A model generated the notes under the pieces. The model did no database searches. It had not been told where the DNA came from and was given only the letters and a program-made list of their open reading frames with translations. A stretch of DNA of 64,000 nucleotides from an uncultured Acidobacteriota bacterium (GTDB taxonomy: Bacteria; Acidobacteriota; Thermoanaerobaculia; UBA5066): positions 384,001-448,000 of the forward strand of contig CAVZYA010000001.1 of the NCBI GenBank assembly GCA_963779415.1, in the 5' to 3' direction. Below, in pieces: positions 1 through 64,000 of this stretch. Position 1 is the first letter of the stretch; every line of letters begins with the position of its first letter. The position numbers were made by a program, and so were the translations under genes.

Positions 1-63
1 CCTCTCCGCGAAGGCCTCCGGCGAACGCTCGCCTGGCTCTTCGGGGAGAAGAGGGCGGCATGA
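1..63 (+). CDS. C-terminal fragment of a probable NAD-dependent epimerase/dehydratase (extended SDR), 5' truncated by the window edge
   Basis: Frame 1 reads PLREGLRRTLAWLFGEKRAA*, a typical extended-SDR C-terminal helix. Its TGA overlaps the ATG at 60 (ATGA coupling). Confidence 0.5.
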   Translation, partial: PLREGLRRTLAWLFGEKRAA

Positions 64-797
64 GCGCGGAGAGGACGGGGCCTTCCCTCGCGGAGCTGTT
101 CCGAACGGCCGATCGGAAGCCGACCGTGATTCTCCTGTCGGTGACCGTGCTCGGGGCGGTCTACAGGTACTTCGGGAGCAAGGCGTTCTTCCTCTCGCAC
201 CTCGCGTCGTGGCTGTCTCCCGGTCGGGACGCGGATCTCTTCGGAGGGCTCTACACCTTCGGCTCCTCCTTCGTCCTGTTCGGTCTCGTCCCTGTCCTCA
301 TCGTGAAGACCCTGTTCCGGGAGCCCCTCTCGGCCTACGGCGTCGCGCTGGGTGACTGGTCATTCGGCTGGAGGGTCGTCGTCTTCACGATCCCGCTGTC
401 GCTGGCCCTCAGCTTCGCCGCGTCGAGGAACCCCGAGTTCCTCGTCGAGTACCCGCTCATCCGGGCGGCCACGGGAAGCACGACCGTCTTCGCGGGCCAC
501 GCTGCGGCCTACCTCCTGTTCTACATAGGCTGGGAGGTCGCGTTCCGCGGATTCCTGCAGTTCGGCCTGCGGGATGCGATCGGTGACTGGAATGCCATCC
601 TCGTCCAGACATTCGGTACGTGCCTTCTCCACATCGGCAAGCCTTTCGGCGAGACGATGGGAGCGATCGTCGGAGGGGTGGTCTGGGGAATCATTGCCTA
701 CCGCTCGCGCTCGCTTCTCTACCCCATCCTGACGCACTGGCTGCTGGGGATCTCGCTCGACCTCTTCATCGCTCTTCGCGGCGCGGAGGTGCGGTGA
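60..797 (+). CDS. CPBP/Abi (CAAX type II) family intramembrane glutamic endopeptidase
   Basis: Multi-TM protein with motifs WEVAFRG (ExxxR), FGTCLLH (FxxxH) and THWLLG. Confidence 0.85.
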   Translation: MSAERTGPSLAELFRTADRKPTVILLSVTVLGAVYRYFGSKAFFLSHLASWLSPGRDADLFGGLYTFGSSFVLFGLVPVLIVKTLFREPLSAYGVALGDWSFGWRVVVFTIPLSLALSFAASRNPEFLVEYPLIRAATGSTTVFAGHAAAYLLFYIGWEVAFRGFLQFGLRDAIGDWNAILVQTFGTCLLHIGKPFGETMGAIVGGVVWGIIAYRSRSLLYPILTHWLLGISLDLFIALRGAEVR

Positions 798-1729
798 CGG
801 GGCGAGCACCGGGAAGCGCGGACGCGGGCCGGATCGTCTTCGCGAAGGCCGGCCTGATGGCGACCGACGCTCTCATCCTCGCGACCCTCGCGCTCTTCAT
901 CGCTCTGGCGCTGCTTTTCCGGAACCGCGTCGACGGCTGGGGCCTTCTCGTCGCGAGGAGCCTCGTCGTCTTTGTCGCGGTCCTCGCATCGGCGGCTCTC
1001 GCACGACGCATCCGGGTTCCGTTCGGCCGGTTCCTGCTCCGCACGGCCACGGTCACGCTCTCGTTCGCCTACCTGTTCGAGACGGTCGCCGGACTACAGA
1101 TGATCCTCCACGGACGTTTCCTCGACGACGTCGTTCTCGCGTTCGAGCAGCGGCTCTTTGGCGTCCAACCTACCGTCTGGCTGGAGCGGTTCATGAGGCC
1201 GGCTCTCACGGAGTGGCTGATGTTCTGCTACGTCGTCTACCTTCCGCTCTATCCGGTCCTCTGCGCGATCCTCTGGGTCCGGCGCGGGGAGGCGGCCGTC
1301 GAGGAGTATTTCTTCATCCTGGGCCTGACGAACGTTCTTTGCGACGTCGGCTTCATCCTCTTCCCCGTGGCCGGCCCGCTCTACAGCATTCCCGGCCAAT
1401 ACAGCGTGCCCCTCGACGGCTGGGTGTTCACCTGGGCGGGCGAGCTCATCCGGTCCAGGGCTCACTTCGCGGGGGGCTCGATTCCGAGTCCTCACGCCGC
1501 CGTCGCAACGGTGATGTGGATGATGACCTGGAAGCATTACCGCCCGGCGTTCTGGGCCCTCTCGCCGGTGATCCTCTCCCTCTACATCTCCACGGTCTAC
1601 TGCCGGTATCACTATTTGACGGACCTGGTCGCGGGGATCGCGACGGCCACTCTGGCGGCTCTCGTGGCGCCGCCATTGCTCCGCGTGTGGGACCGGCTCG
1701 CCCGCGGTCGCGACCTCCACGCACAGTAG
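794..1729 (+). CDS. PAP2 superfamily membrane protein, Aur1/inositol-phosphorylceramide-synthase-like
   Basis: GTG 794 overlaps the upstream TGA. Motifs FPVAGP, IPSPHAA (PSxH) and CRYHYLTD (RxHxxxD); about 8 TM segments. Confidence 0.8.
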   Translation: MTGRAPGSADAGRIVFAKAGLMATDALILATLALFIALALLFRNRVDGWGLLVARSLVVFVAVLASAALARRIRVPFGRFLLRTATVTLSFAYLFETVAGLQMILHGRFLDDVVLAFEQRLFGVQPTVWLERFMRPALTEWLMFCYVVYLPLYPVLCAILWVRRGEAAVEEYFFILGLTNVLCDVGFILFPVAGPLYSIPGQYSVPLDGWVFTWAGELIRSRAHFAGGSIPSPHAAVATVMWMMTWKHYRPAFWALSPVILSLYISTVYCRYHYLTDLVAGIATATLAALVAPPLLRVWDRLARGRDLHAQ

Positions 1730-1741
1730 ACTTGGCGGATC

Positions 1742-2758
1742 TTGGAGAAGCGCCCCCTCGTCGCCCTCACCGGGGGAACCGGGTTCGTCGGAAGCCACGT
1801 GGCAGACGCCCTCCTCGCCTCGGGCTACCGGGTTCGGGCTCTCGTCCGGCGTCCGGAAGCTCCCGGCTGGCTGAAAGGGATGGACGTCGAGATCGTCAAG
1901 GGCGATGTTCGCGACGCCTCGTCCCTGGACGCCCTGGTGGAGGGAGCGGAAGCCGTCGTTCACGCGGCGGGGAAGACGTCGGCAAGGAACGAGGCGGAGT
2001 ACCTCGCGGCGAACGCGGGGGGAACGGCGAACGTCGCGGCCGCGACGTCGCGAGAGGCGAGAGGTGCGCACGTCGTCCTCGTCTCGTCTCTGGGGGCGGC
2101 AGGTCCGGGCCGGGCCGGTGCGCCGCTCAAGGCAACCGATCCCGCACGGCCGGTCTCCTCGTACGGACGGTCGAAGCTCGCCGGAGAGCTGGAACTCCGG
2201 CGTGCGACCGGCATCTCGTACACCATTCTCCGCCCCTCGGCCGTCTACGGTCCGCGCGAGACCGCCATCCGGGACCTCTTCGTCGCGGTCTCGAAGGGAA
2301 TCGTCCCTCTTCTCGCCGGCGGGACCCCCCGGATCCAGCTCGTCTATGCCCCCGACTTCGCCTCTGCCGTGATCGGTGCCCTCCGGAGAGGGGGGAGAGG
2401 CGAGACCTTCTTCGTGGCCCACCCGGAGATCCTCACGTACGGGACGATCGCCGAGACCCTGGCCGGCCTCCCGTCGAAGAGGCCGTTTCTCGTCCCGGTT
2501 CCCGGCCCCCTGATCCGGTTCGCGGGCGTCGTCGTCGGCGCCGCCTCGTGGTTCGGGAAGGGACCTCCGGTCTTCAATGCCGAAAAAGCAGACGAGATGC
2601 TTCAGCCGGCGTGGCTCTGTGACGTCTCCGAAACGCAGTCTGCGCTGGGCGGGCCGCTGAAGACGGAATTCCGGTCGGGGGCCCGCCGGACATGGGACTG
2701 GTACGCGGCGAACGGATGGATTCGCTCTGATAACATCACCGCAGGGAAGAGGAGCTAG
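1742..2758 (+). CDS. NAD(P)-dependent epimerase/reductase (extended SDR), candidate ceramide (3-oxo) reductase
   Basis: TGGTGFVG Rossmann motif, YGRSK catalytic motif, LRPSAVYGP; abuts spt. Confidence 0.8.
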   Translation: MEKRPLVALTGGTGFVGSHVADALLASGYRVRALVRRPEAPGWLKGMDVEIVKGDVRDASSLDALVEGAEAVVHAAGKTSARNEAEYLAANAGGTANVAAATSREARGAHVVLVSSLGAAGPGRAGAPLKATDPARPVSSYGRSKLAGELELRRATGISYTILRPSAVYGPRETAIRDLFVAVSKGIVPLLAGGTPRIQLVYAPDFASAVIGALRRGGRGETFFVAHPEILTYGTIAETLAGLPSKRPFLVPVPGPLIRFAGVVVGAASWFGKGPPVFNAEKADEMLQPAWLCDVSETQSALGGPLKTEFRSGARRTWDWYAANGWIRSDNITAGKRS

Positions 2759-4036
2759 ATGACCGATTCTCGTCTGGCGCGGCCGGCGGCCGCCGGAGCG
2801 GAAGAGATATCCGGGGTGGCCGTCCGCTCCGCCGTACCGTCCGCGGGCCGTTCAATCTTCGAGAAGTGCCGCGCCTACACGACGCCGGACGACCTGAAGG
2901 CGGCGGGCCTCTTCCCCTACTTCAGGACCGTCGAGTCGGGACAGGACCCGGTCGTCATGATGAACGGCCGTGAGATGGTCATGCTGGGGTCGAACAACTA
3001 CCTCGGTCTGACTTCTCACCCGAAAGTCAAGGAAGCCGCCATCGCCGCCGTGAGGAAATACGGCGCGGGGTGCGCCGGGAGCCGGCTGCTGAACGGCACG
3101 CTCGACATTCACGTCAAGCTCGAGGAGCGGCTGGCCGGTTTCATGAACAAGCCCGCCTGCGTGACGTTCTCGACCGGTTTCGCCGTCAACCTCGGGGTTC
3201 TCGCGACGATGGCGCAGAAGGGCGACACGATCTATCTCGACCGGCAGGACCACGCCTGCATCTACGACGGGGCGCGCCTCGCCATCGGGGCCGACGTCAA
3301 GAAGTTCCGGCACAACGACCCGTCGGACCTTCGCCGGCTCCTTTCCATGGGCGTCCGGAAGGGAGGCCGGTTCCTCGTCGTGGACGGCATCTTCTCCATG
3401 GAGGGCGACATCGCCCCGATCCGCGAATACGTCGATCTCTGCGAGGCGTGGGACGTGGGGTTCATGGTGGACGACGCGCATGGCATCGGCGTCCTCGGAC
3501 GGCACGGGCGGGGGACGGTCGAGCATTTCGGCCTCGAGGACCGGGTCGATCTGATCATGGGGACTTTCTCGAAGTCCCTCGCGACGGTCGGCGGCTTCGT
3601 CGTCGGAGACGTCGACGTGATCAAGTACATCAAGCACCGGGCGCGCTCGCTGATGTTCACGGCGGCGCCCCCCCCCGCCTCGGTCGCCGCGGCCCTCGCC
3701 GCGGTGGACATCATCGAAGCGGAGCCCGAGCGGCGCGAGAGGCTCTGGGAGAACACGCGCTTCATGCTGACGGAGCTCCGGGCCATGGGATTCGACTGCG
3801 GCCACTCCAACACGCCCGTCATCCCCATCGTCGTCGGCGAGGACATGGACGCTTTCCGGACGGCGGTTCGCCTCCAGGAGGAAGGGGTCTTCGTGAATGC
3901 GGTCGTGAGCCCCGCCACCCCGCCGGGGCGTGCCCTCATCCGGACGTCGTACATGGCGACCCACACGAGGGAACAGCTCACCCGCGCCCTCGGGGCCTTC
4001 CGGAAGGTCGGCCTCGAGATGGGCCTCATCTCCTAG
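2759..4036 (+). CDS. spt: Serine palmitoyltransferase (alpha-oxoamine synthase, PLP)
   Basis: GLFPYFR, GSNNYLGL, GSRLLNGT, DDAHG and GTFSKS (PLP Lys); next to a bCerS-like GNAT gene. RBS GAGGAG upstream. Confidence 0.85.
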   Translation: MTDSRLARPAAAGAEEISGVAVRSAVPSAGRSIFEKCRAYTTPDDLKAAGLFPYFRTVESGQDPVVMMNGREMVMLGSNNYLGLTSHPKVKEAAIAAVRKYGAGCAGSRLLNGTLDIHVKLEERLAGFMNKPACVTFSTGFAVNLGVLATMAQKGDTIYLDRQDHACIYDGARLAIGADVKKFRHNDPSDLRRLLSMGVRKGGRFLVVDGIFSMEGDIAPIREYVDLCEAWDVGFMVDDAHGIGVLGRHGRGTVEHFGLEDRVDLIMGTFSKSLATVGGFVVGDVDVIKYIKHRARSLMFTAAPPPASVAAALAAVDIIEAEPERRERLWENTRFMLTELRAMGFDCGHSNTPVIPIVVGEDMDAFRTAVRLQEEGVFVNAVVSPATPPGRALIRTSYMATHTREQLTRALGAFRKVGLEMGLIS

Positions 4037-5184
4037 GTGGCCGACCCCGTCGTCACCGGCGTGGGGTCGGGCGGAGATCTCCGCGCCTTCGTCGAGCTTC
4101 CTTACCGGCTCTATCGGGGCGACCCGGACTGGGCCCCCCCCTCCGGAGCGACGTGAAGTGGATGCTCGACGAGGCGAAGAATCCGTTCTGGAAGCACGCG
4201 AGGAAGCGGCTTTTCATCGCCCGGCGGGACGGAAGAGTGGTCGGGCGGATCGCCGCGATCGCCGACGACGAGCACAACCGCGTCTGGGGAGACAAGACCG
4301 CCTTCTTCGGCTTCTTCGAGTGCGAGAACGATGCGGAGGCCGCGAAGGCGCTCTTCACCGCGGCCGAAGGCGCCGCGAAGGAGATCCTCCCGGGCTGCGA
4401 CAAGCTCCGCGGACCGGCCAACCCGTCGCTGAACGAGGAGGTCGGTGCGCTCATTCCCGCGGAGAGCGACGCCGGCATTCCGTTCCTGATGATGACCTAC
4501 AACCCGGCTTATTACCTCGACCTCTTCGCCTCCGCCGGTTTCGTCAAGGAGAAGGATCTCGTCGCGATCCTCGCGCCGGTGGACGACCGCTCCCTCGGCC
4601 GGCTCGGGCGGATTGCGGAGGGGGTACGGCGCCGCGAGAAGGGGGGGCTGGTCATCCGGCCGATCCGGATGGACAAGTTCGCCGAGGACCTCGCCATCGT
4701 CAAGGAGATCTACAACAAGGCGTGGGAGAAGAACTGGGGCTTCGTGCCGATGACGTCGGAGGAGATCGATGCCATGGCGAAGAAGCTCAAGCCGCTCCTC
4801 TATCCCCCGTGGGTGCTCTTCGTCGAGCTGAACGGGACGCCCGTCGCTTTCCACCTCGCGATCCCGGACTACAACCTCGTCCTGAACAAGCTCGGGGGCT
4901 CGCTCTTTCCGTTCGGGTGGCTGAAGTTCCTGCTCCTGAAGGGGAAGATCGACCGCAGCCGGACGATGGCCCTCGGCGTCCTCCCCGAGTACCGCAAGAG
5001 AGGCTTCGACGCGGTTCTCTACTACGAGGCGATGAAGGAAGGGGTCCGGATCGGGACGAAGTGGGCCGAGTTCTCCTGGATGCTCGAGGACAATCTCGAC
5101 ATCCTCCGGCCCCTCGAGGTCTTCGGCGGCCGGATCTACCGCCGCTACCGGCTCGTCTGCCGGCCGGTTCCCTCCGGCGCGTAG
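4037..5184 (+). CDS. Bacterial ceramide synthase-like GNAT acyltransferase; one -1 frameshift in the C8 run at 4134-4141
   Basis: GTG 4037 gives MADPVV...FVELPYRLYRGDPDWAPP and continues one base out of frame as LRSDVKW...NPFWKH...GRIAAI...FFGFFE...MTYNPAYY...WEKNWGFVP...GVLPEYRKRG...EFSWMLEDN. These motifs are typical of the bCerS/YghO family. Confidence 0.75.
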
Positions 5185-6068
5185 ATCCCGGGCTCCCGCC
5201 AGCGGAGCCAGGCGTCGCCGGCCCAAAGGACGAGCGGCGTGAGGGCGAACCCCGCGAGGACGTCGACGAGGTAGTGGTACCGGCCGTAGATCGTCGCGAC
5301 GTAGAGCGGGACGGCGAAGAAGAGGAAGCCGAGGAAGGTCTTCCGCGAGCGCTTCGCGGCTTCGATGAGGACGAGCGTCACGACCATCGTGTGCCCGGAG
5401 GGGAAGATGTCCCGCTTGTTCGACTCCGCCTTTTCGAGGGCCTCGTCGATCGCATGACCGACGGGGCCCCGGACGACCGGCGAGGGGAAGGAGAGGGTGA
5501 AGCGCGGCCCGACGGCGGGAACTGCGAAATAACCCGCGTAGCTGACGTAGAAGGTCAGGACGAGAAGGAAGCCGAGCCGCAGAAAGCGTTCGCCGGGACG
5601 CCCGAGGTCGCGAAGGTCGTCGGCGTAGACGAGGGCGCCGAGGGCGATCGGGTGGAAGTAGTAGAGGGCGTAGAAGACGGTCAGGAGCGTGCCGAGAAGG
5701 GGAGAGGAGAACGGCTCGAGGAGCCGCGCGGCATCGGTGCCGAGGAGCAGGCGGTCCGCGGCGATGAGCCATCCGTCCCGGTCGACGGGGTGGACGGCGC
5801 GGACGAGCGGCCCGACGCTCTCGAAGATGAGGAGTATCGGGGCGACGATGTGAAAGTCGAGGAGGGCCGCAACCGGCCGGGGGAGCCGCGGCCACCGGGC
5901 CCGGGCGGCCGCGACGAGAATCGGCACGACGCCGGCCACGGCGATCTTCGCGATCGAGGCGTGATCGGCCACGCGAGGCCAGCAGACGAGCCCCGTCGCG
6001 ACGAGGAGCGCCGCGAAGGCGATCGTCAGCTTCTCGACGGGCTGAAAGCGCACGGCGCTTTGTAGCAC
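5145..6068 (-). CDS. Second PAP2/Aur1-like membrane phosphotransferase/phosphatase (start may be GTG 6053)
   Basis: VPAVGPRF, FPSGHT and YGRYHYLVD motifs; multi-TM; 3' end overlaps the GNAT gene by 40 nt. Confidence 0.8.
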   Translation of the reverse strand: MLQSAVRFQPVEKLTIAFAALLVATGLVCWPRVADHASIAKIAVAGVVPILVAAARARWPRLPRPVAALLDFHIVAPILLIFESVGPLVRAVHPVDRDGWLIAADRLLLGTDAARLLEPFSSPLLGTLLTVFYALYYFHPIALGALVYADDLRDLGRPGERFLRLGFLLVLTFYVSYAGYFAVPAVGPRFTLSFPSPVVRGPVGHAIDEALEKAESNKRDIFPSGHTMVVTLVLIEAAKRSRKTFLGFLFFAVPLYVATIYGRYHYLVDVLAGFALTPLVLWAGDAWLRWREPGIYAPEGTGRQTSR

Positions 6069-6089
6069 GCGCGGACCACCGCCGGTTCC

Positions 6090-6095
6090 TATAAT
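6090..6095 (+). promoter_or_regulatory. Sigma70 -10 box (TATAAT), probable leaderless promoter of nfeD
   Basis: Perfect TATAAT 6 nt before ATG 6102, with no SD in between. Confidence 0.7.
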
Positions 6096-6101
6096 GACCT
6101 C

Positions 6102-7439
6102 ATGAGGCGAGACCTGCTTCTCCTCCCGGTTCTCCTGCTCGCGGCGCTCCCGATCCGTGCGGGTGAGGAAGCCGGGAAGAAAGGGTCATTGCCGACGCGG
6201 CAGGACGTCGTCGTCGCGGACCTGAACACCGAGGTGCACGACGTCAGCGCCGAGTTTCTGACGAAGACGATCGAGGAGGCCGCGGCGGCGGGATCGCCGC
6301 TCGTCGTCATCCGGATCAATACCCCCGGCGGGCGGCTCGACTCGACGCGAAGGATCACGCAGGCGATCCTCGCCTCTCCGATTCCCGTCGTCGGCTACGT
6401 CTGGCCTCCCGGGGGGCAGGCGGCCTCCGCCGGCTTCTTCGTCCTGATGTCTTGTGACGTGGCAGCCATGGCGCCCGGGACGAACGCCGGAGCGGCGTCG
6501 CCGGTCGGAAGCGGCGGCGCGGATCTCCCGAAGACGATCGGAAAGAAGATCAGCGAGGATTCCGCGGCACTGATGCGCTCCCTGACCGAGCCGCGCGGGC
6601 GCCCTTCCGATCTCGCCGTCAAGACGATCACCGAGGCCGTCTCGTTCTCGGAGACGGAATGCCTGGAGAAGAAGATCGTCGAGATCGTGGCCCGCGACAT
6701 GGACGACCTCCTCCGGCAGCTCGACGGCCGGACGATCCGGCGGGTGGGGCGTCCCGAGGTGACTCTTCGGACGGCGGGACTCCCGTGGATGGTGGTGGCC
6801 ATGTCGCCGCTTCAGCGGGCCCTCGCGGTCATCGCGAGCCCGGTGCTGGCCGGCCTCCTGATGCTCCTCGGCCTCGTCGGCCTCTATGCCGAGCTTCAGA
6901 ACCCGGGGGCCATCCTGCCGGGTGTCCTCGGCGGCATCTGCCTCCTGCTCGGGCTCTTCGCCCTGTCGGTCCTGCCGACGAACTGGGTGGGGATCGGCCT
7001 CATGATGCTCGGCCTTCTCTTCTTTCTCCTCGAGGTGAAGCTCACGGGGCACGGGCTCTTCGCCCTCGGCGGCGCCGTCTCGATCATCCTCGGGGCCGTG
7101 CTCCTCGTCTCCCGCGCCGACGGCGCGCCGAGCGGCGAACTCTGGTTCCTCGTCGCGGCGGCGGCCACCACGGCGGCGATCCTCGCCGCGCTCTCGTTCA
7201 AGGCGATCGCGGTTCAGCGGCTTCCGGACAGGACCGGGGACGGGAGCCTCGTCGGGCTCGTCGTCCCGGCGCGGACCGACCTCGCCCCCGCCGGAAAGAT
7301 CTTCGCCGACGGCGCGCTCTGGGACGCGCGGTCGGAGACCCCCGTCAACGCCGGAGAGCCGGTCCGGATCGTGGCCGTCGAGGGGCTCTCCCTCGTCGTC
7401 CGCCCGGAGCCGGCTGCCGCGAGCCATAAGGAGCCCTGA
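6102..7439 (+). CDS. nfeD: NfeD family membrane-bound serine protease (ClpP-like domain + TM + OB fold)
   Basis: Signal peptide, INTPGG, AASAG (catalytic Ser), [14 protein letters not shown]-terminal W-x-A OB domain; coupled to an SPFH gene. Confidence 0.9.
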
Positions 7440-8218
7440 TGAGCCAGATGCTGCCCGGTCCCTTCGTCATCGCGGTCATCCTCGTCGTCATCATCTTTCT
7501 CTCGCGATGGATCAACATCCTGAACGAGTACGAGCGGGCCGTCACGTTCTGGCTCGGCCGGCTCGGCGAGGTTCCGAAAGGTCCGGGCCTGACGTTCATC
7601 TTCTGGCCCTTCGAGAAGATGGTGCGGATCGACCTTCGCACCGTCACGCACAACGTCCCGCCCCAGGACGTCATCACGAAGGACAACGTCTCGGTCAAGG
7701 TGAACGCGGTCGTCTACTTCCACGTCATGGACCCGGCGAAGGCGCTCGTCAAGGTGGCGAACTACTTCGACGCCACCTCGCAGCTCGCCCAGACGACGCT
7801 CCGCTCCGTCCTCGGCCAGGCATCGCTCGACGAGCTCCTCTCCGAGCGCGACAAGCTGAACCAGTCGCTCCAGGAGATCATCGACCGGCACACCGAGCCG
7901 TGGGGGATCAAGGTGACCCTCGTGGAGGTGAAGCAGGTCGACCTGCCGATCGAGATGCAGCGCGCCATGGCCAAGCAGGCCGAAGCCGAGCGCGAGAAGC
8001 GGGCCAAGATCATCCATGCCTCGGGCGAGTACGAGGCGTCGCGTCAGCTCTCCGAGGCGGCGGAGATCATCGGACGGCAGCCCGCCACGCTTCAGCTCCG
8101 CTATCTGCAGACGCTGACCGAGATCGCCACGGAGAAGAACTCCACGATCATCTTCCCCCTTCCGATCGACCTGATCTCGACCTTCCTGAACGCGAAGAAG
8201 CCCGGGGCCGGAGGTTGA
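7439..8218 (+). CDS. Stomatin/slipin (SPFH, band 7) family protein
   Basis: [48 protein letters not shown]. Confidence 0.95.
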
Positions 8219-8225
8219 GGCACAC

Positions 8226-8864
8226 GTGAACGAAGAGAACCCGGGCGTCCACTACCAGATCTCGGTCACGGGACGACAGGCGGCGGCCTTCTTTCTCGCG
8301 ATTCTCGTCGCCCTCGCGCTCGCCTTCTATTTCGGAATGAGGACGGGCGCGGCCGCGACGAAAGGCCCGGGGGTCGCCACGACGCTGGCGCAGGTCTCCG
8401 ACCTTCCGGTGCCGTCGCCCGCAGCGACGGCCGAGACGGCACCCGGAAAACCGGAAGAGGTGAAGCTCGGCTTCGCCCCGCCCGCGAAACCCGACACCTC
8501 CTCTCCGGCCGCGGCACCGGCTAAGGAGGCGACGCCGGCACGCGCGAGGGAGGCGGCGGCCCCGACGCCGCGGCCCCAGCCGACGGCGGCTCCTCCGGCG
8601 CCGACGCCCGCTCCGAAGGCGGCCAGGAAGTCCGGGCCATACTACGTACAGGTCCTCGCGACGCAGAATGCGGGCGAGGCCGACGAGAAGACGAAGAAGC
8701 TCCGCGGCGACGGCTTCGCGGCCGACGTGACGCCTGTTCCGAACAAGCCGGGGTGGTTCCGGGTCCGTGTGGGGCCGTTTTCCGACCGGAGCAAGGCCAC
8801 GGCGGCGGCGACGAAGATCCAGAAGGTCGAAAAGACGAAGAGCCGTCCGATCGTCGTTCCGTGA
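8226..8864 (+). CDS. SPOR domain cell-division protein (DedD/FtsN-like)
   Basis: N-terminal TM, Pro/Ala linker, C-terminal YYVQV...WFRVRVGPF SPOR domain. Confidence 0.85.
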   Translation: MNEENPGVHYQISVTGRQAAAFFLAILVALALAFYFGMRTGAAATKGPGVATTLAQVSDLPVPSPAATAETAPGKPEEVKLGFAPPAKPDTSSPAAAPAKEATPARAREAAAPTPRPQPTAAPPAPTPAPKAARKSGPYYVQVLATQNAGEADEKTKKLRGDGFAADVTPVPNKPGWFRVRVGPFSDRSKATAAATKIQKVEKTKSRPIVVP

Positions 8865-9739
8865 GCCGCCCCGGGCCGGTCCGCGGCGAGCCGGCGCTGC
8901 CGCCCTGGATCCGCGAAAAGAAGCTGCGCCTCTCGGGCCTCCACGAGATGAAGTCGCGGATGCGGCGGGGAAAGCTCTCGACCGTCTGCGAGGAGGCACG
9001 TTGCCCGAACCGGACGGAGTGCTTCGAGCGGAAGACCGCCACCTTCCTCCTCTGCGGAGACGTCTGCACCCGCTCCTGCGGCTTCTGTCACATCGTGTCG
9101 GGACGGCCCCGCCCCCTCGATCCGGAGGAGCCGCGGGAGGTCGTCCACGCCGTGGGCGAGATGGGGCTCTCCCACGTCGTCCTCACCTCGGTCGACCGCG
9201 ACGACCTTCCGGACGGCGGAGCCGCTCACTGGGCCGCCGTGGTCCGCGCTTTGAAGGAGGACGACGCGCGGCGGACCGTGGAGGTCCTGACCCCCGATTT
9301 CGGCGGCGCGGAGCCATCGATCGACCTCGTCGCGGACGCCGGTCCCGACGTCTACAACCACAACGTCGAGACGGTGCCGCGGCTCTACCCGACCGTTCGG
9401 CCGAAGTCCGGGTTCGAAAGGTCGGTCGGGCTCCTCGCGCGCGTGAAGAAGCGTCACCCCTCCATGACGACGAAGTCGGGGTTCATGCTCGGCCTCGGCG
9501 AGAAGGACGACGAGGTCCTGGAGGTGCTGCGTGCCCTCCGGGGCGCGGGGGTGGAGGTCGTCACGGTGGGGCAGTACCTGCGCCCCTCGGCGTGGAACCT
9601 GCCGGTCGTCGAGTACGCGACCCCCGAACGGTTTGCCTCGCTTCAGGAAGCCGGCGAAGAGCTCGGATTCCGCCACGTCTTCGCGGGGCCGTTTGTCCGA
9701 TCGAGCTATCGGGCCGAAGAATTTCTTGGAAGCGAATAG
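8861..9739 (+). CDS. lipA: Lipoyl synthase
   Basis: GTG overlaps the SPOR stop. CEEARCPNRTEC, CTRSCGFC, NHNVETV, GQYLRP, RSSY. Confidence 0.95.
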   Translation: MSRPGPVRGEPALPPWIREKKLRLSGLHEMKSRMRRGKLSTVCEEARCPNRTECFERKTATFLLCGDVCTRSCGFCHIVSGRPRPLDPEEPREVVHAVGEMGLSHVVLTSVDRDDLPDGGAAHWAAVVRALKEDDARRTVEVLTPDFGGAEPSIDLVADAGPDVYNHNVETVPRLYPTVRPKSGFERSVGLLARVKKRHPSMTTKSGFMLGLGEKDDEVLEVLRALRGAGVEVVTVGQYLRPSAWNLPVVEYATPERFASLQEAGEELGFRHVFAGPFVRSSYRAEEFLGSE

Positions 9740-9835
9740 GGAAATTTCTTAAAGGTGAATAGGGCGAAGGTGAAGCCGAAGCGCAACTCGCCGCGCGAGC
9801 CATCGCATGCTGCCTCTATTACCTTCTAAGAAGAT
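9720..9835. repeat. AT-rich imperfect inverted-repeat element with a 23-bp-period tandem duplication of the left arm
   Basis: AATTTCTTGGAAGCGAATAGGG (9720-9741) and AATTTCTTAAAGGTGAATAGGG (9743-9764). The right arm 9812-9832 reads TTCTTAGAAGGTAATAGAGGC on the minus strand. Confidence 0.6.
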
Positions 9836-11390
9836 CCCCCGGGCTCTTTCGGCCTCTCTCTCGGGCCTTCTTCTGGCTCTCTGTTTCCCGAATGCCTCTC
9901 TTCTCCCGCTTCTTCCCGTCGCCCTGATCCCGCTGATGGCGGCGGTCGATGGCGTTCGCGGGCGCGACGCCGTTCTCTTCGGCTCGATCTTCGGCTTTGT
10001 CTTCTGGGTCACGGCGATTCCCTGGATCGCTTTCACGGTGAGCACATTCGGCGGCGTGGGACCCGTGATCGGCCTCCTGGCCCTCGCCATCACGGCCGGC
10101 ATCCTTGCCGTCCCGTTCGCCCTGATGACGTGGGCGGTTTCTCTCGTGTCGCCACGGTCCGGGACAGGGTTCGTCTTGACATGGGGCGCGGCGTGGGTGG
10201 CTCAGGAGGGATTCCGGACGTACGTCTACATCTTCGGCGGCTTCCCGTGGATCCTTCTCGGAAGCGCGATGGCCGACCATCCCGTTCTCGTCCAGAGCGC
10301 CGCCCTCGGAGGGATCGAGCTGACGTCCTTTCTCGTCGCGGCCCTGAATGCGGCGCTCTATGTCGCCCTGACGCGCCCGGACAGGACGAAGCGGCTCCTC
10401 TGGCTGGCGGGAGCCTGCGCGGCGTCCCTCGCCGTCGTCGTCGCCGGGGGCGCCCGCCTCGGAGAAACCCCCGACGCCTCGACGATCCTCCGCGTCGGGA
10501 TCGTCCAGTCGAACGTCGAGCAGCAGGTCCGCTGGGACGAAGGGACGTCGAATCGTCAGTGGAAGGGGCTGGAGGCCCAGACGCGACGGCTCGTGGCGCA
10601 GGACCGGCCGGACGTCGTCCTCTGGCCCGAGAGCGCGTCCCCCTATTCCTGGCCGTGGGACGCGGGCTACCGGAAAGAGGTGACGGCCCTCTGCCGAGAG
10701 CTTCGGATCGCAATCCTGCTGAACACCGCCTGGTCGGACGAGCCGTGGCGGCCGGACGCGCCCTACTACAACGCCGCTCTCCTCGTGACGGGGGACGGCC
10801 CGGTCCTTCCGCCTTACCGGAAGCAGCGCCTCGTTCCGTTCGGAGAGTACGTCCCGCTCGCGTCGATCCTCCGGTTCATCGGGCCGATCAGCCGGGCCGT
10901 CCCCGGCTCCTTCACCCCCTCCCCGTCGTCGGACCTGATCCGGCTCGGCCGCGTCCGCCTCGGCGGCGCCATTTGCTACGAGGTGGTCTATCCGTGGATC
11001 GCCCGCGCGCACGTCCGGGCCGGGGCCGACGTTCTTTTCACCCTTACGAACGACGCCTGGTACGGCCGGATGGGGGCGCAGCGGCAGCACTGGCAGGCCG
11101 CCGTGATGCGGGCCGTCGAGACCGGGCGCCCGCTCGTCCGCGCCGCGATCACCGGGATCAGCGGCGCCGTTGCGCCGGACGGGACCGTTCTCGACTCTCT
11201 CGGCCCGGGCCTGAGAGGGTCGCTCGTCCTGCCGCTCCCGCGGCCGAAGGCCGGGGTCCCGGCCGTCGCGCTCGGGGAGAGCGTCCTTCTGGTTTGCGCC
11301 GGCGGCCTTGGGGCCGCTATCCTCCGCCGCCGGGTCTCCCCGCCCCGGGAGCCCCGCGCGGCGCGGGCGCAAGACTCGCGCGCCGCTTGA
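9807..11390 (+). CDS. lnt: Apolipoprotein N-acyltransferase
   Basis: TM N-terminus, GGFPW, WPES, YRKQRLVPFGEYVP, ICYE (E-K-C triad), TNDAWY, RAVE. Confidence 0.95.
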   Translation: MLPLLPSKKIPRALSASLSGLLLALCFPNASLLPLLPVALIPLMAAVDGVRGRDAVLFGSIFGFVFWVTAIPWIAFTVSTFGGVGPVIGLLALAITAGILAVPFALMTWAVSLVSPRSGTGFVLTWGAAWVAQEGFRTYVYIFGGFPWILLGSAMADHPVLVQSAALGGIELTSFLVAALNAALYVALTRPDRTKRLLWLAGACAASLAVVVAGGARLGETPDASTILRVGIVQSNVEQQVRWDEGTSNRQWKGLEAQTRRLVAQDRPDVVLWPESASPYSWPWDAGYRKEVTALCRELRIAILLNTAWSDEPWRPDAPYYNAALLVTGDGPVLPPYRKQRLVPFGEYVPLASILRFIGPISRAVPGSFTPSPSSDLIRLGRVRLGGAICYEVVYPWIARAHVRAGADVLFTLTNDAWYGRMGAQRQHWQAAVMRAVETGRPLVRAAITGISGAVAPDGTVLDSLGPGLRGSLVLPLPRPKAGVPAVALGESVLLVCAGGLGAAILRRRVSPPREPRAARAQDSRAA

Positions 11391-11401
11391 GGAGTGTGGC
11401 C

Positions 11402-12554
11402 ATGAACGAAGAGAGGATCGAACGGCTCACGGAGCTGGCGTCCTCGGTCCGCGCCCTCCGGGGCTATCTTTGACCTCGCCCGTGCGGAGAGGGAGAAGGC
11501 CGAGCTGGAGGAGAAGTCGGGTGTCGAGGGCTTCTGGAACGACAACATCACGGCGCAGGAGACGCTCCGGAAGCTGAAGCGGGCCGAGAACGTCCTGGCC
11601 GACGACCGGCTGCTGAAGGAAAAACAGGAGGAGCTGGAGATCCTTCTCGAGTTCCTGAGGGCAGGCGAGCCCGTCGAGAAGGACGTCGACACTGCCCTCG
11701 CCTCGATCGGGGCGTTCGCAAGGGAGAAGGAGCTGACCTTCAAGCTGACCAACCCGGAGGACCCTCTTCCCGCCATCCTCGAAATCCACGCCGGCGCGGG
11801 CGGGACGGAAGCGCAGGACTGGGCCGAGATGCTCCTCCGGATGTACGAGCGGTACGGCGAGCGGAAGGGATGGAAGACGAGCATTCTCGAAGCCTCGTAC
11901 GCCGACGACGCCGGTATCAAGACGGCGACGCTACGCTTCGAAGGGGAGTACGCCTACGGCCACATGAAGTCCGAGCACGGCGTCCACCGGCTCGTCCGGA
12001 TCTCGCCGTTCGACGCGGCCGCCCGCCGCCACACCTCCTTCGCATCGGTCCACGTCTCGCCCGAGATCGACGACTCGATCGAGGTGGAGATCAACGACAA
12101 GGATCTGAAGATCGACACCTTCCGCGCCGGAGGGAAGGGAGGCCAGCACGTCAACAAGACGGAGTCGGCCATCCGGATCACGCACCTTCCGTCCGGGATC
12201 GTCGTCTCGTGTCAGAACGAGCGCTCCCAGCACAAGAACCGGGAGTTCGCCATGAAGGTCCTCCGGTCGCGCCTCTACGTGAAGGCCGTGGAGGAGCGGC
12301 GGGCCAAGGACGCGGCGCGGGCCGGCGTGAAGATGGAGATCGGCTTCGGCTCCCAGATCCGCTCGTACGTTCTCGCCCCCTACCGTCTCGTGAAGGACCA
12401 CCGGACCGGCTTCGAGATGGGGGACGTCGACCGTGTCCTCGACGGGGACCTCGACGGGTACGTCGAGGCGTACCTCCAGAGCTTCGTCCGGCACGGAGAC
12501 AGGATCCGGACGCGCCAGTCGGCGGCCGGCCTTCCGGAGGAGACCGACGCGTGA
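11402..12554 (+). CDS. prfB: Peptide chain release factor 2 with programmed +1 frameshift at CTT-TGA-C (11468-11474)
   Basis: ATG 11402 with RBS GAGGAG, ...RGYL-stop; the +1 frame continues DLARAE...GAGGTEAQDW...SPF...GGQHVN. Confidence 0.95.
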
Positions 12555-13180
12555 GCCACGAGGCTCCTTCTCCTTCTTCCGGGAGCTGGATGGAGGAGAT
12601 CCGGTCGAAGCTGAACCGGAGCTGGCCCGTCCGCGAGATCCTGAACGAGAAGGTCGGCGACGGCCCGATCAAGCCGGCGGCGGTTCTCCTCCCTCTCTAC
12701 GTCCGTGAGCACGCGCTCTGGACTCTCTTCACGAAGCGGACGGATACGGTCGAGCACCACAAGGGACAGATCTCCTTCCCGGGCGGAGGGAGGCACCCCG
12801 AGGACGAGAATCTCTGGGTGACGGCGATCCGGGAGACCGAGGAGGAGATCGGCGTCCCGCGCGAGAGCGTCCGGCTCCTCGGCGCCCTGCCGCGGATGCT
12901 GACGGTGACGGACTTCGAGGTGTCGCCATTCGTCGGGGCGATTCCCTACCCGGTCGAGTTCCGGCCGGAACCGGGGGAGGTGGAGTCGATACTCGAGATT
13001 CCCCTCTCGTACCTTCTCGACCCGCAGGTCGTCGAGGAGAAGGTCCTCCGCTGGAAGGGGCGCGACGTGCCGACGCTCGTCTACCACTACCACGGCCACG
13101 CCATCTGGGGCGCGACCGCCCGGATCCTCGCCGACTTCCTCGAAGCGCTGCGGGAGGGACCTGCCCCGGTTCCCGGCTGA
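12551..13180 (+). CDS. Nudix hydrolase, CoA pyrophosphatase (NudL/PCD1) type
   Basis: AAVLLPL, LFTKR, HKGQISFPGG, Nudix box GG...AIRETEEEIG, IWGATA. Confidence 0.9.
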   Translation: MSHEAPSPSSGSWMEEIRSKLNRSWPVREILNEKVGDGPIKPAAVLLPLYVREHALWTLFTKRTDTVEHHKGQISFPGGGRHPEDENLWVTAIRETEEEIGVPRESVRLLGALPRMLTVTDFEVSPFVGAIPYPVEFRPEPGEVESILEIPLSYLLDPQVVEEKVLRWKGRDVPTLVYHYHGHAIWGATARILADFLEALREGPAPVPG

Positions 13181-13218
13181 GGCTGACATCCTCGAATAGA
13201 TTCGCGTTCGAACCGCGG

Positions 13219-15779
13219 CTACTGGGGTACGCCCGCGACATATGAGCCGTCGTCCGTGCCCGCGCCGGGTGTTGCTCCGTCGTTGAGGATCGCGTAGGCC
13301 GCGAAGGGCCAGGCGACGGGCTCCGAGAAGACCGGCGTCACTGCGAGCCCACCCGCGCGTCACCCCGGGCGCGACCTCCCGGAGAATCGCGTTGAGCTGC
13401 ACGAGCTCGTTTGGTTGCAGCTGCATCGACGTCGTCCCGGCGAGAACTCCCGTCGTTCCGTCGAAGATGTCGATTCGGTAATCCGTCGCCGGTGTAGCCC
13501 AGATTCACGAAGCCGAGATTCGTTCGCGTGTTCATCGTCCTGCCTGAGGTCCGGGAGGACGCATGGAGTACCCACCATGGAGTTCCTGTGACACCGCCGG
13601 CTCGTAAACGCCATACGACCGGCCGGACACGGGAGCGCTCGAGACGCGGATCCCGGCATAGAGCTGCGTCTGGCCGCTCATGCCCTGAAGGTAGAGCGGG
13701 CTCACTACGGGCGTGCCTGCGGCGGGCACGCCGTCGAGCCCACGGCGCCGCATCTCGGCGAAGAGGTCGGGCAGGTAGAACGTGGCGCCGGGAGCGACGG
13801 TCTCGGTGAGAACGGTTCCCGTCACGACGAGCGTGACCCGAAGCGGAAGGGGCTCCGTCCCGGTGTTCGTTGCCATGAACTCCGTCCCGTACCGGCTCGT
13901 CTGGGCGGCGTTAGGAACGATCCACTCGCCGGCGAATTCCGCCGATTCGGTGACGGCCGGAACGAAGGAGCCGTCGCCTGAGCCGGCGTCGTTCACGGCG
14001 CCCCATGCGAGATAGGGCGCGTTGCCTCCGACCCGCTCGATGCGCGCCCACCCGAGCGGAGCGGCTAGTCCCGCCGACGCGAGGAGACGGCTGAACTGGA
14101 AAAACGCCCCCGGCATCAGGACGACGTCGGGCATCGCGACAGGAGTCTCTGTACCGGGCGTGCCGGGAGAGACGGTGACGCGAAGAGTGATCGGGCCGTC
14201 CGCCTCACTCCCGGCGTTGACGAGTGCGAGGTTCGTCCGGTCCTTCGCGCTCTCGATGAGCCACGGCACGACGGAAGGGCCGCGAAGGAGCGCGAGGTTG
14301 GACACGCCTCCGTACGAGACCCCGGCATGCGCCGGCGTCGTCGTCCGGACGGTGGCGACCACGGCGCGGGGCGAGGAAGCACCGGACGTCTCGATCCGGA
14401 GCGTGCCGACGACGTTTCCCTCGCTGGAGATCGCGAGACCGGCCTCGCGGAGGAACTCCGCGGCCGAAGGGAGCGAAAAGCTGCCGCCCGGCCGGAATGT
14501 CCCGCTCGACGGTGCCGCTGCCGTCCCCTTTCGATGCGACGTAGCGCATCGTCACGTGCGCTTGAGACGTCCCCGAGTTCGTCAGGAGAAGGTCCGATTC
14601 GAATCGCGTGCCGTAGAGGCCCGTCGTCGAGACGATGACCGGAACCGCGAGAACGTCCACCCGGGCACCCGAGAGCCCGAGGACCTCGACGCCTCCCGCC
14701 GTCCCGAGAAGAAGCTCGTCGCGGCCGTCGCCATTCCAGTCCGCGCTGCGTCATGCGGGAGCGACGGAGAGTGGTGGGGAGGCGGGAAGGGACAGATGGC
14801 TGGTAGTGAACCCCCGGGCCCGTACGTCATAGAGCGACAGGTACGTGCCCGTCGAATCCTGCTCGGAGAAGACGATCTCGGATTTGCCGTCTCCGTCGAG
14901 ATCGGCCACGGCCAGAATCACCCGCAGGATAGAGGCTCCACGTCTCGGATGGTCGCTATCGAATGGAAGAGGCCGCCGCCGTCGTTCCGGTACACGTTGA
15001 CGTAGGAACGGCGGAAACCCGACCCACGTCGAGATAGAGGATATCAGGCCGTCCGTCGCCGTCGATGTCGGCGAGGAGTGCGGGGCCCGGATAGAGGGCC
15101 TGGCAGGATCGAGCCCGAGGCGGACGAACGTCCCGTCCCCCTTTCCGAGCCAGACGGAGACGGAACCTTGATCAGCCGTGACGACGAGATCGGCGTGGCC
15201 GTCGCCGTCGAGGTCGCCGGCCGAGAGGAGCGTTGAACGCCGACAGCACGTCGGTGATCTCGGTCCTTGTGGGGGCCCTCGAACTGGAAACCGCCTCTGG
15301 AGAGAGAACACCGAGACGACAGGCTGAAGAGCCGGATAAGCCTGAACCGCAGCGAGGTCGGTCCGGCCGTCGCCGTCAAAGTCTGCCGCGACGAGATCAA
15401 ACAGCTGGTCGCTCGTCGGGATCGTCACGGCAGGGAAGAACCGTCCGGTGCCATCTCCTCGCAGGAGGACGATCTCGTTCGTCCCGGTCAGGGCAAGGTC
15501 GGTGAATCCGTCGCCGTCGAAGTCCCCGAGGACCGGCGAAGCAGCGAGGGGCGTCACGATCGGCTCGGAGACCTTCCCGGCAGGCCAGGCGCTGATCGAC
15601 CGGTATCCGAAGCTGAGAACGAAGAGCGGACCGCCCGCCGCAAGACGCGTGACTGCTACCGGGCCGGGTGTCCCGCCCTCCGCGGCAGGCAACTCGGCGA
15701 CGATCGAGAGGCCTTCGCCGCCGGCCGGTGCGCCAAGGAGGGCGGAGAGTGCGGCGAGGACCGTCCCGAGCCGTCTCAT
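13219..15779 (-). pseudogene. Large secreted FG-GAP/VCBS-repeat protein with a four-domain C-terminal module, broken by many frameshifts (pseudogene or assembly errors)
   Basis: Signal peptide MRRLGTVLAALSALLG. Repeats GDFDGDGFTDL, ADFDGDGRTDL, GDLDGDGHADL, DIDGDG and ADLDGDGKSEI. C-terminal pieces in ORFs 14205-14660, 13532-14362 and 13338-13535, ending ...NDGATPGAGTDDGSYVAGVPQ-TAG at 13219. Confidence 0.7.
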
Positions 15780-15836
15780 GCCGAACCGGAGGAATGCAAA
15801 TCTGGGGCCGGGCCCGGGCGACATCTTTTCCGGCCG

Positions 15837-17539
15837 TCAGTGCGGCGGCGGGATCGACGCGTCCTGAAGGAACTTCGCGGCGGCGAGGGCCCGGTCCCGG
15901 CTCGTCCCGTAGGCGGATATCGAGGGGGCCTTCTCCGCGGCGCGCGCGAAATCACGCGAGGCCTCGGTGAACGCCCCTTGCTCCGCCGCGAAGAGCCCGG
16001 CCTCGTTCCAGATCTCGGCCGTCCCCAGCTCCACGGCGCTCTCGATCGTCTCGCCGGCTTCCTTCGTCCGGCCCGAAAGGCGCTCGGCGCGGAGGAGCGC
16101 CCAAAGGGCATCCGCGTTCTTCGGATCGAGCAGGACGGCCCGCCGGAGCGGGTTCGATGGCCTCCGAGGGAAGCTGGCGCTGGAGCTGGAGCGTGCCGAG
16201 CCCGACGAGGGCCGGCACGTAGTCGGGATCGCAACGGAGCGCCTCACGGTACTCGCGCTCGGCCTCCCGGAACTGGTTCTTCATCCGGAGGACGACCGCG
16301 AGGTTCGCGTGGACGACCTCCCGCTCCGGCGCCGCCGTGACGGCCCCCATGAGCGGCTCGATCGCGGCTTCGGGTTTCCTCTCGGCAAGGAGGATCGCGG
16401 CGTACTCGGTCAGAATCGGAGCGTCGCCCGGGAGCGCCTCCGAGGCTGCCGCGAAGACCTGCGCGGCACGCTCGAGATTTCCTTCCGCCCGGAGCTTCCG
16501 ACCGAGGGAGACGATCCGGTCCCGGTTGGCGGGATTGACCTCGGTGGCGCGTTTCAGCGCATCGAGGGCGCCGGCCCAGTTCTTCTCCCCGGAGTAGAAG
16601 TCGTAGAGGACGAGGAGAGTCCTCTCGTTCCTCTCGTTGTACTTGAGCGACTGCTTGAAGAGCGCCTCGGCCATCGTCTTCTCGCCCCGCTGGAGCTGGA
16701 CCTCGCCGAGAAGCCGGTAGGCGTCGCTGGAGCTGGGCTCGATCTCGATCTGGCGGTTTGCCGCCGCGAGGGCGTTCTGGAGATCGCCCCGCTCCAGCGC
16801 CTGCTTTCCGAGCGCGAGATAGTCGACCGATGACGGCGCCGGGCGAGGGGGCGCGGCGGCCGGGGGCGGGGGCAGGAGCCGGCGCGACCGTCGCGGAGGG
16901 AGCGGCCGTCGGCGCCGGAGCCGAATCGGGGGGAGCCGGTTTCGGCGGAGCGGCTCCGGCGGTTCCGAGGCCGGCGGCGGAACGAACACGCGCCGCCTCG
17001 GCGACACGACCCTTCATCTCGAGGGCCGCCGCGAGCGTCTCGGCACCTTCCTTCCCGAGTCTGTCCGGAGGGACGTTGTACGTGAGGTCGTGGATCACCT
17101 CGTCGGCGAGGCCGTCCTTCAGCCTCGCCTTCGCCATCCGGAGAGTCTCGGCCACGTCCACGGCGGCCGCGGCCGCCGCGCTCTTCACGGAGGCACGGAC
17201 CTCCTCGACGAGCTTCATGAAGTCCGCGGAATAGAAATCGGGGACGACCTCCTGATCGGGGTTCAGGGTGAAGACGGAGCGGAGCGCTTCGCGCGCTTCC
17301 TTCGGGTTCCGGGCGTTGAACTGCGACCAGGCCTCTCCGAGATGCATCTTCGCGCGGCGCGAGGGGTCCGACGCGGCTTCGGCCGCGAGCTGGTACTTGA
17401 TGGCCGCCTGGCGGAAGTGTCCCTGGTTGAACTCCTTCCGGGCTTCCCGTTCGTACGACTCGGAGGCTTCCTGCGCGCGGGCCGGCGGCGAGAGAAGCGC
17501 GAAGAGAAGCGCCGCCACGAGGAAGCTCGACCGACCCAC
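15837..17539 (-). CDS. Secreted tetratricopeptide-repeat protein; two single-base frameshifts (about 16861-16872 and 16150-16152)
   Basis: Signal peptide and TPR in ORF 16244-17539, TPRs in 15952-17007 (AYRLLGEV, VHANLAVVL) and 15837-16247. The pieces join at G/C homopolymers. Confidence 0.75.
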
Positions 17540-17545
17540 GGGTCG

Positions 17546-17551
17546 ATTCTA
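17546..17551 (-). promoter_or_regulatory. -10 box TAGAAT, probable leaderless promoter of the TPR gene
   Basis: 6 nt upstream of GTG 17539. Confidence 0.6.
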
Positions 17552-17568
17552 GTCGGCCCTCGAGAACG

Positions 17569-19272
17569 TCAAAGCGTCTTCCTGAGGGTGGCGAAGACCC
17601 GGGTCGACTCCAGCTCGCGAACTTCCTGGCTGCCGGAGGACGATTCATACCCTCCGAGGCGTATCTCCACAATGTGGGCGCCGACCGCGAGCGGCTTTCT
17701 GAGCGGAGTCCTCCCCGAGACGGCGCCATCGATCAGGACTTCGGCGCCGGATGGCTGGGAGCCGACGTCGAGGATCCCCCACGGGGGGAAGTTGACGCGG
17801 ACGGAAGAGGGGCCTCCGGGTCGGACCTCGAAGCTCTCACTCTTCTTCATGTAACCCGGAACCTCGAAGACGGCCGTGTAGCGACCCGTCTTCAGGGCGA
17901 CCCGGACCGGGGACGGGAGGCCGCGATGGACCTTGCCGTCCACCGAGAGGAGGGCGTTCGCGTTCGATTCGAAAGTGATCGTGAGCGAGACGGGCGCCGC
18001 ATCCGACACGGTTTCGGGCGCGGCCACCGCCGGCACCGGGGGCGGGACGGCCGTGGGGACCGGGGCGGCGGTGGGCGGGGGAGATGGAGCCGCCGCCGAG
18101 ACCGGTGTCGGTGGGGGCGGAGTGGGCACGGGCGTCGGCTCGCTTCCGCCGCGGCTCCGGTACGCGAACCAGCCGCCCCCGGCCACGACGAGAAGGAGAG
18201 CGGCGAAAGCGAAGAGCCGGAGTGCGCCGCGCCGCTCGTGCACCGGCGTTGCGATCGGCTCGGAAGCAGGCTCCGCGCGGAGGCGGACGTCGGCAACCGT
18301 CGTCGGTCGGGAGATGGCGGGGGAGGAGGGCTCCGGAACGGACGCCGGCGGGCGCGAGAGCCCTTCCACGGGGGTCGGTTTCGTCGGCTCGGCATCCGCG
18401 TCGTCGGGCCCGGTGGCGAGAACCGGACGGCGACCGGCGGGGAGCGTCGGGACGTCGTCGGCAATCTGCTTCAGGGCCGACGCGAGGTCGGACTTCATCT
18501 CCGAGCAGGTCGCGTACCGGTTCGCGCGGTCCTTTTCGAGGGCGCGCAGGACCGCGCGGTCGAGGGCGGGCGGGATCTGCGGATCCAGCTCGCACGGACG
18601 CGGAGGCGTCTCGTTCATGATCTTGTAGAGGACGGTCGAGATGTGGTCGCCGCCGAAGGGCTTCTGGCCGGCGAAGATCTCGTAGGCGACGACACCGAGG
18701 GAGAAGAGGTCGGTCCTCGCGTCGAGCGTCTCGCCCCGGATCTGCTCCGGAGCGAGATAGGAGGCGGTGCCGAGCGTGATCCCCGTCTGCGTCAGCGTGG
18801 AGGGGGAGATCATCGACTTCGCGATGCCGAAGTCCATGATCTTCACGGTTCCGTCGTCCAGAATCCGGATGTTCGAGGGCTTGATGTCGCGATGGATGAT
18901 CCCGGCGGCGTGCGCGTAGCCGAGCCCCTCGCAGACGTCCAGGAGGATCCGGACCTTCCGGTTGAGGGAGAGAAGGACCTTTCTCTTGAGGAGGCGGTCG
19001 AGGTCCTCGCCCGTGAGGAACTCCTGCACGATGTACGGGGTCCCGTCCTCCGTCACGCCGAAGTCGTAGATCGTCGTGATGTTCGGGTGGTGCAGGTTTC
19101 CCGCGAACTCGGCCTCGCGGAAGAAGCGCTTCTTGATCTCTTCTTCGTCGCTCTGGCAGGTCTTGATGGCGACGAGACGCTTGATGAAGGGGTCGCGGCC
19201 CTTGTAGACGGTCCCGAAACCGCCGACGCCGACTCTTTCGACGATCTCGTACTTGCCGACCTTCGTCAGCAT
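17569..19272 (-). CDS. Hanks-type Ser/Thr protein kinase with TM segment and C-terminal PEGA domain(s)
   Basis: GVGGFGTVY, VAIK, HRDIKPSN, DFG, YLAPE, DLFSLG; TM; SQPSGAEVLIDG...GRTP. Confidence 0.95.
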   Translation of the reverse strand: MLTKVGKYEIVERVGVGGFGTVYKGRDPFIKRLVAIKTCQSDEEEIKKRFFREAEFAGNLHHPNITTIYDFGVTEDGTPYIVQEFLTGEDLDRLLKRKVLLSLNRKVRILLDVCEGLGYAHAAGIIHRDIKPSNIRILDDGTVKIMDFGIAKSMISPSTLTQTGITLGTASYLAPEQIRGETLDARTDLFSLGVVAYEIFAGQKPFGGDHISTVLYKIMNETPPRPCELDPQIPPALDRAVLRALEKDRANRYATCSEMKSDLASALKQIADDVPTLPAGRRPVLATGPDDADAEPTKPTPVEGLSRPPASVPEPSSPAISRPTTVADVRLRAEPASEPIATPVHERRGALRLFAFAALLLVVAGGGWFAYRSRGGSEPTPVPTPPPPTPVSAAAPSPPPTAAPVPTAVPPPVPAVAAPETVSDAAPVSLTITFESNANALLSVDGKVHRGLPSPVRVALKTGRYTAVFEVPGYMKKSESFEVRPGGPSSVRVNFPPWGILDVGSQPSGAEVLIDGAVSGRTPLRKPLAVGAHIVEIRLGGYESSSGSQEVRELESTRVFATLRKTL

Positions 19273-19312
19273 GACGGCCCGGGACGTTACCACCCTTCGC
19301 TATCATCCGAGC

Positions 19313-19987
19313 ATGCCGCGAAAGCGTCCGAAGATCGTCGTCGCCGTGACCGCGGCCGTCTTCGCCGCCGCCTGTCGTCGCGAGGCCACGCCCGCGGCCG
19401 AGCCGGCTCCGGTGCCGCGCGCGCCCGAGGCGTCGCGCCCCACGTACCGGGCCCCCGCGGACGGAAGGGTGACGAAGGCGCAGGTCGAGGCGTACCTCGG
19501 CGTCCTGGAGAAGGTGAAGCTCGACCGGAGCCGGAAGCCCTCGGGGAGCATCCTCGTCCCGGGCGACCCGCTCAACATGGAGTCGAGTGATGTCGCGGCG
19601 GCGCGCGAGAGAGGCTGGAACGTCGCGGAGTACCTCTGGGTGCGCGAGCGCGTCCTCGAGGCGGAGGCCGTCGGCCTCGGCGACCGGCTGATGGCCTCGC
19701 ATCTCGCCATGCTGGAAAGGACTCTCGCCGAGCTCCGGACACGCCGGGCCTCCGCGCCGGACGAGGGCTCCAGGAAGCTCCTCGGCGAGCAGATCGCGAA
19801 TTTCGAGACCGAGGCGAACCGGACGCGCCGGGAGTCGCGCGAACGGGATCCGGAAAACGTCCGCGCGAACCTGAAGACGATCGAGCCGCTGCTCGCTCGG
19901 CTCGAGGCGGCGGGAGACGTCCTCGATCAGCCCCTCCCGCGGGGGGCGGCGCCGGTACGCAGCCCCACGCCGGCTCCGTCCCGATGA
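19313..19987 (+). CDS. Hypothetical coiled-coil lipoprotein
   Basis: MPRKRPK-hydrophobic-FAAAC lipobox; TATCAT -10 box at 19301-19306, 6 nt upstream. Confidence 0.65.
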   Translation: MPRKRPKIVVAVTAAVFAAACRREATPAAEPAPVPRAPEASRPTYRAPADGRVTKAQVEAYLGVLEKVKLDRSRKPSGSILVPGDPLNMESSDVAAARERGWNVAEYLWVRERVLEAEAVGLGDRLMASHLAMLERTLAELRTRRASAPDEGSRKLLGEQIANFETEANRTRRESRERDPENVRANLKTIEPLLARLEAAGDVLDQPLPRGAAPVRSPTPAPSR

Positions 19988-20024
19988 TTCCCCTCTGACG
20001 CCTCCGCCCCTTCCGGGCCGGCTC

Positions 20025-22112
20025 CTACCAGACGAGTGCGCCGAGGAGGCTGCTCCGATCGTCGGTCCAGAGGGAGACCTTCCGCCCGTGGTCCGTGAGC
20101 GGGACGGCGGCTCCGGCGATCCCCGGACGCGCGAGGACGTCGGCCCGGCGGCTCATCAGGACCCAGACGCTTCGCCGGTTGGCATGGCCGGGGGGATCCG
20201 CGTCGACTTCGACGGCGGCAAGGCCGGAGTTCCGCGCGGCGGCGAGGAGGACGGGCTGGAGGCGGACGTGTCGGTTCGAGACGTGGAAGGCGAGGATCCC
20301 GTCGTCGTCGCGAAGATGTGCGAGGTAGACGGCCATAGCCTCGGCGGTGAGGAGATGGACCGGCACGGCGTCGCTCGAGAAGGCATCAAGGGCGAGGATG
20401 TCGAATCGTCCGGGCTCCCCACGCGCAAGCTCGCGCTCGAGTGAGAGGCGCGCGTCTCCTTCGACCACGTCGACCCTCCCCGGGGCGTCGGCAAGGAAGG
20501 AGAACGTCGGGTCGACACCCCTCGAGAGCGCCACGACGTCGGGGTTGATCTCGTAGAACCGGATCGCATCCGCGGCCGTGGTGTAGGCCGCGAGCGTCCC
20601 GACGCCGAGCCCGACCACGCCGATCCGGAGAGGCTCGCCGGCCGCCCGGCGCGGGTGGCTCCGGATCGCCCGGCCGACGCCGCTCTCTTCGCCGTAATAC
20701 GCCGTCGGCTGTCGGCGCTTCCCGGGCTCCAGGTACTGGAAGCCGTGCTGTATCCGGCCGTGCGTGAGACTCCGGAGGTGCCACGATGGGTCGCCAGGCA
20801 GCTCCTCCCGGACGCGGAGGACGCCGTAGAAGCTCCGCGAGGTCATGACGGCGCTCTCGAGTCCCTGCTTTATCGGAAGGACGAAGGCCAGAGCGAGGGC
20901 GAGCCAGAGAGCTCCGGCCACGGCGAGAACGGCGAGACTCCGCGCGACCTGCGTCTTCGGGTCTCGCGCCAGGACGACGACCAGAAGCGCGCCGCAGAGA
21001 AGCAGCCCCAGAGGGTATTCCCAGTACCCCTTGAAGAGGAGCGGCGCGAGGACCCCGACGAAGAGGCCTCCGAGCGCGCCCCCCGCCGCGACCGTCAGAT
21101 AGAAGCCGGTGAGGCGGGACGGGTCCGGGCGGAGGCGGTAGAGCTCGCCGTGGCAGACGAGGCATCCCGAGAAGAGCGTCACGGCGAACGCGGCGACCTG
21201 CAACGGCGTCCGAAGGCGGGCGGCCTCCCGGAGAACGACCAGGAGAGGGATGAGGGAGAGGACGAAGAGGAAGGAAGCGATCGGACGCCACGGAACGCGG
21301 GGAAGGTCGAAACAGAGGACGAACGAGAGAAGGTAGAGGGCGAGCGGGAGAACCCAGAGGAAGGGAACCACCGCGACCTCCTGGCACATCTGGTTCGTCG
21401 TCGCCATCAGGAGAATCGAGCCGCAGGCCGAAAGAGCGAGCCAGAGGAAGCGACGGCTCGGCGGCGGCGGATCTTCTTCTTTCACGGCTTCGAGGGGCGG
21501 CGCCGAAGAGTCCCGGGCCTGACGAGACGCCGTGATCGAGAGGGCCGCTGCCGCGACGAGGAAGAGAACCGACCAGGCCCAGTCCTGGGCGCGGAGGCTC
21601 AGCGCGGGCTCGATCACGAATGGGTAGGCGAGGAGGGCGAGAAGCGACCCGAGGTTGGAAAGCGCATAGAGCCGCCAGACGCGGTCCGGCGCCGGGAGCC
21701 GCGCGGCCCACGACTGGAGGAGAGGCCCGGTCGCTGCGAGAAGGAAATAGGGAAGGCCGACGCTCACGGCGAGGAGAGCGAGGATCCGGAGCGACGGGGC
21801 GCCGCTTCCGACCGGCTCGAACCGGCGCGGAGGGGCGAGCGGGGTCCCGAAAGAGAGGGCGAAGAGAGCGATCTGGAGGAGCGCGAGGAGAAGGAGCGCC
21901 GTGTGGATGCGCCGCTGCGCTCGGGGAGAAAGGCGGGCGAGGCGGTCGGCGTAGAGGTAACCGGCGAAGAGAAGGGCCTGGAAGAAGAGGAGGCAGGTGG
22001 TCCAGACCGCCGGGGTGCCGCCGAACCAGGGGAGAAGATGGCGACCGACGATCGGCTGGAGCTGGAACAGGAGAAACGCCGAAAGGAAGATCGCGAGGGC
22101 GTAAAGAGCCAT
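20025..22112 (-). CDS. Multi-pass membrane protein fused to a spermidine-synthase-like SAM-binding domain
   Basis: MALYALAIFLSAFLLFQLQP, about 13 TM, RSFYGVLRV, HGRIQHG, VVGLGVGTLA, YEINP, GDAR, LDAFSSDAVPVHLLT. Confidence 0.85.
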   Translation of the reverse strand: MALYALAIFLSAFLLFQLQPIVGRHLLPWFGGTPAVWTTCLLFFQALLFAGYLYADRLARLSPRAQRRIHTALLLLALLQIALFALSFGTPLAPPRRFEPVGSGAPSLRILALLAVSVGLPYFLLAATGPLLQSWAARLPAPDRVWRLYALSNLGSLLALLAYPFVIEPALSLRAQDWAWSVLFLVAAAALSITASRQARDSSAPPLEAVKEEDPPPPSRRFLWLALSACGSILLMATTNQMCQEVAVVPFLWVLPLALYLLSFVLCFDLPRVPWRPIASFLFVLSLIPLLVVLREAARLRTPLQVAAFAVTLFSGCLVCHGELYRLRPDPSRLTGFYLTVAAGGALGGLFVGVLAPLLFKGYWEYPLGLLLCGALLVVVLARDPKTQVARSLAVLAVAGALWLALALAFVLPIKQGLESAVMTSRSFYGVLRVREELPGDPSWHLRSLTHGRIQHGFQYLEPGKRRQPTAYYGEESGVGRAIRSHPRRAAGEPLRIGVVGLGVGTLAAYTTAADAIRFYEINPDVVALSRGVDPTFSFLADAPGRVDVVEGDARLSLERELARGEPGRFDILALDAFSSDAVPVHLLTAEAMAVYLAHLRDDDGILAFHVSNRHVRLQPVLLAAARNSGLAAVEVDADPPGHANRRSVWVLMSRRADVLARPGIAGAAVPLTDHGRKVSLWTDDRSSLLGALVW

Positions 22113-22155
22113 CGGCGAGACTACGATACAGGCTGGAGCCGTGAGGGAGGATCCG

Positions 22156-22658
22156 ATGAGGATGATCGACCCCCTGCTGATGGAGTTCGACCGCGAGGCG
22201 GGAACGACGCGGAAGCTCCTGGAGCGATGCCCCGACGGAAAGCTGGGGTGGCAGCCACACGCGAAGTCGAGGAGCCTCGGGAAGCTGGCCCAGCACCTCG
22301 CGACGATCCCGGCCCTCGTCGGAATGTCGGTTCTGAAGAGTGGCCTCGACCTCGCGGCCGCTCCTCCCGTCCCCCCGTCCCCGCGACGACCGCCGAGATC
22401 GTGAAGAGCTTCGAGGCGGCCTGCGCCGCAGCGAAGGGGGCGATGGCAAGGCTGGACGACACGATGGCGATGGAAACCTGGACGTTCTCGTATGGTCCGA
22501 AGACGCTCCTGGCGATGCCGCGGATCGCGTTTCTTCGGACGATCCTCCTCAACCACTCGTACCATCACCGTGGACAGCTCTCGGTCTACCTCCGGCTCCT
22601 CGACGTTCCCGTCCCGTCCGTCTACGGGCCGAGCGCGGACGAGAACCCGTTCGGCTGA
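22156..22658 (+). CDS. DinB family protein (thiol-transferase/metal-binding superfamily); -1 frameshift in the C run at about 22371-22376
   Basis: E..TTRKLLE...WQPH.KSRSLG.LA.H in ORF 22141-22404, joined to NHSYHHRGQLSVYLR...VPSVYGPSAD; RBS GGAGG. Confidence 0.8.
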
Positions 22659-22691
22659 AGTCAGCGAGCCGGGGAAGAAAGGGGTGGCGGC

Positions 22692-23492
22692 ATTTCTCGG
22701 AAGACGCTCAGCAACGTTCACGGAGCGCTGATCCCGGAGCCTCTCGACCCGGCCCTTCCGCGCCGGATCGAGAGCTGGGAAAGCACCGCTCTCGGCGAGC
22801 CCGCCTCGATCGCGTTCTACGGGATCTCGGGGCGGGCGGTCCTTCTCTTTCCTTCCGACACGGGAGATCATCTCGAGGCCGAGGACTCCGGGCTCGTCAA
22901 GGCGATCGAGCCGGTTCTCCAAACCGGGCGCCTCCGCGCCGTCGCCGTCGACACGATCAATCGCCGAGCCTGGGCGAACACCGACATCGAGATCGCCGAG
23001 CAGGCGCGCCAGCAGGCGCTCTATGCAACGTTCCTCGAGGAGGAGGTCGTGCCCCGAGTCCGTGCCGGACCGGGGGAAGCCGAAGTCCGGATCGCCGTGG
23101 CGGGAGCCAGCTTCGGCGCCTTCCACGCCGCGAACGCCTTCTTCCGGCGCCCTGACCTCTTCGACGCTCTCATCGCGATGAGCGGCTTTTTCGACCTCGC
23201 GCCGAACTTTCTCCGGGGCTACACCGACGACAACTGCTACTACAACAATCCCGCGTGGTACCTGCCGCGCCTCGAGGGGAAATACCTCGACCTCCTGCGC
23301 GACACGACGGCGATCTACCTCGTCACGGGGCGCGGCCCGTACGAGATGCCGGACGCCTCCTTCGGCCTCTCGTCCATCCTGAGCTCGAAGGGAATTCCCC
23401 ACACCCTCGACATCTGGGGGACGGACGTGACCCACGAGCCGGTCTGGTGGCGGAAGATGCTCTCCCACGCCGTCGAGAAGCTGGGGTGGTAG
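22692..23492 (+). CDS. Putative esterase (alpha/beta hydrolase); start uncertain, no canonical start before 23049
   Basis: The frame is open from 22659 and encodes RRIESWES...FYGISGRAVLLFP...EEEVVP, GASFG nucleophile elbow, MSGFFD, DIWG.DV.H. Confidence 0.75.
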   Translation: MSRKTLSNVHGALIPEPLDPALPRRIESWESTALGEPASIAFYGISGRAVLLFPSDTGDHLEAEDSGLVKAIEPVLQTGRLRAVAVDTINRRAWANTDIEIAEQARQQALYATFLEEEVVPRVRAGPGEAEVRIAVAGASFGAFHAANAFFRRPDLFDALIAMSGFFDLAPNFLRGYTDDNCYYNNPAWYLPRLEGKYLDLLRDTTAIYLVTGRGPYEMPDASFGLSSILSSKGIPHTLDIWGTDVTHEPVWWRKMLSHAVEKLGW

Positions 23493-23505
23493 GGACGGCT
23501 CTCCG

Positions 23506-24654
23506 TCAGCCCCGCCAGGAGTCGTGGTACGCCGGGTCTTCGAGGGCGAGAGCTTCGGGGGTGAGCCTCAGCGGGAGGAAGGTGTCCATCATGACCGCCA
23601 GCTCGTCGGTCGAGCGGCCGCCGATCGACTTCTCGTAGGCCCCCGGGTGCGGGCCGTGCGGGACGCCCGCGGGGTGGAGCGAAACGGCCTTCGGCCCGAT
23701 GCCGCGGCGGCTCGTGAAGTTTCCCCGGACGTAGTAGATGACCTCGTCGCAGTCGACGGAGGTGTGCGGGTAGGGACAGGGGATCGCGTCGGGATGCGTG
23801 TCGGTGACGCGCGGGACGAAAGAACAGATCAGGGCGCCACGCCCGGCGAACGTGGAGTGGACCGTCGGCGGGAGGTGGACGAGCCCCGTCCGCGGCTGAT
23901 AGGAGAGGATCGGGAAGGCGAAGGGCCAGACGGTTCCGTCCCAGCCGACGACGTCGAAGGGGGAGGCGGCGGGGAAGCGCTCGACGAACGAGTCGTCCTT
24001 CTTCACGACGATCCGCCTCGGGCCGGGGCGCGCCCCGCGGAACTCCGGCCTCACGAAGTCGCGGTGCGTGTAAGGCGCGTCCATCCGGAGCTGGCCGACC
24101 GGGTTGCGGAACTCCCGCGGAATGTGCAGGCCGCCGCGAAGCTCGAAGAGGATCCCTTCGAAGGGGGAATGAATCCGGAATCGACGGATGACGCCCCTCG
24201 GGACGAGGACGTAATCGCCGGGGCGGATCGGGAGATCGCCGAAAGGGGACTCGAGGGTTCCCTCACCTTCTAAGAAGAAGAACAATTCGTCTCCGTCCCC
24301 GTTGCAGAAGCCGTCCTCGGTCGTCGCTTCCTTCGGGAGCCGGAAGAGCGAAACCGCGACGTCGTCGTTCGTCAGGAGGGGCGTGAAGCCCTCGGGAGCC
24401 TTCCCGCCGAGGAGGAGCCGCCGGCGGAGCGGCCGCCGGGGCCCTTCGCGGGCCGGCTTGATGTCGAAGCGGCCGGCCTCGCAGGGTCCGATCCGGTCGT
24501 CGGTCATCGGCGGCCCCTCGTGGTAGAGGATCGAGAACTCGCCGTCGAACCCCTTCCGCGTGAGGCACTCCTCGAAGCGGAGCTTTCCCTCCGGGGAGCG
24601 GAAGGCGGTGTGGGGCTTGGCGGGAAGCTGGCCCGCCGCCATCCGGTCGATCAA
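23506..24654 (-). CDS. hmgA: Homogentisate 1,2-dioxygenase
   Basis: TTG start overlaps the hppD stop, with GGAGG SD. NGDGDEL, PFDVVGWDG, VHLPP, CSFVPR, YPHTSVDCDE, HPAGVPHGP. Confidence 0.9.
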   Translation of the reverse strand: MIDRMAAGQLPAKPHTAFRSPEGKLRFEECLTRKGFDGEFSILYHEGPPMTDDRIGPCEAGRFDIKPAREGPRRPLRRRLLLGGKAPEGFTPLLTNDDVAVSLFRLPKEATTEDGFCNGDGDELFFFLEGEGTLESPFGDLPIRPGDYVLVPRGVIRRFRIHSPFEGILFELRGGLHIPREFRNPVGQLRMDAPYTHRDFVRPEFRGARPGPRRIVVKKDDSFVERFPAASPFDVVGWDGTVWPFAFPILSYQPRTGLVHLPPTVHSTFAGRGALICSFVPRVTDTHPDAIPCPYPHTSVDCDEVIYYVRGNFTSRRGIGPKAVSLHPAGVPHGPHPGAYEKSIGGRSTDELAVMMDTFLPLRLTPEALALEDPAYHDSWRG

Positions 24655-25811
24655 CCGACCACCTCCAGCGCGCTCGAGGTGCGCTGGCTCGACTCGATCG
24701 ACTCGAAGAGGGCGCGGAAGTTCCCGTAGCCGAACCCCTTGTCCCCCTCTCGCTGGATGATCTCGTAGAAGAACGGCCCGGCCTTCTCGTCTCCGTACAT
24801 CGCCTGCGCGTCCTGCATGAAGATCTGGAGCATGTATTTGTCGTCGGCGCCGTCGACGAGGATGTGGTTCTTCCGGAGCGCTTCCAGCGGCTCCTTCACG
24901 TTTCCGACCTTCACCTCCGAGAGGCGCTGCGGCAGCCGGTCGTAATAGAGGCCGGGAGCGGGGAGGAAGCGGACGCCGCTCGTCCGGAGCGCCTCGACGG
25001 CCGGGAGGATCTCCTTCACGTGAAAGGCGACGTGCTGGACGCCGGCGCCGTGGTGGTCCTCGCAGAAGCGGTTGATCTGGCTGTCGCGGAAGAAGGGGCG
25101 CATCGGCTCGTTCGTCGCGAACTTGATCCCGCTTTCCGGGTCGGCCATGACGATGGAGCGGAGGCCCGAGCCGGTCATCCTCTTTCCGCCGTCGACGTCG
25201 GCCGTGTGGAACTCGACGTCCCAGTAATGCGAAAAACCGAGGACGTCGCGGTACCAGTGGACGACCGGAAGCATCGTGTAGGCGTTCGAGGTGACGTGGT
25301 CGATCGTCGCGAAGCCGTGACGGTTCTCCGCCGTCTTCCCGTCCCCGACCCGGTCGAAGTCGGGGGCGAAGCGAGGGTAGCTTCCGTCGCGCTCGATGAA
25401 CCGAAATGTCACGTCGTCGAGCGGCGTCGCGATCGAGAAGGTCCGGAACCGCCCGCCCTCCTCCTCGTCGGTCTGGATGTCCGAGAGGAAGGTCCCTCCC
25501 CGCTTCTCGAGAAAGGCCCATGCGGCGTCGACGTTCTTGACGCGGAAGGCGAGGGAAGAGATGCCGTCCGGGTGGATCCGGAGATACCGGGCCGCGCGGG
25601 ACTCCTTCCGGGCGGAGGTGGAGACGAGGACCCGGATCTGACCGGCTCCGAAGACGGCGGCCTCCTCGCCCCCTTTCCTGACCTTCGCCGCGGAGGCGCG
25701 GGCCAGCTCGGTGAAGCCGAGCGCCTCGACGTAGAAACGGCGGCTCCTGCCGAGGTCGTTCACGATGAAGTGGAAGGAGTCGTATCCAACGATGCCCAGC
25801 GAATCGGCCAT
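24651..25811 (-). CDS. hppD: 4-hydroxyphenylpyruvate dioxygenase
   Basis: IDHVT, GLRSIVM, NEP, SQI, GVQHVAF, LQIF, FFYEIIQR, GFGYGNF.ALFESIE. Confidence 0.95.
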   Translation of the reverse strand: MADSLGIVGYDSFHFIVNDLGRSRRFYVEALGFTELARASAAKVRKGGEEAAVFGAGQIRVLVSTSARKESRAARYLRIHPDGISSLAFRVKNVDAAWAFLEKRGGTFLSDIQTDEEEGGRFRTFSIATPLDDVTFRFIERDGSYPRFAPDFDRVGDGKTAENRHGFATIDHVTSNAYTMLPVVHWYRDVLGFSHYWDVEFHTADVDGGKRMTGSGLRSIVMADPESGIKFATNEPMRPFFRDSQINRFCEDHHGAGVQHVAFHVKEILPAVEALRTSGVRFLPAPGLYYDRLPQRLSEVKVGNVKEPLEALRKNHILVDGADDKYMLQIFMQDAQAMYGDEKAGPFFYEIIQREGDKGFGYGNFRALFESIESSQRTSSALEVVG

Positions 25812-25817
25812 GACCTG

Positions 25818-25888
25818 AGTTTAGACCGTGTCTCATCGACGGGGAACCGGTCAGGTCCGCAACGCGGCGCGGGTCCGCTCCGTACAAT
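25818..25888. promoter_or_regulatory. Divergent -10 boxes: TAAACT (minus, 25818-25823) for hppD and TACAAT (plus, 25883-25888) for xerD
   Basis: 6 nt before ATG 25811 and 7 nt before TTG 25896 respectively. Confidence 0.6.
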
Positions 25889-25895
25889 GGAGCGG

Positions 25896-26825
25896 TTGAA
25901 AGGAACCTCTCCTACCAGACCACCGGCCGGTGACTTTTTCGTCCGACACCTTCCACTCTTTCTCGATTACCTCGCCGTCGAGAAGGGGCTGGCGAAGAAC
26001 TCCCTCGAAGGGTATCGCCGCGACCTCTCGGCCTTCGGAGAGCATCTCGCCGACCGGCGTCTGAAGACGAAGGACGTCACCCGCGGGGAGATCGTCTCTT
26101 TCTTCGGAACTCGCCGCGCCGCCGGGGCCTCGCCCCGGAGCCTCGCCCGTGCCACTTCGGCGCTGCGTGGCTTCTTCAAGTTCCTGGTTTCCGAGGAAAT
26201 TCTTCCGTCCGACCCGACGTCCGACCTCGCGAACCCGCGCCGGTGGGCCGTCCTCCCGAAGTTCCTTTCCGCCGACGAAGTGACGAAGCTCCTCGACGCG
26301 CCCGACGCCGAGACGCCGAAGGGGCTTCGGAACCGGGCGATGTTCGAGCTTCTCTACGCCTGCGGCCTCAGGGTCTCGGAGCTGGCTTCTCTTCGAGTCG
26401 AGAACCTGCGCCTTCCGGACGGCTTCGTCATCGTCCGGGGCAAGGGGTCGAAGGAGCGGGTCGTCCCGATCGCGGACGTCTCCGCCCGGTGGGTGGAGCG
26501 GTACCAGAAGACGGTCCGGGCGAAGAAGCGGGGCGCGGCTTCCTCCCCGTGGCTCTTCCCGGGGGCGAAGGGAAGGCCCGTGACGAGGCAGACGGTCTTT
26601 CTGGCGCTGAAGGCTGCGGCCCGTGCGGCCGGGCTTCCGCCGGCCTCGGTCTCGCCGCACGTCCTCCGGCACGCCTTCGCGACGCACCTCGTCGACAACG
26701 ACGCGGACCTGCGCGCCGTCCAGATGATGCTCGGGCACGCCGACATCGCGACGACGGAGATCTACACGCACGTCTCCCGGGCCCGGATCCGCCGCGTCTA
26801 CGACCGGACGCATCCCCGCGCCTGA
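25896..26825 (+). CDS. xerD: Site-specific tyrosine recombinase XerD (start TTG 25896 or ATG 25887)
   Basis: FLDYLAVEKGLAKNS..Y..DL, LPKFLS, RNRAMFELLYACGLRVSEL, GKGSKER, SPHVLRHAFATHL, LGHADIATTEIYTHV, HPRA terminus. Confidence 0.9.
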   Translation: MKGTSPTRPPAGDFFVRHLPLFLDYLAVEKGLAKNSLEGYRRDLSAFGEHLADRRLKTKDVTRGEIVSFFGTRRAAGASPRSLARATSALRGFFKFLVSEEILPSDPTSDLANPRRWAVLPKFLSADEVTKLLDAPDAETPKGLRNRAMFELLYACGLRVSELASLRVENLRLPDGFVIVRGKGSKERVVPIADVSARWVERYQKTVRAKKRGAASSPWLFPGAKGRPVTRQTVFLALKAAARAAGLPPASVSPHVLRHAFATHLVDNDADLRAVQMMLGHADIATTEIYTHVSRARIRRVYDRTHPRA

Positions 26826-26860
26826 CGTCCGGGTTCCGCTATAGTCGGCCGGCCCGACCG

Positions 26861-28312
26861 ATGCCTGCCGCTCCCGTTCTCGATTCCTTCGTCGCCGGCA
26901 ACCGCCGGAGGAGCGATTCCTCCTCCACGCTGCCGAGCCTCAATCCGTCGAGCCCGGCCGACGTCGTGGCGCTCGTACCCGAGGGGGCGGCCTCCGATGT
27001 CGACGCGGCCGTCTCCGCGGCGGCCGAGGCCGGGAAAGGCTGGAGCCGTCTCACCGGCATGGCCCGGGCCGAGCATCTCCATCGATTCGCCGAGGCCGTC
27101 GGCGCTCGGGCGGAAGAGCTGGCGCAGGCGATGGCCCGGGAGGTCGGAAAGCCGATCAGCGAGGCCCGGGGCGAGGCCGCCCGCGGCGTGGCGATCCTCC
27201 GTTACTACGCGGGGGAGGCCGTCCGGGAGGCGGGCTCCGTGATCCCGTGCCAGCTTCCGGAGACGCTGCAGCTGACCCTCCGCGAGCCCCTCGGCGTCGT
27301 CGGCCTGATCACGCCGTGGAACTTCCCGGTGGCGATCCCGCTCTGGAAAGCCGCTCCGGCGCTCGCGTTCGGGAACACCGTCGTCCTCAAGGCGGCCGAA
27401 GCGTCGTCGTACGTCGCCTCGCTCCTCGCCGAGACGGCGGCGGCCGCGAATCTCCCGCCCGGCGTCTTCAACGTCGTCTTCGGCCTCGGACCGACCGTCG
27501 GAGAGGCGCTCGTCTCGCATCCGCTCGTCCGGGGGATCAGCTTTACGGGCTCGGTGAAGGTCGGGGCGCGGGTGGCGGAGATCTCGGCGAGGCGAAACGT
27601 CCGCTACCAGACCGAGATGGGGGGCAAGAACGCCGCCCTCGTCCTCGCCGACGCGGATCTCGGGCGCGCGGGGGCGATGACGATCGCGGGCGCCATGCGC
27701 TTCGCCGGGCAGAAATGCACGGCCACGAGCCGCGTGATCGTCGTGAAGAAGATCTTCGACGAGTTCGTCGGCCTCCTCGCGTCGCAGGCGGCGGCGCTCC
27801 CGATCGGCCCGGTGACCGACCCGGCCGCCGCCGTCGGCCCTCTCGTCTCGGAAAGCTCCCGGACGCGCGTCGCGCGTCTCCTTTCGGGCTCTCCCTGCCG
27901 CGTCCACTCCGGGGGCGGCTTGCCGAAGGACCCGCGCTTCTCGGACGGGTGGTTTCTCTCTCCGACCGTTCTTTCGGAGGTCGATGCCGGCTCCCCGCTT
28001 CTTACGGAGGAGCTTTTTGCACCCGTTCTCGTCGCCATACCCGTGGACGATCTGGACGAGGCGATCGCGGTCGCGAACGCGACGCCGTACGGCCTCTCGG
28101 CCTCGCTCTTCACCCGCGAGGTGAAGAGCGCGCTGACCTACGTCCGGCGGATCGAGGCGGGCCTCGTCCGCGTCAACGGCGACACGACCGGAGTCGACCC
28201 GCACGCGCCTTTCGGCGGCGTGAAGGGCTCCAGCTCCGGAAGCCGGGAGCAGGGGCCTGCGGCCCGGGAGTTCTACACGGAGATCAAGACCGTCCAGATC
28301 TCGGGAGGCTGA
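26861..28312 (+). CDS. Aldehyde dehydrogenase, probably alpha-ketoglutaric semialdehyde dehydrogenase
   Basis: ITPWNFP, FTGS, EMGGKN, GQKCTA, EELFAPV, PFGGVK; first gene of the hydroxyproline operon. Confidence 0.85.
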   Translation: MPAAPVLDSFVAGNRRRSDSSSTLPSLNPSSPADVVALVPEGAASDVDAAVSAAAEAGKGWSRLTGMARAEHLHRFAEAVGARAEELAQAMAREVGKPISEARGEAARGVAILRYYAGEAVREAGSVIPCQLPETLQLTLREPLGVVGLITPWNFPVAIPLWKAAPALAFGNTVVLKAAEASSYVASLLAETAAAANLPPGVFNVVFGLGPTVGEALVSHPLVRGISFTGSVKVGARVAEISARRNVRYQTEMGGKNAALVLADADLGRAGAMTIAGAMRFAGQKCTATSRVIVVKKIFDEFVGLLASQAAALPIGPVTDPAAAVGPLVSESSRTRVARLLSGSPCRVHSGGGLPKDPRFSDGWFLSPTVLSEVDAGSPLLTEELFAPVLVAIPVDDLDEAIAVANATPYGLSASLFTREVKSALTYVRRIEAGLVRVNGDTTGVDPHAPFGGVKGSSSGSREQGPAAREFYTEIKTVQISGG

Positions 28313-28315
28313 AAC

Positions 28316-29272
28316 GTGAGCGACGATCTTCCCCGCACGCTGAGGATCGTCGACTCGCACACGGAAGGGGAGCCGACCCGCGTCGTCGTGGAAGGGTGGC
28401 CGCCCCTCGTGGCCCCGACGATGGAGGGGAGGCGCGAGGAGCTGGTCCGGAGGTTCGACGCGCTCCGACGGGCCGTCGTCCTCGAGCCGCGCGGACACGA
28501 CGCGGTCGTCGGGGCGCTCCTGACGCCGCCCGTCTCACCGGGCGCCACCGGGGGGGTCGTCTTCTTCAACAACGTCGGCCCGCTCTGGATGTGCGGGCAC
28601 GGTCTCATCGGCGTCGTCCGGACGCTTCAGTTTCTCGGGAGGATCGGCCCGGGGGAGGTCCGGATCGACACGCCGGCAGGACCGGTCGCGGCCCTCCTCG
28701 AGCCGTCGGGCCTCGTCACGATCGAGAACGTCCCGGCCTATTGCCACGCGAGGGACGTCGCGATCGACGTCGAGGGTCTCGGACGCGTCGTCGGCGACGT
28801 GGCGTGGGGAGGCAACTGGTTCTTCCTGACGAAGCTGGCCGGAGAGAAAGTGGAGCTTTCGAACCTCTCGCGGCTGACCTCGGCAGCATCGGCGATCCTC
28901 GACAACCTCCGGAAGAGCGGCATCACGGGGCAGGGCGGCGGCGAGATCGACCACGTCGAGATCTTCGGCCCCGCGAGCCGTCCCGACGCCGACAGCCGCA
29001 ACTACGTCCTCTGCCCGGGGGGCGAGTACGACAGGTCGCCGTGCGGGACGGGGACCTCCGCGAAGATGGCGACGCTTCACGCCCGGGGAGAGCTGGGGCT
29101 CCTCGAGAGGTGGCGACAGGAGAGCATCACGGGAAGCCTCTTCACCGGCTGGCTCACCGGGAGGGACGGCGCCCTCATCCCGCACATCCAGGGGATGGCG
29201 TACGTCACGGGAGAGACGACGCTCCATTTCGATCCGGCCGACCCGTTTCGGCTGGGGTTCTCCTCGAGGTGA
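28316..29272 (+). CDS. Proline racemase family, 4-hydroxyproline 2-epimerase
   Basis: DSHTEGEPTR, EPRGH, MCGH and DRSPCGTGTSA (Cys/Cys pair), WGGNWF. Confidence 0.9.
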   Translation: MSDDLPRTLRIVDSHTEGEPTRVVVEGWPPLVAPTMEGRREELVRRFDALRRAVVLEPRGHDAVVGALLTPPVSPGATGGVVFFNNVGPLWMCGHGLIGVVRTLQFLGRIGPGEVRIDTPAGPVAALLEPSGLVTIENVPAYCHARDVAIDVEGLGRVVGDVAWGGNWFFLTKLAGEKVELSNLSRLTSAASAILDNLRKSGITGQGGGEIDHVEIFGPASRPDADSRNYVLCPGGEYDRSPCGTGTSAKMATLHARGELGLLERWRQESITGSLFTGWLTGRDGALIPHIQGMAYVTGETTLHFDPADPFRLGFSSR

Positions 29273-30384
29273 GCGTCTCCCGCTCCGACGTGGCCGTCGT
29301 CGGCGCGGGAATCGTCGGCGCCTCCTGCGCCGAGGCGCTCGCGGCACGCGGCCTCCGCGTCGAGATCTTCGAGGCGCGGTTTCCCGGCAGCGGTTCGACC
29401 GGAAGCGCGATGGGGCATCTCGTCGTCCTCGACGGCTCGGAGGCGCAGTTCGCTCTTTCCGCCTATTCCCGCGCTCTCTGGACGGAAAGGAAGGCGGAGC
29501 TTCCGGCAGAGGTCGAGGACGTGCCGGCCGGAACGCTCTGGGTAGCCGCGGACGAAGAGGAGATGGCCCATGTCCGCGGAAAAGCCGCCTTCTACGGCGC
29601 GCGCGGCGTGAAGACCGAGATCCTCGATCCGAAAGGCCTCTTCGAAGCCGAGCCGAACCTCCGCCGCGGCCTCGCGGGGGGACTCCGCGTCCCGGGCGAC
29701 CGGGTCCTCTATCCCCCCGCCGCGGCGCGCTTCCTTCTCTCGATGGCCCAGAGGCGCGGCACCCGGCTTCGCCCGGAGGAGGTTCTCGAGGTCGGGGCGG
29801 GCTTCGTCCGGACCGCGGAAGGGCGGACGGAGGCGGGGGCGGTTCTCGTCGCCGCGGGAGCCGCGTCGCCGTCGCTCCTCCCGGGGCTCCCCGTCGTTCC
29901 GAAGAAGGGCCATCTCGTCATCACCGACCGTTCCCCCGGCTTCTGCCGGCATCAGATGATCGAGCTCGGCTACCTCAAGAGCACCCACGGAGGCGCTCGC
30001 GAGTCGGTGGCCTTCAACCTGCAACCGCGGGCGACCGGGCAGATGCTGCTCGGCTCCTCCCGCGAGCTCGTCGGTTTCGACGCATCGGTGAACCGCCCGC
30101 TCGTCACCCGGATGGTTCGCCGCGCGATTGACTACGTGCCGTCGATCGGGACGCTTCCAGTCCTCCGGACATGGACCGGCTTCCGTCCCGCGACGCCCGA
30201 CAACCTCCCGCTCATCGGCGCGTGGCCCGCTCTCCGGGACGTCTGGGTGGCTGCCGGGCACGAGGGGCTCGGGATCACGACGTCGCTCGGGACGGCGAGC
30301 CTCATCGCGTCTCTCATATCGGGGGAAGCTCCGCCGATCGACCCGTCTCCCTATGCTCCGGACCGGAAGGCGCTCCATGCGTGA
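29269..30384 (+). CDS. FAD-dependent D-hydroxyproline dehydrogenase, DAO-like (beta) subunit
   Basis: VGAGIVG, AMGHLV, PKKGHL, ELGY, WTGFRP, GHEGLGIT; operon context. Confidence 0.85.
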   Translation: MSVSRSDVAVVGAGIVGASCAEALAARGLRVEIFEARFPGSGSTGSAMGHLVVLDGSEAQFALSAYSRALWTERKAELPAEVEDVPAGTLWVAADEEEMAHVRGKAAFYGARGVKTEILDPKGLFEAEPNLRRGLAGGLRVPGDRVLYPPAAARFLLSMAQRRGTRLRPEEVLEVGAGFVRTAEGRTEAGAVLVAAGAASPSLLPGLPVVPKKGHLVITDRSPGFCRHQMIELGYLKSTHGGARESVAFNLQPRATGQMLLGSSRELVGFDASVNRPLVTRMVRRAIDYVPSIGTLPVLRTWTGFRPATPDNLPLIGAWPALRDVWVAAGHEGLGITTSLGTASLIASLISGEAPPIDPSPYAPDRKALHA

Positions 30385-30625
30385 CGCGGTGACGATCCTG
30401 CTGGACGGGCGGAGCGTCCTCGTCCCACGCGACGCCACGGTCGCGGCCGCGCTTCTCGGCCTCGGCGTCCTGGCCTTTCGCGCATCCGTGACCGGGGAGC
30501 CGCGCGGCCCTCTCTGTGCCATGGGGGTCTGCTACGAGTGCCGGGTCACGATCGACGGAAGGCCCCAGGAGAGGGCCTGCATGACTCTCTGTCGGAACGG
30601 GATGGAGGTCTCGACCCGTGTCTGA
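30377..30625 (+). CDS. 2Fe-2S ferredoxin-like (gamma) subunit of D-hydroxyproline dehydrogenase
   Basis: CAMGVCYECRVTIDG...AC cysteine pattern. Confidence 0.85.
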   Translation: MRDAVTILLDGRSVLVPRDATVAAALLGLGVLAFRASVTGEPRGPLCAMGVCYECRVTIDGRPQERACMTLCRNGMEVSTRV

Positions 30626-31904
30626 GCCCATTCGGGCCGACGTGGCGGTCATCGGAGCGGGTCCGGCCGGCATCGCGGCGGCCACGCGGGCGGCGGAGTC
30701 GGGAGCGCGAGTCGTTCTTCTCGACGAGAACCCGTCTCCGGGGGGACAGATCCATCGTCACTTTCCGGGCGAGGCGCCTCCGGCGAAAGCCCGTCCGTGG
30801 CTCGAGCGGCTGCGAAAGTCGGGGGCCGAGGTCGTCACGTCCGCTTCTCTCTTCGATGCCGAAAGGCGCGCCGATGCATGGCACCTGCGCACGATCAGGG
30901 GGCAACGCGTAGACGTCGTTCGGGCACGGCGGCTCGTCATCGCCACCGGGGCCCGGGAGCTCTTTCTCCCGTTTCCCGGCTGGACCCTTCCCGGCGTTCT
31001 CGGCGCGGGAGCGGCTCAGGCCCTCGTGAAGAGCGGGGCCGACCTCTCGGGAAGGCGCGCCGTCGTGGCCGGTTCCGGGCCTCTCCTTCTCTCCGCGGCG
31101 GCGGCGCTCGCGAAGGCCGGAGCGAAGGTCGTCTTCGTGGCCGAGCAGGCGCCGCTCTCGAGTCTTGCTCTCTTCGTCGCCATGCTCCTCCGGACGCCCG
31201 GGAGGATCCTCGAAGGCGCGCGGTATCGCGCCGCCGTTGCCGGGACTCCCTTTCGGAACGGATTCTGGGTGAAGGCGGCGGGGGGAGACGGACGTGTCGA
31301 GCGGGCGCACGTGACGAACCAGAGACGCAAGCTGGAGGTTGCCTGCGATCTCCTCTGCGTCGGCTGGGGGCTCGTCCCGAACCTCGAGCTTCCGAGGCTG
31401 ATCGGGTGCGAGATCGGCTCACGGGGCGTCCTTGTGGCTCCGAGTCAGGAGACCTCCTCTCCCGGCGTCTTCGCCGCGGGGGAGGTCTGCGGCGTCGCCG
31501 GGGCGGAGAACGCCGTCTCCGAAGGGGAGATCGCCGGTCTCGCGGCCTCGGATTCGCTTTCGCCCTCGGGAGCGGAGATGCGGCGTCTCTTCGCGGCCCG
31601 GGAGCGCGGGCGCCGGTTCGGCGAGGCGCTCGCGGAGGCGTTCGCTCTCCGCCCGGAGGTCCTCGGCCTCGCGATGCCCGAGACGCTGGTCTGCCGCTGC
31701 GAGGACGTCTCCTTCGGCCGTCTCTCCGGCGCCCGGTCGATGCGGGAGGCGAAGCTGGAGACGCGCGTCGGGATGGGTGCCTGCCAGGGACGGATCTGCG
31801 GCAGCGCCCTCTCCCGGATACTCGGCCTCGCGCCCGACACGGTCCGCCCCCCGATCGTCCCCGTCCCGATGAGTGCGCTCGCCTCCGAGGAGGAACCGAC
31901 GTGA
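30618..31904 (+). CDS. FAD/NAD(P)-binding oxidoreductase (alpha) subunit of D-hydroxyproline dehydrogenase
   Basis: GAGPAG, ATGARE..LPFPGWTLPGV, AGE, VCRCEDV, GMGACQGRIC, RPP. Confidence 0.85.
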   Translation: MSEPIRADVAVIGAGPAGIAAATRAAESGARVVLLDENPSPGGQIHRHFPGEAPPAKARPWLERLRKSGAEVVTSASLFDAERRADAWHLRTIRGQRVDVVRARRLVIATGARELFLPFPGWTLPGVLGAGAAQALVKSGADLSGRRAVVAGSGPLLLSAAAALAKAGAKVVFVAEQAPLSSLALFVAMLLRTPGRILEGARYRAAVAGTPFRNGFWVKAAGGDGRVERAHVTNQRRKLEVACDLLCVGWGLVPNLELPRLIGCEIGSRGVLVAPSQETSSPGVFAAGEVCGVAGAENAVSEGEIAGLAASDSLSPSGAEMRRLFAARERGRRFGEALAEAFALRPEVLGLAMPETLVCRCEDVSFGRLSGARSMREAKLETRVGMGACQGRICGSALSRILGLAPDTVRPPIVPVPMSALASEEEPT

Positions 31905-32824
31905 AATGGCATGGAGTCGTCCCCGCGATCACCACCCCGTTCCGGGAGGATCTTTCGATCGATCACGGCTTTCTCGGCCGGCACGCCGGGATCCTCGTCG
32001 AAGCCGGCTGCACGGGAATCGTGGCGCTCGGCTCACTCGGGGAATCGGCGACCCTTTCGTTCGAGGAGAAGATCGCCGTTCTCCGGACCCTCCGCGGCGC
32101 GCTCGCCGGAAAGGCGCCCCTCGTGGCCGGGATCGCGGCGCTCTCGACACGGGAGGCGTGCGATCTCGCGCGGGAAGCCGCGCAGGCCGGCTGCGACGGG
32201 CTCATGGTCCTTCCGCCCTACGTCTACCGCGGAGACGACCGCGAGACGGAGGCGCACTTCGGGGCCGTCCTCTCGGCGACGGATCTTCCGTGCATGCTCT
32301 ACAACAACCCGATCTCCTACGGCACCGACGTCCTTCCGCCGCGGATCGCGGCCCTCGCCGAGGAGAACCCGAACCTGGTTGCGGTGAAGGAGTCGAGCGC
32401 CGACATCCGTCGGGTCACGGAGATCCGCTATCTCGTCGGAGAGCGCCTTTCGCTCTTCGTCGGCGTCGACGACCTGATCGTCGAGGGGATCGCCGCGGGA
32501 GCGTCCGGCTGGATCGCCGGGCTCGTGAACGCGCTTCCGGAAGAGTCGGTCCGTCTCTTCGAGCTCTCCAGAGCCGGAAAGAAGGAATCGTTCGGTGCGC
32601 TCTACGACTGGTTCCTGCCGCTTCTCCGCCTCGACACCGTTCCGAAGTTCGTCCAGCTGATCAAGCTCGTTCAGGAAGAAGCGGGAATCGGGTCGGAGCG
32701 GGTGCGCCCCCCGCGCCTCGTCCTAGAGGGAGCCGAGCGGGCGGCAGCCGTCCGTCTGATCCGGCAGCAGCTCTCGACGAGGCCCCGGGGAAATGACGCG
32801 ACGCCGGAGGGGCGGCTTCCGTAA
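31901..32824 (+). CDS. DapA family protein, probable 1-pyrroline-4-hydroxy-2-carboxylate deaminase
   Basis: W.GVVPAITTPF, GSLGE, MLYNNP..Y, VKESS, GVDD, GWIAGL.N; operon context. Confidence 0.85.
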   Translation: MKWHGVVPAITTPFREDLSIDHGFLGRHAGILVEAGCTGIVALGSLGESATLSFEEKIAVLRTLRGALAGKAPLVAGIAALSTREACDLAREAAQAGCDGLMVLPPYVYRGDDRETEAHFGAVLSATDLPCMLYNNPISYGTDVLPPRIAALAEENPNLVAVKESSADIRRVTEIRYLVGERLSLFVGVDDLIVEGIAAGASGWIAGLVNALPEESVRLFELSRAGKKESFGALYDWFLPLLRLDTVPKFVQLIKLVQEEAGIGSERVRPPRLVLEGAERAAAVRLIRQQLSTRPRGNDATPEGRLP

Positions 32825-32836
32825 CATCCATAGAGG

Positions 32837-33550
32837 ATGAGGGTCCTTTCGGGGCTTTTCCTGTCCGGCCTGCTCCTCGCCGGGGCGCTTCCGGCCCGTG
32901 GAGTCCTCGTCGTCTTCGGAGACGGGCGGCTCCTCCGCGTCGAGTCGTACCAGCTCGAAGACGAGGAGAGGATCGCCCTCTCGCTCCCCGGCGGAGGACA
33001 GATCACGATCCCTCTCGATCTCGTCGACCGGATCGTGGACGAGGAGTACGTGCGGCCCCAGCCGGGAGACGCCGGGGCCGTCGCGAGCGTTCCGGATGCG
33101 GGATCCCGACGATCTGTCCGCGCTTTCGAGGAAGAGCTCCCGGCAGCCTCTCTCTACTCGAAGGAGATCCTTGAGGCCGCGAAGGCACACCGGGTCGATC
33201 CGGCTCTCATCGCGGCCGTCATCAAGGCCGAGTCCAATTTCGACCCGTCCGCCGTCTCGCGAAAGGGCGCCCGCGGTCTGATGCAGCTGATGCCCGCCAC
33301 GGCCCGGCGCCTCGGCGTGACGCACGCCTTCGACCCCCGCGAGAACATCCGCGGCGGCACGGCCTATCTCGCCGAGCTGGCCGACCGGTACGGCGAAACC
33401 TCGGTGGAGCTGATCCTCGCCGCCTACAATGCCGGCGAGCGGGCCGTCGAGGAGTTCGGGGGAGTCCCTCCCTACCGCGAGACGCGTGACTACGTGAAGC
33501 GGGTCACGGCCCTCTGGAACGACGCGCGCGCGGCGCGCCCGGCCTCCTGA
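32837..33550 (+). CDS. Lytic transglycosylase (SLT domain), secreted
   Basis: AVIKAESNF, SRKGARGLMQLMPATA, AAYNAG, PPYRETRDYV. Confidence 0.9.
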   Translation: MRVLSGLFLSGLLLAGALPARGVLVVFGDGRLLRVESYQLEDEERIALSLPGGGQITIPLDLVDRIVDEEYVRPQPGDAGAVASVPDAGSRRSVRAFEEELPAASLYSKEILEAAKAHRVDPALIAAVIKAESNFDPSAVSRKGARGLMQLMPATARRLGVTHAFDPRENIRGGTAYLAELADRYGETSVELILAAYNAGERAVEEFGGVPPYRETRDYVKRVTALWNDARAARPAS

Positions 33551-34095
33551 TGCTCCGGACCTCCCGCGCCTTCCTCCTTGCCGCGCCGGCCGCATTCGGA
33601 GTGACCCTCGCGCTCTTTTTGATCCTCCATCCGAAGGCGTCGGAGAGCTTCGCCGCCTACCCCTTCATGGCGGAAGCGCTCGGCCCGGTCCTCCGGAGCC
33701 CCTTCCTCCGGTTTCTCCTGACGACGATCGTCTTTTTTCTCGCTCCGTATCTCGTCATCGGAATCCTTCTCGTCCTCTCGGAGCTGGGGCTCGGAGCGGC
33801 CGAGCCGCTCTTCCGCTCTTCCGGACGGCCCCGGAAGCGCCCGGTCGGCGTTCCGGCGGAGAGCCGATGGACCTTCATCGGAGTGACCCTCGCCGCGGCG
33901 GCATGGGCCGGCGCGTCGCTTCATCAGGTGGCGCACGGAGGGGAGCTGCCGGGAGGCGTGAACGTGACCCCCGTCTTCGTCGTCGCGGCCTCCCTCGGCG
34001 CCGTGGCGGCCGGGTTTCTCGCCTCGCTTCTCGCGGCCCTGCCGCGCGCCCTTTTCGGCGGCTCGCCCCCTCCCCGTGTCCGCCGAGCGCGCTGA
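33550..34095 (+). CDS. Hypothetical 4-TM membrane protein
   Basis: ATG overlaps the upstream TGA; four hydrophobic segments; genome-typical codon usage. Confidence 0.65.
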   Translation: MLRTSRAFLLAAPAAFGVTLALFLILHPKASESFAAYPFMAEALGPVLRSPFLRFLLTTIVFFLAPYLVIGILLVLSELGLGAAEPLFRSSGRPRKRPVGVPAESRWTFIGVTLAAAAWAGASLHQVAHGGELPGGVNVTPVFVVAASLGAVAAGFLASLLAALPRALFGGSPPPRVRRAR

Positions 34096-34117
34096 CGGCG
34101 CGCCTATACTTCGGCGC

Positions 34118-35656
34118 GTGACCCCCGACAGCGACACGATCGTCGTTCTCGACTTCGGCTCCCAGTACACGCAGGTGATCGCCCGCCGGATCCGCGAGGC
34201 GCGGGTCCGTTCGGTCGTCCTGCCGTTCGACACCCCGGCCTCCGAGATCGCGGCGCTCTCGCCGAAGGGGATCATCCTCTCCGGCGGACCGTCGAGCGTC
34301 TACGACGAGGGAGCCCCGGCGGGCGACGGGAAGCTCTTCGACCTCGGGAAGCCCGTTCTCGGTCTCTGCTACGGAATGATGTGGATCGCCCGGAAGTTCG
34401 GCGGAAAGGTGGGCCGGGCCCCCGGGCGGGAGTACGGCCGGGCCGTCGTCGATGTCTCCGGAGGCCGTCTCTTCCGCGGCCTCGGCCCGCGCGAGACCGT
34501 CTGGATGAGCCACGGCGACCACGTGGAGACGCCGCCGCCCGGCTTCTCGATCGTCGCGACGACCCCGAACGCCCCCGTCGCCGCGTTCGAGGATCCGGCG
34601 CGGCTCCTTTTCGGAATCCAAGGACACCCCGAGGTGCATCACTCCGAGCATGGCGCCGCCATGATCGAGAACTTTCTCTACGACGTCTGCGGGGCGAAGC
34701 CGACCTGGACGATGGCGGGCTTCCGCGACGCGGCGATCGCGCGCCTGCGGGAGACCGTGAAGGAAGGCGTGGTTCTGGGCGCCCTCTCCGGGGGGGTCGA
34801 CTCCACGGTCGCGGCCGTCCTGATCCGCGAGGCGATCGGGGAGCGGTTCCGGGGCGTCTTCGTCGACACGGGGCTCCTCCGGAAGAACGAGGGGCGGCAG
34901 GTGCTCGAGGCGTTCCGCCACCTCGGCCTTCCCGTGACCGGCGTCGACGCCTCCGCGCGGTTCTTCGCGGCCCTCGCCGGCGTCACGGAGCCGGAGCAAA
35001 AGCGGAGGATCATCGGGGGGCTCTTCATCGACGTCTTCACGGAGAACGCGAAGGCCGTCGACGGGGCCCAGTGGCTCGCGCAGGGGACGCTCTACCCGGA
35101 CGTCATCGAGTCGGTTTCGATCAAGGGGCCGTCCGCCGTCATCAAGACCCACCACAATGTGGGAGGCCTCCCCGAAAAGCTCGGCTTTACGCTCGTGGAG
35201 CCGCTCCGCGAGCTCTTCAAGGACGAGGTCCGCCGTCTCGGCGAGGAGCTCGGGATCCCGCGCGAGATGCTCTATCGTCACCCCTTTCCGGGGCCGGGCC
35301 TCGCCGTCCGGATACCCGGCGACATCACGCCGGACCGGGTCGGGATCCTGCAGGAGGCCGATGCGATCTTCCTCGAGGAGCTTCACGCGGCCGGCTGGTA
35401 CGAGCCGACGGCGCAGGCCTTCGCGGTCCTCCTCCCCGTCAAGAGCGTCGGCGTCATGGGGGACGGCCGGACGTACGAAAACGTCGTGGCCCTGCGCGCC
35501 GTCACGACCGAGGACTTCATGACGGCCGACTGGGCGCGTCTCCCGCACGACCTTCTCGACCGGGTCTCCCGGCGGATCGTCGGCGAGGTCCGCGGCGTCA
35601 ACCGCGTCGTCTACGACGTGACCTCCAAGCCCCCCGGCACGATCGAGTGGGAGTAA
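34118..35656 (+). CDS. guaA: GMP synthase (glutamine-hydrolysing)
   Basis: LDFGSQYTQ, LSGGP, GLCYG, HPEV, SGGVDS, QGTLYPDVIES, RHPFPGPGL, KPPGTIEWE. TATACT 7 nt before GTG 34118. Confidence 0.97.
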   Translation: MTPDSDTIVVLDFGSQYTQVIARRIREARVRSVVLPFDTPASEIAALSPKGIILSGGPSSVYDEGAPAGDGKLFDLGKPVLGLCYGMMWIARKFGGKVGRAPGREYGRAVVDVSGGRLFRGLGPRETVWMSHGDHVETPPPGFSIVATTPNAPVAAFEDPARLLFGIQGHPEVHHSEHGAAMIENFLYDVCGAKPTWTMAGFRDAAIARLRETVKEGVVLGALSGGVDSTVAAVLIREAIGERFRGVFVDTGLLRKNEGRQVLEAFRHLGLPVTGVDASARFFAALAGVTEPEQKRRIIGGLFIDVFTENAKAVDGAQWLAQGTLYPDVIESVSIKGPSAVIKTHHNVGGLPEKLGFTLVEPLRELFKDEVRRLGEELGIPREMLYRHPFPGPGLAVRIPGDITPDRVGILQEADAIFLEELHAAGWYEPTAQAFAVLLPVKSVGVMGDGRTYENVVALRAVTTEDFMTADWARLPHDLLDRVSRRIVGEVRGVNRVVYDVTSKPPGTIEWE

Positions 35657-35706
35657 TCGACCCGCCGCGGACCCAGGATCCCCTCGCGACGCGGGAGGCG
35701 GAGCGG

Positions 35707-36405
35707 GTGAGGCCGGACGGGCGGCGGCTCGCGATCCTCGGTGCGAGCGGCCTCGTTGCGATCGTTCTCGGCCGGGTCTTCCCGCTCTCGATCGTGTCGA
35801 ACGGGATCTCGCTGCTCGTCCACGAGCTGGGGCACACGGCGGCTTCGATCTTCTTCGGGAGCTTCGCCGTTCCGGCCGTCGTCCTGACGGTGACGTTCGA
35901 GCAGACGCTCCCGTCCGTCCTCGCGGTCTGGGCCGTCCTTCTCCTTATCCTCTGGTACGGGCGCTCCGTGAAGGCCTTCGCCATTCCGTTCGGCGCTCTC
36001 TGCGCGATCTATCCTTTCCTCGCCCGATCGCCGCTCCACGTCTCGCTGATCTCGGCCGCCGGGCACGGTGCGGAGATCGCGTGCGCGGCCTTCTTCCTCT
36101 GGCGCGCCGCGACCGCCGACCTCGAGAGGGAGTGGGAGCGCCCCGGCTGGGCGCTCCTCGGGTGGCTCCTCTGGGTCCGGAACGTGGCGTTCGCGTGGGG
36201 CCTTCGGACGAGCCGGGAGGCGCGGACCGACTACCTCTCGATCTCGTTCGCCGGAGACAACGACCTCGTCCGAATCGCGAAGAGCGCCGGGATCCCTCTC
36301 GAGACCGCCGCCGGGGTTTTTCTCGCACTCGCCCTCGCCGTTCCGGCGGCCGCCCTCCTTCTCGCCTTTTTTCGAGGCCGGAGGGACGAAGAGTCGGTTC
36401 TCTAG
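35707..36405 (+). CDS. Membrane protein with HExxH motif, M50B-like metallopeptidase candidate
   Basis: LVHELGH within a TM context, downstream GDNDL; 6-7 TM; start codon uncertain. Confidence 0.6.
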   Translation: MRPDGRRLAILGASGLVAIVLGRVFPLSIVSNGISLLVHELGHTAASIFFGSFAVPAVVLTVTFEQTLPSVLAVWAVLLLILWYGRSVKAFAIPFGALCAIYPFLARSPLHVSLISAAGHGAEIACAAFFLWRAATADLEREWERPGWALLGWLLWVRNVAFAWGLRTSREARTDYLSISFAGDNDLVRIAKSAGIPLETAAGVFLALALAVPAAALLLAFFRGRRDEESVL

Positions 36406-36418
36406 AATCGGACGCGCG

Positions 36419-37825
36419 ATGAGCCCGCCCCCCGACATCCCGTTCCCTCTTCCGCTCTCCGCGTACTCCGGCGAGGAGGGGATGAGCCTCGTCAAGGTCC
36501 TCGTCCACCGCGTCTCGGTCGAGCCGATGAACCTCGTGGCGACGGCGATCTTCGGCCTGGCGATCCTGCACACCTTCTTTGCACCGCGGCTCATGGCGGC
36601 GTCGCATCACCTGAGGGCCCGCGTGGAAGCCGAGCGCGGACCCGGGGCCCACAGCTTCCGCGTGGAGGTTCTTCACTTCCTCGGCGAGGTGGAGGTGGTT
36701 TTCGGCATCTGGGCCATCGTCCTGTTCGCGGCGATGACGGCCGTCTTCGGTCCGCACTCGATGAAGGCGTACGTGAGTCGCGGGGTCGATTTCACCGAGG
36801 CGGCGTTCGTCGTCGTGGTCATGGCGGTCTCGGCGACGCGGCCCGTCATGGTGTTCGCGGAGTCGCTCCTCGGCTCGATGGCCCGGCTCGGGCGGTCGAC
36901 GCCCCTCGCCTGGTGGCTCTCGACCCTGACCTTCGGCCCCCTGCTCGGCTCCTTCATCACCGAGCCGGCGGCGATGATCATCTGCGCCCTCGTCCTCTCC
37001 CGGCGCCTCTTCGACCTCGACCCGAGCCGGCGGCTCCGCTACGGAACCCTCGGCCTCCTCTTCGTGAACGTCTCCGTCGGGGGGACCCTGACGCACTTCG
37101 CGGCGCCCCCCGTCCTGATGGTCGCGACTCCCTGGGGCTGGGACTTCTCCCACATGGCGACGCATTTCGGCTGGAAGGCCGCGGCGGGGATCGTCGTCGC
37201 GAACGTCGTCTACGCGCTCGTCTTTAGGCGGGAGTTCGCGGAGCTTCGCCACCGGCTTCCGGCCATCCCGGAGGGAGGCGGAGGAGGGCCCGCCGTTCCC
37301 GCGTGGGTCACCGGCGTCCACCTCGCGACGCTCGCCCTCGTGGTCTGGTCGTCGCACACGCCGCCTCTCTTCATCGGGAGCTTCCTGATCTTCCTCGCGT
37401 TTCAGCAGGCCACGGCGCCCCACCAGGACCCGCCGAACCTCCGGACCCCCCTCCTCGTCGGGTTCTTCCTCGCCGGGCTCGTCATCCACGGGACGCTCCA
37501 GCAATGGTGGATCGCTCCGGTCCTCGGACGGCTTTCGGAGCTTCCGCTCTTCATCGGGGCGATGGTGCTGACGGCATTCAACGACAACGCCGCGATCACC
37601 TATCTCGCCACGCTCGTCCCGGGGTTCACCGAGTCGCTGAAGTACGCGGTGGTGGCGGGCGCGGTCGCGGGCGGGGGTCTGACGGTCATCGCGAACGCTC
37701 CGAATCCGGCCGGCCAGGCGACGCTGGCGAAGCACTTTCCGGAGGGGGTCTCGCCGCTCGGCCTCTTCCTCGGAGCGCTCTTCCCGACCGCGGTGATGGC
37801 GGCTTCCTTCCTTCTCTTCCGCTGA
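36419..37825 (+). CDS. Putative Na+/H+ antiporter (DUF1504-like, ion transporter superfamily)
   Basis: HFLGEVEVVFGIW, FITEPAAM, NVSVGG.LTHFAAPPVLMVA, DNAAITYL, GGGLTVIANAPNPAG. Confidence 0.8.
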   Translation: MSPPPDIPFPLPLSAYSGEEGMSLVKVLVHRVSVEPMNLVATAIFGLAILHTFFAPRLMAASHHLRARVEAERGPGAHSFRVEVLHFLGEVEVVFGIWAIVLFAAMTAVFGPHSMKAYVSRGVDFTEAAFVVVVMAVSATRPVMVFAESLLGSMARLGRSTPLAWWLSTLTFGPLLGSFITEPAAMIICALVLSRRLFDLDPSRRLRYGTLGLLFVNVSVGGTLTHFAAPPVLMVATPWGWDFSHMATHFGWKAAAGIVVANVVYALVFRREFAELRHRLPAIPEGGGGGPAVPAWVTGVHLATLALVVWSSHTPPLFIGSFLIFLAFQQATAPHQDPPNLRTPLLVGFFLAGLVIHGTLQQWWIAPVLGRLSELPLFIGAMVLTAFNDNAAITYLATLVPGFTESLKYAVVAGAVAGGGLTVIANAPNPAGQATLAKHFPEGVSPLGLFLGALFPTAVMAASFLLFR

Positions 37826-37865
37826 AACCGTTCCGTCTCCCGCGACGATAGAATCCGGAGCGGGA

Positions 37866-40800
37866 ATGACGTCCGACTTCGTTCACCTCCATCTCCACAC
37901 CCAGTACTCCCTCCTCGACGGCGCCAATCGCGTCAAGGACCTGATCCACCAGGTGAAGGGGCTGGGAATGGACGCCGTGGCCGTGACGGACCACGGAAAC
38001 ATGTTCGGCGCCTACGAGCTCCAGACGGCGGCGCTCGACGCGGGGGTCAAGCCGATCCTCGGCGTGGAGGCGTACGTCGCGCCCGGCTCCCGCTTCGACC
38101 GGGAGCAGGTGAAGACCTTCGACGGCGAGGGGAACAACTACCACCTGACGCTCCTCGTCGAGACCGCCGAGGGATACCGGAACCTGACTCGACTCGTCTC
38201 CGAAGCGTTCCTCTCCGGTTTCTACTACAAGCCGCGGATGGACTGGGAGCTCCTGGAGCGCCACCACGCCGGCCTCATCGCGCTCTCCGGCTGCCTGAAC
38301 TCCGAAGTCTCCAAGCGGCTGCGCGCCGGGGACTACGCCGGGGCGAAGGCCACGGCCCTGAAGTACCGGGATCTCTTCGGGAAGGACCGCTACTTCATCG
38401 AAGTGATGGACCACGGCATCCCGGAGCAGCGGCAGATCCTCCCGGACCTCTTCCGGCTCTCGAAGGAGACGGGGATCCCGCCGGTGGCGACCAACGACGC
38501 CCACTACCTCACGCGGGAGGACGCGCCGGCCCAGGACGTCCTACTCTGCATCGGGATGGGGAAGACGCTGAACGACGCCAAGCGGATGCGCTTCTACAAC
38601 TCCGAGTTCTACGTGAAGAGCCCGGCGGAGATGTCGGAGACGTTCCGCTCCTGGTCTTCAGACGCCGTGAGAAACACGGCGGTCATCGCGGACCGCATCG
38701 AGGCCGGCGTCATCGTCGACACGGGGCTGAAGATACCGAGCTTTCCCGTCCCCCAGGGACGGGGAGATCCGGAGGAATTCCTCGAGAGCCTGGCGCGGGA
38801 AGGGCTGGAGAAGCGCCTCGCGCCGCTCCCGGCCGGCCTCACGGCCGGGGGGACGAAGCACACACGGGAGGAGTACGAGGAACGGCTCGCGTGGGAGCTC
38901 GGGGTCATCCGGAAGATGGGGCTCTCGAGCTACTTCCTCATCGTCTGGGACTTCATCCGGTTCGCCCGCGAAAGCGGCATTCCCGTCGGACCCGGGCGGG
39001 GGAGCGCCGCCGGCTCGCTCGTCGCGTACACCCTCCGGATCACCGAGGTCGATCCCCTCGCGTACGGCCTCCTCTTCGAGCGCTTCCTGAACCCCGACCG
39101 GATCTCGATGCCCGACATCGACGTCGACCTCTGCGAGCGGCGCCGCGGAGAGGTGATCGAGTACGTCCGCCAGAAATACGGCCGGGAAAACGTCGGACAG
39201 ATCATCACCTTCAACTCGATGAAGGCGCGGGCCGTGATCCGGGACGTCGGACGGGTTCTCGAGGTGCCGCTCGCGGAGGTGAACCGCCTCTGCGGAATGA
39301 TCCCCTCGAGCCCGGGAAAGCCGGTGACGCTCGCCGAGGCGCGGCGGTCCGTGAAGGAGCTTTCGGAGGCGCTCCAGGGGAGCGAAACGTATCGCCACCT
39401 CTTCGATCTCGCCGAGCGGCTCGAGGGGGTCTCCCGGCACGCCGGCGTCCATGCGGCGGGCGTTCTCATCGCCCCCCGCCCTCTCGTGGAGTACCTCCCG
39501 CTCTACCGCAACAACAACGACGAGATCACGACCCAGTACGAGATGAAGTCCGTCGACCGGATGGGGCTCCTCAAGATGGACTTCCTCGGGCTGATCACGC
39601 TGACGATCCTCGACGACGCGCTGAAGTTCGTCGCGAAGCGGACCGGGACGCTCCCCGACCTTTCGCTGATCCCGCTCGACGATCCGGAGGTCTATCGGCT
39701 CTTCGCCGAGGGGAGGACGGACGGTGTCTTCCAGTTCGAGTCTTCCGGGATGCGCGACCTCCTCCGCCGCGCGCGGCCGGAAGCGTTCGAGGATCTCTGC
39801 GCCCTGAATGCGCTCTACCGGCCGGGGGCCCTCGACGCGGGGACCGTGGAGCTCTACATCGAGCGCCGCCGCGGGAAGAAGTTCGACTCCCCGCTCCCGC
39901 AGCTCGAGCCGATCCTCCGCGAGACGTACGGGATCCTCGTCTACCAGGAGCAGGTCATGCTCGCCGCGCGGGCCGTGGCTGGCTACTCGCCGGGGGAGGC
40001 CGACAAGCTCCGGAAGGCGATCGGCAAGAAGGACGACGCCCTCCTGAAGGCCGAAGGAGCCAAGTTCCTGAAGAAGGCCGCCGCCACCGGAACGCCGAAG
40101 AGGAAGGCCGAGGAGCTCTGGTCGCTGATCCTGCCGTTCGGCCGGTACGGCTTCAACAAGTCCCACTCCGTCGTCTACGCCCTTCTCGCCTACCGGACGG
40201 CGTGGATGAAGGCGCATCACCCCGTGGAGTTCCTCGCGGCGACCCTGACGGCGAACTCGGGAAAGTCCGACGACGTCGTGAAGTACGTGAACACCTGCCG
40301 GGAAATGAAGATACCGGTCCTCCCTCCCGACGTGAACGCGTCCGACTTCTCCTTCACGCCGGACGGGGACGCGATCCGCTTCGGCCTCGGGGCCGTGAAG
40401 GGGGTGGGGGAGGGAGCGGTCGCCTCGATCCTCGGAGCGCGTGCCGCGGACGGGCCCTTCCGCTCCCTGACCGACTTCTGCTCCCGCGTCGACCTCCGCC
40501 TCAACAACCGAAAGGTGATCGAGGCGCTCGTCAAGTCGGGCTCGTTCGACTCCCTCGGGAAGAGCCGGACCGCGCTCCTCGCCGGGCTCGATTCGGCGAT
40601 CGAGGTCGCCGCCGCGCACCGCGAGGCGAAGAGCTCGGCCCAGAACGTCCTCTTCGAGGTCTCGTCCGAGGCCTCCCTCGTCGACCGCTTCCCCGATCTC
40701 CCCGAGGCGCACGCCGAGGAGAAGATCCGGCACGAGAAGGAGACGCTCGGCTTCTACATCACCGGGCACCCTCTCGCGCGGTTCGAGGAGGAGATCCGGC

Positions 40801-41408
40801 TCTTCGGCAACGTCACCGCGGAGTCGGCGCGCGAAAAGGTCGACCAGCAGGTCCGTCTCGTCGGGCTCGTGGCGGCGCTGAAGAAGAGCCAGATCAAGAA
40901 GGGGGCGAACGAGGGGAAGATCATGGCGAAGGCGACGCTCGAAGACCTCACGGGGAGCGTCCCCGTCACCATTTTCGCGAGCCTCCTCGAGAAGGTGGGG
41001 GGATGGCTCGAGGCGGGGAAGCCCGTCCGCGTGACGGGGACGGTCCGCGGAAGCTTCGCGCCCGGGGCGCCCGCCCCCGAGGAAGGGGAAGGGGGCCTCG
41101 CTCCCGTGGAGATCGTGGCCCGGGAGATCGAGCCTCTGGAGGGGCTGCGCGAGCAGAGCGCGCGGGAGCTGCTCCTCGTCGCGTCGATCCCGGAGACGCT
41201 GGACGAGACGTTCGCCGGCGTCAAGCAGCTTCTCGAGGCCTCGCCCGGCAGCGTCCCCGTCTCGCTCGAGCTGCGCCGCGCCGGGCACTTCGAGGCCGTC
41301 GTGAAGCTCGACCCCCGGTACGCGGTGAAGCCGACGCCGGACCTGACGGCGCGCCTCGAAGGCCTCCTCGGGCCGAAGTCCGTCCGGTACCAGTACGCGA
41401 CGCCGTAG
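37866..41408 (+). CDS. dnaE: DNA polymerase III alpha subunit
   Basis: HLHLHTQYSLLDG PHP domain, GPGRGSAAGS, MPDIDVD, KMDFLGL, GVFQFES, FNKSHS, OB fold. Confidence 0.98.
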   Translation: MTSDFVHLHLHTQYSLLDGANRVKDLIHQVKGLGMDAVAVTDHGNMFGAYELQTAALDAGVKPILGVEAYVAPGSRFDREQVKTFDGEGNNYHLTLLVETAEGYRNLTRLVSEAFLSGFYYKPRMDWELLERHHAGLIALSGCLNSEVSKRLRAGDYAGAKATALKYRDLFGKDRYFIEVMDHGIPEQRQILPDLFRLSKETGIPPVATNDAHYLTREDAPAQDVLLCIGMGKTLNDAKRMRFYNSEFYVKSPAEMSETFRSWSSDAVRNTAVIADRIEAGVIVDTGLKIPSFPVPQGRGDPEEFLESLAREGLEKRLAPLPAGLTAGGTKHTREEYEERLAWELGVIRKMGLSSYFLIVWDFIRFARESGIPVGPGRGSAAGSLVAYTLRITEVDPLAYGLLFERFLNPDRISMPDIDVDLCERRRGEVIEYVRQKYGRENVGQIITFNSMKARAVIRDVGRVLEVPLAEVNRLCGMIPSSPGKPVTLAEARRSVKELSEALQGSETYRHLFDLAERLEGVSRHAGVHAAGVLIAPRPLVEYLPLYRNNNDEITTQYEMKSVDRMGLLKMDFLGLITLTILDDALKFVAKRTGTLPDLSLIPLDDPEVYRLFAEGRTDGVFQFESSGMRDLLRRARPEAFEDLCALNALYRPGALDAGTVELYIERRRGKKFDSPLPQLEPILRETYGILVYQEQVMLAARAVAGYSPGEADKLRKAIGKKDDALLKAEGAKFLKKAAATGTPKRKAEELWSLILPFGRYGFNKSHSVVYALLAYRTAWMKAHHPVEFLAATLTANSGKSDDVVKYVNTCREMKIPVLPPDVNASDFSFTPDGDAIRFGLGAVKGVGEGAVASILGARAADGPFRSLTDFCSRVDLRLNNRKVIEALVKSGSFDSLGKSRTALLAGLDSAIEVAAAHREAKSSAQNVLFEVSSEASLVDRFPDLPEAHAEEKIRHEKETLGFYITGHPLARFEEEIRLFGNVTAESAREKVDQQVRLVGLVAALKKSQIKKGANEGKIMAKATLEDLTGSVPVTIFASLLEKVGGWLEAGKPVRVTGTVRGSFAPGAPAPEEGEGGLAPVEIVAREIEPLEGLREQSARELLLVASIPETLDETFAGVKQLLEASPGSVPVSLELRRAGHFEAVVKLDPRYAVKPTPDLTARLEGLLGPKSVRYQYATP

Positions 41409-41428
41409 GATTCCGGGAGGAGAAGAGA

Positions 41429-42367
41429 ATTCCTTCGAAGGAGAGAGAGCTCGTACGGGTTCTCGCGGCGGTGGGACGCGTCGCGGCGGATGCGGGCCTT
41501 CCCGTCTACGTCGTCGGAGGCGCGGTCCGCGATCTTCTTCTTCACCGCTCTTCGAAGGACCTTGATTTCGTGGTCGAAGGGCCGGCAGGCAGGGCGCTTC
41601 ACCTTTCGTCGTCGTTTTCGGCTCTCCCGGGCTGGTCCCTCGTCGCCACGCACCCGCGGTTCGGGACGGCCACGCTCGTCGCTCCGGACGGCCTCCGCGT
41701 CGACCTCGCCTCCAGCCGGTCGGAGAGCTATCCGCGCCCCGGCTCCCTGCCGATCGTCGAGACCGGAGCTCCCCTCACCGAGGATCTCCGCCGCCGGGAC
41801 TTCACGATCCACGCGATGGCTCGGGCCCTCGCCGCCGACGGCGCGCTCGGTCCCCTCGTCGATCCGTTCGGCGGCAAGGGAGATCTCGAGAGGCGCTGCC
41901 TCAGGCTCCTCCACCCCCGCTCGCTCGTGGACGACCCGACTCGCGCGCTTCGGGCCGTCGTGTACGCCGTCCGGCTCGGCTTCGGAATCGAGGGGAGCTT
42001 CCGGGCCGCCCTCTCACGGGCACGGGCGGAGAGAGCCTTCGACGCCGTCAGCGGGGACCGACTTCGGCGGGGGCTCGAGCTGGCGATCGGAGAGGACGAC
42101 TTCGAAAAGGCAACAGAGCTCCTCCTGAAATTCGCACTCCTCGACGACATCTGTCCCGGCTGGGGAGAGGGTCTGCAAAGAGAGATTTCTTCGAAAGGGG
42201 GAGAAAAGGAAGAGGGAAAAGAAGAAGCATCAGCAGAGGTGCGCCGCGTGGCGCGCCGGTGGGCTCGGCTTCTTTCCGGTTCTTCACCTTCAAAGAAATG
42301 GGACATTGCGGAGCGCTTGAAGTTCTCTCGTGCGCTTCGGCGGGCGACAGGGGTTCCTCTTCGATGA
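41429..42367 (+). CDS. Class II tRNA nucleotidyltransferase/poly(A) polymerase family, A-adding-like (start ATT 41429 or GTG 41471)
   Basis: VGGAVRDLLL, DLDFVVEG, FGT, ESYPRPGSLP.V loop, DLRRRDFTIHAMA, DDPTR. Confidence 0.8.
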   Translation: MPSKERELVRVLAAVGRVAADAGLPVYVVGGAVRDLLLHRSSKDLDFVVEGPAGRALHLSSSFSALPGWSLVATHPRFGTATLVAPDGLRVDLASSRSESYPRPGSLPIVETGAPLTEDLRRRDFTIHAMARALAADGALGPLVDPFGGKGDLERRCLRLLHPRSLVDDPTRALRAVVYAVRLGFGIEGSFRAALSRARAERAFDAVSGDRLRRGLELAIGEDDFEKATELLLKFALLDDICPGWGEGLQREISSKGGEKEEGKEEASAEVRRVARRWARLLSGSSPSKKWDIAERLKFSRALRRATGVPLR

Positions 42368-43176
42368 GGAACTTCACTCGTCTGGCCTTTCTTCCGTGGA
42401 GCCTCGCGGTCACCGTCGTGTTCGCGAACGCGGCCGTCGCGCAGCAGGAGCCTCCGGCATGGCCGACGCCCCGGCCGGAGCCCGTTCAGCCGGAAGCGGC
42501 CCCGTCCGGACTCCGGCGCGTCACACTGGAGCCGACGCCCACCCTCACGCCGACGCCTCTCGTCCACCCGCACCTCATCGCGGCCCTGGAGACGACGGAG
42601 GGGAACGACACCGAGCGCGTGGCCCTCTTCGACGACGGGACGCTCGCTTTCGCCCAGTCGTATCGGGGCCACCGGACGGTCAAGCGGAAGGTCGTGACGC
42701 CCTCGGAGATCGACGTCATCCGCCAGGTTCTCGCTCCGGCGTCGGAGACCCGGGCGACGTGGGGATTGGCCGCGAGGCCTCCCGAGGAGATCGTGGGACG
42801 GCGGATCCGGATCGAGGTGACCGACGCCTCGGGACACCCGAGGGTCTTCACGACGGACGATCTGACGGCGCTTCCGCTCGCAATCGGCCGGGCCAAGGCG
42901 GCACTCGAGGATCTCCGGAGCCGCTTCTTCGAAACCGACCCGAAGGAGTTCCGGTGGAATCCCAGGAGCGTCAAGAAGGGAGACCGCCTGAGGAACCGGT
43001 CCACCGGGAGCTGGTACGTCGTCCTCCGCGACGACACCTTCGAGCAGGGTCTCGAGCTTCAGGAAGTGGGAGGGCTCCGGAACGAGATGCTGATCTCGCG
43101 CGACCAGATTCCGAAGCTGTTCGAAAACCCCGCCACTTCCGGGCCGCCCCCTCCGGCGGCGACGCCGGGCCGCTAG
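42364..43176 (+). CDS. Hypothetical secreted protein with Pro/Thr-rich linker
   Basis: ATG overlaps the upstream stop; signal peptide ending AVA-QQ; codon usage typical of the genome. Confidence 0.65.
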   Translation: MRNFTRLAFLPWSLAVTVVFANAAVAQQEPPAWPTPRPEPVQPEAAPSGLRRVTLEPTPTLTPTPLVHPHLIAALETTEGNDTERVALFDDGTLAFAQSYRGHRTVKRKVVTPSEIDVIRQVLAPASETRATWGLAARPPEEIVGRRIRIEVTDASGHPRVFTTDDLTALPLAIGRAKAALEDLRSRFFETDPKEFRWNPRSVKKGDRLRNRSTGSWYVVLRDDTFEQGLELQEVGGLRNEMLISRDQIPKLFENPATSGPPPPAATPGR

Positions 43177-43189
43177 GGGGAGAAGCGCC

Positions 43190-43723
43190 GTGGTACGGAT
43201 CACCGGAGGACGGTATCGCGGCCGGCGGCTCGACGTTCCCGCAAACGTTCGCCCGACGACCGAGATCGCGCGCAAGGCGGCGTTCGACATCCTCGGGAGC
43301 CGGATCCCGGGCGCCTCCGTCCTCGACGCGTGCTCCGGCTCCGGGGCCTACGGGCTCGAGGCGCTCTCGCGGGGAGCGGTCCGCGCAATGTTCGTCGAGA
43401 AGGAGCGTGCGGCGCGGGAGATCCTGCGACGAAACATCGAACGTCTCGGCGTCACGGCTCAATGCGCCGTGGAGGGGCGGCCGGTCGCCTCGTACGCCGC
43501 ACTCGCGCTCCGCGCGGATTCGCCGACGAGGTTCGACGTCGTCTTTCACGACCCTCCGTTCGAAGAGCCGTCGGACGAGGACCTCGGCCTCCTCCTTCGC
43601 CTTCTCGCGCGGGACGGCACGCTCGTCCACGAACGGGGCGACGACCGGATCCCCCGGACCGGACGAACCCCCGGGGACGTGCGTCGGTACGGCCGGACAC
43701 GGCTCCTCTTCTACCGGGCCTGA
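43190..43723 (+). CDS. rsmD: 16S rRNA m2G966 methyltransferase
   Basis: RITGGRYRGRRL, RPT, LDACSGSG..G.EALSRGA, DPPF, RRYG.T. Confidence 0.9.
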   Translation: MVRITGGRYRGRRLDVPANVRPTTEIARKAAFDILGSRIPGASVLDACSGSGAYGLEALSRGAVRAMFVEKERAAREILRRNIERLGVTAQCAVEGRPVASYAALALRADSPTRFDVVFHDPPFEEPSDEDLGLLLRLLARDGTLVHERGDDRIPRTGRTPGDVRRYGRTRLLFYRA

Positions 43724-43786
43724 AGAGAGAGCCTGCTGGTAAACTGCGCGCTTCGATCCGGGGCCGGACGGCCTCCGAGGAGCTTC

Positions 43787-44953
43787 ATGCCCATGAGCCG
43801 CACCGTCTTCACGTCCGAGTCCGTCACGGAAGGCCATCCCGACAAGATCGCCGACCAGATCAGCGACTCCATCCTCGACGCCATCCTGGCCGACGATCCG
43901 GCGGGAAGGGTCGCGTGCGAGACCCTCGTCACGACCGGGCTCGCCCTGATCGCCGGCGAGATCACGACGAAGACCTGGGTGGACATTCCGGCCATCGTCC
44001 GACAGACGATTCGCGACGTGGGGTACACGCGGGCGAAGTACGGCTTCGACTACGAGACCTGTGCCGTCATATCCACGATCGACAAGCAGTCGCCCGACAT
44101 CGCGCAGGGGGTCGACACGGGCGGCGCGGGGGACCAGGGGCTGATGTTCGGCTTCGCCGTGCGCGAGACGGAGGAGCTGATGCCGCTCCCGATCACGCTC
44201 GCGCACCAGCTCACGATGCGCCTCGCCGAGGCCCGGAAGACCCATGTCCTCGACTGGCTCCGCCCCGACGGGAAGAGCCAGGTCACCGTGGAGTACGAGG
44301 GAACGACCCCGATCCGGGTGGATGCCATCGTCGTCTCGACGCAGCACGCCGAGTCGGTCCCGACCGGCGAGCTTCGCGATGCGGTGCTCGAGGAGATCAT
44401 CAAGCCCGTCGTCCCGAAGGGAATGTTCGACGGACAGACGAAGGTCCACATCAACCCGACGGGTCGCTTCGTGATCGGCGGGCCGCAGGGCGACACGGGA
44501 CTGACCGGACGGAAGATCATCGTCGACACGTACGGCGGCAGCGGCCGGCACGGCGGCGGAGCCTTCTCGGGCAAGGACCCGACGAAGGTCGACCGGTCGG
44601 CCTCCTACATGGCACGGCACGTGGCGAAGAACCTCGTCGCCGCGGGCCTCGCCGACCGCGTCGAGGTGCAGCTCGCCTACGCGATCGGCGTCGCCGAACC
44701 GGTCTCGGTCCACGTGGAGACGTTCGGGACCGGGAAAGTCGACCCGGCGAGGCTTCCGGGCCTCGTCCGCGACCATTTCAAGCTGACGCCGCAGGGGATC
44801 ATCCAGTCCCTCGATCTTCGAAAGCCGATCTACCGGAAGACGGCGGCATACGGTCACTTCGGGCGCCGTCTCGCCGGGTTCACCTGGGAGAAGACGGACA
44901 AGGCCGAGGCGCTCGCCGCCGCGGCCGGGCTCTCCGTCCCGACGAACGCCTGA
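43787..44953 (+). CDS. metK: S-adenosylmethionine synthetase (start 43787 or 43793)
   Basis: [50 protein letters not shown]. Confidence 0.98.
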
Positions 44954-45003
44954 CACGCAGGGAACCGGGGCCCGCACGGCGATCTCGCGCTCTCCGAACT
45001 GGA

Positions 45004-45027
45004 ATCATGAAAACATGATTTCATGAT
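45004..45027. promoter_or_regulatory. Palindromic operator, probable SahR binding site(s), overlapping the sahR-ahcY promoter
   Basis: ATCATG-AAAA-CATGAT (45004-45019) plus overlapping AACATG-ATTT-CATGAT (45012-45027). Overall a 9-6-9 inverted repeat, 11 nt before GTG 45039. Confidence 0.8.
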
Positions 45028-45031
45028 ATAA

Positions 45032-47377
<2,346 letters not shown>

Positions 47378-47402
47378 CGGAGGCGCCAAGGGGGAGCGGC
47401 GT

Positions 47403-49745
47403 TCAGGTCTGCACGCCCGCGAGGCCCCAGGCCGCTCCCAGCCCGAACAGCAGATCGGCGGACCAGGCGGCGGCGGCGGGCGGAAGCGCCCCCGTCTCGC
47501 CGAGCTTGAGGAAGAGGCCACTCGCGAAGAAATAGGAGAGCCCGAGGAGGATCGCCACGCCGACCCCGGCGACCGCTCCGCGCTTCCCGAAGCGGAAGGC
47601 GAAGGGGAGGCCGACGAGAGTCAGGATGAGGGCGGAGAGGGCGACGGCGGGCTTCTGGTGAAGGCTCGTCGCGAGCCGGGCGACGTTTCCCCCCGCCCTC
47701 CGACGCGCCGCGATGAACCGGGCGAGCTGGGACGCAGTCATCTGGCGCGGATTCGCCTGCACCGAGGAGATCGACTCGAAGGCCTCGGGCGCCTCGAGAA
47801 GGAATTGCCCCTCCCGTGCCATGAAGAGCGAGTCGGCCCCGCCGATGAAGTTCCGGATCCAGCCGTTCTCCGCGAGGAGGCCCTGGCCCGGCAGGACCTG
47901 GGCCCTCGCCGCCGCCGCCCGGAGGCGGATCCGGAAAGTGGCGGGATCGACCTCCACCATCTGGAGGCCCGCGACGCCGCGCGTCTTCGGATCGAACGCG
48001 TCGACGGAGAAGAACCGGCCTCCCTGCCCGCGAACCCACCCGCTCGGGAGCGTCTGCGGGGGAGGGGAGGCTCCCTTCAGCCTGGCCTTCAGCGTCTCGG
48101 ACTCCGCGCTCGCCACGGGAACGACGCGCTCCGCGAGAAAGAAAAGGACGACTCCCGTGCCGGCGGCGAGAAGAAGGATCGGGGCCGCCAGGCGGAAGAG
48201 CGAGATGCCCCCCGCGAGGACGGCCGTCGCCTCGGAAGAGCGGACGAGGGCCGCCACCGTGATGAGGGCCGCCACGAGGAAGGCGAAGGGGAGGATGTCG
48301 ACGAAGATCGGCGGGAGGAGAGCCTCGTAGTAGGCCAGGAGAAGCCGGGCCGGCGGCTTCACCTTCGCGAGGTCGTCGGCGAACTCGAGGTAGTCGATCA
48401 GGACGTAGATGGCGACGAATGAGGCGACGACGAGGGCGAAGACGCGAAGGAACCGTCCCGACACGTAGCGGTCGAGAAGGTTACCGACACGCCTCGGACG
48501 GCGGACGCCGCGAGGCTCCGCCTCTCCGGGCGCCCGGGCGCTCCTCGCGGAGGGGGCGGAGAAAGTCCCCGACCGCTCGCCTCGCCGCAGCGAGATCGAC
48601 GGGAAGAGCGGACGGTCCTTTCGAACCCGGACGAGGGCCGCGACGCCGAGGATCGTCAGAAGGATGTCCGGGAGCCACATCGCCACCGCCGGTGAGACGT
48701 GGCCGTCGATGGCGCGCGCCTCCCCGATGGCCAGGAGCACGTAGTACCCGAGGACGATCACTACGGAGACGACGAAGCCGGCCGCGCGCCCTCCACGCCG
48801 CGTGACGAGGCCGAGGGGGAGCCCGACGAGGCCGAAAACGAGCGCCGCAGCCGGAAGCGCGAACTTCTTGTGAATCTCCACCCACGCGAGGCGTCGCTCC
48901 ACCTCGCTTCGGGCGCCGACCCGGGCCGTTCGGATGAGTTCGCCGAGCCGCTGCTCGCGAAGAAGCTTCTCCCGCGGACGGCTTGCGAGGGCCTCCCTCA
49001 CGCCGGTCTCCTGGAGGAGATACCGGACCGTCCCGAACGAGACGTCGTACTGGCGGGGGTTCGCCCCGACGTGATGGCTCGTCGCGTCGTCAAGCCGGAG
49101 CCAGAGCCGCCCCTCCTCCTCGTCGATCTCGAGTTCCCCGCGCGGCGCCAGTGTGAGCCGTTCACCCTCGTCCCCGGCGGAACGGTCGACGACGAAGAGC
49201 CCGGTGAGCTGCCGCCGGTCGGGGGCCGCGTTCTCAACGTAGATGCTCTTCCCGGCGAAATCGGGGCTGAAGACGCCGGGCGAGATCCGACGGGCCACGG
49301 CGAAGGTCAAAAGGCGAAGCCGCATCTCCGAGAGGAGCCGGTTCCCCCGGGGAACCGCCTCAAGGATCAGTAGCGACGTCGCCGCCGTCACGACGAGAGC
49401 CAACGCGGCGACGGGACGATAGAGCCGCAAAAGGTCGATCCCGGCTGCCCGGAGCGCGATCACCTCCGAGTCGGCGCTGAGCCGCCCGAAGGCGATGAGA
49501 AGCCCGAGCAGGAACGAAATGGGGAGGGTCAGAACGACGATGTGCGGCAGCGAGAAGGCCAGGACGCGAAACGTCTCGGCGAGCGGGTCCTCGCTCTGGA
49601 ACAGAAGGTCGGAGAAGAGGACCACGCCCCGGAGCAGCATGAAACCCGTGTAGGCCAGAAAGGCAACCGCGGTGGGGGCGGCGATCTCGCGAAGAAGGTA
49701 GCGGTCTATCCGCTGAGCGATCTGCACGCCCGATCTTAGCGGCAT
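47403..49745 (-). CDS. Fused LptF-LptG LPS export ABC permease
   Basis: Two tandem YjgP/YjgQ units (IDRYLLRE...SEVIALRAAG...EIHKKFALP; LDRYV...SSEATAVLAGGIS...LHQKP). Confidence 0.9.
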   Translation of the reverse strand: MPLRSGVQIAQRIDRYLLREIAAPTAVAFLAYTGFMLLRGVVLFSDLLFQSEDPLAETFRVLAFSLPHIVVLTLPISFLLGLLIAFGRLSADSEVIALRAAGIDLLRLYRPVAALALVVTAATSLLILEAVPRGNRLLSEMRLRLLTFAVARRISPGVFSPDFAGKSIYVENAAPDRRQLTGLFVVDRSAGDEGERLTLAPRGELEIDEEEGRLWLRLDDATSHHVGANPRQYDVSFGTVRYLLQETGVREALASRPREKLLREQRLGELIRTARVGARSEVERRLAWVEIHKKFALPAAALVFGLVGLPLGLVTRRGGRAAGFVVSVVIVLGYYVLLAIGEARAIDGHVSPAVAMWLPDILLTILGVAALVRVRKDRPLFPSISLRRGERSGTFSAPSARSARAPGEAEPRGVRRPRRVGNLLDRYVSGRFLRVFALVVASFVAIYVLIDYLEFADDLAKVKPPARLLLAYYEALLPPIFVDILPFAFLVAALITVAALVRSSEATAVLAGGISLFRLAAPILLLAAGTGVVLFFLAERVVPVASAESETLKARLKGASPPPQTLPSGWVRGQGGRFFSVDAFDPKTRGVAGLQMVEVDPATFRIRLRAAAARAQVLPGQGLLAENGWIRNFIGGADSLFMAREGQFLLEAPEAFESISSVQANPRQMTASQLARFIAARRRAGGNVARLATSLHQKPAVALSALILTLVGLPFAFRFGKRGAVAGVGVAILLGLSYFFASGLFLKLGETGALPPAAAAWSADLLFGLGAAWGLAGVQT

Positions 49746-49773
49746 CGTTCCGTGCCTCCCGCTTTCTCCGTCT

Positions 49774-49801
49774 ATGTCCGATAAGATTTATTATGTTAAA
49801 T
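49774..49801 (+). other. dif: dif site (XerC/XerD chromosome dimer resolution site)
   Basis: ATGTCCGATAA-GATTTA-TTATGTTAAAT has the 11-6-11 layout. The right arm is identical to the E. coli XerD arm TTATGTTAAAT and the left arm ends in ATAA. Intergenic AT island; gene orientation converges here. Confidence 0.9.
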
Positions 49802-49924
49802 TCAAGGACCAGACAACCGAATATTCTTCGAAAGGAAGAACGGGACCATGCCCCGCTCGCCCGAGGGATCCATCGTGCCGGTTCGGTCATGACGGCGGAG
49901 TGGCTTCCCGAAAACCCGTGCGGC

Positions 49925-50833
49925 TTACTTTCGTGGCTGAGCGGGCTTTGTCGGCGTCAGAAAGCGGCCGTCACGTGCGAGGTCGACATCCCCCTTTTCG
50001 ATTCGGCGAATGAGCGACCGAACTGCTTCGAGGATGTCGTCTCGCTTCTGCCCTTTTCCGTGGAAGACGAGGCTGAGCCGGTATCGGCGATCCTCGGGCA
50101 CGTAGTCGAGGCAGTAGTTCTTTCGCAGAGCGCCGTGCTTCGCCTTTTCCGGCCTGGCCGGATTCCTCTTCGCCTCGCGAAGCGTGTCGCGCGTGACGTT
50201 CTCGCCGGCGAGCCAGCTCTTCAGAGCGTCGAGCATGAGTTCCTCGGTCGGGAGCCTCCCGAGCTCGAGGAGGAACGACTTCGAAGCAATGTCGGCGCGC
50301 CGACATTCTTCCTTGACGAGGTCGGGAAGCCGGCCGATCGCGAGCGCTTCGGTCACGGAGACGCGCGACTTCCCGACCGCTTCGGCGATCTGCTCGTGCG
50401 TATACGCCCAGCGGTCCTTGAGGGCCCGGTAGCCGTCCGCCTCCTCGAAAGGCGTGAGGTCCTTGCGCTGGAGGTTCTCGACGAGTGCGACTTCCAGAAG
50501 CTCGCTGTCGGAGAGCTCCATTTCGATGCAGGGAATCTCCGCGAGTCCCGCCTCGATTGCCGCGCGATACCGGCGTTCCCCGGAGACGATCGTGAACCGG
50601 CCGTCCTCGCGGGGCCGGACGAGAATCGGCTCGAGGACACCTCGCGAGGCGATCGACTTCGTCAGCTCCTCGAGATCGCCGAGAGCCGTTCGCGGCTGGT
50701 CGGGATTCGCGTCGATGAGGTGGATTGCGATCCGCCTTCCGACGGGGATCTCGTCTGCGCGGACGAGCTGGTCCACGAAGTGGGAGTCGTGCCTCATACG
50801 CGACGTCTCGGGGAGTCCTCGTCTCCTAGACAC
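49925..50833 (-). CDS. ParB/Spo0J family CTPase DNA-binding protein
   Basis: GTG 50833 overlaps the parA stop. NPDQPR, L..SI...GVLEPILVR, SGERRYRAA, ENLQRKDL..FEEA, HTH YTHEQIAEAVGKSRVSVTEAL. Confidence 0.9.
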   Translation of the reverse strand: MSRRRGLPETSRMRHDSHFVDQLVRADEIPVGRRIAIHLIDANPDQPRTALGDLEELTKSIASRGVLEPILVRPREDGRFTIVSGERRYRAAIEAGLAEIPCIEMELSDSELLEVALVENLQRKDLTPFEEADGYRALKDRWAYTHEQIAEAVGKSRVSVTEALAIGRLPDLVKEECRRADIASKSFLLELGRLPTEELMLDALKSWLAGENVTRDTLREAKRNPARPEKAKHGALRKNYCLDYVPEDRRYRLSLVFHGKGQKRDDILEAVRSLIRRIEKGDVDLARDGRFLTPTKPAQPRK

Positions 50834-51590
50834 GGGCCAGTATCTCCTCTGTAAGGCTGTAGTATTCGAGCGCTCCGCTGGAGCGGGGCGAGAACGAGAA
50901 GATCGTCTCACGGTACGCGGGCGATTCCTCGAGCCTCACAGACTTCGAGATCGTCGTCCGGAAGAGCTTCCCCTTGAAGACCGCCTCGATCTGCTTCTTT
51001 ATGTCCTTCCCAAGAGTCGTCCGCTTGTCGTGGAGGGTGATCACGACACCGATGATCTGAAGATTCGGGTTCGGGCGGCTCTTGATTTTTTCGATCGTCT
51101 CCAGGAGATCGTCCGTTCCCTCCAGCGCGAAATACGACGACTGGATTGGGATGAGAATGTGAGTCGACGCGACGAGGGCGTTGACCGTGAGAATGCCGAG
51201 TGTCGGGGGCGTGTCGATGATGATCGCGTCGTAGTCGGGTCCGGCGCCGTTTCCCTTCTGGAGCTTGTCCTTGAGCCGGAAGAGCCCGTCGATCTCCCCT
51301 ACCAGCTTCGATTCGACCTTCGCCACCGAGATCCGCGACGGGGCGACGCAGAGCGAAGGCAGCGTCGTCTCCCGAACGATGGAGGAGAGCGCGACGTCCG
51401 GATCGATCAGGACGTCGTACATCGACCGCTCCACCGTGCGGCGGTCGAGAAAGGACATCGTGGAGTTCGCCTGGGGGTCCAGGTCGACGAGCAGCGTTCG
51501 AAGTTTCTTCTGGGCGAGCGCGGCCGCGACGTTGATGGCCGTGGTCGTCTTTCCGACGCCGCCCTTCTGGTTCGCTATCGTGATGATCAT
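50826..51590 (-). CDS. ParA/Soj family ATPase
   Basis: NQKGGVGKTT, DLDPQAN, IIDTPP.LG, SVRLEESP; no N-terminal HTH. Confidence 0.92.
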   Translation of the reverse strand: MIITIANQKGGVGKTTTAINVAAALAQKKLRTLLVDLDPQANSTMSFLDRRTVERSMYDVLIDPDVALSSIVRETTLPSLCVAPSRISVAKVESKLVGEIDGLFRLKDKLQKGNGAGPDYDAIIIDTPPTLGILTVNALVASTHILIPIQSSYFALEGTDDLLETIEKIKSRPNPNLQIIGVVITLHDKRTTLGKDIKKQIEAVFKGKLFRTTISKSVRLEESPAYRETIFSFSPRSSGALEYYSLTEEILARV

Positions 51591-51663
51591 GGAGACGCGG
51601 CGGGATGATATTCAGAGCGCGGTCTCCACGGCAAGCCCGAAGAGCGCCCCGAAGGCGCCTTCC

Positions 51664-52149
51664 TTACATCCGGTACTTTCCGAGTGCGTCCGGGTCGACT
51701 TCCTCGAGCCACTTCCGGAGGCGGGCCGTGTTCGAGCTGTCGCCGGAATCGTCGGTCCGGCGGCTCTTCTCGAGGACCCCCTCCTCGACGAAAACGGGCG
51801 CGTTCGTCCGGAGGGCGAGGGCGATGGCGTCCGAAGGGCGACTGTCCACGTGAACCTCGCGATTCGCGACGCGGAGATGTATCTGGGCGTAGAAGGTATT
51901 TTCCTCGAGTGCGTTGATCACGATACGGAGGACGTCCCCTTCGACTTTCTCGATGACGCTCTTGAGGAGGTCGTGAGTCATCGGACGAGGCGTCGTGACC
52001 CCTTCCATCTGGAGGGCGATGGCGTTGGCCTCGAAAATCCCGACCCAGATCGGCAGGAGGTTCTTCTCGGCATCGTCGCGAAGAATGACGACGGGCATGT
52101 TCGCGATCGGATCGACGATGAGCGCTTTGACTCCCATCCTGACGGTCAC
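51664..52149 (-). CDS. Bifunctional nuclease (DUF151/BFN) family protein
   Basis: LPIWVG.FEA.AI, RPMTHDL, DSRPSDAIALALR; RBS AAGGAGG. Confidence 0.9.
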   Translation of the reverse strand: MTVRMGVKALIVDPIANMPVVILRDDAEKNLLPIWVGIFEANAIALQMEGVTTPRPMTHDLLKSVIEKVEGDVLRIVINALEENTFYAQIHLRVANREVHVDSRPSDAIALALRTNAPVFVEEGVLEKSRRTDDSGDSSNTARLRKWLEEVDPDALGKYRM

Positions 52150-52170
52150 CAGTTCCTCCTTGTCGATACC

Positions 52171-52199
52171 AATCTAGGGACCGCCGACGCCGATTTCAA
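52171..52199 (-). promoter_or_regulatory. Sigma70 promoter TTGAAA-N17-TAGATT for DUF151-parA-parB
   Basis: -35 box at 52199-52194, -10 box at 52176-52171, 17-bp spacer, followed by a strong SD. Confidence 0.7.
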
Positions 52200-52234
52200 G
52201 GAACCGCGACGAAAGCAGAACATTCCTGGAAGTA

Positions 52235-52259
52235 TAAGCTATTTAATATCAAGTACTTA
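52235..52259. promoter_or_regulatory. IHF-consensus site within a TAAG-N17-CTTA AT-rich element
   Basis: TATCAAGTACTTA (52247-52259) matches WATCAANNNNTTR exactly, with an AT tract 5' of it. Confidence 0.6.
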
Positions 52260-52281
52260 GAGAGCAAGACGAGAGTAATTC

Positions 52282-53625
52282 TCAGCGATTCCCGGCGGCC
52301 TTTCCTGTCCGAAGGAGCCTCCCGAAGAGGGAGTTCGGATGACCTCGCTCGACGAGGACCGTCGCGAAGGTCCCTGGCCGGAGATCCACCTCCGTCTCCA
52401 CATTCGTCACGCGGTTGCACGGCGTCCGACCCGATGGGCGAATGCCGTGCCGGTCCTTCCCTTCCACGAGCACCTCGACCGTCTGTCCCTCGAATCCGCG
52501 GTTCAGCTCGCGCTGGATCTCCTGCTGCCTCTCCATCAGCCGGCCGAGGCGCGCCGCGGAGACGGAGGGCGTCACGTCGCTCACCCAGCGAGCCGCGGCC
52601 GTCCCCGGGCGTGGCGAGTAGCTGAAGGCGAACGCCTGCGCAAAGCGGACCTCTTCGAGAAGCGAGAGCGTCGCCTCGAAGTGAGCCTCGCTCTCCCCCG
52701 GAAAACCGACGATCACGTCGGTGGAGAGGGCGATCGCCGGGACCGCGCGACGGATCTCCGCGACGAGGTCGAGATACTCCCGCCTCGTGTACTGCCTCTT
52801 CATCCGGCGGAGCACCTCGTCGGCGCCGCTCTGGACCGGAAGATGGAGGGCCGGACAGACCCCGGGCGAGCCGGCCATCGCCCGGATCAGCTTCGACGAG
52901 AAGTCCCGCGGGTGCGACGTGACGAAGCGGAGACGCGCGAGGAGAGGAAGCGACGCGACGGCGCCGAGCAGATCCGCGAAGTCCTCTCCGGTCGTCGGAT
53001 CCCGGTACGCGTTCACGGTCTGACCGAGAAGCTCGATCTCGACGGCGCCTTCCTCGAGCAGCCGGCGGCTCTCGTCGACGACGTCGAGGAGCCGCCGATT
53101 CCGCTCCCGGCCCCGCGTGAACGGGACGACGCAGAACGTGCAGTTCTTGTTGCATCCCTCCACGACCGTGATCGCCGCGCGATGCCGGACCTCACGCGCC
53201 ACCGCGCCCGGGGTCCAGGCGACCTCGTCTTCGGGGAATCCCGTCTCGCACGGGCGGTCCGCTTCTTCCCGGACGCGCCGGAGGACGACCGGGAGCGCCT
53301 CGATGCGTCCCGTCCCGAGGACGAAATCGACGTGGGGCAGACGCGCGAGGAGCTTCTCCCCTTCCTGCTGCGCGACGCAGCCCGTGACGCCGAGAAGCAG
53401 ACCCGGCTTCTTCCGCTTCAGACGGGCGAGCCGGCCGAGACGCGCGTAGACCTTCTGCTCGGCCCGATCGCGGACGGAGCACGTATTGAGCAGGATCACG
53501 TCGGCGGCCTCGGCCCCGGCCGCCTCGTGGTAACCGTCCCGGGCCAGAAGTCCGACGAAGCGCCGGCCATCCAGCACGTTCATCTGGCAGCCCCACGTCT
53601 CGACGAAGACGCTTTTCAAGGTCAT
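52282..53625 (-). CDS. miaB: tRNA-2-methylthio-N6-dimethylallyladenosine synthase
   Basis: TWGCQMN, NTCSVR, GCVAQ, GCNKNCTFC, TSHP, HLPVQSG, TDVIVGFPGE, YSPRPGT, TRAM domain. Confidence 0.95.
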   Translation of the reverse strand: MTLKSVFVETWGCQMNVLDGRRFVGLLARDGYHEAAGAEAADVILLNTCSVRDRAEQKVYARLGRLARLKRKKPGLLLGVTGCVAQQEGEKLLARLPHVDFVLGTGRIEALPVVLRRVREEADRPCETGFPEDEVAWTPGAVAREVRHRAAITVVEGCNKNCTFCVVPFTRGRERNRRLLDVVDESRRLLEEGAVEIELLGQTVNAYRDPTTGEDFADLLGAVASLPLLARLRFVTSHPRDFSSKLIRAMAGSPGVCPALHLPVQSGADEVLRRMKRQYTRREYLDLVAEIRRAVPAIALSTDVIVGFPGESEAHFEATLSLLEEVRFAQAFAFSYSPRPGTAAARWVSDVTPSVSAARLGRLMERQQEIQRELNRGFEGQTVEVLVEGKDRHGIRPSGRTPCNRVTNVETEVDLRPGTFATVLVERGHPNSLFGRLLRTGKAAGNR

Positions 53626-54293
53626 CGGAGCCAGCCGGGAGGCGCTCCCGACTTTCGCGCATCCTCCTCGAGATCGTTGACCTTGGCCCGGGCGTCGTCC
53701 AGCTCCTGGCGCGCCTTCCCCAGCTCCTCCCGGGACTGGTCCCAGGCGGGGCGGATGACGCGGTCGCGGTAGTTCCCGTCGCTCCAGGCGTAGAAGTCGT
53801 TCTCGAGCTTCTTCGTCTCGGCCTCGAGGGAGGCGACTCTCGCCTCGGCCGCCGTGACGCGCCCGTGGGCCTGGCTCACGATCCGCCGCCACTCCGCCTC
53901 GGTTCGCCCGTTCAGGTCCCGGAGCTCGGGAATCACCACGGCGCCTGGCGTGGCCGTCGGCGCCGGCTTCGCCTTCGCGCCCCCCTTGGCGGGCGGGCTC
54001 GCCGGGCTCCCCTTCTTGAGGGTCTCGTTCGAGATCACGCCGAGCGAGGGGCGCTTCCCTTCCTTCTCGCGCTTCTCCTTCTGCTTTTTCGCGATGTCGG
54101 CGAGCGACCCGTTCCCCGTTCCGATCGGCCGAGCGGCGGTCCCGGGTGCCTGCGGAGCCGCACGCGGGGCCGGGGAGGGAGTCGGCGTGAAATCCGGCGA
54201 CGTCGCGGGAGCGGACGTCGATCCCGTCGCCGGCTCCTGCGCGGGCGCCGCGAGCGCCGCAAGCAGAAGTCCGAACGCCGCGACTCCTCTCAT
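53622..54293 (-). CDS. Hypothetical secreted coiled-coil protein
   Basis: Signal peptide, Pro/Ala linker, heptad region ending ARKSGAPPGWLR; ATGA-coupled on both sides. Confidence 0.7.
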   Translation of the reverse strand: MRGVAAFGLLLAALAAPAQEPATGSTSAPATSPDFTPTPSPAPRAAPQAPGTAARPIGTGNGSLADIAKKQKEKREKEGKRPSLGVISNETLKKGSPASPPAKGGAKAKPAPTATPGAVVIPELRDLNGRTEAEWRRIVSQAHGRVTAAEARVASLEAETKKLENDFYAWSDGNYRDRVIRPAWDQSREELGKARQELDDARAKVNDLEEDARKSGAPPGWLR

Positions 54294-54673
54294 GGAGCGG
54301 AACTCCCTTCGCGGCCGTACCGGTCCTCGAGACGGACGACGTCGTCGAGCTCGGGCGTCGAGACCTCGACGAGGAGAACGTCCCCGTCCGGGGCGTGCAT
54401 CCGGTGCCTCGTCCCCGGCGTCACGTGGAAGACGTCGCCGGGCGCGAGTCGGAGATCGGTTCGCGCCCCGTCCCGCTCGACGAGGAGCCCCAACGTTCCT
54501 TCGAGGACGTGGATCGTCTCTTCCTTCCGGACGTGGTACTGGAACGAGAGAGCCTCGCCATGCCGGATCCGGAGGAGTTTCCCGGCGTAGCGCCCCCCTT
54601 CCGCGAAGATCCGTTCCTCCCCCCACGGCTTCGGGACGACCCGCGGCCGCCCGACGGCGAACGGTCCGCTCAT
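54290..54673 (-). CDS. Cupin domain protein (mannose-6-P isomerase/ketol-isomerase-like)
   Basis: KPWG.E, SFQYH..KEET, HRM, EVSTPELDDVVRLED.YGR. Confidence 0.85.
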   Translation of the reverse strand: MSGPFAVGRPRVVPKPWGEERIFAEGGRYAGKLLRIRHGEALSFQYHVRKEETIHVLEGTLGLLVERDGARTDLRLAPGDVFHVTPGTRHRMHAPDGDVLLVEVSTPELDDVVRLEDRYGREGSSAP

Positions 54674-56457
54674 GCGGACACCGCCCTGAGGCGCCGCGAC
54701 GCCGGAAGGAGGTCGCGGAGCTCGAGCCCGAGGAGGGCCGAAACCTCTTCGGGGGTCGAGAGGGAGAGCGCTGCCTTGGCGACCCGCACCGCCTCCGAGA
54801 CGGCGATCTCGCGGGCGAACGCCTTGATGACCGGCACGGCGCGGGGACCCATCGAGAACTCCCGGATGCCGAGGCCGACGAGAAGCAGGAAGAGCTGTGG
54901 ATCGGCCGCCATCTCCCCGCAGACCGAGACGGGCTTCTTCGCGACGCGGGCCGCGTCGGCGACCCGGGCGATCAGCCGGAGAACGGCGGGGTGATCGGGA
55001 CGGAAGAGGTCGGAGACCGTCTCGTTGGCCCGGTCCACGGCAAGCGTGTACTGCGTCAGGTCGTTCGTCCCGAGCGCCATGAAATCGACCTCCGGCGCGA
55101 TGAGGTCGGCCGTGATCGCCGCCGACGGGACCTCGATCATCGCACCGAGCGGGACGGCTTCCGGGACCGGAATTCCGCGCTCGACAAGCTCGGTCCGCGT
55201 CTCGCTCAGCATGGTCCGGACGCGGCGCATCTCCTCCACTCCGGAGACCATCGGGACGAGGATGCGGAGATCTCCCGCCGGTGCCGCCATGAGGAGAGCC
55301 GCGAGCTGCGCCCGGAACATCTCGGGGCGGGCGAGGCTGAGACGCACGCCCCGGAGGCCGAGGACCGGGTTCATCTCGTCGGCGCCGACAACCTGACGCG
55401 ATCCCTTCTTGCCGCCGAGATCATAGGTCCGGATCACGACGGGGCGAGGGGCGAGCCTCCGAAGAACGTCGGCGTAGAAGGCCGCCTGCGACTCGACGTT
55501 GGGGACGTGGAGGTCTCCCGCCGCGAGATAGAGGAACTCCGACCGGAACAGCCCCACGCCGTCGGCTCCGTACTCGAGGACGTCGGCGGTCTCACTCGCC
55601 AGCTCGATGTTCGCGCGGACGGCGATCTCGACGCCATCCGTCGTCTCGGCGGTTCCGCCGACGCTCCGCTCCTTCAGGGACCTCTCGCGATGAGCCTCCT
55701 CGGCCCGGCGCTCGCGGAAGAGCCCGAGGATCTCCTCGGACGGCTCGCGCCAGACGATGCCGTCGCGCCCGTCCACGACGACGCGATCGTTCTCGCCGAC
55801 CGACTCGAGGAGCTTCGCCACGCCGACGACAGCCGGAAGGCCGAACGACCGCGCGAGGATCGCCGCGTGGGACGTCGGCCCTCCCCGCTCCGTCGCGAAG
55901 CCGACGACCCGGTCGCGCGGGATCCGGACGGCGTCGGATGGGGTCAGCTCGTCGGCGATCAGGACGATGGCTTCCCCCGCGAGGTCCTCGACCCGGAGAT
56001 GGCTGTCGCTCTCGTCGCCGAGGTGCCTCCGGACGATCCGTGCCACGTCGTCGAGGTCGGTGGCACGCAGCGCGAGGTTCTCGTCCGGAAGGTCCCGGAA
56101 CCTCGAGACCAGGCCCCGCGCCGTCGCTTCGACGGCCCACTCGGCGTTGACGGCCTCCTGCACGATCCGCCTTTCCACCGGGCCGACGAAGGCGCGGTCC
56201 TTGAGAAACATCGCGTGGGCGTGGAAGATCGCGGCGTACTCGGGCCCCAGCCGGATGGCGACCTGCGTCGCCGTGCTCTCGATCTCCTCGACGGAGGACT
56301 CCACCGCGCGGCGAAACCGCTCCAGCTCCGCGGAGATCTCCTCCGGCTCGAGCTGCCGGTGGGGCGCCGTATCCTCGCGCGACAGCCAGAGGACGGCCCT
56401 TCCGACGGCGACCCCCGGCGACACCGGAATCCCGCTGAGCGACAGTGCCCGCTTCAC
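54670..56457 (-). CDS. ptsI: PEP-protein phosphotransferase (PTS enzyme I, no GAF domain)
   Basis: GIPVSPG, GGPTSHAAILARS, GVGLFRSEFL, NPVLGLRG, MIEVP, GTNDLTQY, CGEMA. TAGAAT 7 nt before the GTG. Confidence 0.95.
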   Translation of the reverse strand: MKRALSLSGIPVSPGVAVGRAVLWLSREDTAPHRQLEPEEISAELERFRRAVESSVEEIESTATQVAIRLGPEYAAIFHAHAMFLKDRAFVGPVERRIVQEAVNAEWAVEATARGLVSRFRDLPDENLALRATDLDDVARIVRRHLGDESDSHLRVEDLAGEAIVLIADELTPSDAVRIPRDRVVGFATERGGPTSHAAILARSFGLPAVVGVAKLLESVGENDRVVVDGRDGIVWREPSEEILGLFRERRAEEAHRERSLKERSVGGTAETTDGVEIAVRANIELASETADVLEYGADGVGLFRSEFLYLAAGDLHVPNVESQAAFYADVLRRLAPRPVVIRTYDLGGKKGSRQVVGADEMNPVLGLRGVRLSLARPEMFRAQLAALLMAAPAGDLRILVPMVSGVEEMRRVRTMLSETRTELVERGIPVPEAVPLGAMIEVPSAAITADLIAPEVDFMALGTNDLTQYTLAVDRANETVSDLFRPDHPAVLRLIARVADAARVAKKPVSVCGEMAADPQLFLLLVGLGIREFSMGPRAVPVIKAFAREIAVSEAVRVAKAALSLSTPEEVSALLGLELRDLLPASRRLRAVSA

Positions 56458-56490
56458 GCGCCTGATTCTACGTTGCAGCCCCGGCGCGTT

Positions 56491-56760
56491 CTATTCGCTC
56501 TCGTCGAACCGCCGCTCCACGAGTTCCTTGACCGACGCCACGGCGTCCACCTCGTCGGGTCCGTCCGCCCGAAGCAGAAGAGTCGACCCTTTGCTCGCGG
56601 CGAGCAGAAGGAGGCCCAGGATGCTCTTGGCGTCCACCTCGTCGCCGTCCCGCGTCAGGGTGAGGCGGGAGGAAAATCCGGCCGCCGCATGAACCAGCTT
56701 GGCGGCCGCCCGCGCGTGAAGGCCGAGACGGTTCCGAAGGACGAGCGTCTCCTCGATCAC
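56491..56760 (-). CDS. ptsH: Phosphocarrier protein HPr
   Basis: GLHARAAA (His15) and DAKSILG (Ser46). Confidence 0.95.
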   Translation of the reverse strand: MIEETLVLRNRLGLHARAAAKLVHAAAGFSSRLTLTRDGDEVDAKSILGLLLLAASKGSTLLLRADGPDEVDAVASVKELVERRFDESE

Positions 56761-57206
56761 GCCGTTGTCCCGCCCGGGCCCCCGACGAGGTCCGTCGCCG
56801 CGACGATCGCCCGACGCCCCCTTTCGACCAGGACCTTCGCGATCTCTCCGGCCGTCTTCCCCTCCTGTGCGATGGACCGCGCCCGGATCATCATCGCGAG
56901 ATTCACGCCCGAGACGATCTCCACCCGTCCGGGCTCGAGGAAGGCGAGGGCGAGGTTCGACGGCGTTCCGCCGAAGAGATCGGTCAGGAGCACCACGCCC
57001 GCTCCGCGATCGGCGGCGGCGATCGCCTTCTCGAGCCGGCGGCTCGCCGTCTCCGGCGCCTCGTCCCATTCCAGAGAGAGGACGCCCACGTCCCCGGCTT
57101 CGTCGGGCTCGAGGCGCAGAAGCGTCTCGCGGAGGGCGGAGGCCAGCGGCCCGTGGGAGAGGAGGAGGAGGCCGACAGGCGGACGGGACGTCCCGGAGAG
57201 CGCCAT
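56757..57206 (-). CDS. PTS mannose-class EIIA domain protein
   Basis: LLSHG.LA, LTDLFGGTPSN, GVNL.M. Confidence 0.9.
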   Translation of the reverse strand: MALSGTSRPPVGLLLLSHGPLASALRETLLRLEPDEAGDVGVLSLEWDEAPETASRRLEKAIAAADRGAGVVLLTDLFGGTPSNLALAFLEPGRVEIVSGVNLAMMIRARSIAQEGKTAGEIAKVLVERGRRAIVAATDLVGGPGGTTA

Positions 57207-57207
57207 A

Positions 57208-58074
57208 TCAGCCGCTCGCCTCGTCGCGGTGGGTCACGCGCACCGGATAGCCGAGGGCCACGATGTCCCGGGCCAGCCGCTCGGCGATGTAGATGGAGCG
57301 GTGGCGCCCTCCCGTACAGCCGATTCCGACGGTCAGGTACGCGCGGTTCTCGCGGCGATAGTTCGGGAGGCACCACGACACGAAGTCGAGGAGGCGGCGA
57401 TAGAACGGCTCGGTCAGCTCGCCCGCCTCGATGAAGCGGGCCACGTCCGGGTCGCGGCCCGTCCGGGGCCGGAGGAGAGGGTCGAAGTGGGGATTCGCCA
57501 GGAACCGGACGTCGAGACAGATGTCGACCGGCGGAATCCCGTGCTTGTAGCCGAACGAGACGATCGACACGGCGAGCTCTCCCGGATCGCCCGGCTCGCG
57601 AAAATGCTGGCCGACGGCGGCACGCAGCTCGTGGACCGTCATCCCGCTCGTGTCGATGACGAGGTCCGCCGTCTCCTTGACGTCCCGGAGGATCCTCCGC
57701 TCGAGAGCGATCGCCTCCGTGAGCGTTCGCCCTTCGGCCAGCGGGTGCGGCCGGCGCGTTTCTGAAAAGCGGTTGAGGAGCATCCGGTCCTCGCAGTCGA
57801 GAAAGAGGACGCGGGTCGGGACCCGTCGCCGGATCGACTCGAGAAGGGCCGGAAATCTCTCCGCGAAGTCGGGGTTCCTCACGTCCAGGACGACCGCGTT
57901 CTTCGCGCGCGGCATCCGCCCGGCCGCGACCTCCTCGACGAACTCCGAGAAGAGCGTGAGCGGCAGGTTGTCCACCGTCGCGTACCCCACGTCCTCGAGC
58001 GCATGGCCGACGTAGGACTTCCCGGACCCCGACAGACCCGTCACGACAAGAAGCTGACCCTCTCCGGAGCTCAT
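57208..58074 (-). CDS. rapZ: RNase adaptor RapZ (YvcJ)
   Basis: TGLSGSGKS, DNLP, RFSETRRPHP, SFGYKHG, DVRFL.NP, GCTGGRHRS. Confidence 0.95.
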   Translation of the reverse strand: MSSGEGQLLVVTGLSGSGKSYVGHALEDVGYATVDNLPLTLFSEFVEEVAAGRMPRAKNAVVLDVRNPDFAERFPALLESIRRRVPTRVLFLDCEDRMLLNRFSETRRPHPLAEGRTLTEAIALERRILRDVKETADLVIDTSGMTVHELRAAVGQHFREPGDPGELAVSIVSFGYKHGIPPVDICLDVRFLANPHFDPLLRPRTGRDPDVARFIEAGELTEPFYRRLLDFVSWCLPNYRRENRAYLTVGIGCTGGRHRSIYIAERLARDIVALGYPVRVTHRDEASG

Positions 58075-59090
58075 CGCATCCGGACCCTCGCGAGCGTCCG
58101 GCGCTTCTGCCGGCCGGTCCGGAACCGGTCGGCCGCGGCCTTCCGGGCGATCTCGTCGTGGACCTTCGCCGCCATCTCGCGGGCCGCATGGTAGCCGCGG
58201 CGGCGGAGGAGCTGGTTCCGGACGGCGATCTCGACGAGGAGCGCCACGTCCCGCCCCGTCGCCACCGGCATCGTCACCTTCGGAACGGCGACGCCGAGGA
58301 TCTCCTGCGACTCCTCGTCAAGGCCGAGGCGGTCGTACTCGCGCCCTTCGACCCAGTGCGTCAGGTGGATGACGAACTCCACCGTGTGCCGCTCGAGAAC
58401 CGCGGAGATTCCGAAGAGCATCGGGACGTTCACGATACCGAGGCCGCGAAGCTCCATGTGGTGGCGGATGAGGCCCGACGAGGAGCCGACGAGGACCTCG
58501 TTGGGGAACCGCTGGATGACGACGAGGTCGTCCGCGATCAGCCGGTGCCCCCGCTGGATGAGGGCCAGCGCGCATTCGCTCTTCCCGACGCCGGAGTCCC
58601 CGAACAGGAGGACGCCGAGCCCCCCGACCTCCATCAGGACTCCATGCATCGTCACCCGCGGCGCGAGAGATTCCTCGAGGAAGGCCGTGAGCCCTTCGAT
58701 GATCGTGCTCGTCATCCGGTCCGTCACGAAGAGGGGGACGGCCCGGCGCCGGCAGAAGTTGACGAGCGTCGGAAGCGGCGAAATCCCCTTCGTCACGACG
58801 ACGCCCGACAGAGGGAGTGCCGTGAAGGCGTCGAGCCGCTCGCGAGCGACCGCGGGGGACAGGGTCTTCAGGTACCCGAACTCGCTGTTGCCGAGTATCT
58901 GGACCCGGTTCGGCTTGATGTAGTCGAGGTAACCGGCGATCGCGAGTCCGGGCTTCTGCACGCGCGGCCATTCGATCGGGCGGTCGAGCCCCTTCTGCCC
59001 GGCGACGAGCTTCAGGCCGAGGGACGCGAGCGCGGGGGACCGCAGGTCACCGATCCGTACGGAGGGGCGGGTCTCGTCGGCGGGGATCAT
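58071..59090 (-). CDS. hprK: HPr(Ser) kinase/phosphorylase
   Basis: QKPGLA.AG, RVQILG..E, HGVLMEV, GDSGVGKSE, LIADD, MELRGLGI. Confidence 0.95.
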   Translation of the reverse strand: MIPADETRPSVRIGDLRSPALASLGLKLVAGQKGLDRPIEWPRVQKPGLAIAGYLDYIKPNRVQILGNSEFGYLKTLSPAVARERLDAFTALPLSGVVVTKGISPLPTLVNFCRRRAVPLFVTDRMTSTIIEGLTAFLEESLAPRVTMHGVLMEVGGLGVLLFGDSGVGKSECALALIQRGHRLIADDLVVIQRFPNEVLVGSSSGLIRHHMELRGLGIVNVPMLFGISAVLERHTVEFVIHLTHWVEGREYDRLGLDEESQEILGVAVPKVTMPVATGRDVALLVEIAVRNQLLRRRGYHAAREMAAKVHDEIARKAAADRFRTGRQKRRTLARVRMR

Positions 59091-59094
59091 CGGA

Positions 59095-59634
59095 TCACTC
59101 GGGAACGACGATGCCGACCCGACCGTCGCGCCGGCGGTAGAGAACGCGAAGCGCCGCATCCGCGCCGAGATCCCGGAAGACGAGGACCTCGCGGTCCGAC
59201 TCCTGGAACGCCGTGAGCGCGTCCTCCTCGAACATGGAACGGGAGGGCGAAGTCTCGCGGCGCGTCCCCGCCGGTCTCTCGCTCCGTCCCGTCTCGGCCT
59301 CGGGCCACACCTCGGGACGGCGAACGGAAGGCCGGGAGCGCTTCTTCTCTTCCCGGACCAGCGCCTTCGTCTTCTTCACCTGCCCCGCGATCCGGTCCAT
59401 CACCTCCTGCGCCGCGGTCCGCTGGTCGGGACCGCTCGCGGTCGCCTTCCAGGTCCGGTTCGCCCCGACGACCGCCACCTCGACCGCGACGTCGTTCTTC
59501 TCACGGCGGACGGCGACGTGCGCCTGCGCGGCGCGTGGAAAGAAGCGCTCCAGCTTCGCGAGCTTCCCGGCCACGACGTCCTCGAGCGAAGGATGGATGC
59601 GGATGCGCCGGGCGACGTACACGGTCTTCATCAT
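59095..59634 (-). CDS. hpf: Ribosome hibernation promoting factor, long form
   Basis: KL.KLERFF N-domain and C-terminal M..E.A......VFR....V.YRRRDG..G domain; follows rpoN. Confidence 0.85.
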   Translation of the reverse strand: MMKTVYVARRIRIHPSLEDVVAGKLAKLERFFPRAAQAHVAVRREKNDVAVEVAVVGANRTWKATASGPDQRTAAQEVMDRIAGQVKKTKALVREEKKRSRPSVRRPEVWPEAETGRSERPAGTRRETSPSRSMFEEDALTAFQESDREVLVFRDLGADAALRVLYRRRDGRVGIVVPE

Positions 59635-61319
59635 GATGCCTCCTCGTCCCGGACCGGTCCGCCTCCGGGCGCCCCGGCACCGGTTGCGACACTCTCGGTC
59701 TTTGGCTCGGCCTCCGGCTCCGACGCGGCTTCCGGGCCCGCCTCACCCGTCCGCCGGAGGGAGCTGGAGGGGATGTGCAGCTCTTCCCGGTACTTGGCGA
59801 CCGTACGACGGGCGATCCGGATTCCGTCGCGCGCGAGCAGCTCGGAAAGCCGGGCGTCCGAAAGCGGCCGGGTGGAGTCCTCGGCCTGGACCAGCGACTG
59901 GATGCGGTTCTTGACGGCGAGCGAGGAGACGTCCTCGCCCACCGAGGATGCGATGGCGGAGTGGAAGAAGAATTTCATCGGAACGAGGCCGCGCGGCGTC
60001 GTCATCCACTTGTTGGAGACGACACGCGAGACCGTCGACTCGTGCATGCCGATGTCCTCGGCGACGTCCCGAAGGACGAGAGGCCGGAGCTGGGAGACCC
60101 CGTACTCGAAGAAATCCCGCTGCTTGCGGACGATGGACTCCGCCACGCGGACGATCGTCCGTTTCCGCTGGTCGAGGCTCTTGAGGAGCCACTGGGCGGA
60201 CCGGACCTTCTCGCGCAGGTAGTTGCGGCTCTCGCCGTCGAGGGAGGCGTCCCGCGCCTGGAGCATCCGCCGGTAGAGCGTCGAAATCTTCAGTCGCGGA
60301 AGTCCGTCGTCATTGAAGAGGACGACGTAGTCTTCCTTCACCTTCGCCACGGCGACGTCCGGCTCGACGTAGATCGTCCGGCTCTGGTCGTAGCGGCGCC
60401 CGGGCCTCGGGTCGAGCCGGCGGATCCACTCGAGGGTCCGCTGCAGCTCCTCGAGCGGGATTCCGAGCTGCCGTGCCAGGAGAGGAGCGGCCTTCGTTCC
60501 GACGTCGTTCAGGCGGTTCGTGACGAGATCCACGAGGAGCGGCGTCGCGACGCCGGCGACGCGTGCCTGAAGGAGGAGCACCTCGGCGAGCGTCCGTCCT
60601 CCGACGCCCGGGGGGTCGAAGCTCTGGAGGAGACGGAGGGCTTCCTCCGCCGTCTCCAGGCTGCACGGGACGGCCGCCACGACCTCCTCGAGCGTCGCCC
60701 GGAGATACCCGTCCGGGTCGACGTTTCCGATCAGGAAAAAGCACGCCTCCCGCAAGGCGTCGGGCGCGTCGGAGACGCCGAGCTGCTCCGCGAGATGGGC
60801 ATCGAGCCCTCCCGTCGCCTCCGCCCGGTTCTCCAGGGAGAACTCCTCTCCCTCTTCCGACATCCGGGGCGCCGTGGCCGTGCCGTCGAGGTAGTCACCG
60901 AAAAAGGCCTCGACGTCGATCTCTCCGAAGGCCTCGTCCGTGGCCGGAGTGCTCGGGTCGAGGGCGGGCGCCGCCGGCGGGGCCTCGCTCGAGGGGACCG
61001 GGACGGGGACGTTCTCCGGAGGGTCGGCGGCCACGGACTCGGCAGCTCCTTCGTGTGCGTTCTCGCCGGACGTTGCGGCTGCCTCGGGGCCCTCGGCCAG
61101 CTCCCGCTCGCGGCTCTCCGTCGCCGACGGATCCTCGTCCGGGGCCGGAGTCGCCTCGGGGTCCTGTTCCTCGAGAACCGGATTCGAGACCAGCTCCTGG
61201 TTCACGACGTCCGAAAGCTCGAGCCTCGTCATCTGCAGCAGCTTGATCGCCTGCTGCAGCGTCGGCGTCATCACCAGCCGCTGTGAGAGCCTGAGGGAAA
61301 GTTTCTGCTCGAGTGCCAC
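59631..61319 (-). CDS. rpoN: RNA polymerase sigma-54 factor
   Basis: MTPTLQQAIKLLQ, DPPGVG, HESTVSR, PLSD, RpoN box ARRTVAKYRE. Confidence 0.97.
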   Translation of the reverse strand: MALEQKLSLRLSQRLVMTPTLQQAIKLLQMTRLELSDVVNQELVSNPVLEEQDPEATPAPDEDPSATESRERELAEGPEAAATSGENAHEGAAESVAADPPENVPVPVPSSEAPPAAPALDPSTPATDEAFGEIDVEAFFGDYLDGTATAPRMSEEGEEFSLENRAEATGGLDAHLAEQLGVSDAPDALREACFFLIGNVDPDGYLRATLEEVVAAVPCSLETAEEALRLLQSFDPPGVGGRTLAEVLLLQARVAGVATPLLVDLVTNRLNDVGTKAAPLLARQLGIPLEELQRTLEWIRRLDPRPGRRYDQSRTIYVEPDVAVAKVKEDYVVLFNDDGLPRLKISTLYRRMLQARDASLDGESRNYLREKVRSAQWLLKSLDQRKRTIVRVAESIVRKQRDFFEYGVSQLRPLVLRDVAEDIGMHESTVSRVVSNKWMTTPRGLVPMKFFFHSAIASSVGEDVSSLAVKNRIQSLVQAEDSTRPLSDARLSELLARDGIRIARRTVAKYREELHIPSSSLRRTGEAGPEAASEPEAEPKTESVATGAGAPGGGPVRDEEAS

Positions 61320-61357
61320 GTTGCGTTGGTCCGGCCTTTGCTTAGACCAGTTGGATT

Positions 61358-62098
61358 CTAGTCCAGGCGGAACCGTTCGCCGAGGTAGACGCGCCGTACC
61401 TCCGGGTCCTCCGAAAGGGCCGCCGGCGAGCCGGCGCGGAAGATGATCCCCGCGTTGATGATGTACGCCCGGTCGGTGATCGCGAGCGTATCGCGGACGT
61501 TATGGTCCGTGATCAGGACCCCGATCCCCCCCGCCGCGAGGTCGCGGATCACCTGCTGGAGGTCGAGGACGGTGATCGGGTCGATCCCCGCGAAGGGCTC
61601 GTCGAGGAGCATGAACTGCGGCGTCAGCGTGAGTGCCCGGGCGATCTCCAGCCGGCGCCGCTCGCCTCCCGAGAGGGTGTCCCCGACGGAATGAGCCAGG
61701 TGCGAGAGCTTGAACCGGTCGAGAAGCTGGTGCGCTCGAGCCTCCCGCTCCTCGCGGTCGAGAGGGAGCGTCTCGAGGATCGCGAGCAGGTTTTCGACGG
61801 CCGTGAGCTTGCGAAAGACCGAGGCTTCCTGAGGCAGATAGCCCATCCCCCGGCGCGCCCGCCGGAACATCGGAAGGGACGTGACGTCCTCCCCGTCGAG
61901 CCGGACGCGGCCCGAATCCGGCGCCACAAGGCCGACGACCATCGAGAAGGTCGTCGTCTTTCCGGCTCCGTTCGGGCCGAGGAGGCCGACGACCTCCCCT
62001 CCCGTGACGGAAAGGGAGACGCCGTCCACGACGCAGCGTCCGCGATAGCTCTTCCGGACCTCGGCGACCTCGAGAAGGGGGCCCGTGCCGTCGCTCAC
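61358..62098 (-). CDS. lptB: LPS export ABC ATPase
   Basis: [56 protein letters not shown]. Confidence 0.95.
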
Positions 62099-64000
62099 GA
62101 CCCCTCCGGCTTGAACGTCGTCTCGCTCGGCACGGTGCCGGTCTCCACGTCCACCTGCGAGCGCCCCTGGCGAAACGTGAGCAGGGCCCCGGTCGAGCGA
62201 TTCCCCTTCCCGTCGACGGCCGTCGCGGGCTGCCCCTCGAGCGTGACGATCTCGGTCTCCGGCCGCCACGTCGCCTTCGTCCCTTCCCCGCGCCGGTGCT
62301 GCAGCCGGTCGACGAGGATCACCGAGCCGCGCGCTTCCGCGTACTCGACGTTCCGTTCCGCGCCGAGGCGCAGGTCGGTCACGTCCGCCGTCATCTGCCA
62401 CGCGCCGGAGATCACCTCCGCGTGCCCCTCGATCCGGACGAAGCGCTCGGCCTCACGGTGCGTCAGGAGGTCGCCCGAAGCGTTGATCGTCTCGGTACCG
62501 CCCGCCGCGCCGGACACGCCCTTGCGTCCGGAGCTCCGCGCGGCCGTTTCGCGCCGGAAGAAGACGTGCACGTTCTTCTCGGCGCGAACGCTCCGGTCGT
62601 CGTCATCCACGAAGAGCGACTCGCAGCGAAGCACGTTCTCCTTCTGCCACGCCCGGACGTTTCCCGCAAGCCGAAGGTGCTTTCGGCCGTCCGTCAGGCG
62701 GAGCGTGTCGGACTCCGAGAAAAGAGGTCCCCCCCCCCGCTCGCCGAAGAGGCCGGGACGCCCCTCGCCGATGAAGGAGGCCCGCACCTGCCCCGAAGCG
62801 TCGATCCGGTCGTCGCGCCGTCCGTAGGCGATCGTCGAGGCGACCAGCGTCGCCTCCGGATCCCGGTACTCGGCCGGGGTTCCGGTGACGACGGCCGCGT
62901 CGTCCGCGCCGCGAAGGGTCGCAACGGCACCCTTGACGGACGCACGCGTCCCGTCGGTCACCGAGACGCCCCCTTCGAAAAGGCCGACGTCGAGCTGCCC
63001 GTCGGGCCCGAACGTGAGCCGCGCGGAGCCGGCTGCGAGCGTTCGAAGTCCCCCGCCCGGGCGGACGTCGGGTCCGGCCGCCTCGCGCGCCGTCAGGCGG
63101 GACGGGGCATCGATCTCCGAGAGGACGCCGCTCTTGAAACGGGCTTCCAGCCGGACCGAGATTCCCGACCTCCCGTTCTCGCGGGGCCCGGGAGCAAGCT
63201 CGATCTCGGAGAGGGAAGGAGGCGTCGACGTGACGGCGAGGAAGGACGGCAGGGAGGCGCTGTCGCGCACGAGGTCGATGCCTTCGCCGAAAACCATCGC
63301 GGCACCCGGAAGGCGGCCGGCCACGGGGGCCAGAACGAGGATGGCGTCTCCCTCCGCCCGGAGCCGGTCTCCGTCTCCGTCCGTCGAGCGCTCGAGCGAT
63401 CGGGCCCGAATGACGATTCCTCTCGAGCGCGCGACGGTCTCGTCTCCCGTCGCCCGGATCGTTCCGCCCCGGGAGAGCTCGACGTGCGGCGACTCGAGGT
63501 CGAGGGCCTCTCCCTTTTCGGAGCGCCCCCGAAGGCGGACGTTTCCCGTCAGGAAGACCTGCCCGTCCTGCGTGGCCACGACGGCACCGTCCGCGTGGAT
63601 GACGAGGCGTCCTCTCTCTGCCGTCACCGGGCCCTCCGAGACGAGCTCGCGCTTCACCGGCTCGTAGTGGAAGGCCTCTCCCGAGATCCGCGCCTCCTCG
63701 CCGACGATCTCGACGCCGTCGAAGACCCGGAACGCGCGCGAATCCTCGGTGAACTCCGCCCGCGGCGCGTAGAGACGGACGCCCGAGGAGACCGCGGCGG
63801 GGCCCGTCTCGAACATCACGTCCTTCAGCCGGAATTTCTTCTCCCACTCCACGTCGAACCGGAGCGCCTCGGCCGCGAGAAGCCGGAACCGTCCTTCCCC
63901 CCCGCGCGTCTCGACGTACTCGAAGTCGCGGAAGCGCATCCGGTCGTGCACCGACCCGGCCTCGGCCACGAGCGTCCGGGCGATCTCGTCGCGCGCCTCC
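62095..64000 (-). CDS. Long LptC/LptA (OstA beta-jellyroll) family protein, 5' truncated by the window edge
   Basis: More than 630 aa of beta-strand repeats ([32 protein letters not shown]), coupled to lptB by a GTGA overlap. Confidence 0.75.

Follow-up and report, generated by a model that had tools for sequence, protein, structure and literature searches.

In the window, by which is meant the whole stretch of 64 kb of DNA that was analysed, the minus strand carries the genes miaB, BFN (DUF151), parA2 and parB2 in this order, followed by a dif site and a fused lptFG gene (Table 1). The identity of miaB follows from a TIGR01574 score of 449 bits (cut-off 355). The parA2 stop and the parB2 start overlap by 8 nt. 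The true start of ParB2 is the GTG codon at 50833, which is preceded by GAGGAG and is backed by the orthologues and by the gene call recorded for the genome (P0001, 302 aa); the start of the longer open reading frame at 50911 was discarded. The original prediction described a ParA and a ParB with a GERRYRA motif, ending 123 bp from dif in a setting of core genes, and all of these elements were retrieved. Its statement that integrase and rep genes are absent held for the 12 flanking ORFs scanned (33968-47535 and 54670-63999), 11 of which gave Pfam matches and one of which (46108-47535) gave none. The genes identified in these flanks are guaA, a Na+/H+ antiporter gene, dnaE, metK, an ArsR-methyltransferase gene, ptsI, an EIIA gene, rapZ, hprK, rpoN and an lptA-like gene.

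Table 1. Features of the par locus, with positions counted from the first nucleotide of the window.
Feature	Position	Strand	Description
Fused lptF-lptG	47403-49745	-	
dif-like XerC/D site	49774-49801	+	28-mer ATGTCCGATAA-GATTTA-TTATGTTAAAT; conserved core GTCCGATAA-N6-TTATGTTAAAT from 49776
parB2	49925-50833	-	302 aa, ParB-CTPase, lineage separate from origin ParB
parS2 candidate	50290-50305	strandless	perfect 16-bp palindrome TGTCGGCGCGCCGACA inside parB2, spans C-R-R-A-D codons
Region coding the ParB2 N-terminal peptide	50765-50833	-	MSRRRGLPETSRMRHDSHFVDQL, presumed ParA2-binding motif
parA2	50826-51590	-	254 aa, Soj-type ParA ATPase; AAA_31 3.4e-53 (180.6 bits), CbiA 1.2e-26
BFN/DUF151 gene	51664-52149	-	PF02577 5.8e-42, 142.5 bits (cut-off 27); upstream neighbour of parA2

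The slightly lower GC content remarked on in the prediction was confirmed, with a G+C fraction of 0.627 for the module as compared to 0.692 and 0.698 for the flanks. Since 18 of 19 class-level loci likewise have a module slightly poorer in G+C than the sequence around it, low G+C is an old property of these genes, and it was rejected as a mark of recent transfer. A repeat search of positions 46000-55000 returned GC-rich noise and one unexplained 17-nt perfect inverted pair. Promoter and terminator matches at the locus were weak, at consensus level only, and were given no weight.

ParB2 contains a ParB_N domain (PF02195; 1.7e-26, 92.5 bits, cut-off 26.3) and an HTH_ParB domain (1.2e-12, 48.3 bits), and it matches TIGR00180 with an E-value of 1.3e-42 (145.6 bits, cut-off 58.45). 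The motifs GERRYRA and VENLQRKDL are intact, and alignment of 18 orthologues revealed that Q46, P47, R48, G85, E86, R87, R88, A91, E119, N120 and R123 are invariant. The AF2 model of the protein (mean pLDDT 81) has confident helices at residues 128-223 and a C-terminal strand-strand-helix unit at residues 240-280, which suggests an HTH DNA-binding domain and a predicted C-terminal dimerisation domain; the closest geometric match to the model is the Caulobacter ParB-parS structure 6t1f (TM 0.83-0.85). Identity to the origin protein ParB1 is 49% and confined to residues 40-174. The recognition helix is divergent, as predicted, and reads GKSRVSVTEAL in ParB2 versus GKDRATVANAL in ParB1. Membership of the Noc group was rejected on a score of 139.3 bits against the TIGR04285 cut-off of 315.

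ParA2 is 39% identical to ParA1 and has the properties of ParA/Soj proteins, i.e. a deviant Walker A motif, the Walker A' and B aspartates, a conserved arginine and an operon shared with parB2. In 18 orthologues KGGVGKT, K9-T17, D36, D38, D126 and R219 in SVRLEESP are invariant, and we take R219 to be the counterpart of the DNA-binding arginine of Soj. The ParB N-terminus, described as unusual in the prediction, is indeed so: it reads KRRGLP...MRHDxHFV, with G6, L7, P8, M13, R14, H15 and H18 invariant in 18 orthologues across the class, and its counterpart in ParB1 is ALGRGLSALIP. According to a passage in PMC12462528, an N-terminal ParB peptide suffices and is required for ParA binding. KRRGLP...MRHDxHFV is presumed to be the ParA2-binding motif of ParB2.

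A separate canonical parAB had been anticipated and is present in the same genome as an rsmG-parA-parB-parS locus on contig C2, at the GC-skew minimum. The sole canonical parS in the whole genome (up to 2 mismatches) is found there, at parA1B1 (C2:426158); the same genome-wide scan confirmed its absence from the 64-kb window. ParB1 is encoded 9-16 kb from dnaA in all five single-contig relatives tested. The ParABS2 module has neither of the hallmarks of origin-type ParABS systems, a canonical parS near oriC and a gene beside rsmG or dnaA.

The window itself lies at the skew maximum, at the terminus and not at the origin, in agreement with the prediction. The cumulative GC skew reaches its maximum at 417 kb of contig C1, the two-line breakpoint is at 430 kb, and dif is at 433.8 kb, 4 kb from the breakpoint. 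The core dif site GTCCGATAAGATTTATTATGTTAAAT (49776-49801), whose distance to parB2 is counted to the stop codon at 49925-49927, is the single dif-like site in the 4.36-Mb genome, the runner-up match having 4 mismatches in the 20 specified bases. Compared with the E. coli dif sequence given by Kono et al. 2011 (PMC3025954), its right arm TTATGTTAAAT is identical in 11 of 11 bases. A XerD gene is found in the window at 25959-26822, 24 kb from dif (343 bits, cut-off 329.6), and a second Xer (314 bits) is encoded on C2. A single 28-bp element made up of two 11-bp arms around a 6-bp spacer, its location at the skew switch and the presence of Xer genes identify it as a dif site, at which recombination is predicted.

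The location of the module relative to the terminus is conserved. In 39 of 41 order-level and 16 of 20 class-level loci, the 3' end of parB2 has a dif-like site no more than 1 kb away, and the site is conserved beside parB2 in 40 of the 41 order-level loci. In all nine single-contig chromosomes examined, parB2 is 0.42-0.50 of the circle away from dnaA or parA1B1; the fraction of the chromosome separating it from dnaA is 0.496 in G028, 0.489 in G082, 0.497 in G109, 0.495 in G159 and 0.416 in G059, and the fraction separating it from parA1 is 0.47-0.50 in G062, G068, G092 and G136. The genome G059 deviates, with parB2 at 0.416 of the circle rather than 0.5 and one of six sites (see below) 2 Mb away.

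The gene order is conserved as well. The BFN protein is related to TM0160 (1vjl, 8e-31) and has a predicted nuclease activity. Its gene precedes parA2 in 40 of 41 order-level loci, and at class level it precedes the par genes in 19 of 20 loci. In turn, parA2 precedes parB2 in all 41 order-level loci, one of which is broken by a contig end, and in 17 of 20 class-level loci. BFN is linked to dif independently of the par genes, the two being direct neighbours in 13 of the 24 ParB2-negative genomes examined, and the par cassette sits precisely between them.

At the level of the order, 37 of 41 genomes have ParB2; the figure for the class is 150 of 151 (E <= 1e-45), and for the phylum, by hand tally, about 175 of 301, with about 126 being without it; the compared genomes are kin and these counts overstate independence. 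The 50 acidobacterial ParB2 sequences that were sampled all group in a single clade (SH-aLRT 99), separate from the origin ParBs, the ParB2 and ParB1 subtrees are congruent for the genomes in common, identity bands track taxonomy, and intact orthologues are found in at least six named acidobacterial lineages. Class-wide presence, a single clade, congruent subtrees and a nearby dif site bear out that this ParB clade is vertically inherited and dif-adjacent. In metagenomes, 4888 ParB2 clusters were found at E <= 1e-40 among 8000 candidates scored; they carry only generic names, so that the system has stayed hidden despite its abundance.

As for its ancestry, the plasmid ParBs in PLSDB are no nearer to ParB2 than is ParB1 of its own genome. 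The best-ranked plasmid matches show 32-40% identity (85-124 bits) and none of the 4061 matching records reaches 60%, on which comparison a recent plasmid origin was rejected. That ParB2 arose by duplication of ParB1 within the phylum is disfavoured: a tree constrained to unite the two in a single clade costs 71.5 log-likelihood units (p-AU 0.012), in a quick tree and with a constraint group chosen after tree inspection. Two of the three nearest non-acidobacterial relatives of ParB2 sit on mobile-element-like contigs, beside a Phage_rep_O-like gene and an HNH gene or beside a resolvase gene, each with its own intragenic palindrome. The module in the window lacks the marks of an integrated mobile element, with no integrase or rep gene in the 12 ORFs, one dif-like site and presence in nearly all genomes of the class. 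The suggestion that a domesticated par cassette resides at dif is thus retained as an ancient origin and dropped as a recent insertion.

The palindrome TGTCGGCGCGCCGACA in parB2, some 0.5 kb away from dif, is present as a single copy in 4.36 Mb, with none at 1 mismatch and two at 2 mismatches, the control also giving two. Selection on this element acts at the DNA level: the codons TGT CGG CGC GCC GAC are kept in 40 of 40 order-level orthologues encoding CRRAD, for which codon usage predicts about 1.9% per locus, and the flanking Ile codon varies (ATC, ATT, ATA). In other families the arms are kept and the centre is altered (six distinct centres, e.g. AT, CCGG and GT/AC), and in some the palindrome is shifted to the gap between BFN and parA2. 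In one family the site occupies a conserved position between genes, at a distance of 41-68 kb on the same contig. In family f5, where the spot is likewise intergenic and conserved, site and parB2 are 22-230 kb apart and the site is not next to dif, from which it follows that adjacency of site and dif is not obligatory.

The arm pattern TGTCGGCNNGCCGACA is present in 139 of 151 class genomes, as compared to 1 of 151 for the reversed-pattern control, and 120 of the class genomes have exactly one copy (hand tally). Across the phylum it is found in 131 of 301 genomes (control 8 of 301), and a hand cross-tally places it in 130 of 175 ParB2-positive versus 1 of 126 ParB2-negative genomes. The 45 ParB2-positive genomes without the pattern (hand tally) include those of the Acidiferrales type, where no palindrome was found within 4 kb, and G058 (family f13), which is ParB2-positive and in which no site was found; with up to 2 mismatches allowed, a palindrome was likewise not found in the parB2 loci of f5, f13 and the genus without ParA2 described below. 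Some genomes have a small cluster of sites near parB2, namely G308 (four within 53 kb), G258 (three) and G405, G247 and G299 (two each). On the basis of these patterns, parS2 is a candidate centromere for ParB2; another protein could be the binder.

ParA2 is absent in 5 of 5 complete genomes of one genus, and the N-terminal peptide of ParB2 is missing in both loci of this genus that were read (L057 and L059). ParB2 is still found at dif, which argues for a role that is independent of ParA2 and indicates that ParA-driven movement is dispensable, at least there. The genomes of this genus each contain 4-9 copies of GTCGGCCGGCCGAC, with 29 of 30 sites within 13.5% of chromosome length from parB2, and related sites are scattered over 0.3-1 Mb around the terminus.

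Among known systems, the origin-type Soj/Spo0J-parS system is similar in having a Soj-type ParA, a full-length ParB-CTPase and a 16-bp palindrome with TGT...ACA ends, and the ParB proteins have in common an N-terminal peptide, GERRxRA, ENLQR, the HTH and a C-terminal beta-beta-alpha unit. In B. subtilis a parS lies within the spo0J gene. Unlike the origin system, ParABS2 is located at dif and has another recognition helix, site and N-terminal motif, while both occur in one chromosome. Low-copy plasmid ParABS systems likewise combine a single centromere and a single partition complex with a ParA bound to the nucleoid, whereas ParABS2 is chromosomal, vertically inherited across the phylum and surrounded by core genes, and its cargo would be the terminus. 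MatP/matS, the organiser of the Ter macrodomain of enterobacteria, also has multiple palindrome copies confined around dif, a layout seen here in the ParA2-less genus only; MatP is an unrelated protein and no ParB-CTPase, and the majority of lineages described above combine one site with a ParA partner. Noc with its NBS sites is another second chromosomal ParB paralogue with an altered palindrome, and Noc structures are among the best matches of ParB2, but ParB2 has a ParA partner and sites in the terminus region, where Noc sites are scarce. KorB of RK2 is likewise a ParB-CTPase, one that forms a clamp and has a regulatory role, but is a weak match (2e-13). ZapT of Caulobacter, a MerR-type protein, reportedly binds the terminus and links it to the Z-ring (PMC7858052); both proteins are tied to the terminus and they are unrelated.

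Position, clade and the canonical locus at the origin support the original proposal of a second ParABS-like system for the terminus, the function of which we infer. We consider it probable that the module is a terminus-specific ParABS-type system that exists alongside the ordinary origin system. In the mechanism that we propose, ParB2 dimers would recognise parS2 inside parB2, close as CTP-dependent clamps and slide across the adjoining DNA including dif, so that a single ParB2 complex would mark the terminus. The N-terminal peptide would engage and stimulate ParA2, a Soj-type ATPase bound to the nucleoid. Following the logic of low-copy plasmids, one cargo on a ParA carpet would be held at mid-nucleoid and two would be pushed apart; the unreplicated terminus would accordingly stay at mid-cell, its two sister copies would be moved apart after replication and decatenation end, and dif would be offered at the septum to FtsK and XerCD. 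In the ParA2-less genus, the related sites spread around the terminus would give a layout like that of MatP/matS. A more far-reaching scenario, which may be correct and is put forward tentatively, is that many Acidobacteriota have two orthogonal centromere systems, for origin and terminus. The second would stem from a plasmid- or phage-type parAB with its centromere in parB, captured early between BFN and dif and now a core function that holds and then splits the termini, and one genus would have dropped ParA to arrive at a multi-site, MatP-like organiser based on CTP clamps.

It could be argued that ParB2 is chiefly a MatP-like landmark or organiser of the terminus rather than a segregation motor, with ParA2 as an accessory that fine-tunes position. 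Loaded at parS2, ParB2 would then condense or insulate the dif region and might recruit or evict the divisome, FtsK/XerCD, SMC or BFN. The genus that retains ParB2 at dif and has 4-9 terminus-region sites in the absence of ParA2 and peptide is consistent with this, as are the small site clusters near parB2 in other lineages and the proximity of the genes for BFN and XerD. We regard this explanation as rather unlikely: ParA2 is kept (56-94% identical, with the operon overlap) in every ParB2 locus examined except those of that genus and G041, and the peptide is among the best-conserved parts of ParB2. Such retention and constraint argue that the interaction with ParA2 is central in most lineages. 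That ParB2 is instead a KorB-like autoregulator or local transcription factor, with the palindrome serving as operator of BFN-parA2-parB2 or of neighbours such as lptFG, is very unlikely. The palindrome is situated mid-coding-sequence in the order to which the window belongs, in f5 it is found in an unrelated conserved intergenic spot far from parB2, in the ParA2-less genus the sites span as much as 1 Mb, and the persistence of the gene at dif, opposite dnaA, in all nine single-contig chromosomes is left unexplained. The points in favour of an operator are the palindromes between BFN and parA2 in several families, the structural relationship to KorB and a promoter-like match upstream of parA2 that is a weak consensus match and carries no weight.

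The module might also be a selfish or relic partition cassette, from a plasmid, phage or IMEX, that has settled at dif and has no present chromosomal function. Its position exactly between BFN and dif, its G+C below that of the flanks and the nearest outside ParBs, with their phage-type or resolvase neighbours and intragenic palindromes, are what a captured cassette could look like. This explanation fits the ancient origin of the module and not its present state, and as an account of the latter we give it hardly any credence: integrase and rep genes are lacking among the flanking ORFs scanned, the single dif-like site means that there is no flanking pair, the orthologues follow taxonomy, and strong purifying selection acts on the DNA site as well as on the catalytic motifs.

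In textbooks, ParABS is the machinery by which origins are segregated, and handling of the terminus is ascribed to unrelated proteins restricted to certain lineages, such as MatP and ZapT, along with FtsK/XerCD. Literature searches returned no description of a terminus ParABS2, and the accessible part of a 2025 survey of the ParB-CTPase fold (PMC12704722), whose supplements may list such proteins, mentions neither Acidobacteria nor a replication-terminus or second-parAB system. The proposed terminus-specific ParABS system suggests a mode of terminus handling that has yet to be described. If true, these bacteria would have a different solution for the terminus, one that deals with the chromosome end as if it were plasmid cargo. 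The system offers testable handles in the form of a defined 16-bp site, a peptide-ATPase pair and a natural ParA-less multi-site variant, and, for the labelling of DNA loci, it would add another ParB/parS pair that is presumably orthogonal to the canonical pair. It also suggests a route by which partition cassettes of mobile elements become core functions of the chromosome.

The genes of the ParA-ParB pair beside the XerC/D site dif, parA2 and parB2, are located between dif and a DUF151 gene (BFN), with miaB and a fused lptF-lptG gene on the outer sides. The genome (4.36 Mb, three contigs, 68% G+C) has Thermoanaerobaculia (Acidobacteriota), metagenome-assembled, as its nearest named relatives; the window is G000:C1:384001-448000. 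The original prediction recognized the parB gene correctly, but the long ORF that it used starts too early. We place the start at the GTG at 50833 because it overlaps the stop codon of parA2, is preceded by GAGGAG, and agrees with orthologous ORFs, which open about 21 codons into the long frame. The resulting ParB2 has 302 amino acids, identical to the gene call on record for this genome. The surrounding ORFs scanned in the window are housekeeping genes, in line with the core-gene setting originally described, and no integrase or replication gene was found among them. Some 30 bp separate the lptF-lptG start codon from dif. Furthermore, a perfectly complementary 17-nt inverted pair (48210-48226 and 50598-50614, 2.4 kb apart) has one arm in lptF-lptG and its partner in the RPREDGR codons of parB2; chance alone would not be expected to give such a pair in 9 kb.

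Features of the dif region and Xer genes (window coordinates unless a contig is named)
Feature	Position	Strand	Remarks
XerD gene	25959-26822	+	TIGR02225, 343 bits vs cut-off 329.6
fused lptF-lptG	47403-49745	-	780 aa; TIGR04407 residues 13-372, TIGR04408 residues 423-775
dif-like site	49774-49801		
parB2	49925-50833	-	
parS2 candidate	50290-50305		inside parB2, 489 bp from dif site end; encodes C-R-R-A-D
parA2	50826-51590	-	
BFN/DUF151 gene	51664-52149	-	
miaB (ORF)	52282-53892	-	
second Xer gene	C2:390838-391719		314 bits; ~35 kb from origin-proximal parS

The genome contains a single copy of the dif core GTCCGATAA-N6-TTATGTTAAAT (the closest other match has 4 mismatches), and the right arm of this core is the same as in the E. 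coli dif sequence given by Kono et al. 2011 (PMC3025954). Cumulative G-C skew on contig C1 peaks at 417 kb and a two-line fit puts the breakpoint at 430 kb, with dif at 433.8 kb. The XerD gene is located 24 kb from dif, so that recombinase and target site share the terminus region. A PF02195 search revealed exactly two ParB genes in the genome, the second of which belongs to an rsmG-parA1-parB1 locus on contig C2. Only one canonical parS (≤2 mismatches) was found in the genome, at C2:426158 (locus L001, around position 578), between rsmG and parA1 and near the C2 skew minimum at 438 kb. Thus, the separate canonical parAB anticipated in the original prediction exists, and the window is indeed devoid of a canonical parS. 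ParA2 shares 39% identity with ParA1; the 49% identity between ParB2 and ParB1 is confined to residues 40-174.

Sequence alignment of 18 ParB2 orthologues showed that the motifs QPR, GERRxxA and ENxxR are invariant, as are seven positions of the N-terminal peptide KRRGLP...MRHDxHFV. The recognition helix is unusual, as noted earlier (GKSRVSVTEAL in ParB2 vs GKDRATVANAL in ParB1); locus L043 (G030) forms one row of the alignment used for this comparison. In the AF2 model of ParB2 (mean pLDDT 81), the N-terminal domain and the HTH region are confident, followed by a disordered linker and, at the C-terminus, a strand-strand-helix unit; the best superposition is with parS-bound Caulobacter ParB (TM 0.83-0.85). 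ParA2 retains the Walker A motif in its deviant form, together with the aspartates and the arginine in SVRLEESP. The BFN protein carries, after a variable acidic linker, a conserved tail L(R/K)KWLEExxPExLGKYxM (51664-51720) in which G157, Y159 and M161 are invariant in 20 sequences; this C-terminal tail looks like a docking peptide.

A candidate centromere was found by seeking k-mers common to the loci: apart from dif, this drew attention to the perfect 16-bp palindrome TGTCGGCGCGCCGACA (parS2). The home genome contains one exact copy, none at 1 mismatch and two at 2 mismatches, the reversed-genome control also giving two. Because there is a single canonical parS and a single parS2, each ParB appears to own exactly one site on this chromosome. 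All 40 order orthologues having CRRAD spell it by the same five codons, an outcome expected from codon usage at about 1.9% per locus, and the following Ile codon varies (ATC, ATT, ATA). The remaining locus of the 41 encodes CRHAD, with one change in the centre of the palindrome. In other families the arms are kept and the two central bases vary (CG, AT, GT/AC, CC/GG, AG/CT and AA/TT among the sites listed). Where ParB2 differs at the CRRAD spot, the palindrome is instead found between BFN and parA2 (L049, with two copies, L053, L058 and L060-L063), and in a Polarisedimenticolia locus it follows parB2 by 46 bp, about 40 bp from dif. In family f5 (L144-L149, positions ~9300-9800) it is located immediately 3' of a stop codon, within intergenic surroundings that are AT-rich and conserved, not beside the dif-like site but 41-68 kb from parB2 in the 14 genomes with both placeable on one contig; a dif-like site was found 3-5 kb from parB2 in two loci of this family (L045, L046). 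The palindrome-parB2 distance is 22 kb in G109 and 230 kb in G082, still within the terminus region.

Occurrence of the palindrome follows that of ParB2. In the class, 139 of 151 genomes contain the pattern TGTCGGCNNGCCGACA vs 1 of 151 for the reversed-pattern control, with exactly one copy in 120, two to five in 19 and none in 12 (hand tally). At phylum level it occurs in 131 of 301 genomes (control 8/301), and a hand cross-tally assigns it to 130 of 175 ParB2-positive and 1 of 126 ParB2-negative genomes; in the latter single case the centre is non-palindromic. Multiple sites cluster near parB2, for example four within 53 kb in G308.

ParB2 is well separated from canonical ParB, with matches of 213-714 bits vs about 100-120 bits in the order search. 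It was found in 37 of 41 order genomes (the other four being 65%, 83%, 96% and 51% complete), in 150 of 151 class genomes (≥90% complete, E ≤ 1e-45; sole exception G142) and by hand tally in about 175 of 301 phylum genomes (E ≤ 1e-43), the remaining 126 reaching 1e-37 or weaker. G025, G030, G154, G213 and G302 each contribute one row to the genome and locus counts given here, and no claim depends on these five alone. The named loci are from Thermoanaerobaculia, Vicinamibacterales, Blastocatellia/Pyrinomonadaceae, Ca. Polarisedimenticolia, Ca. Acidiferrales and Ca. Aminicenantes, the last with a complete chromosome (CP070750.1); the named matches listed were all metagenome-assembled genomes. 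In the order, parA2 precedes parB2 in 41/41 loci (one of them truncated at a contig end), with BFN upstream of parA2 in 40/41; in the class, ParA2 is present in 17/20 loci and BFN in 19/20. A dif-like site (≤3 mismatches of 20), differing in orientation in some loci, is found less than 1 kb from the parB2 3' end in 39/41 order and 16/20 class loci, which bears out the dif adjacency originally proposed. In single-contig genomes, the parB2-dnaA distance is 0.496 (G028), 0.489 (G082), 0.497 (G109), 0.495 (G159) and 0.416 (G059) of the circle, with ParB1 9-16 kb from dnaA in each; the parB2-parA1 distance is 0.47-0.50 in G062, G068, G092 and G136 (rounded lengths for three). One 2.0-Mb class genome (G041) gave a single ParB match (L044 on contig C65, 174 bits), nearer to ParB2 than canonical ParBs are; ParA2, BFN, a dif-like site and the palindrome are all absent from the 8 kb read there.

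A tree of 115 rows unites all 50 acidobacterial ParB2 sequences in one clade (SH-aLRT 99) whose subgroups match taxonomy, as expected for the vertical inheritance that was to be checked, and the 13 acidobacterial ParB1 sequences cluster (89) amid canonical chromosomal ParBs. A single ParB1-ParB2 clade was rejected when forced (p-AU 0.012; the grouping was chosen post hoc and the tree was a quick one). The sister group of ParB2 consists of three sequences from outside the phylum, two of them on mobile-looking contigs (one with Phage_rep_O-like and HNH genes, one with a resolvase). Each has a perfect 16-bp palindrome: TGTCAGACGTCTGACA (L092, at 4430) and TGTCGGACGTCCGACA (L103, at 4427) within parB, at a position roughly matching that of parS2, and TATCCGACGTCGGATA (L100, at 4741) a few bases past the parB ORF (3884-4735). 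PLSDB plasmids were no closer to ParB2 than the genome's own ParB1. BFN occurs in 268 of 301 phylum genomes, including families without ParB2. Of 20 loci fetched from ParB2-negative genomes, 10 have a dif-like site 44-757 bp downstream of BFN (reversed-pattern control 0/20), as do 3 of the 4 complete genomes that could be evaluated, here at 187-227 bp (rows L162, L165 and L170-L177; genomes G332, G268 and G340); none was found in families f35 (0/4), f73 (0/2), f28 and f38. As BFN and dif are adjacent in many genomes without ParB2, the par cassette sits exactly between them, a position that fits either an old capture event at dif or an ancestral cassette that was later lost. That the module is a selfish relic is a minor rival, which we regard as very improbable.

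A natural variant is provided by genus g36 of the class, with many single-contig genomes, where the locus reads BFN-parB2-dif with no parA2 in between. A ParA2 search matched only the origin ParA (34-36% identity) in 5/5 genomes, and the N-terminal peptide is absent from ParB2 in both loci read. A related 14-mer, GTCGGCCGGCCGAC, has 4, 6, 9, 6 and 5 copies in five genomes (reversed control 1, 0, 0, 0, 2). Within genomes these sites cluster around parB2: 29 of 30 are within 13.5% of chromosome length, and the mean fractional distance is 0.059 vs 0.25 expected, with 0 of 200,000 simulations as low; the five genomes being congeners, sites are not independent between them. A role of ParB2 as terminus landmark only ranks second among the readings and is possible, if rather unlikely. 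A purely regulatory role for ParB2 is another minor rival, and an improbable one.

Literature searches returned no description of a terminus ParA2-ParB2 system, and it is unmentioned in section 5 and the term-matched passages of a 2025 ParB-CTPase survey (PMC12704722). We consider it probable that ParA2, ParB2 and parS2 constitute a terminus-specific ParABS-type system, for which DNA binding, CTP clamping, contact with ParA2 and a cellular function are all predicted.
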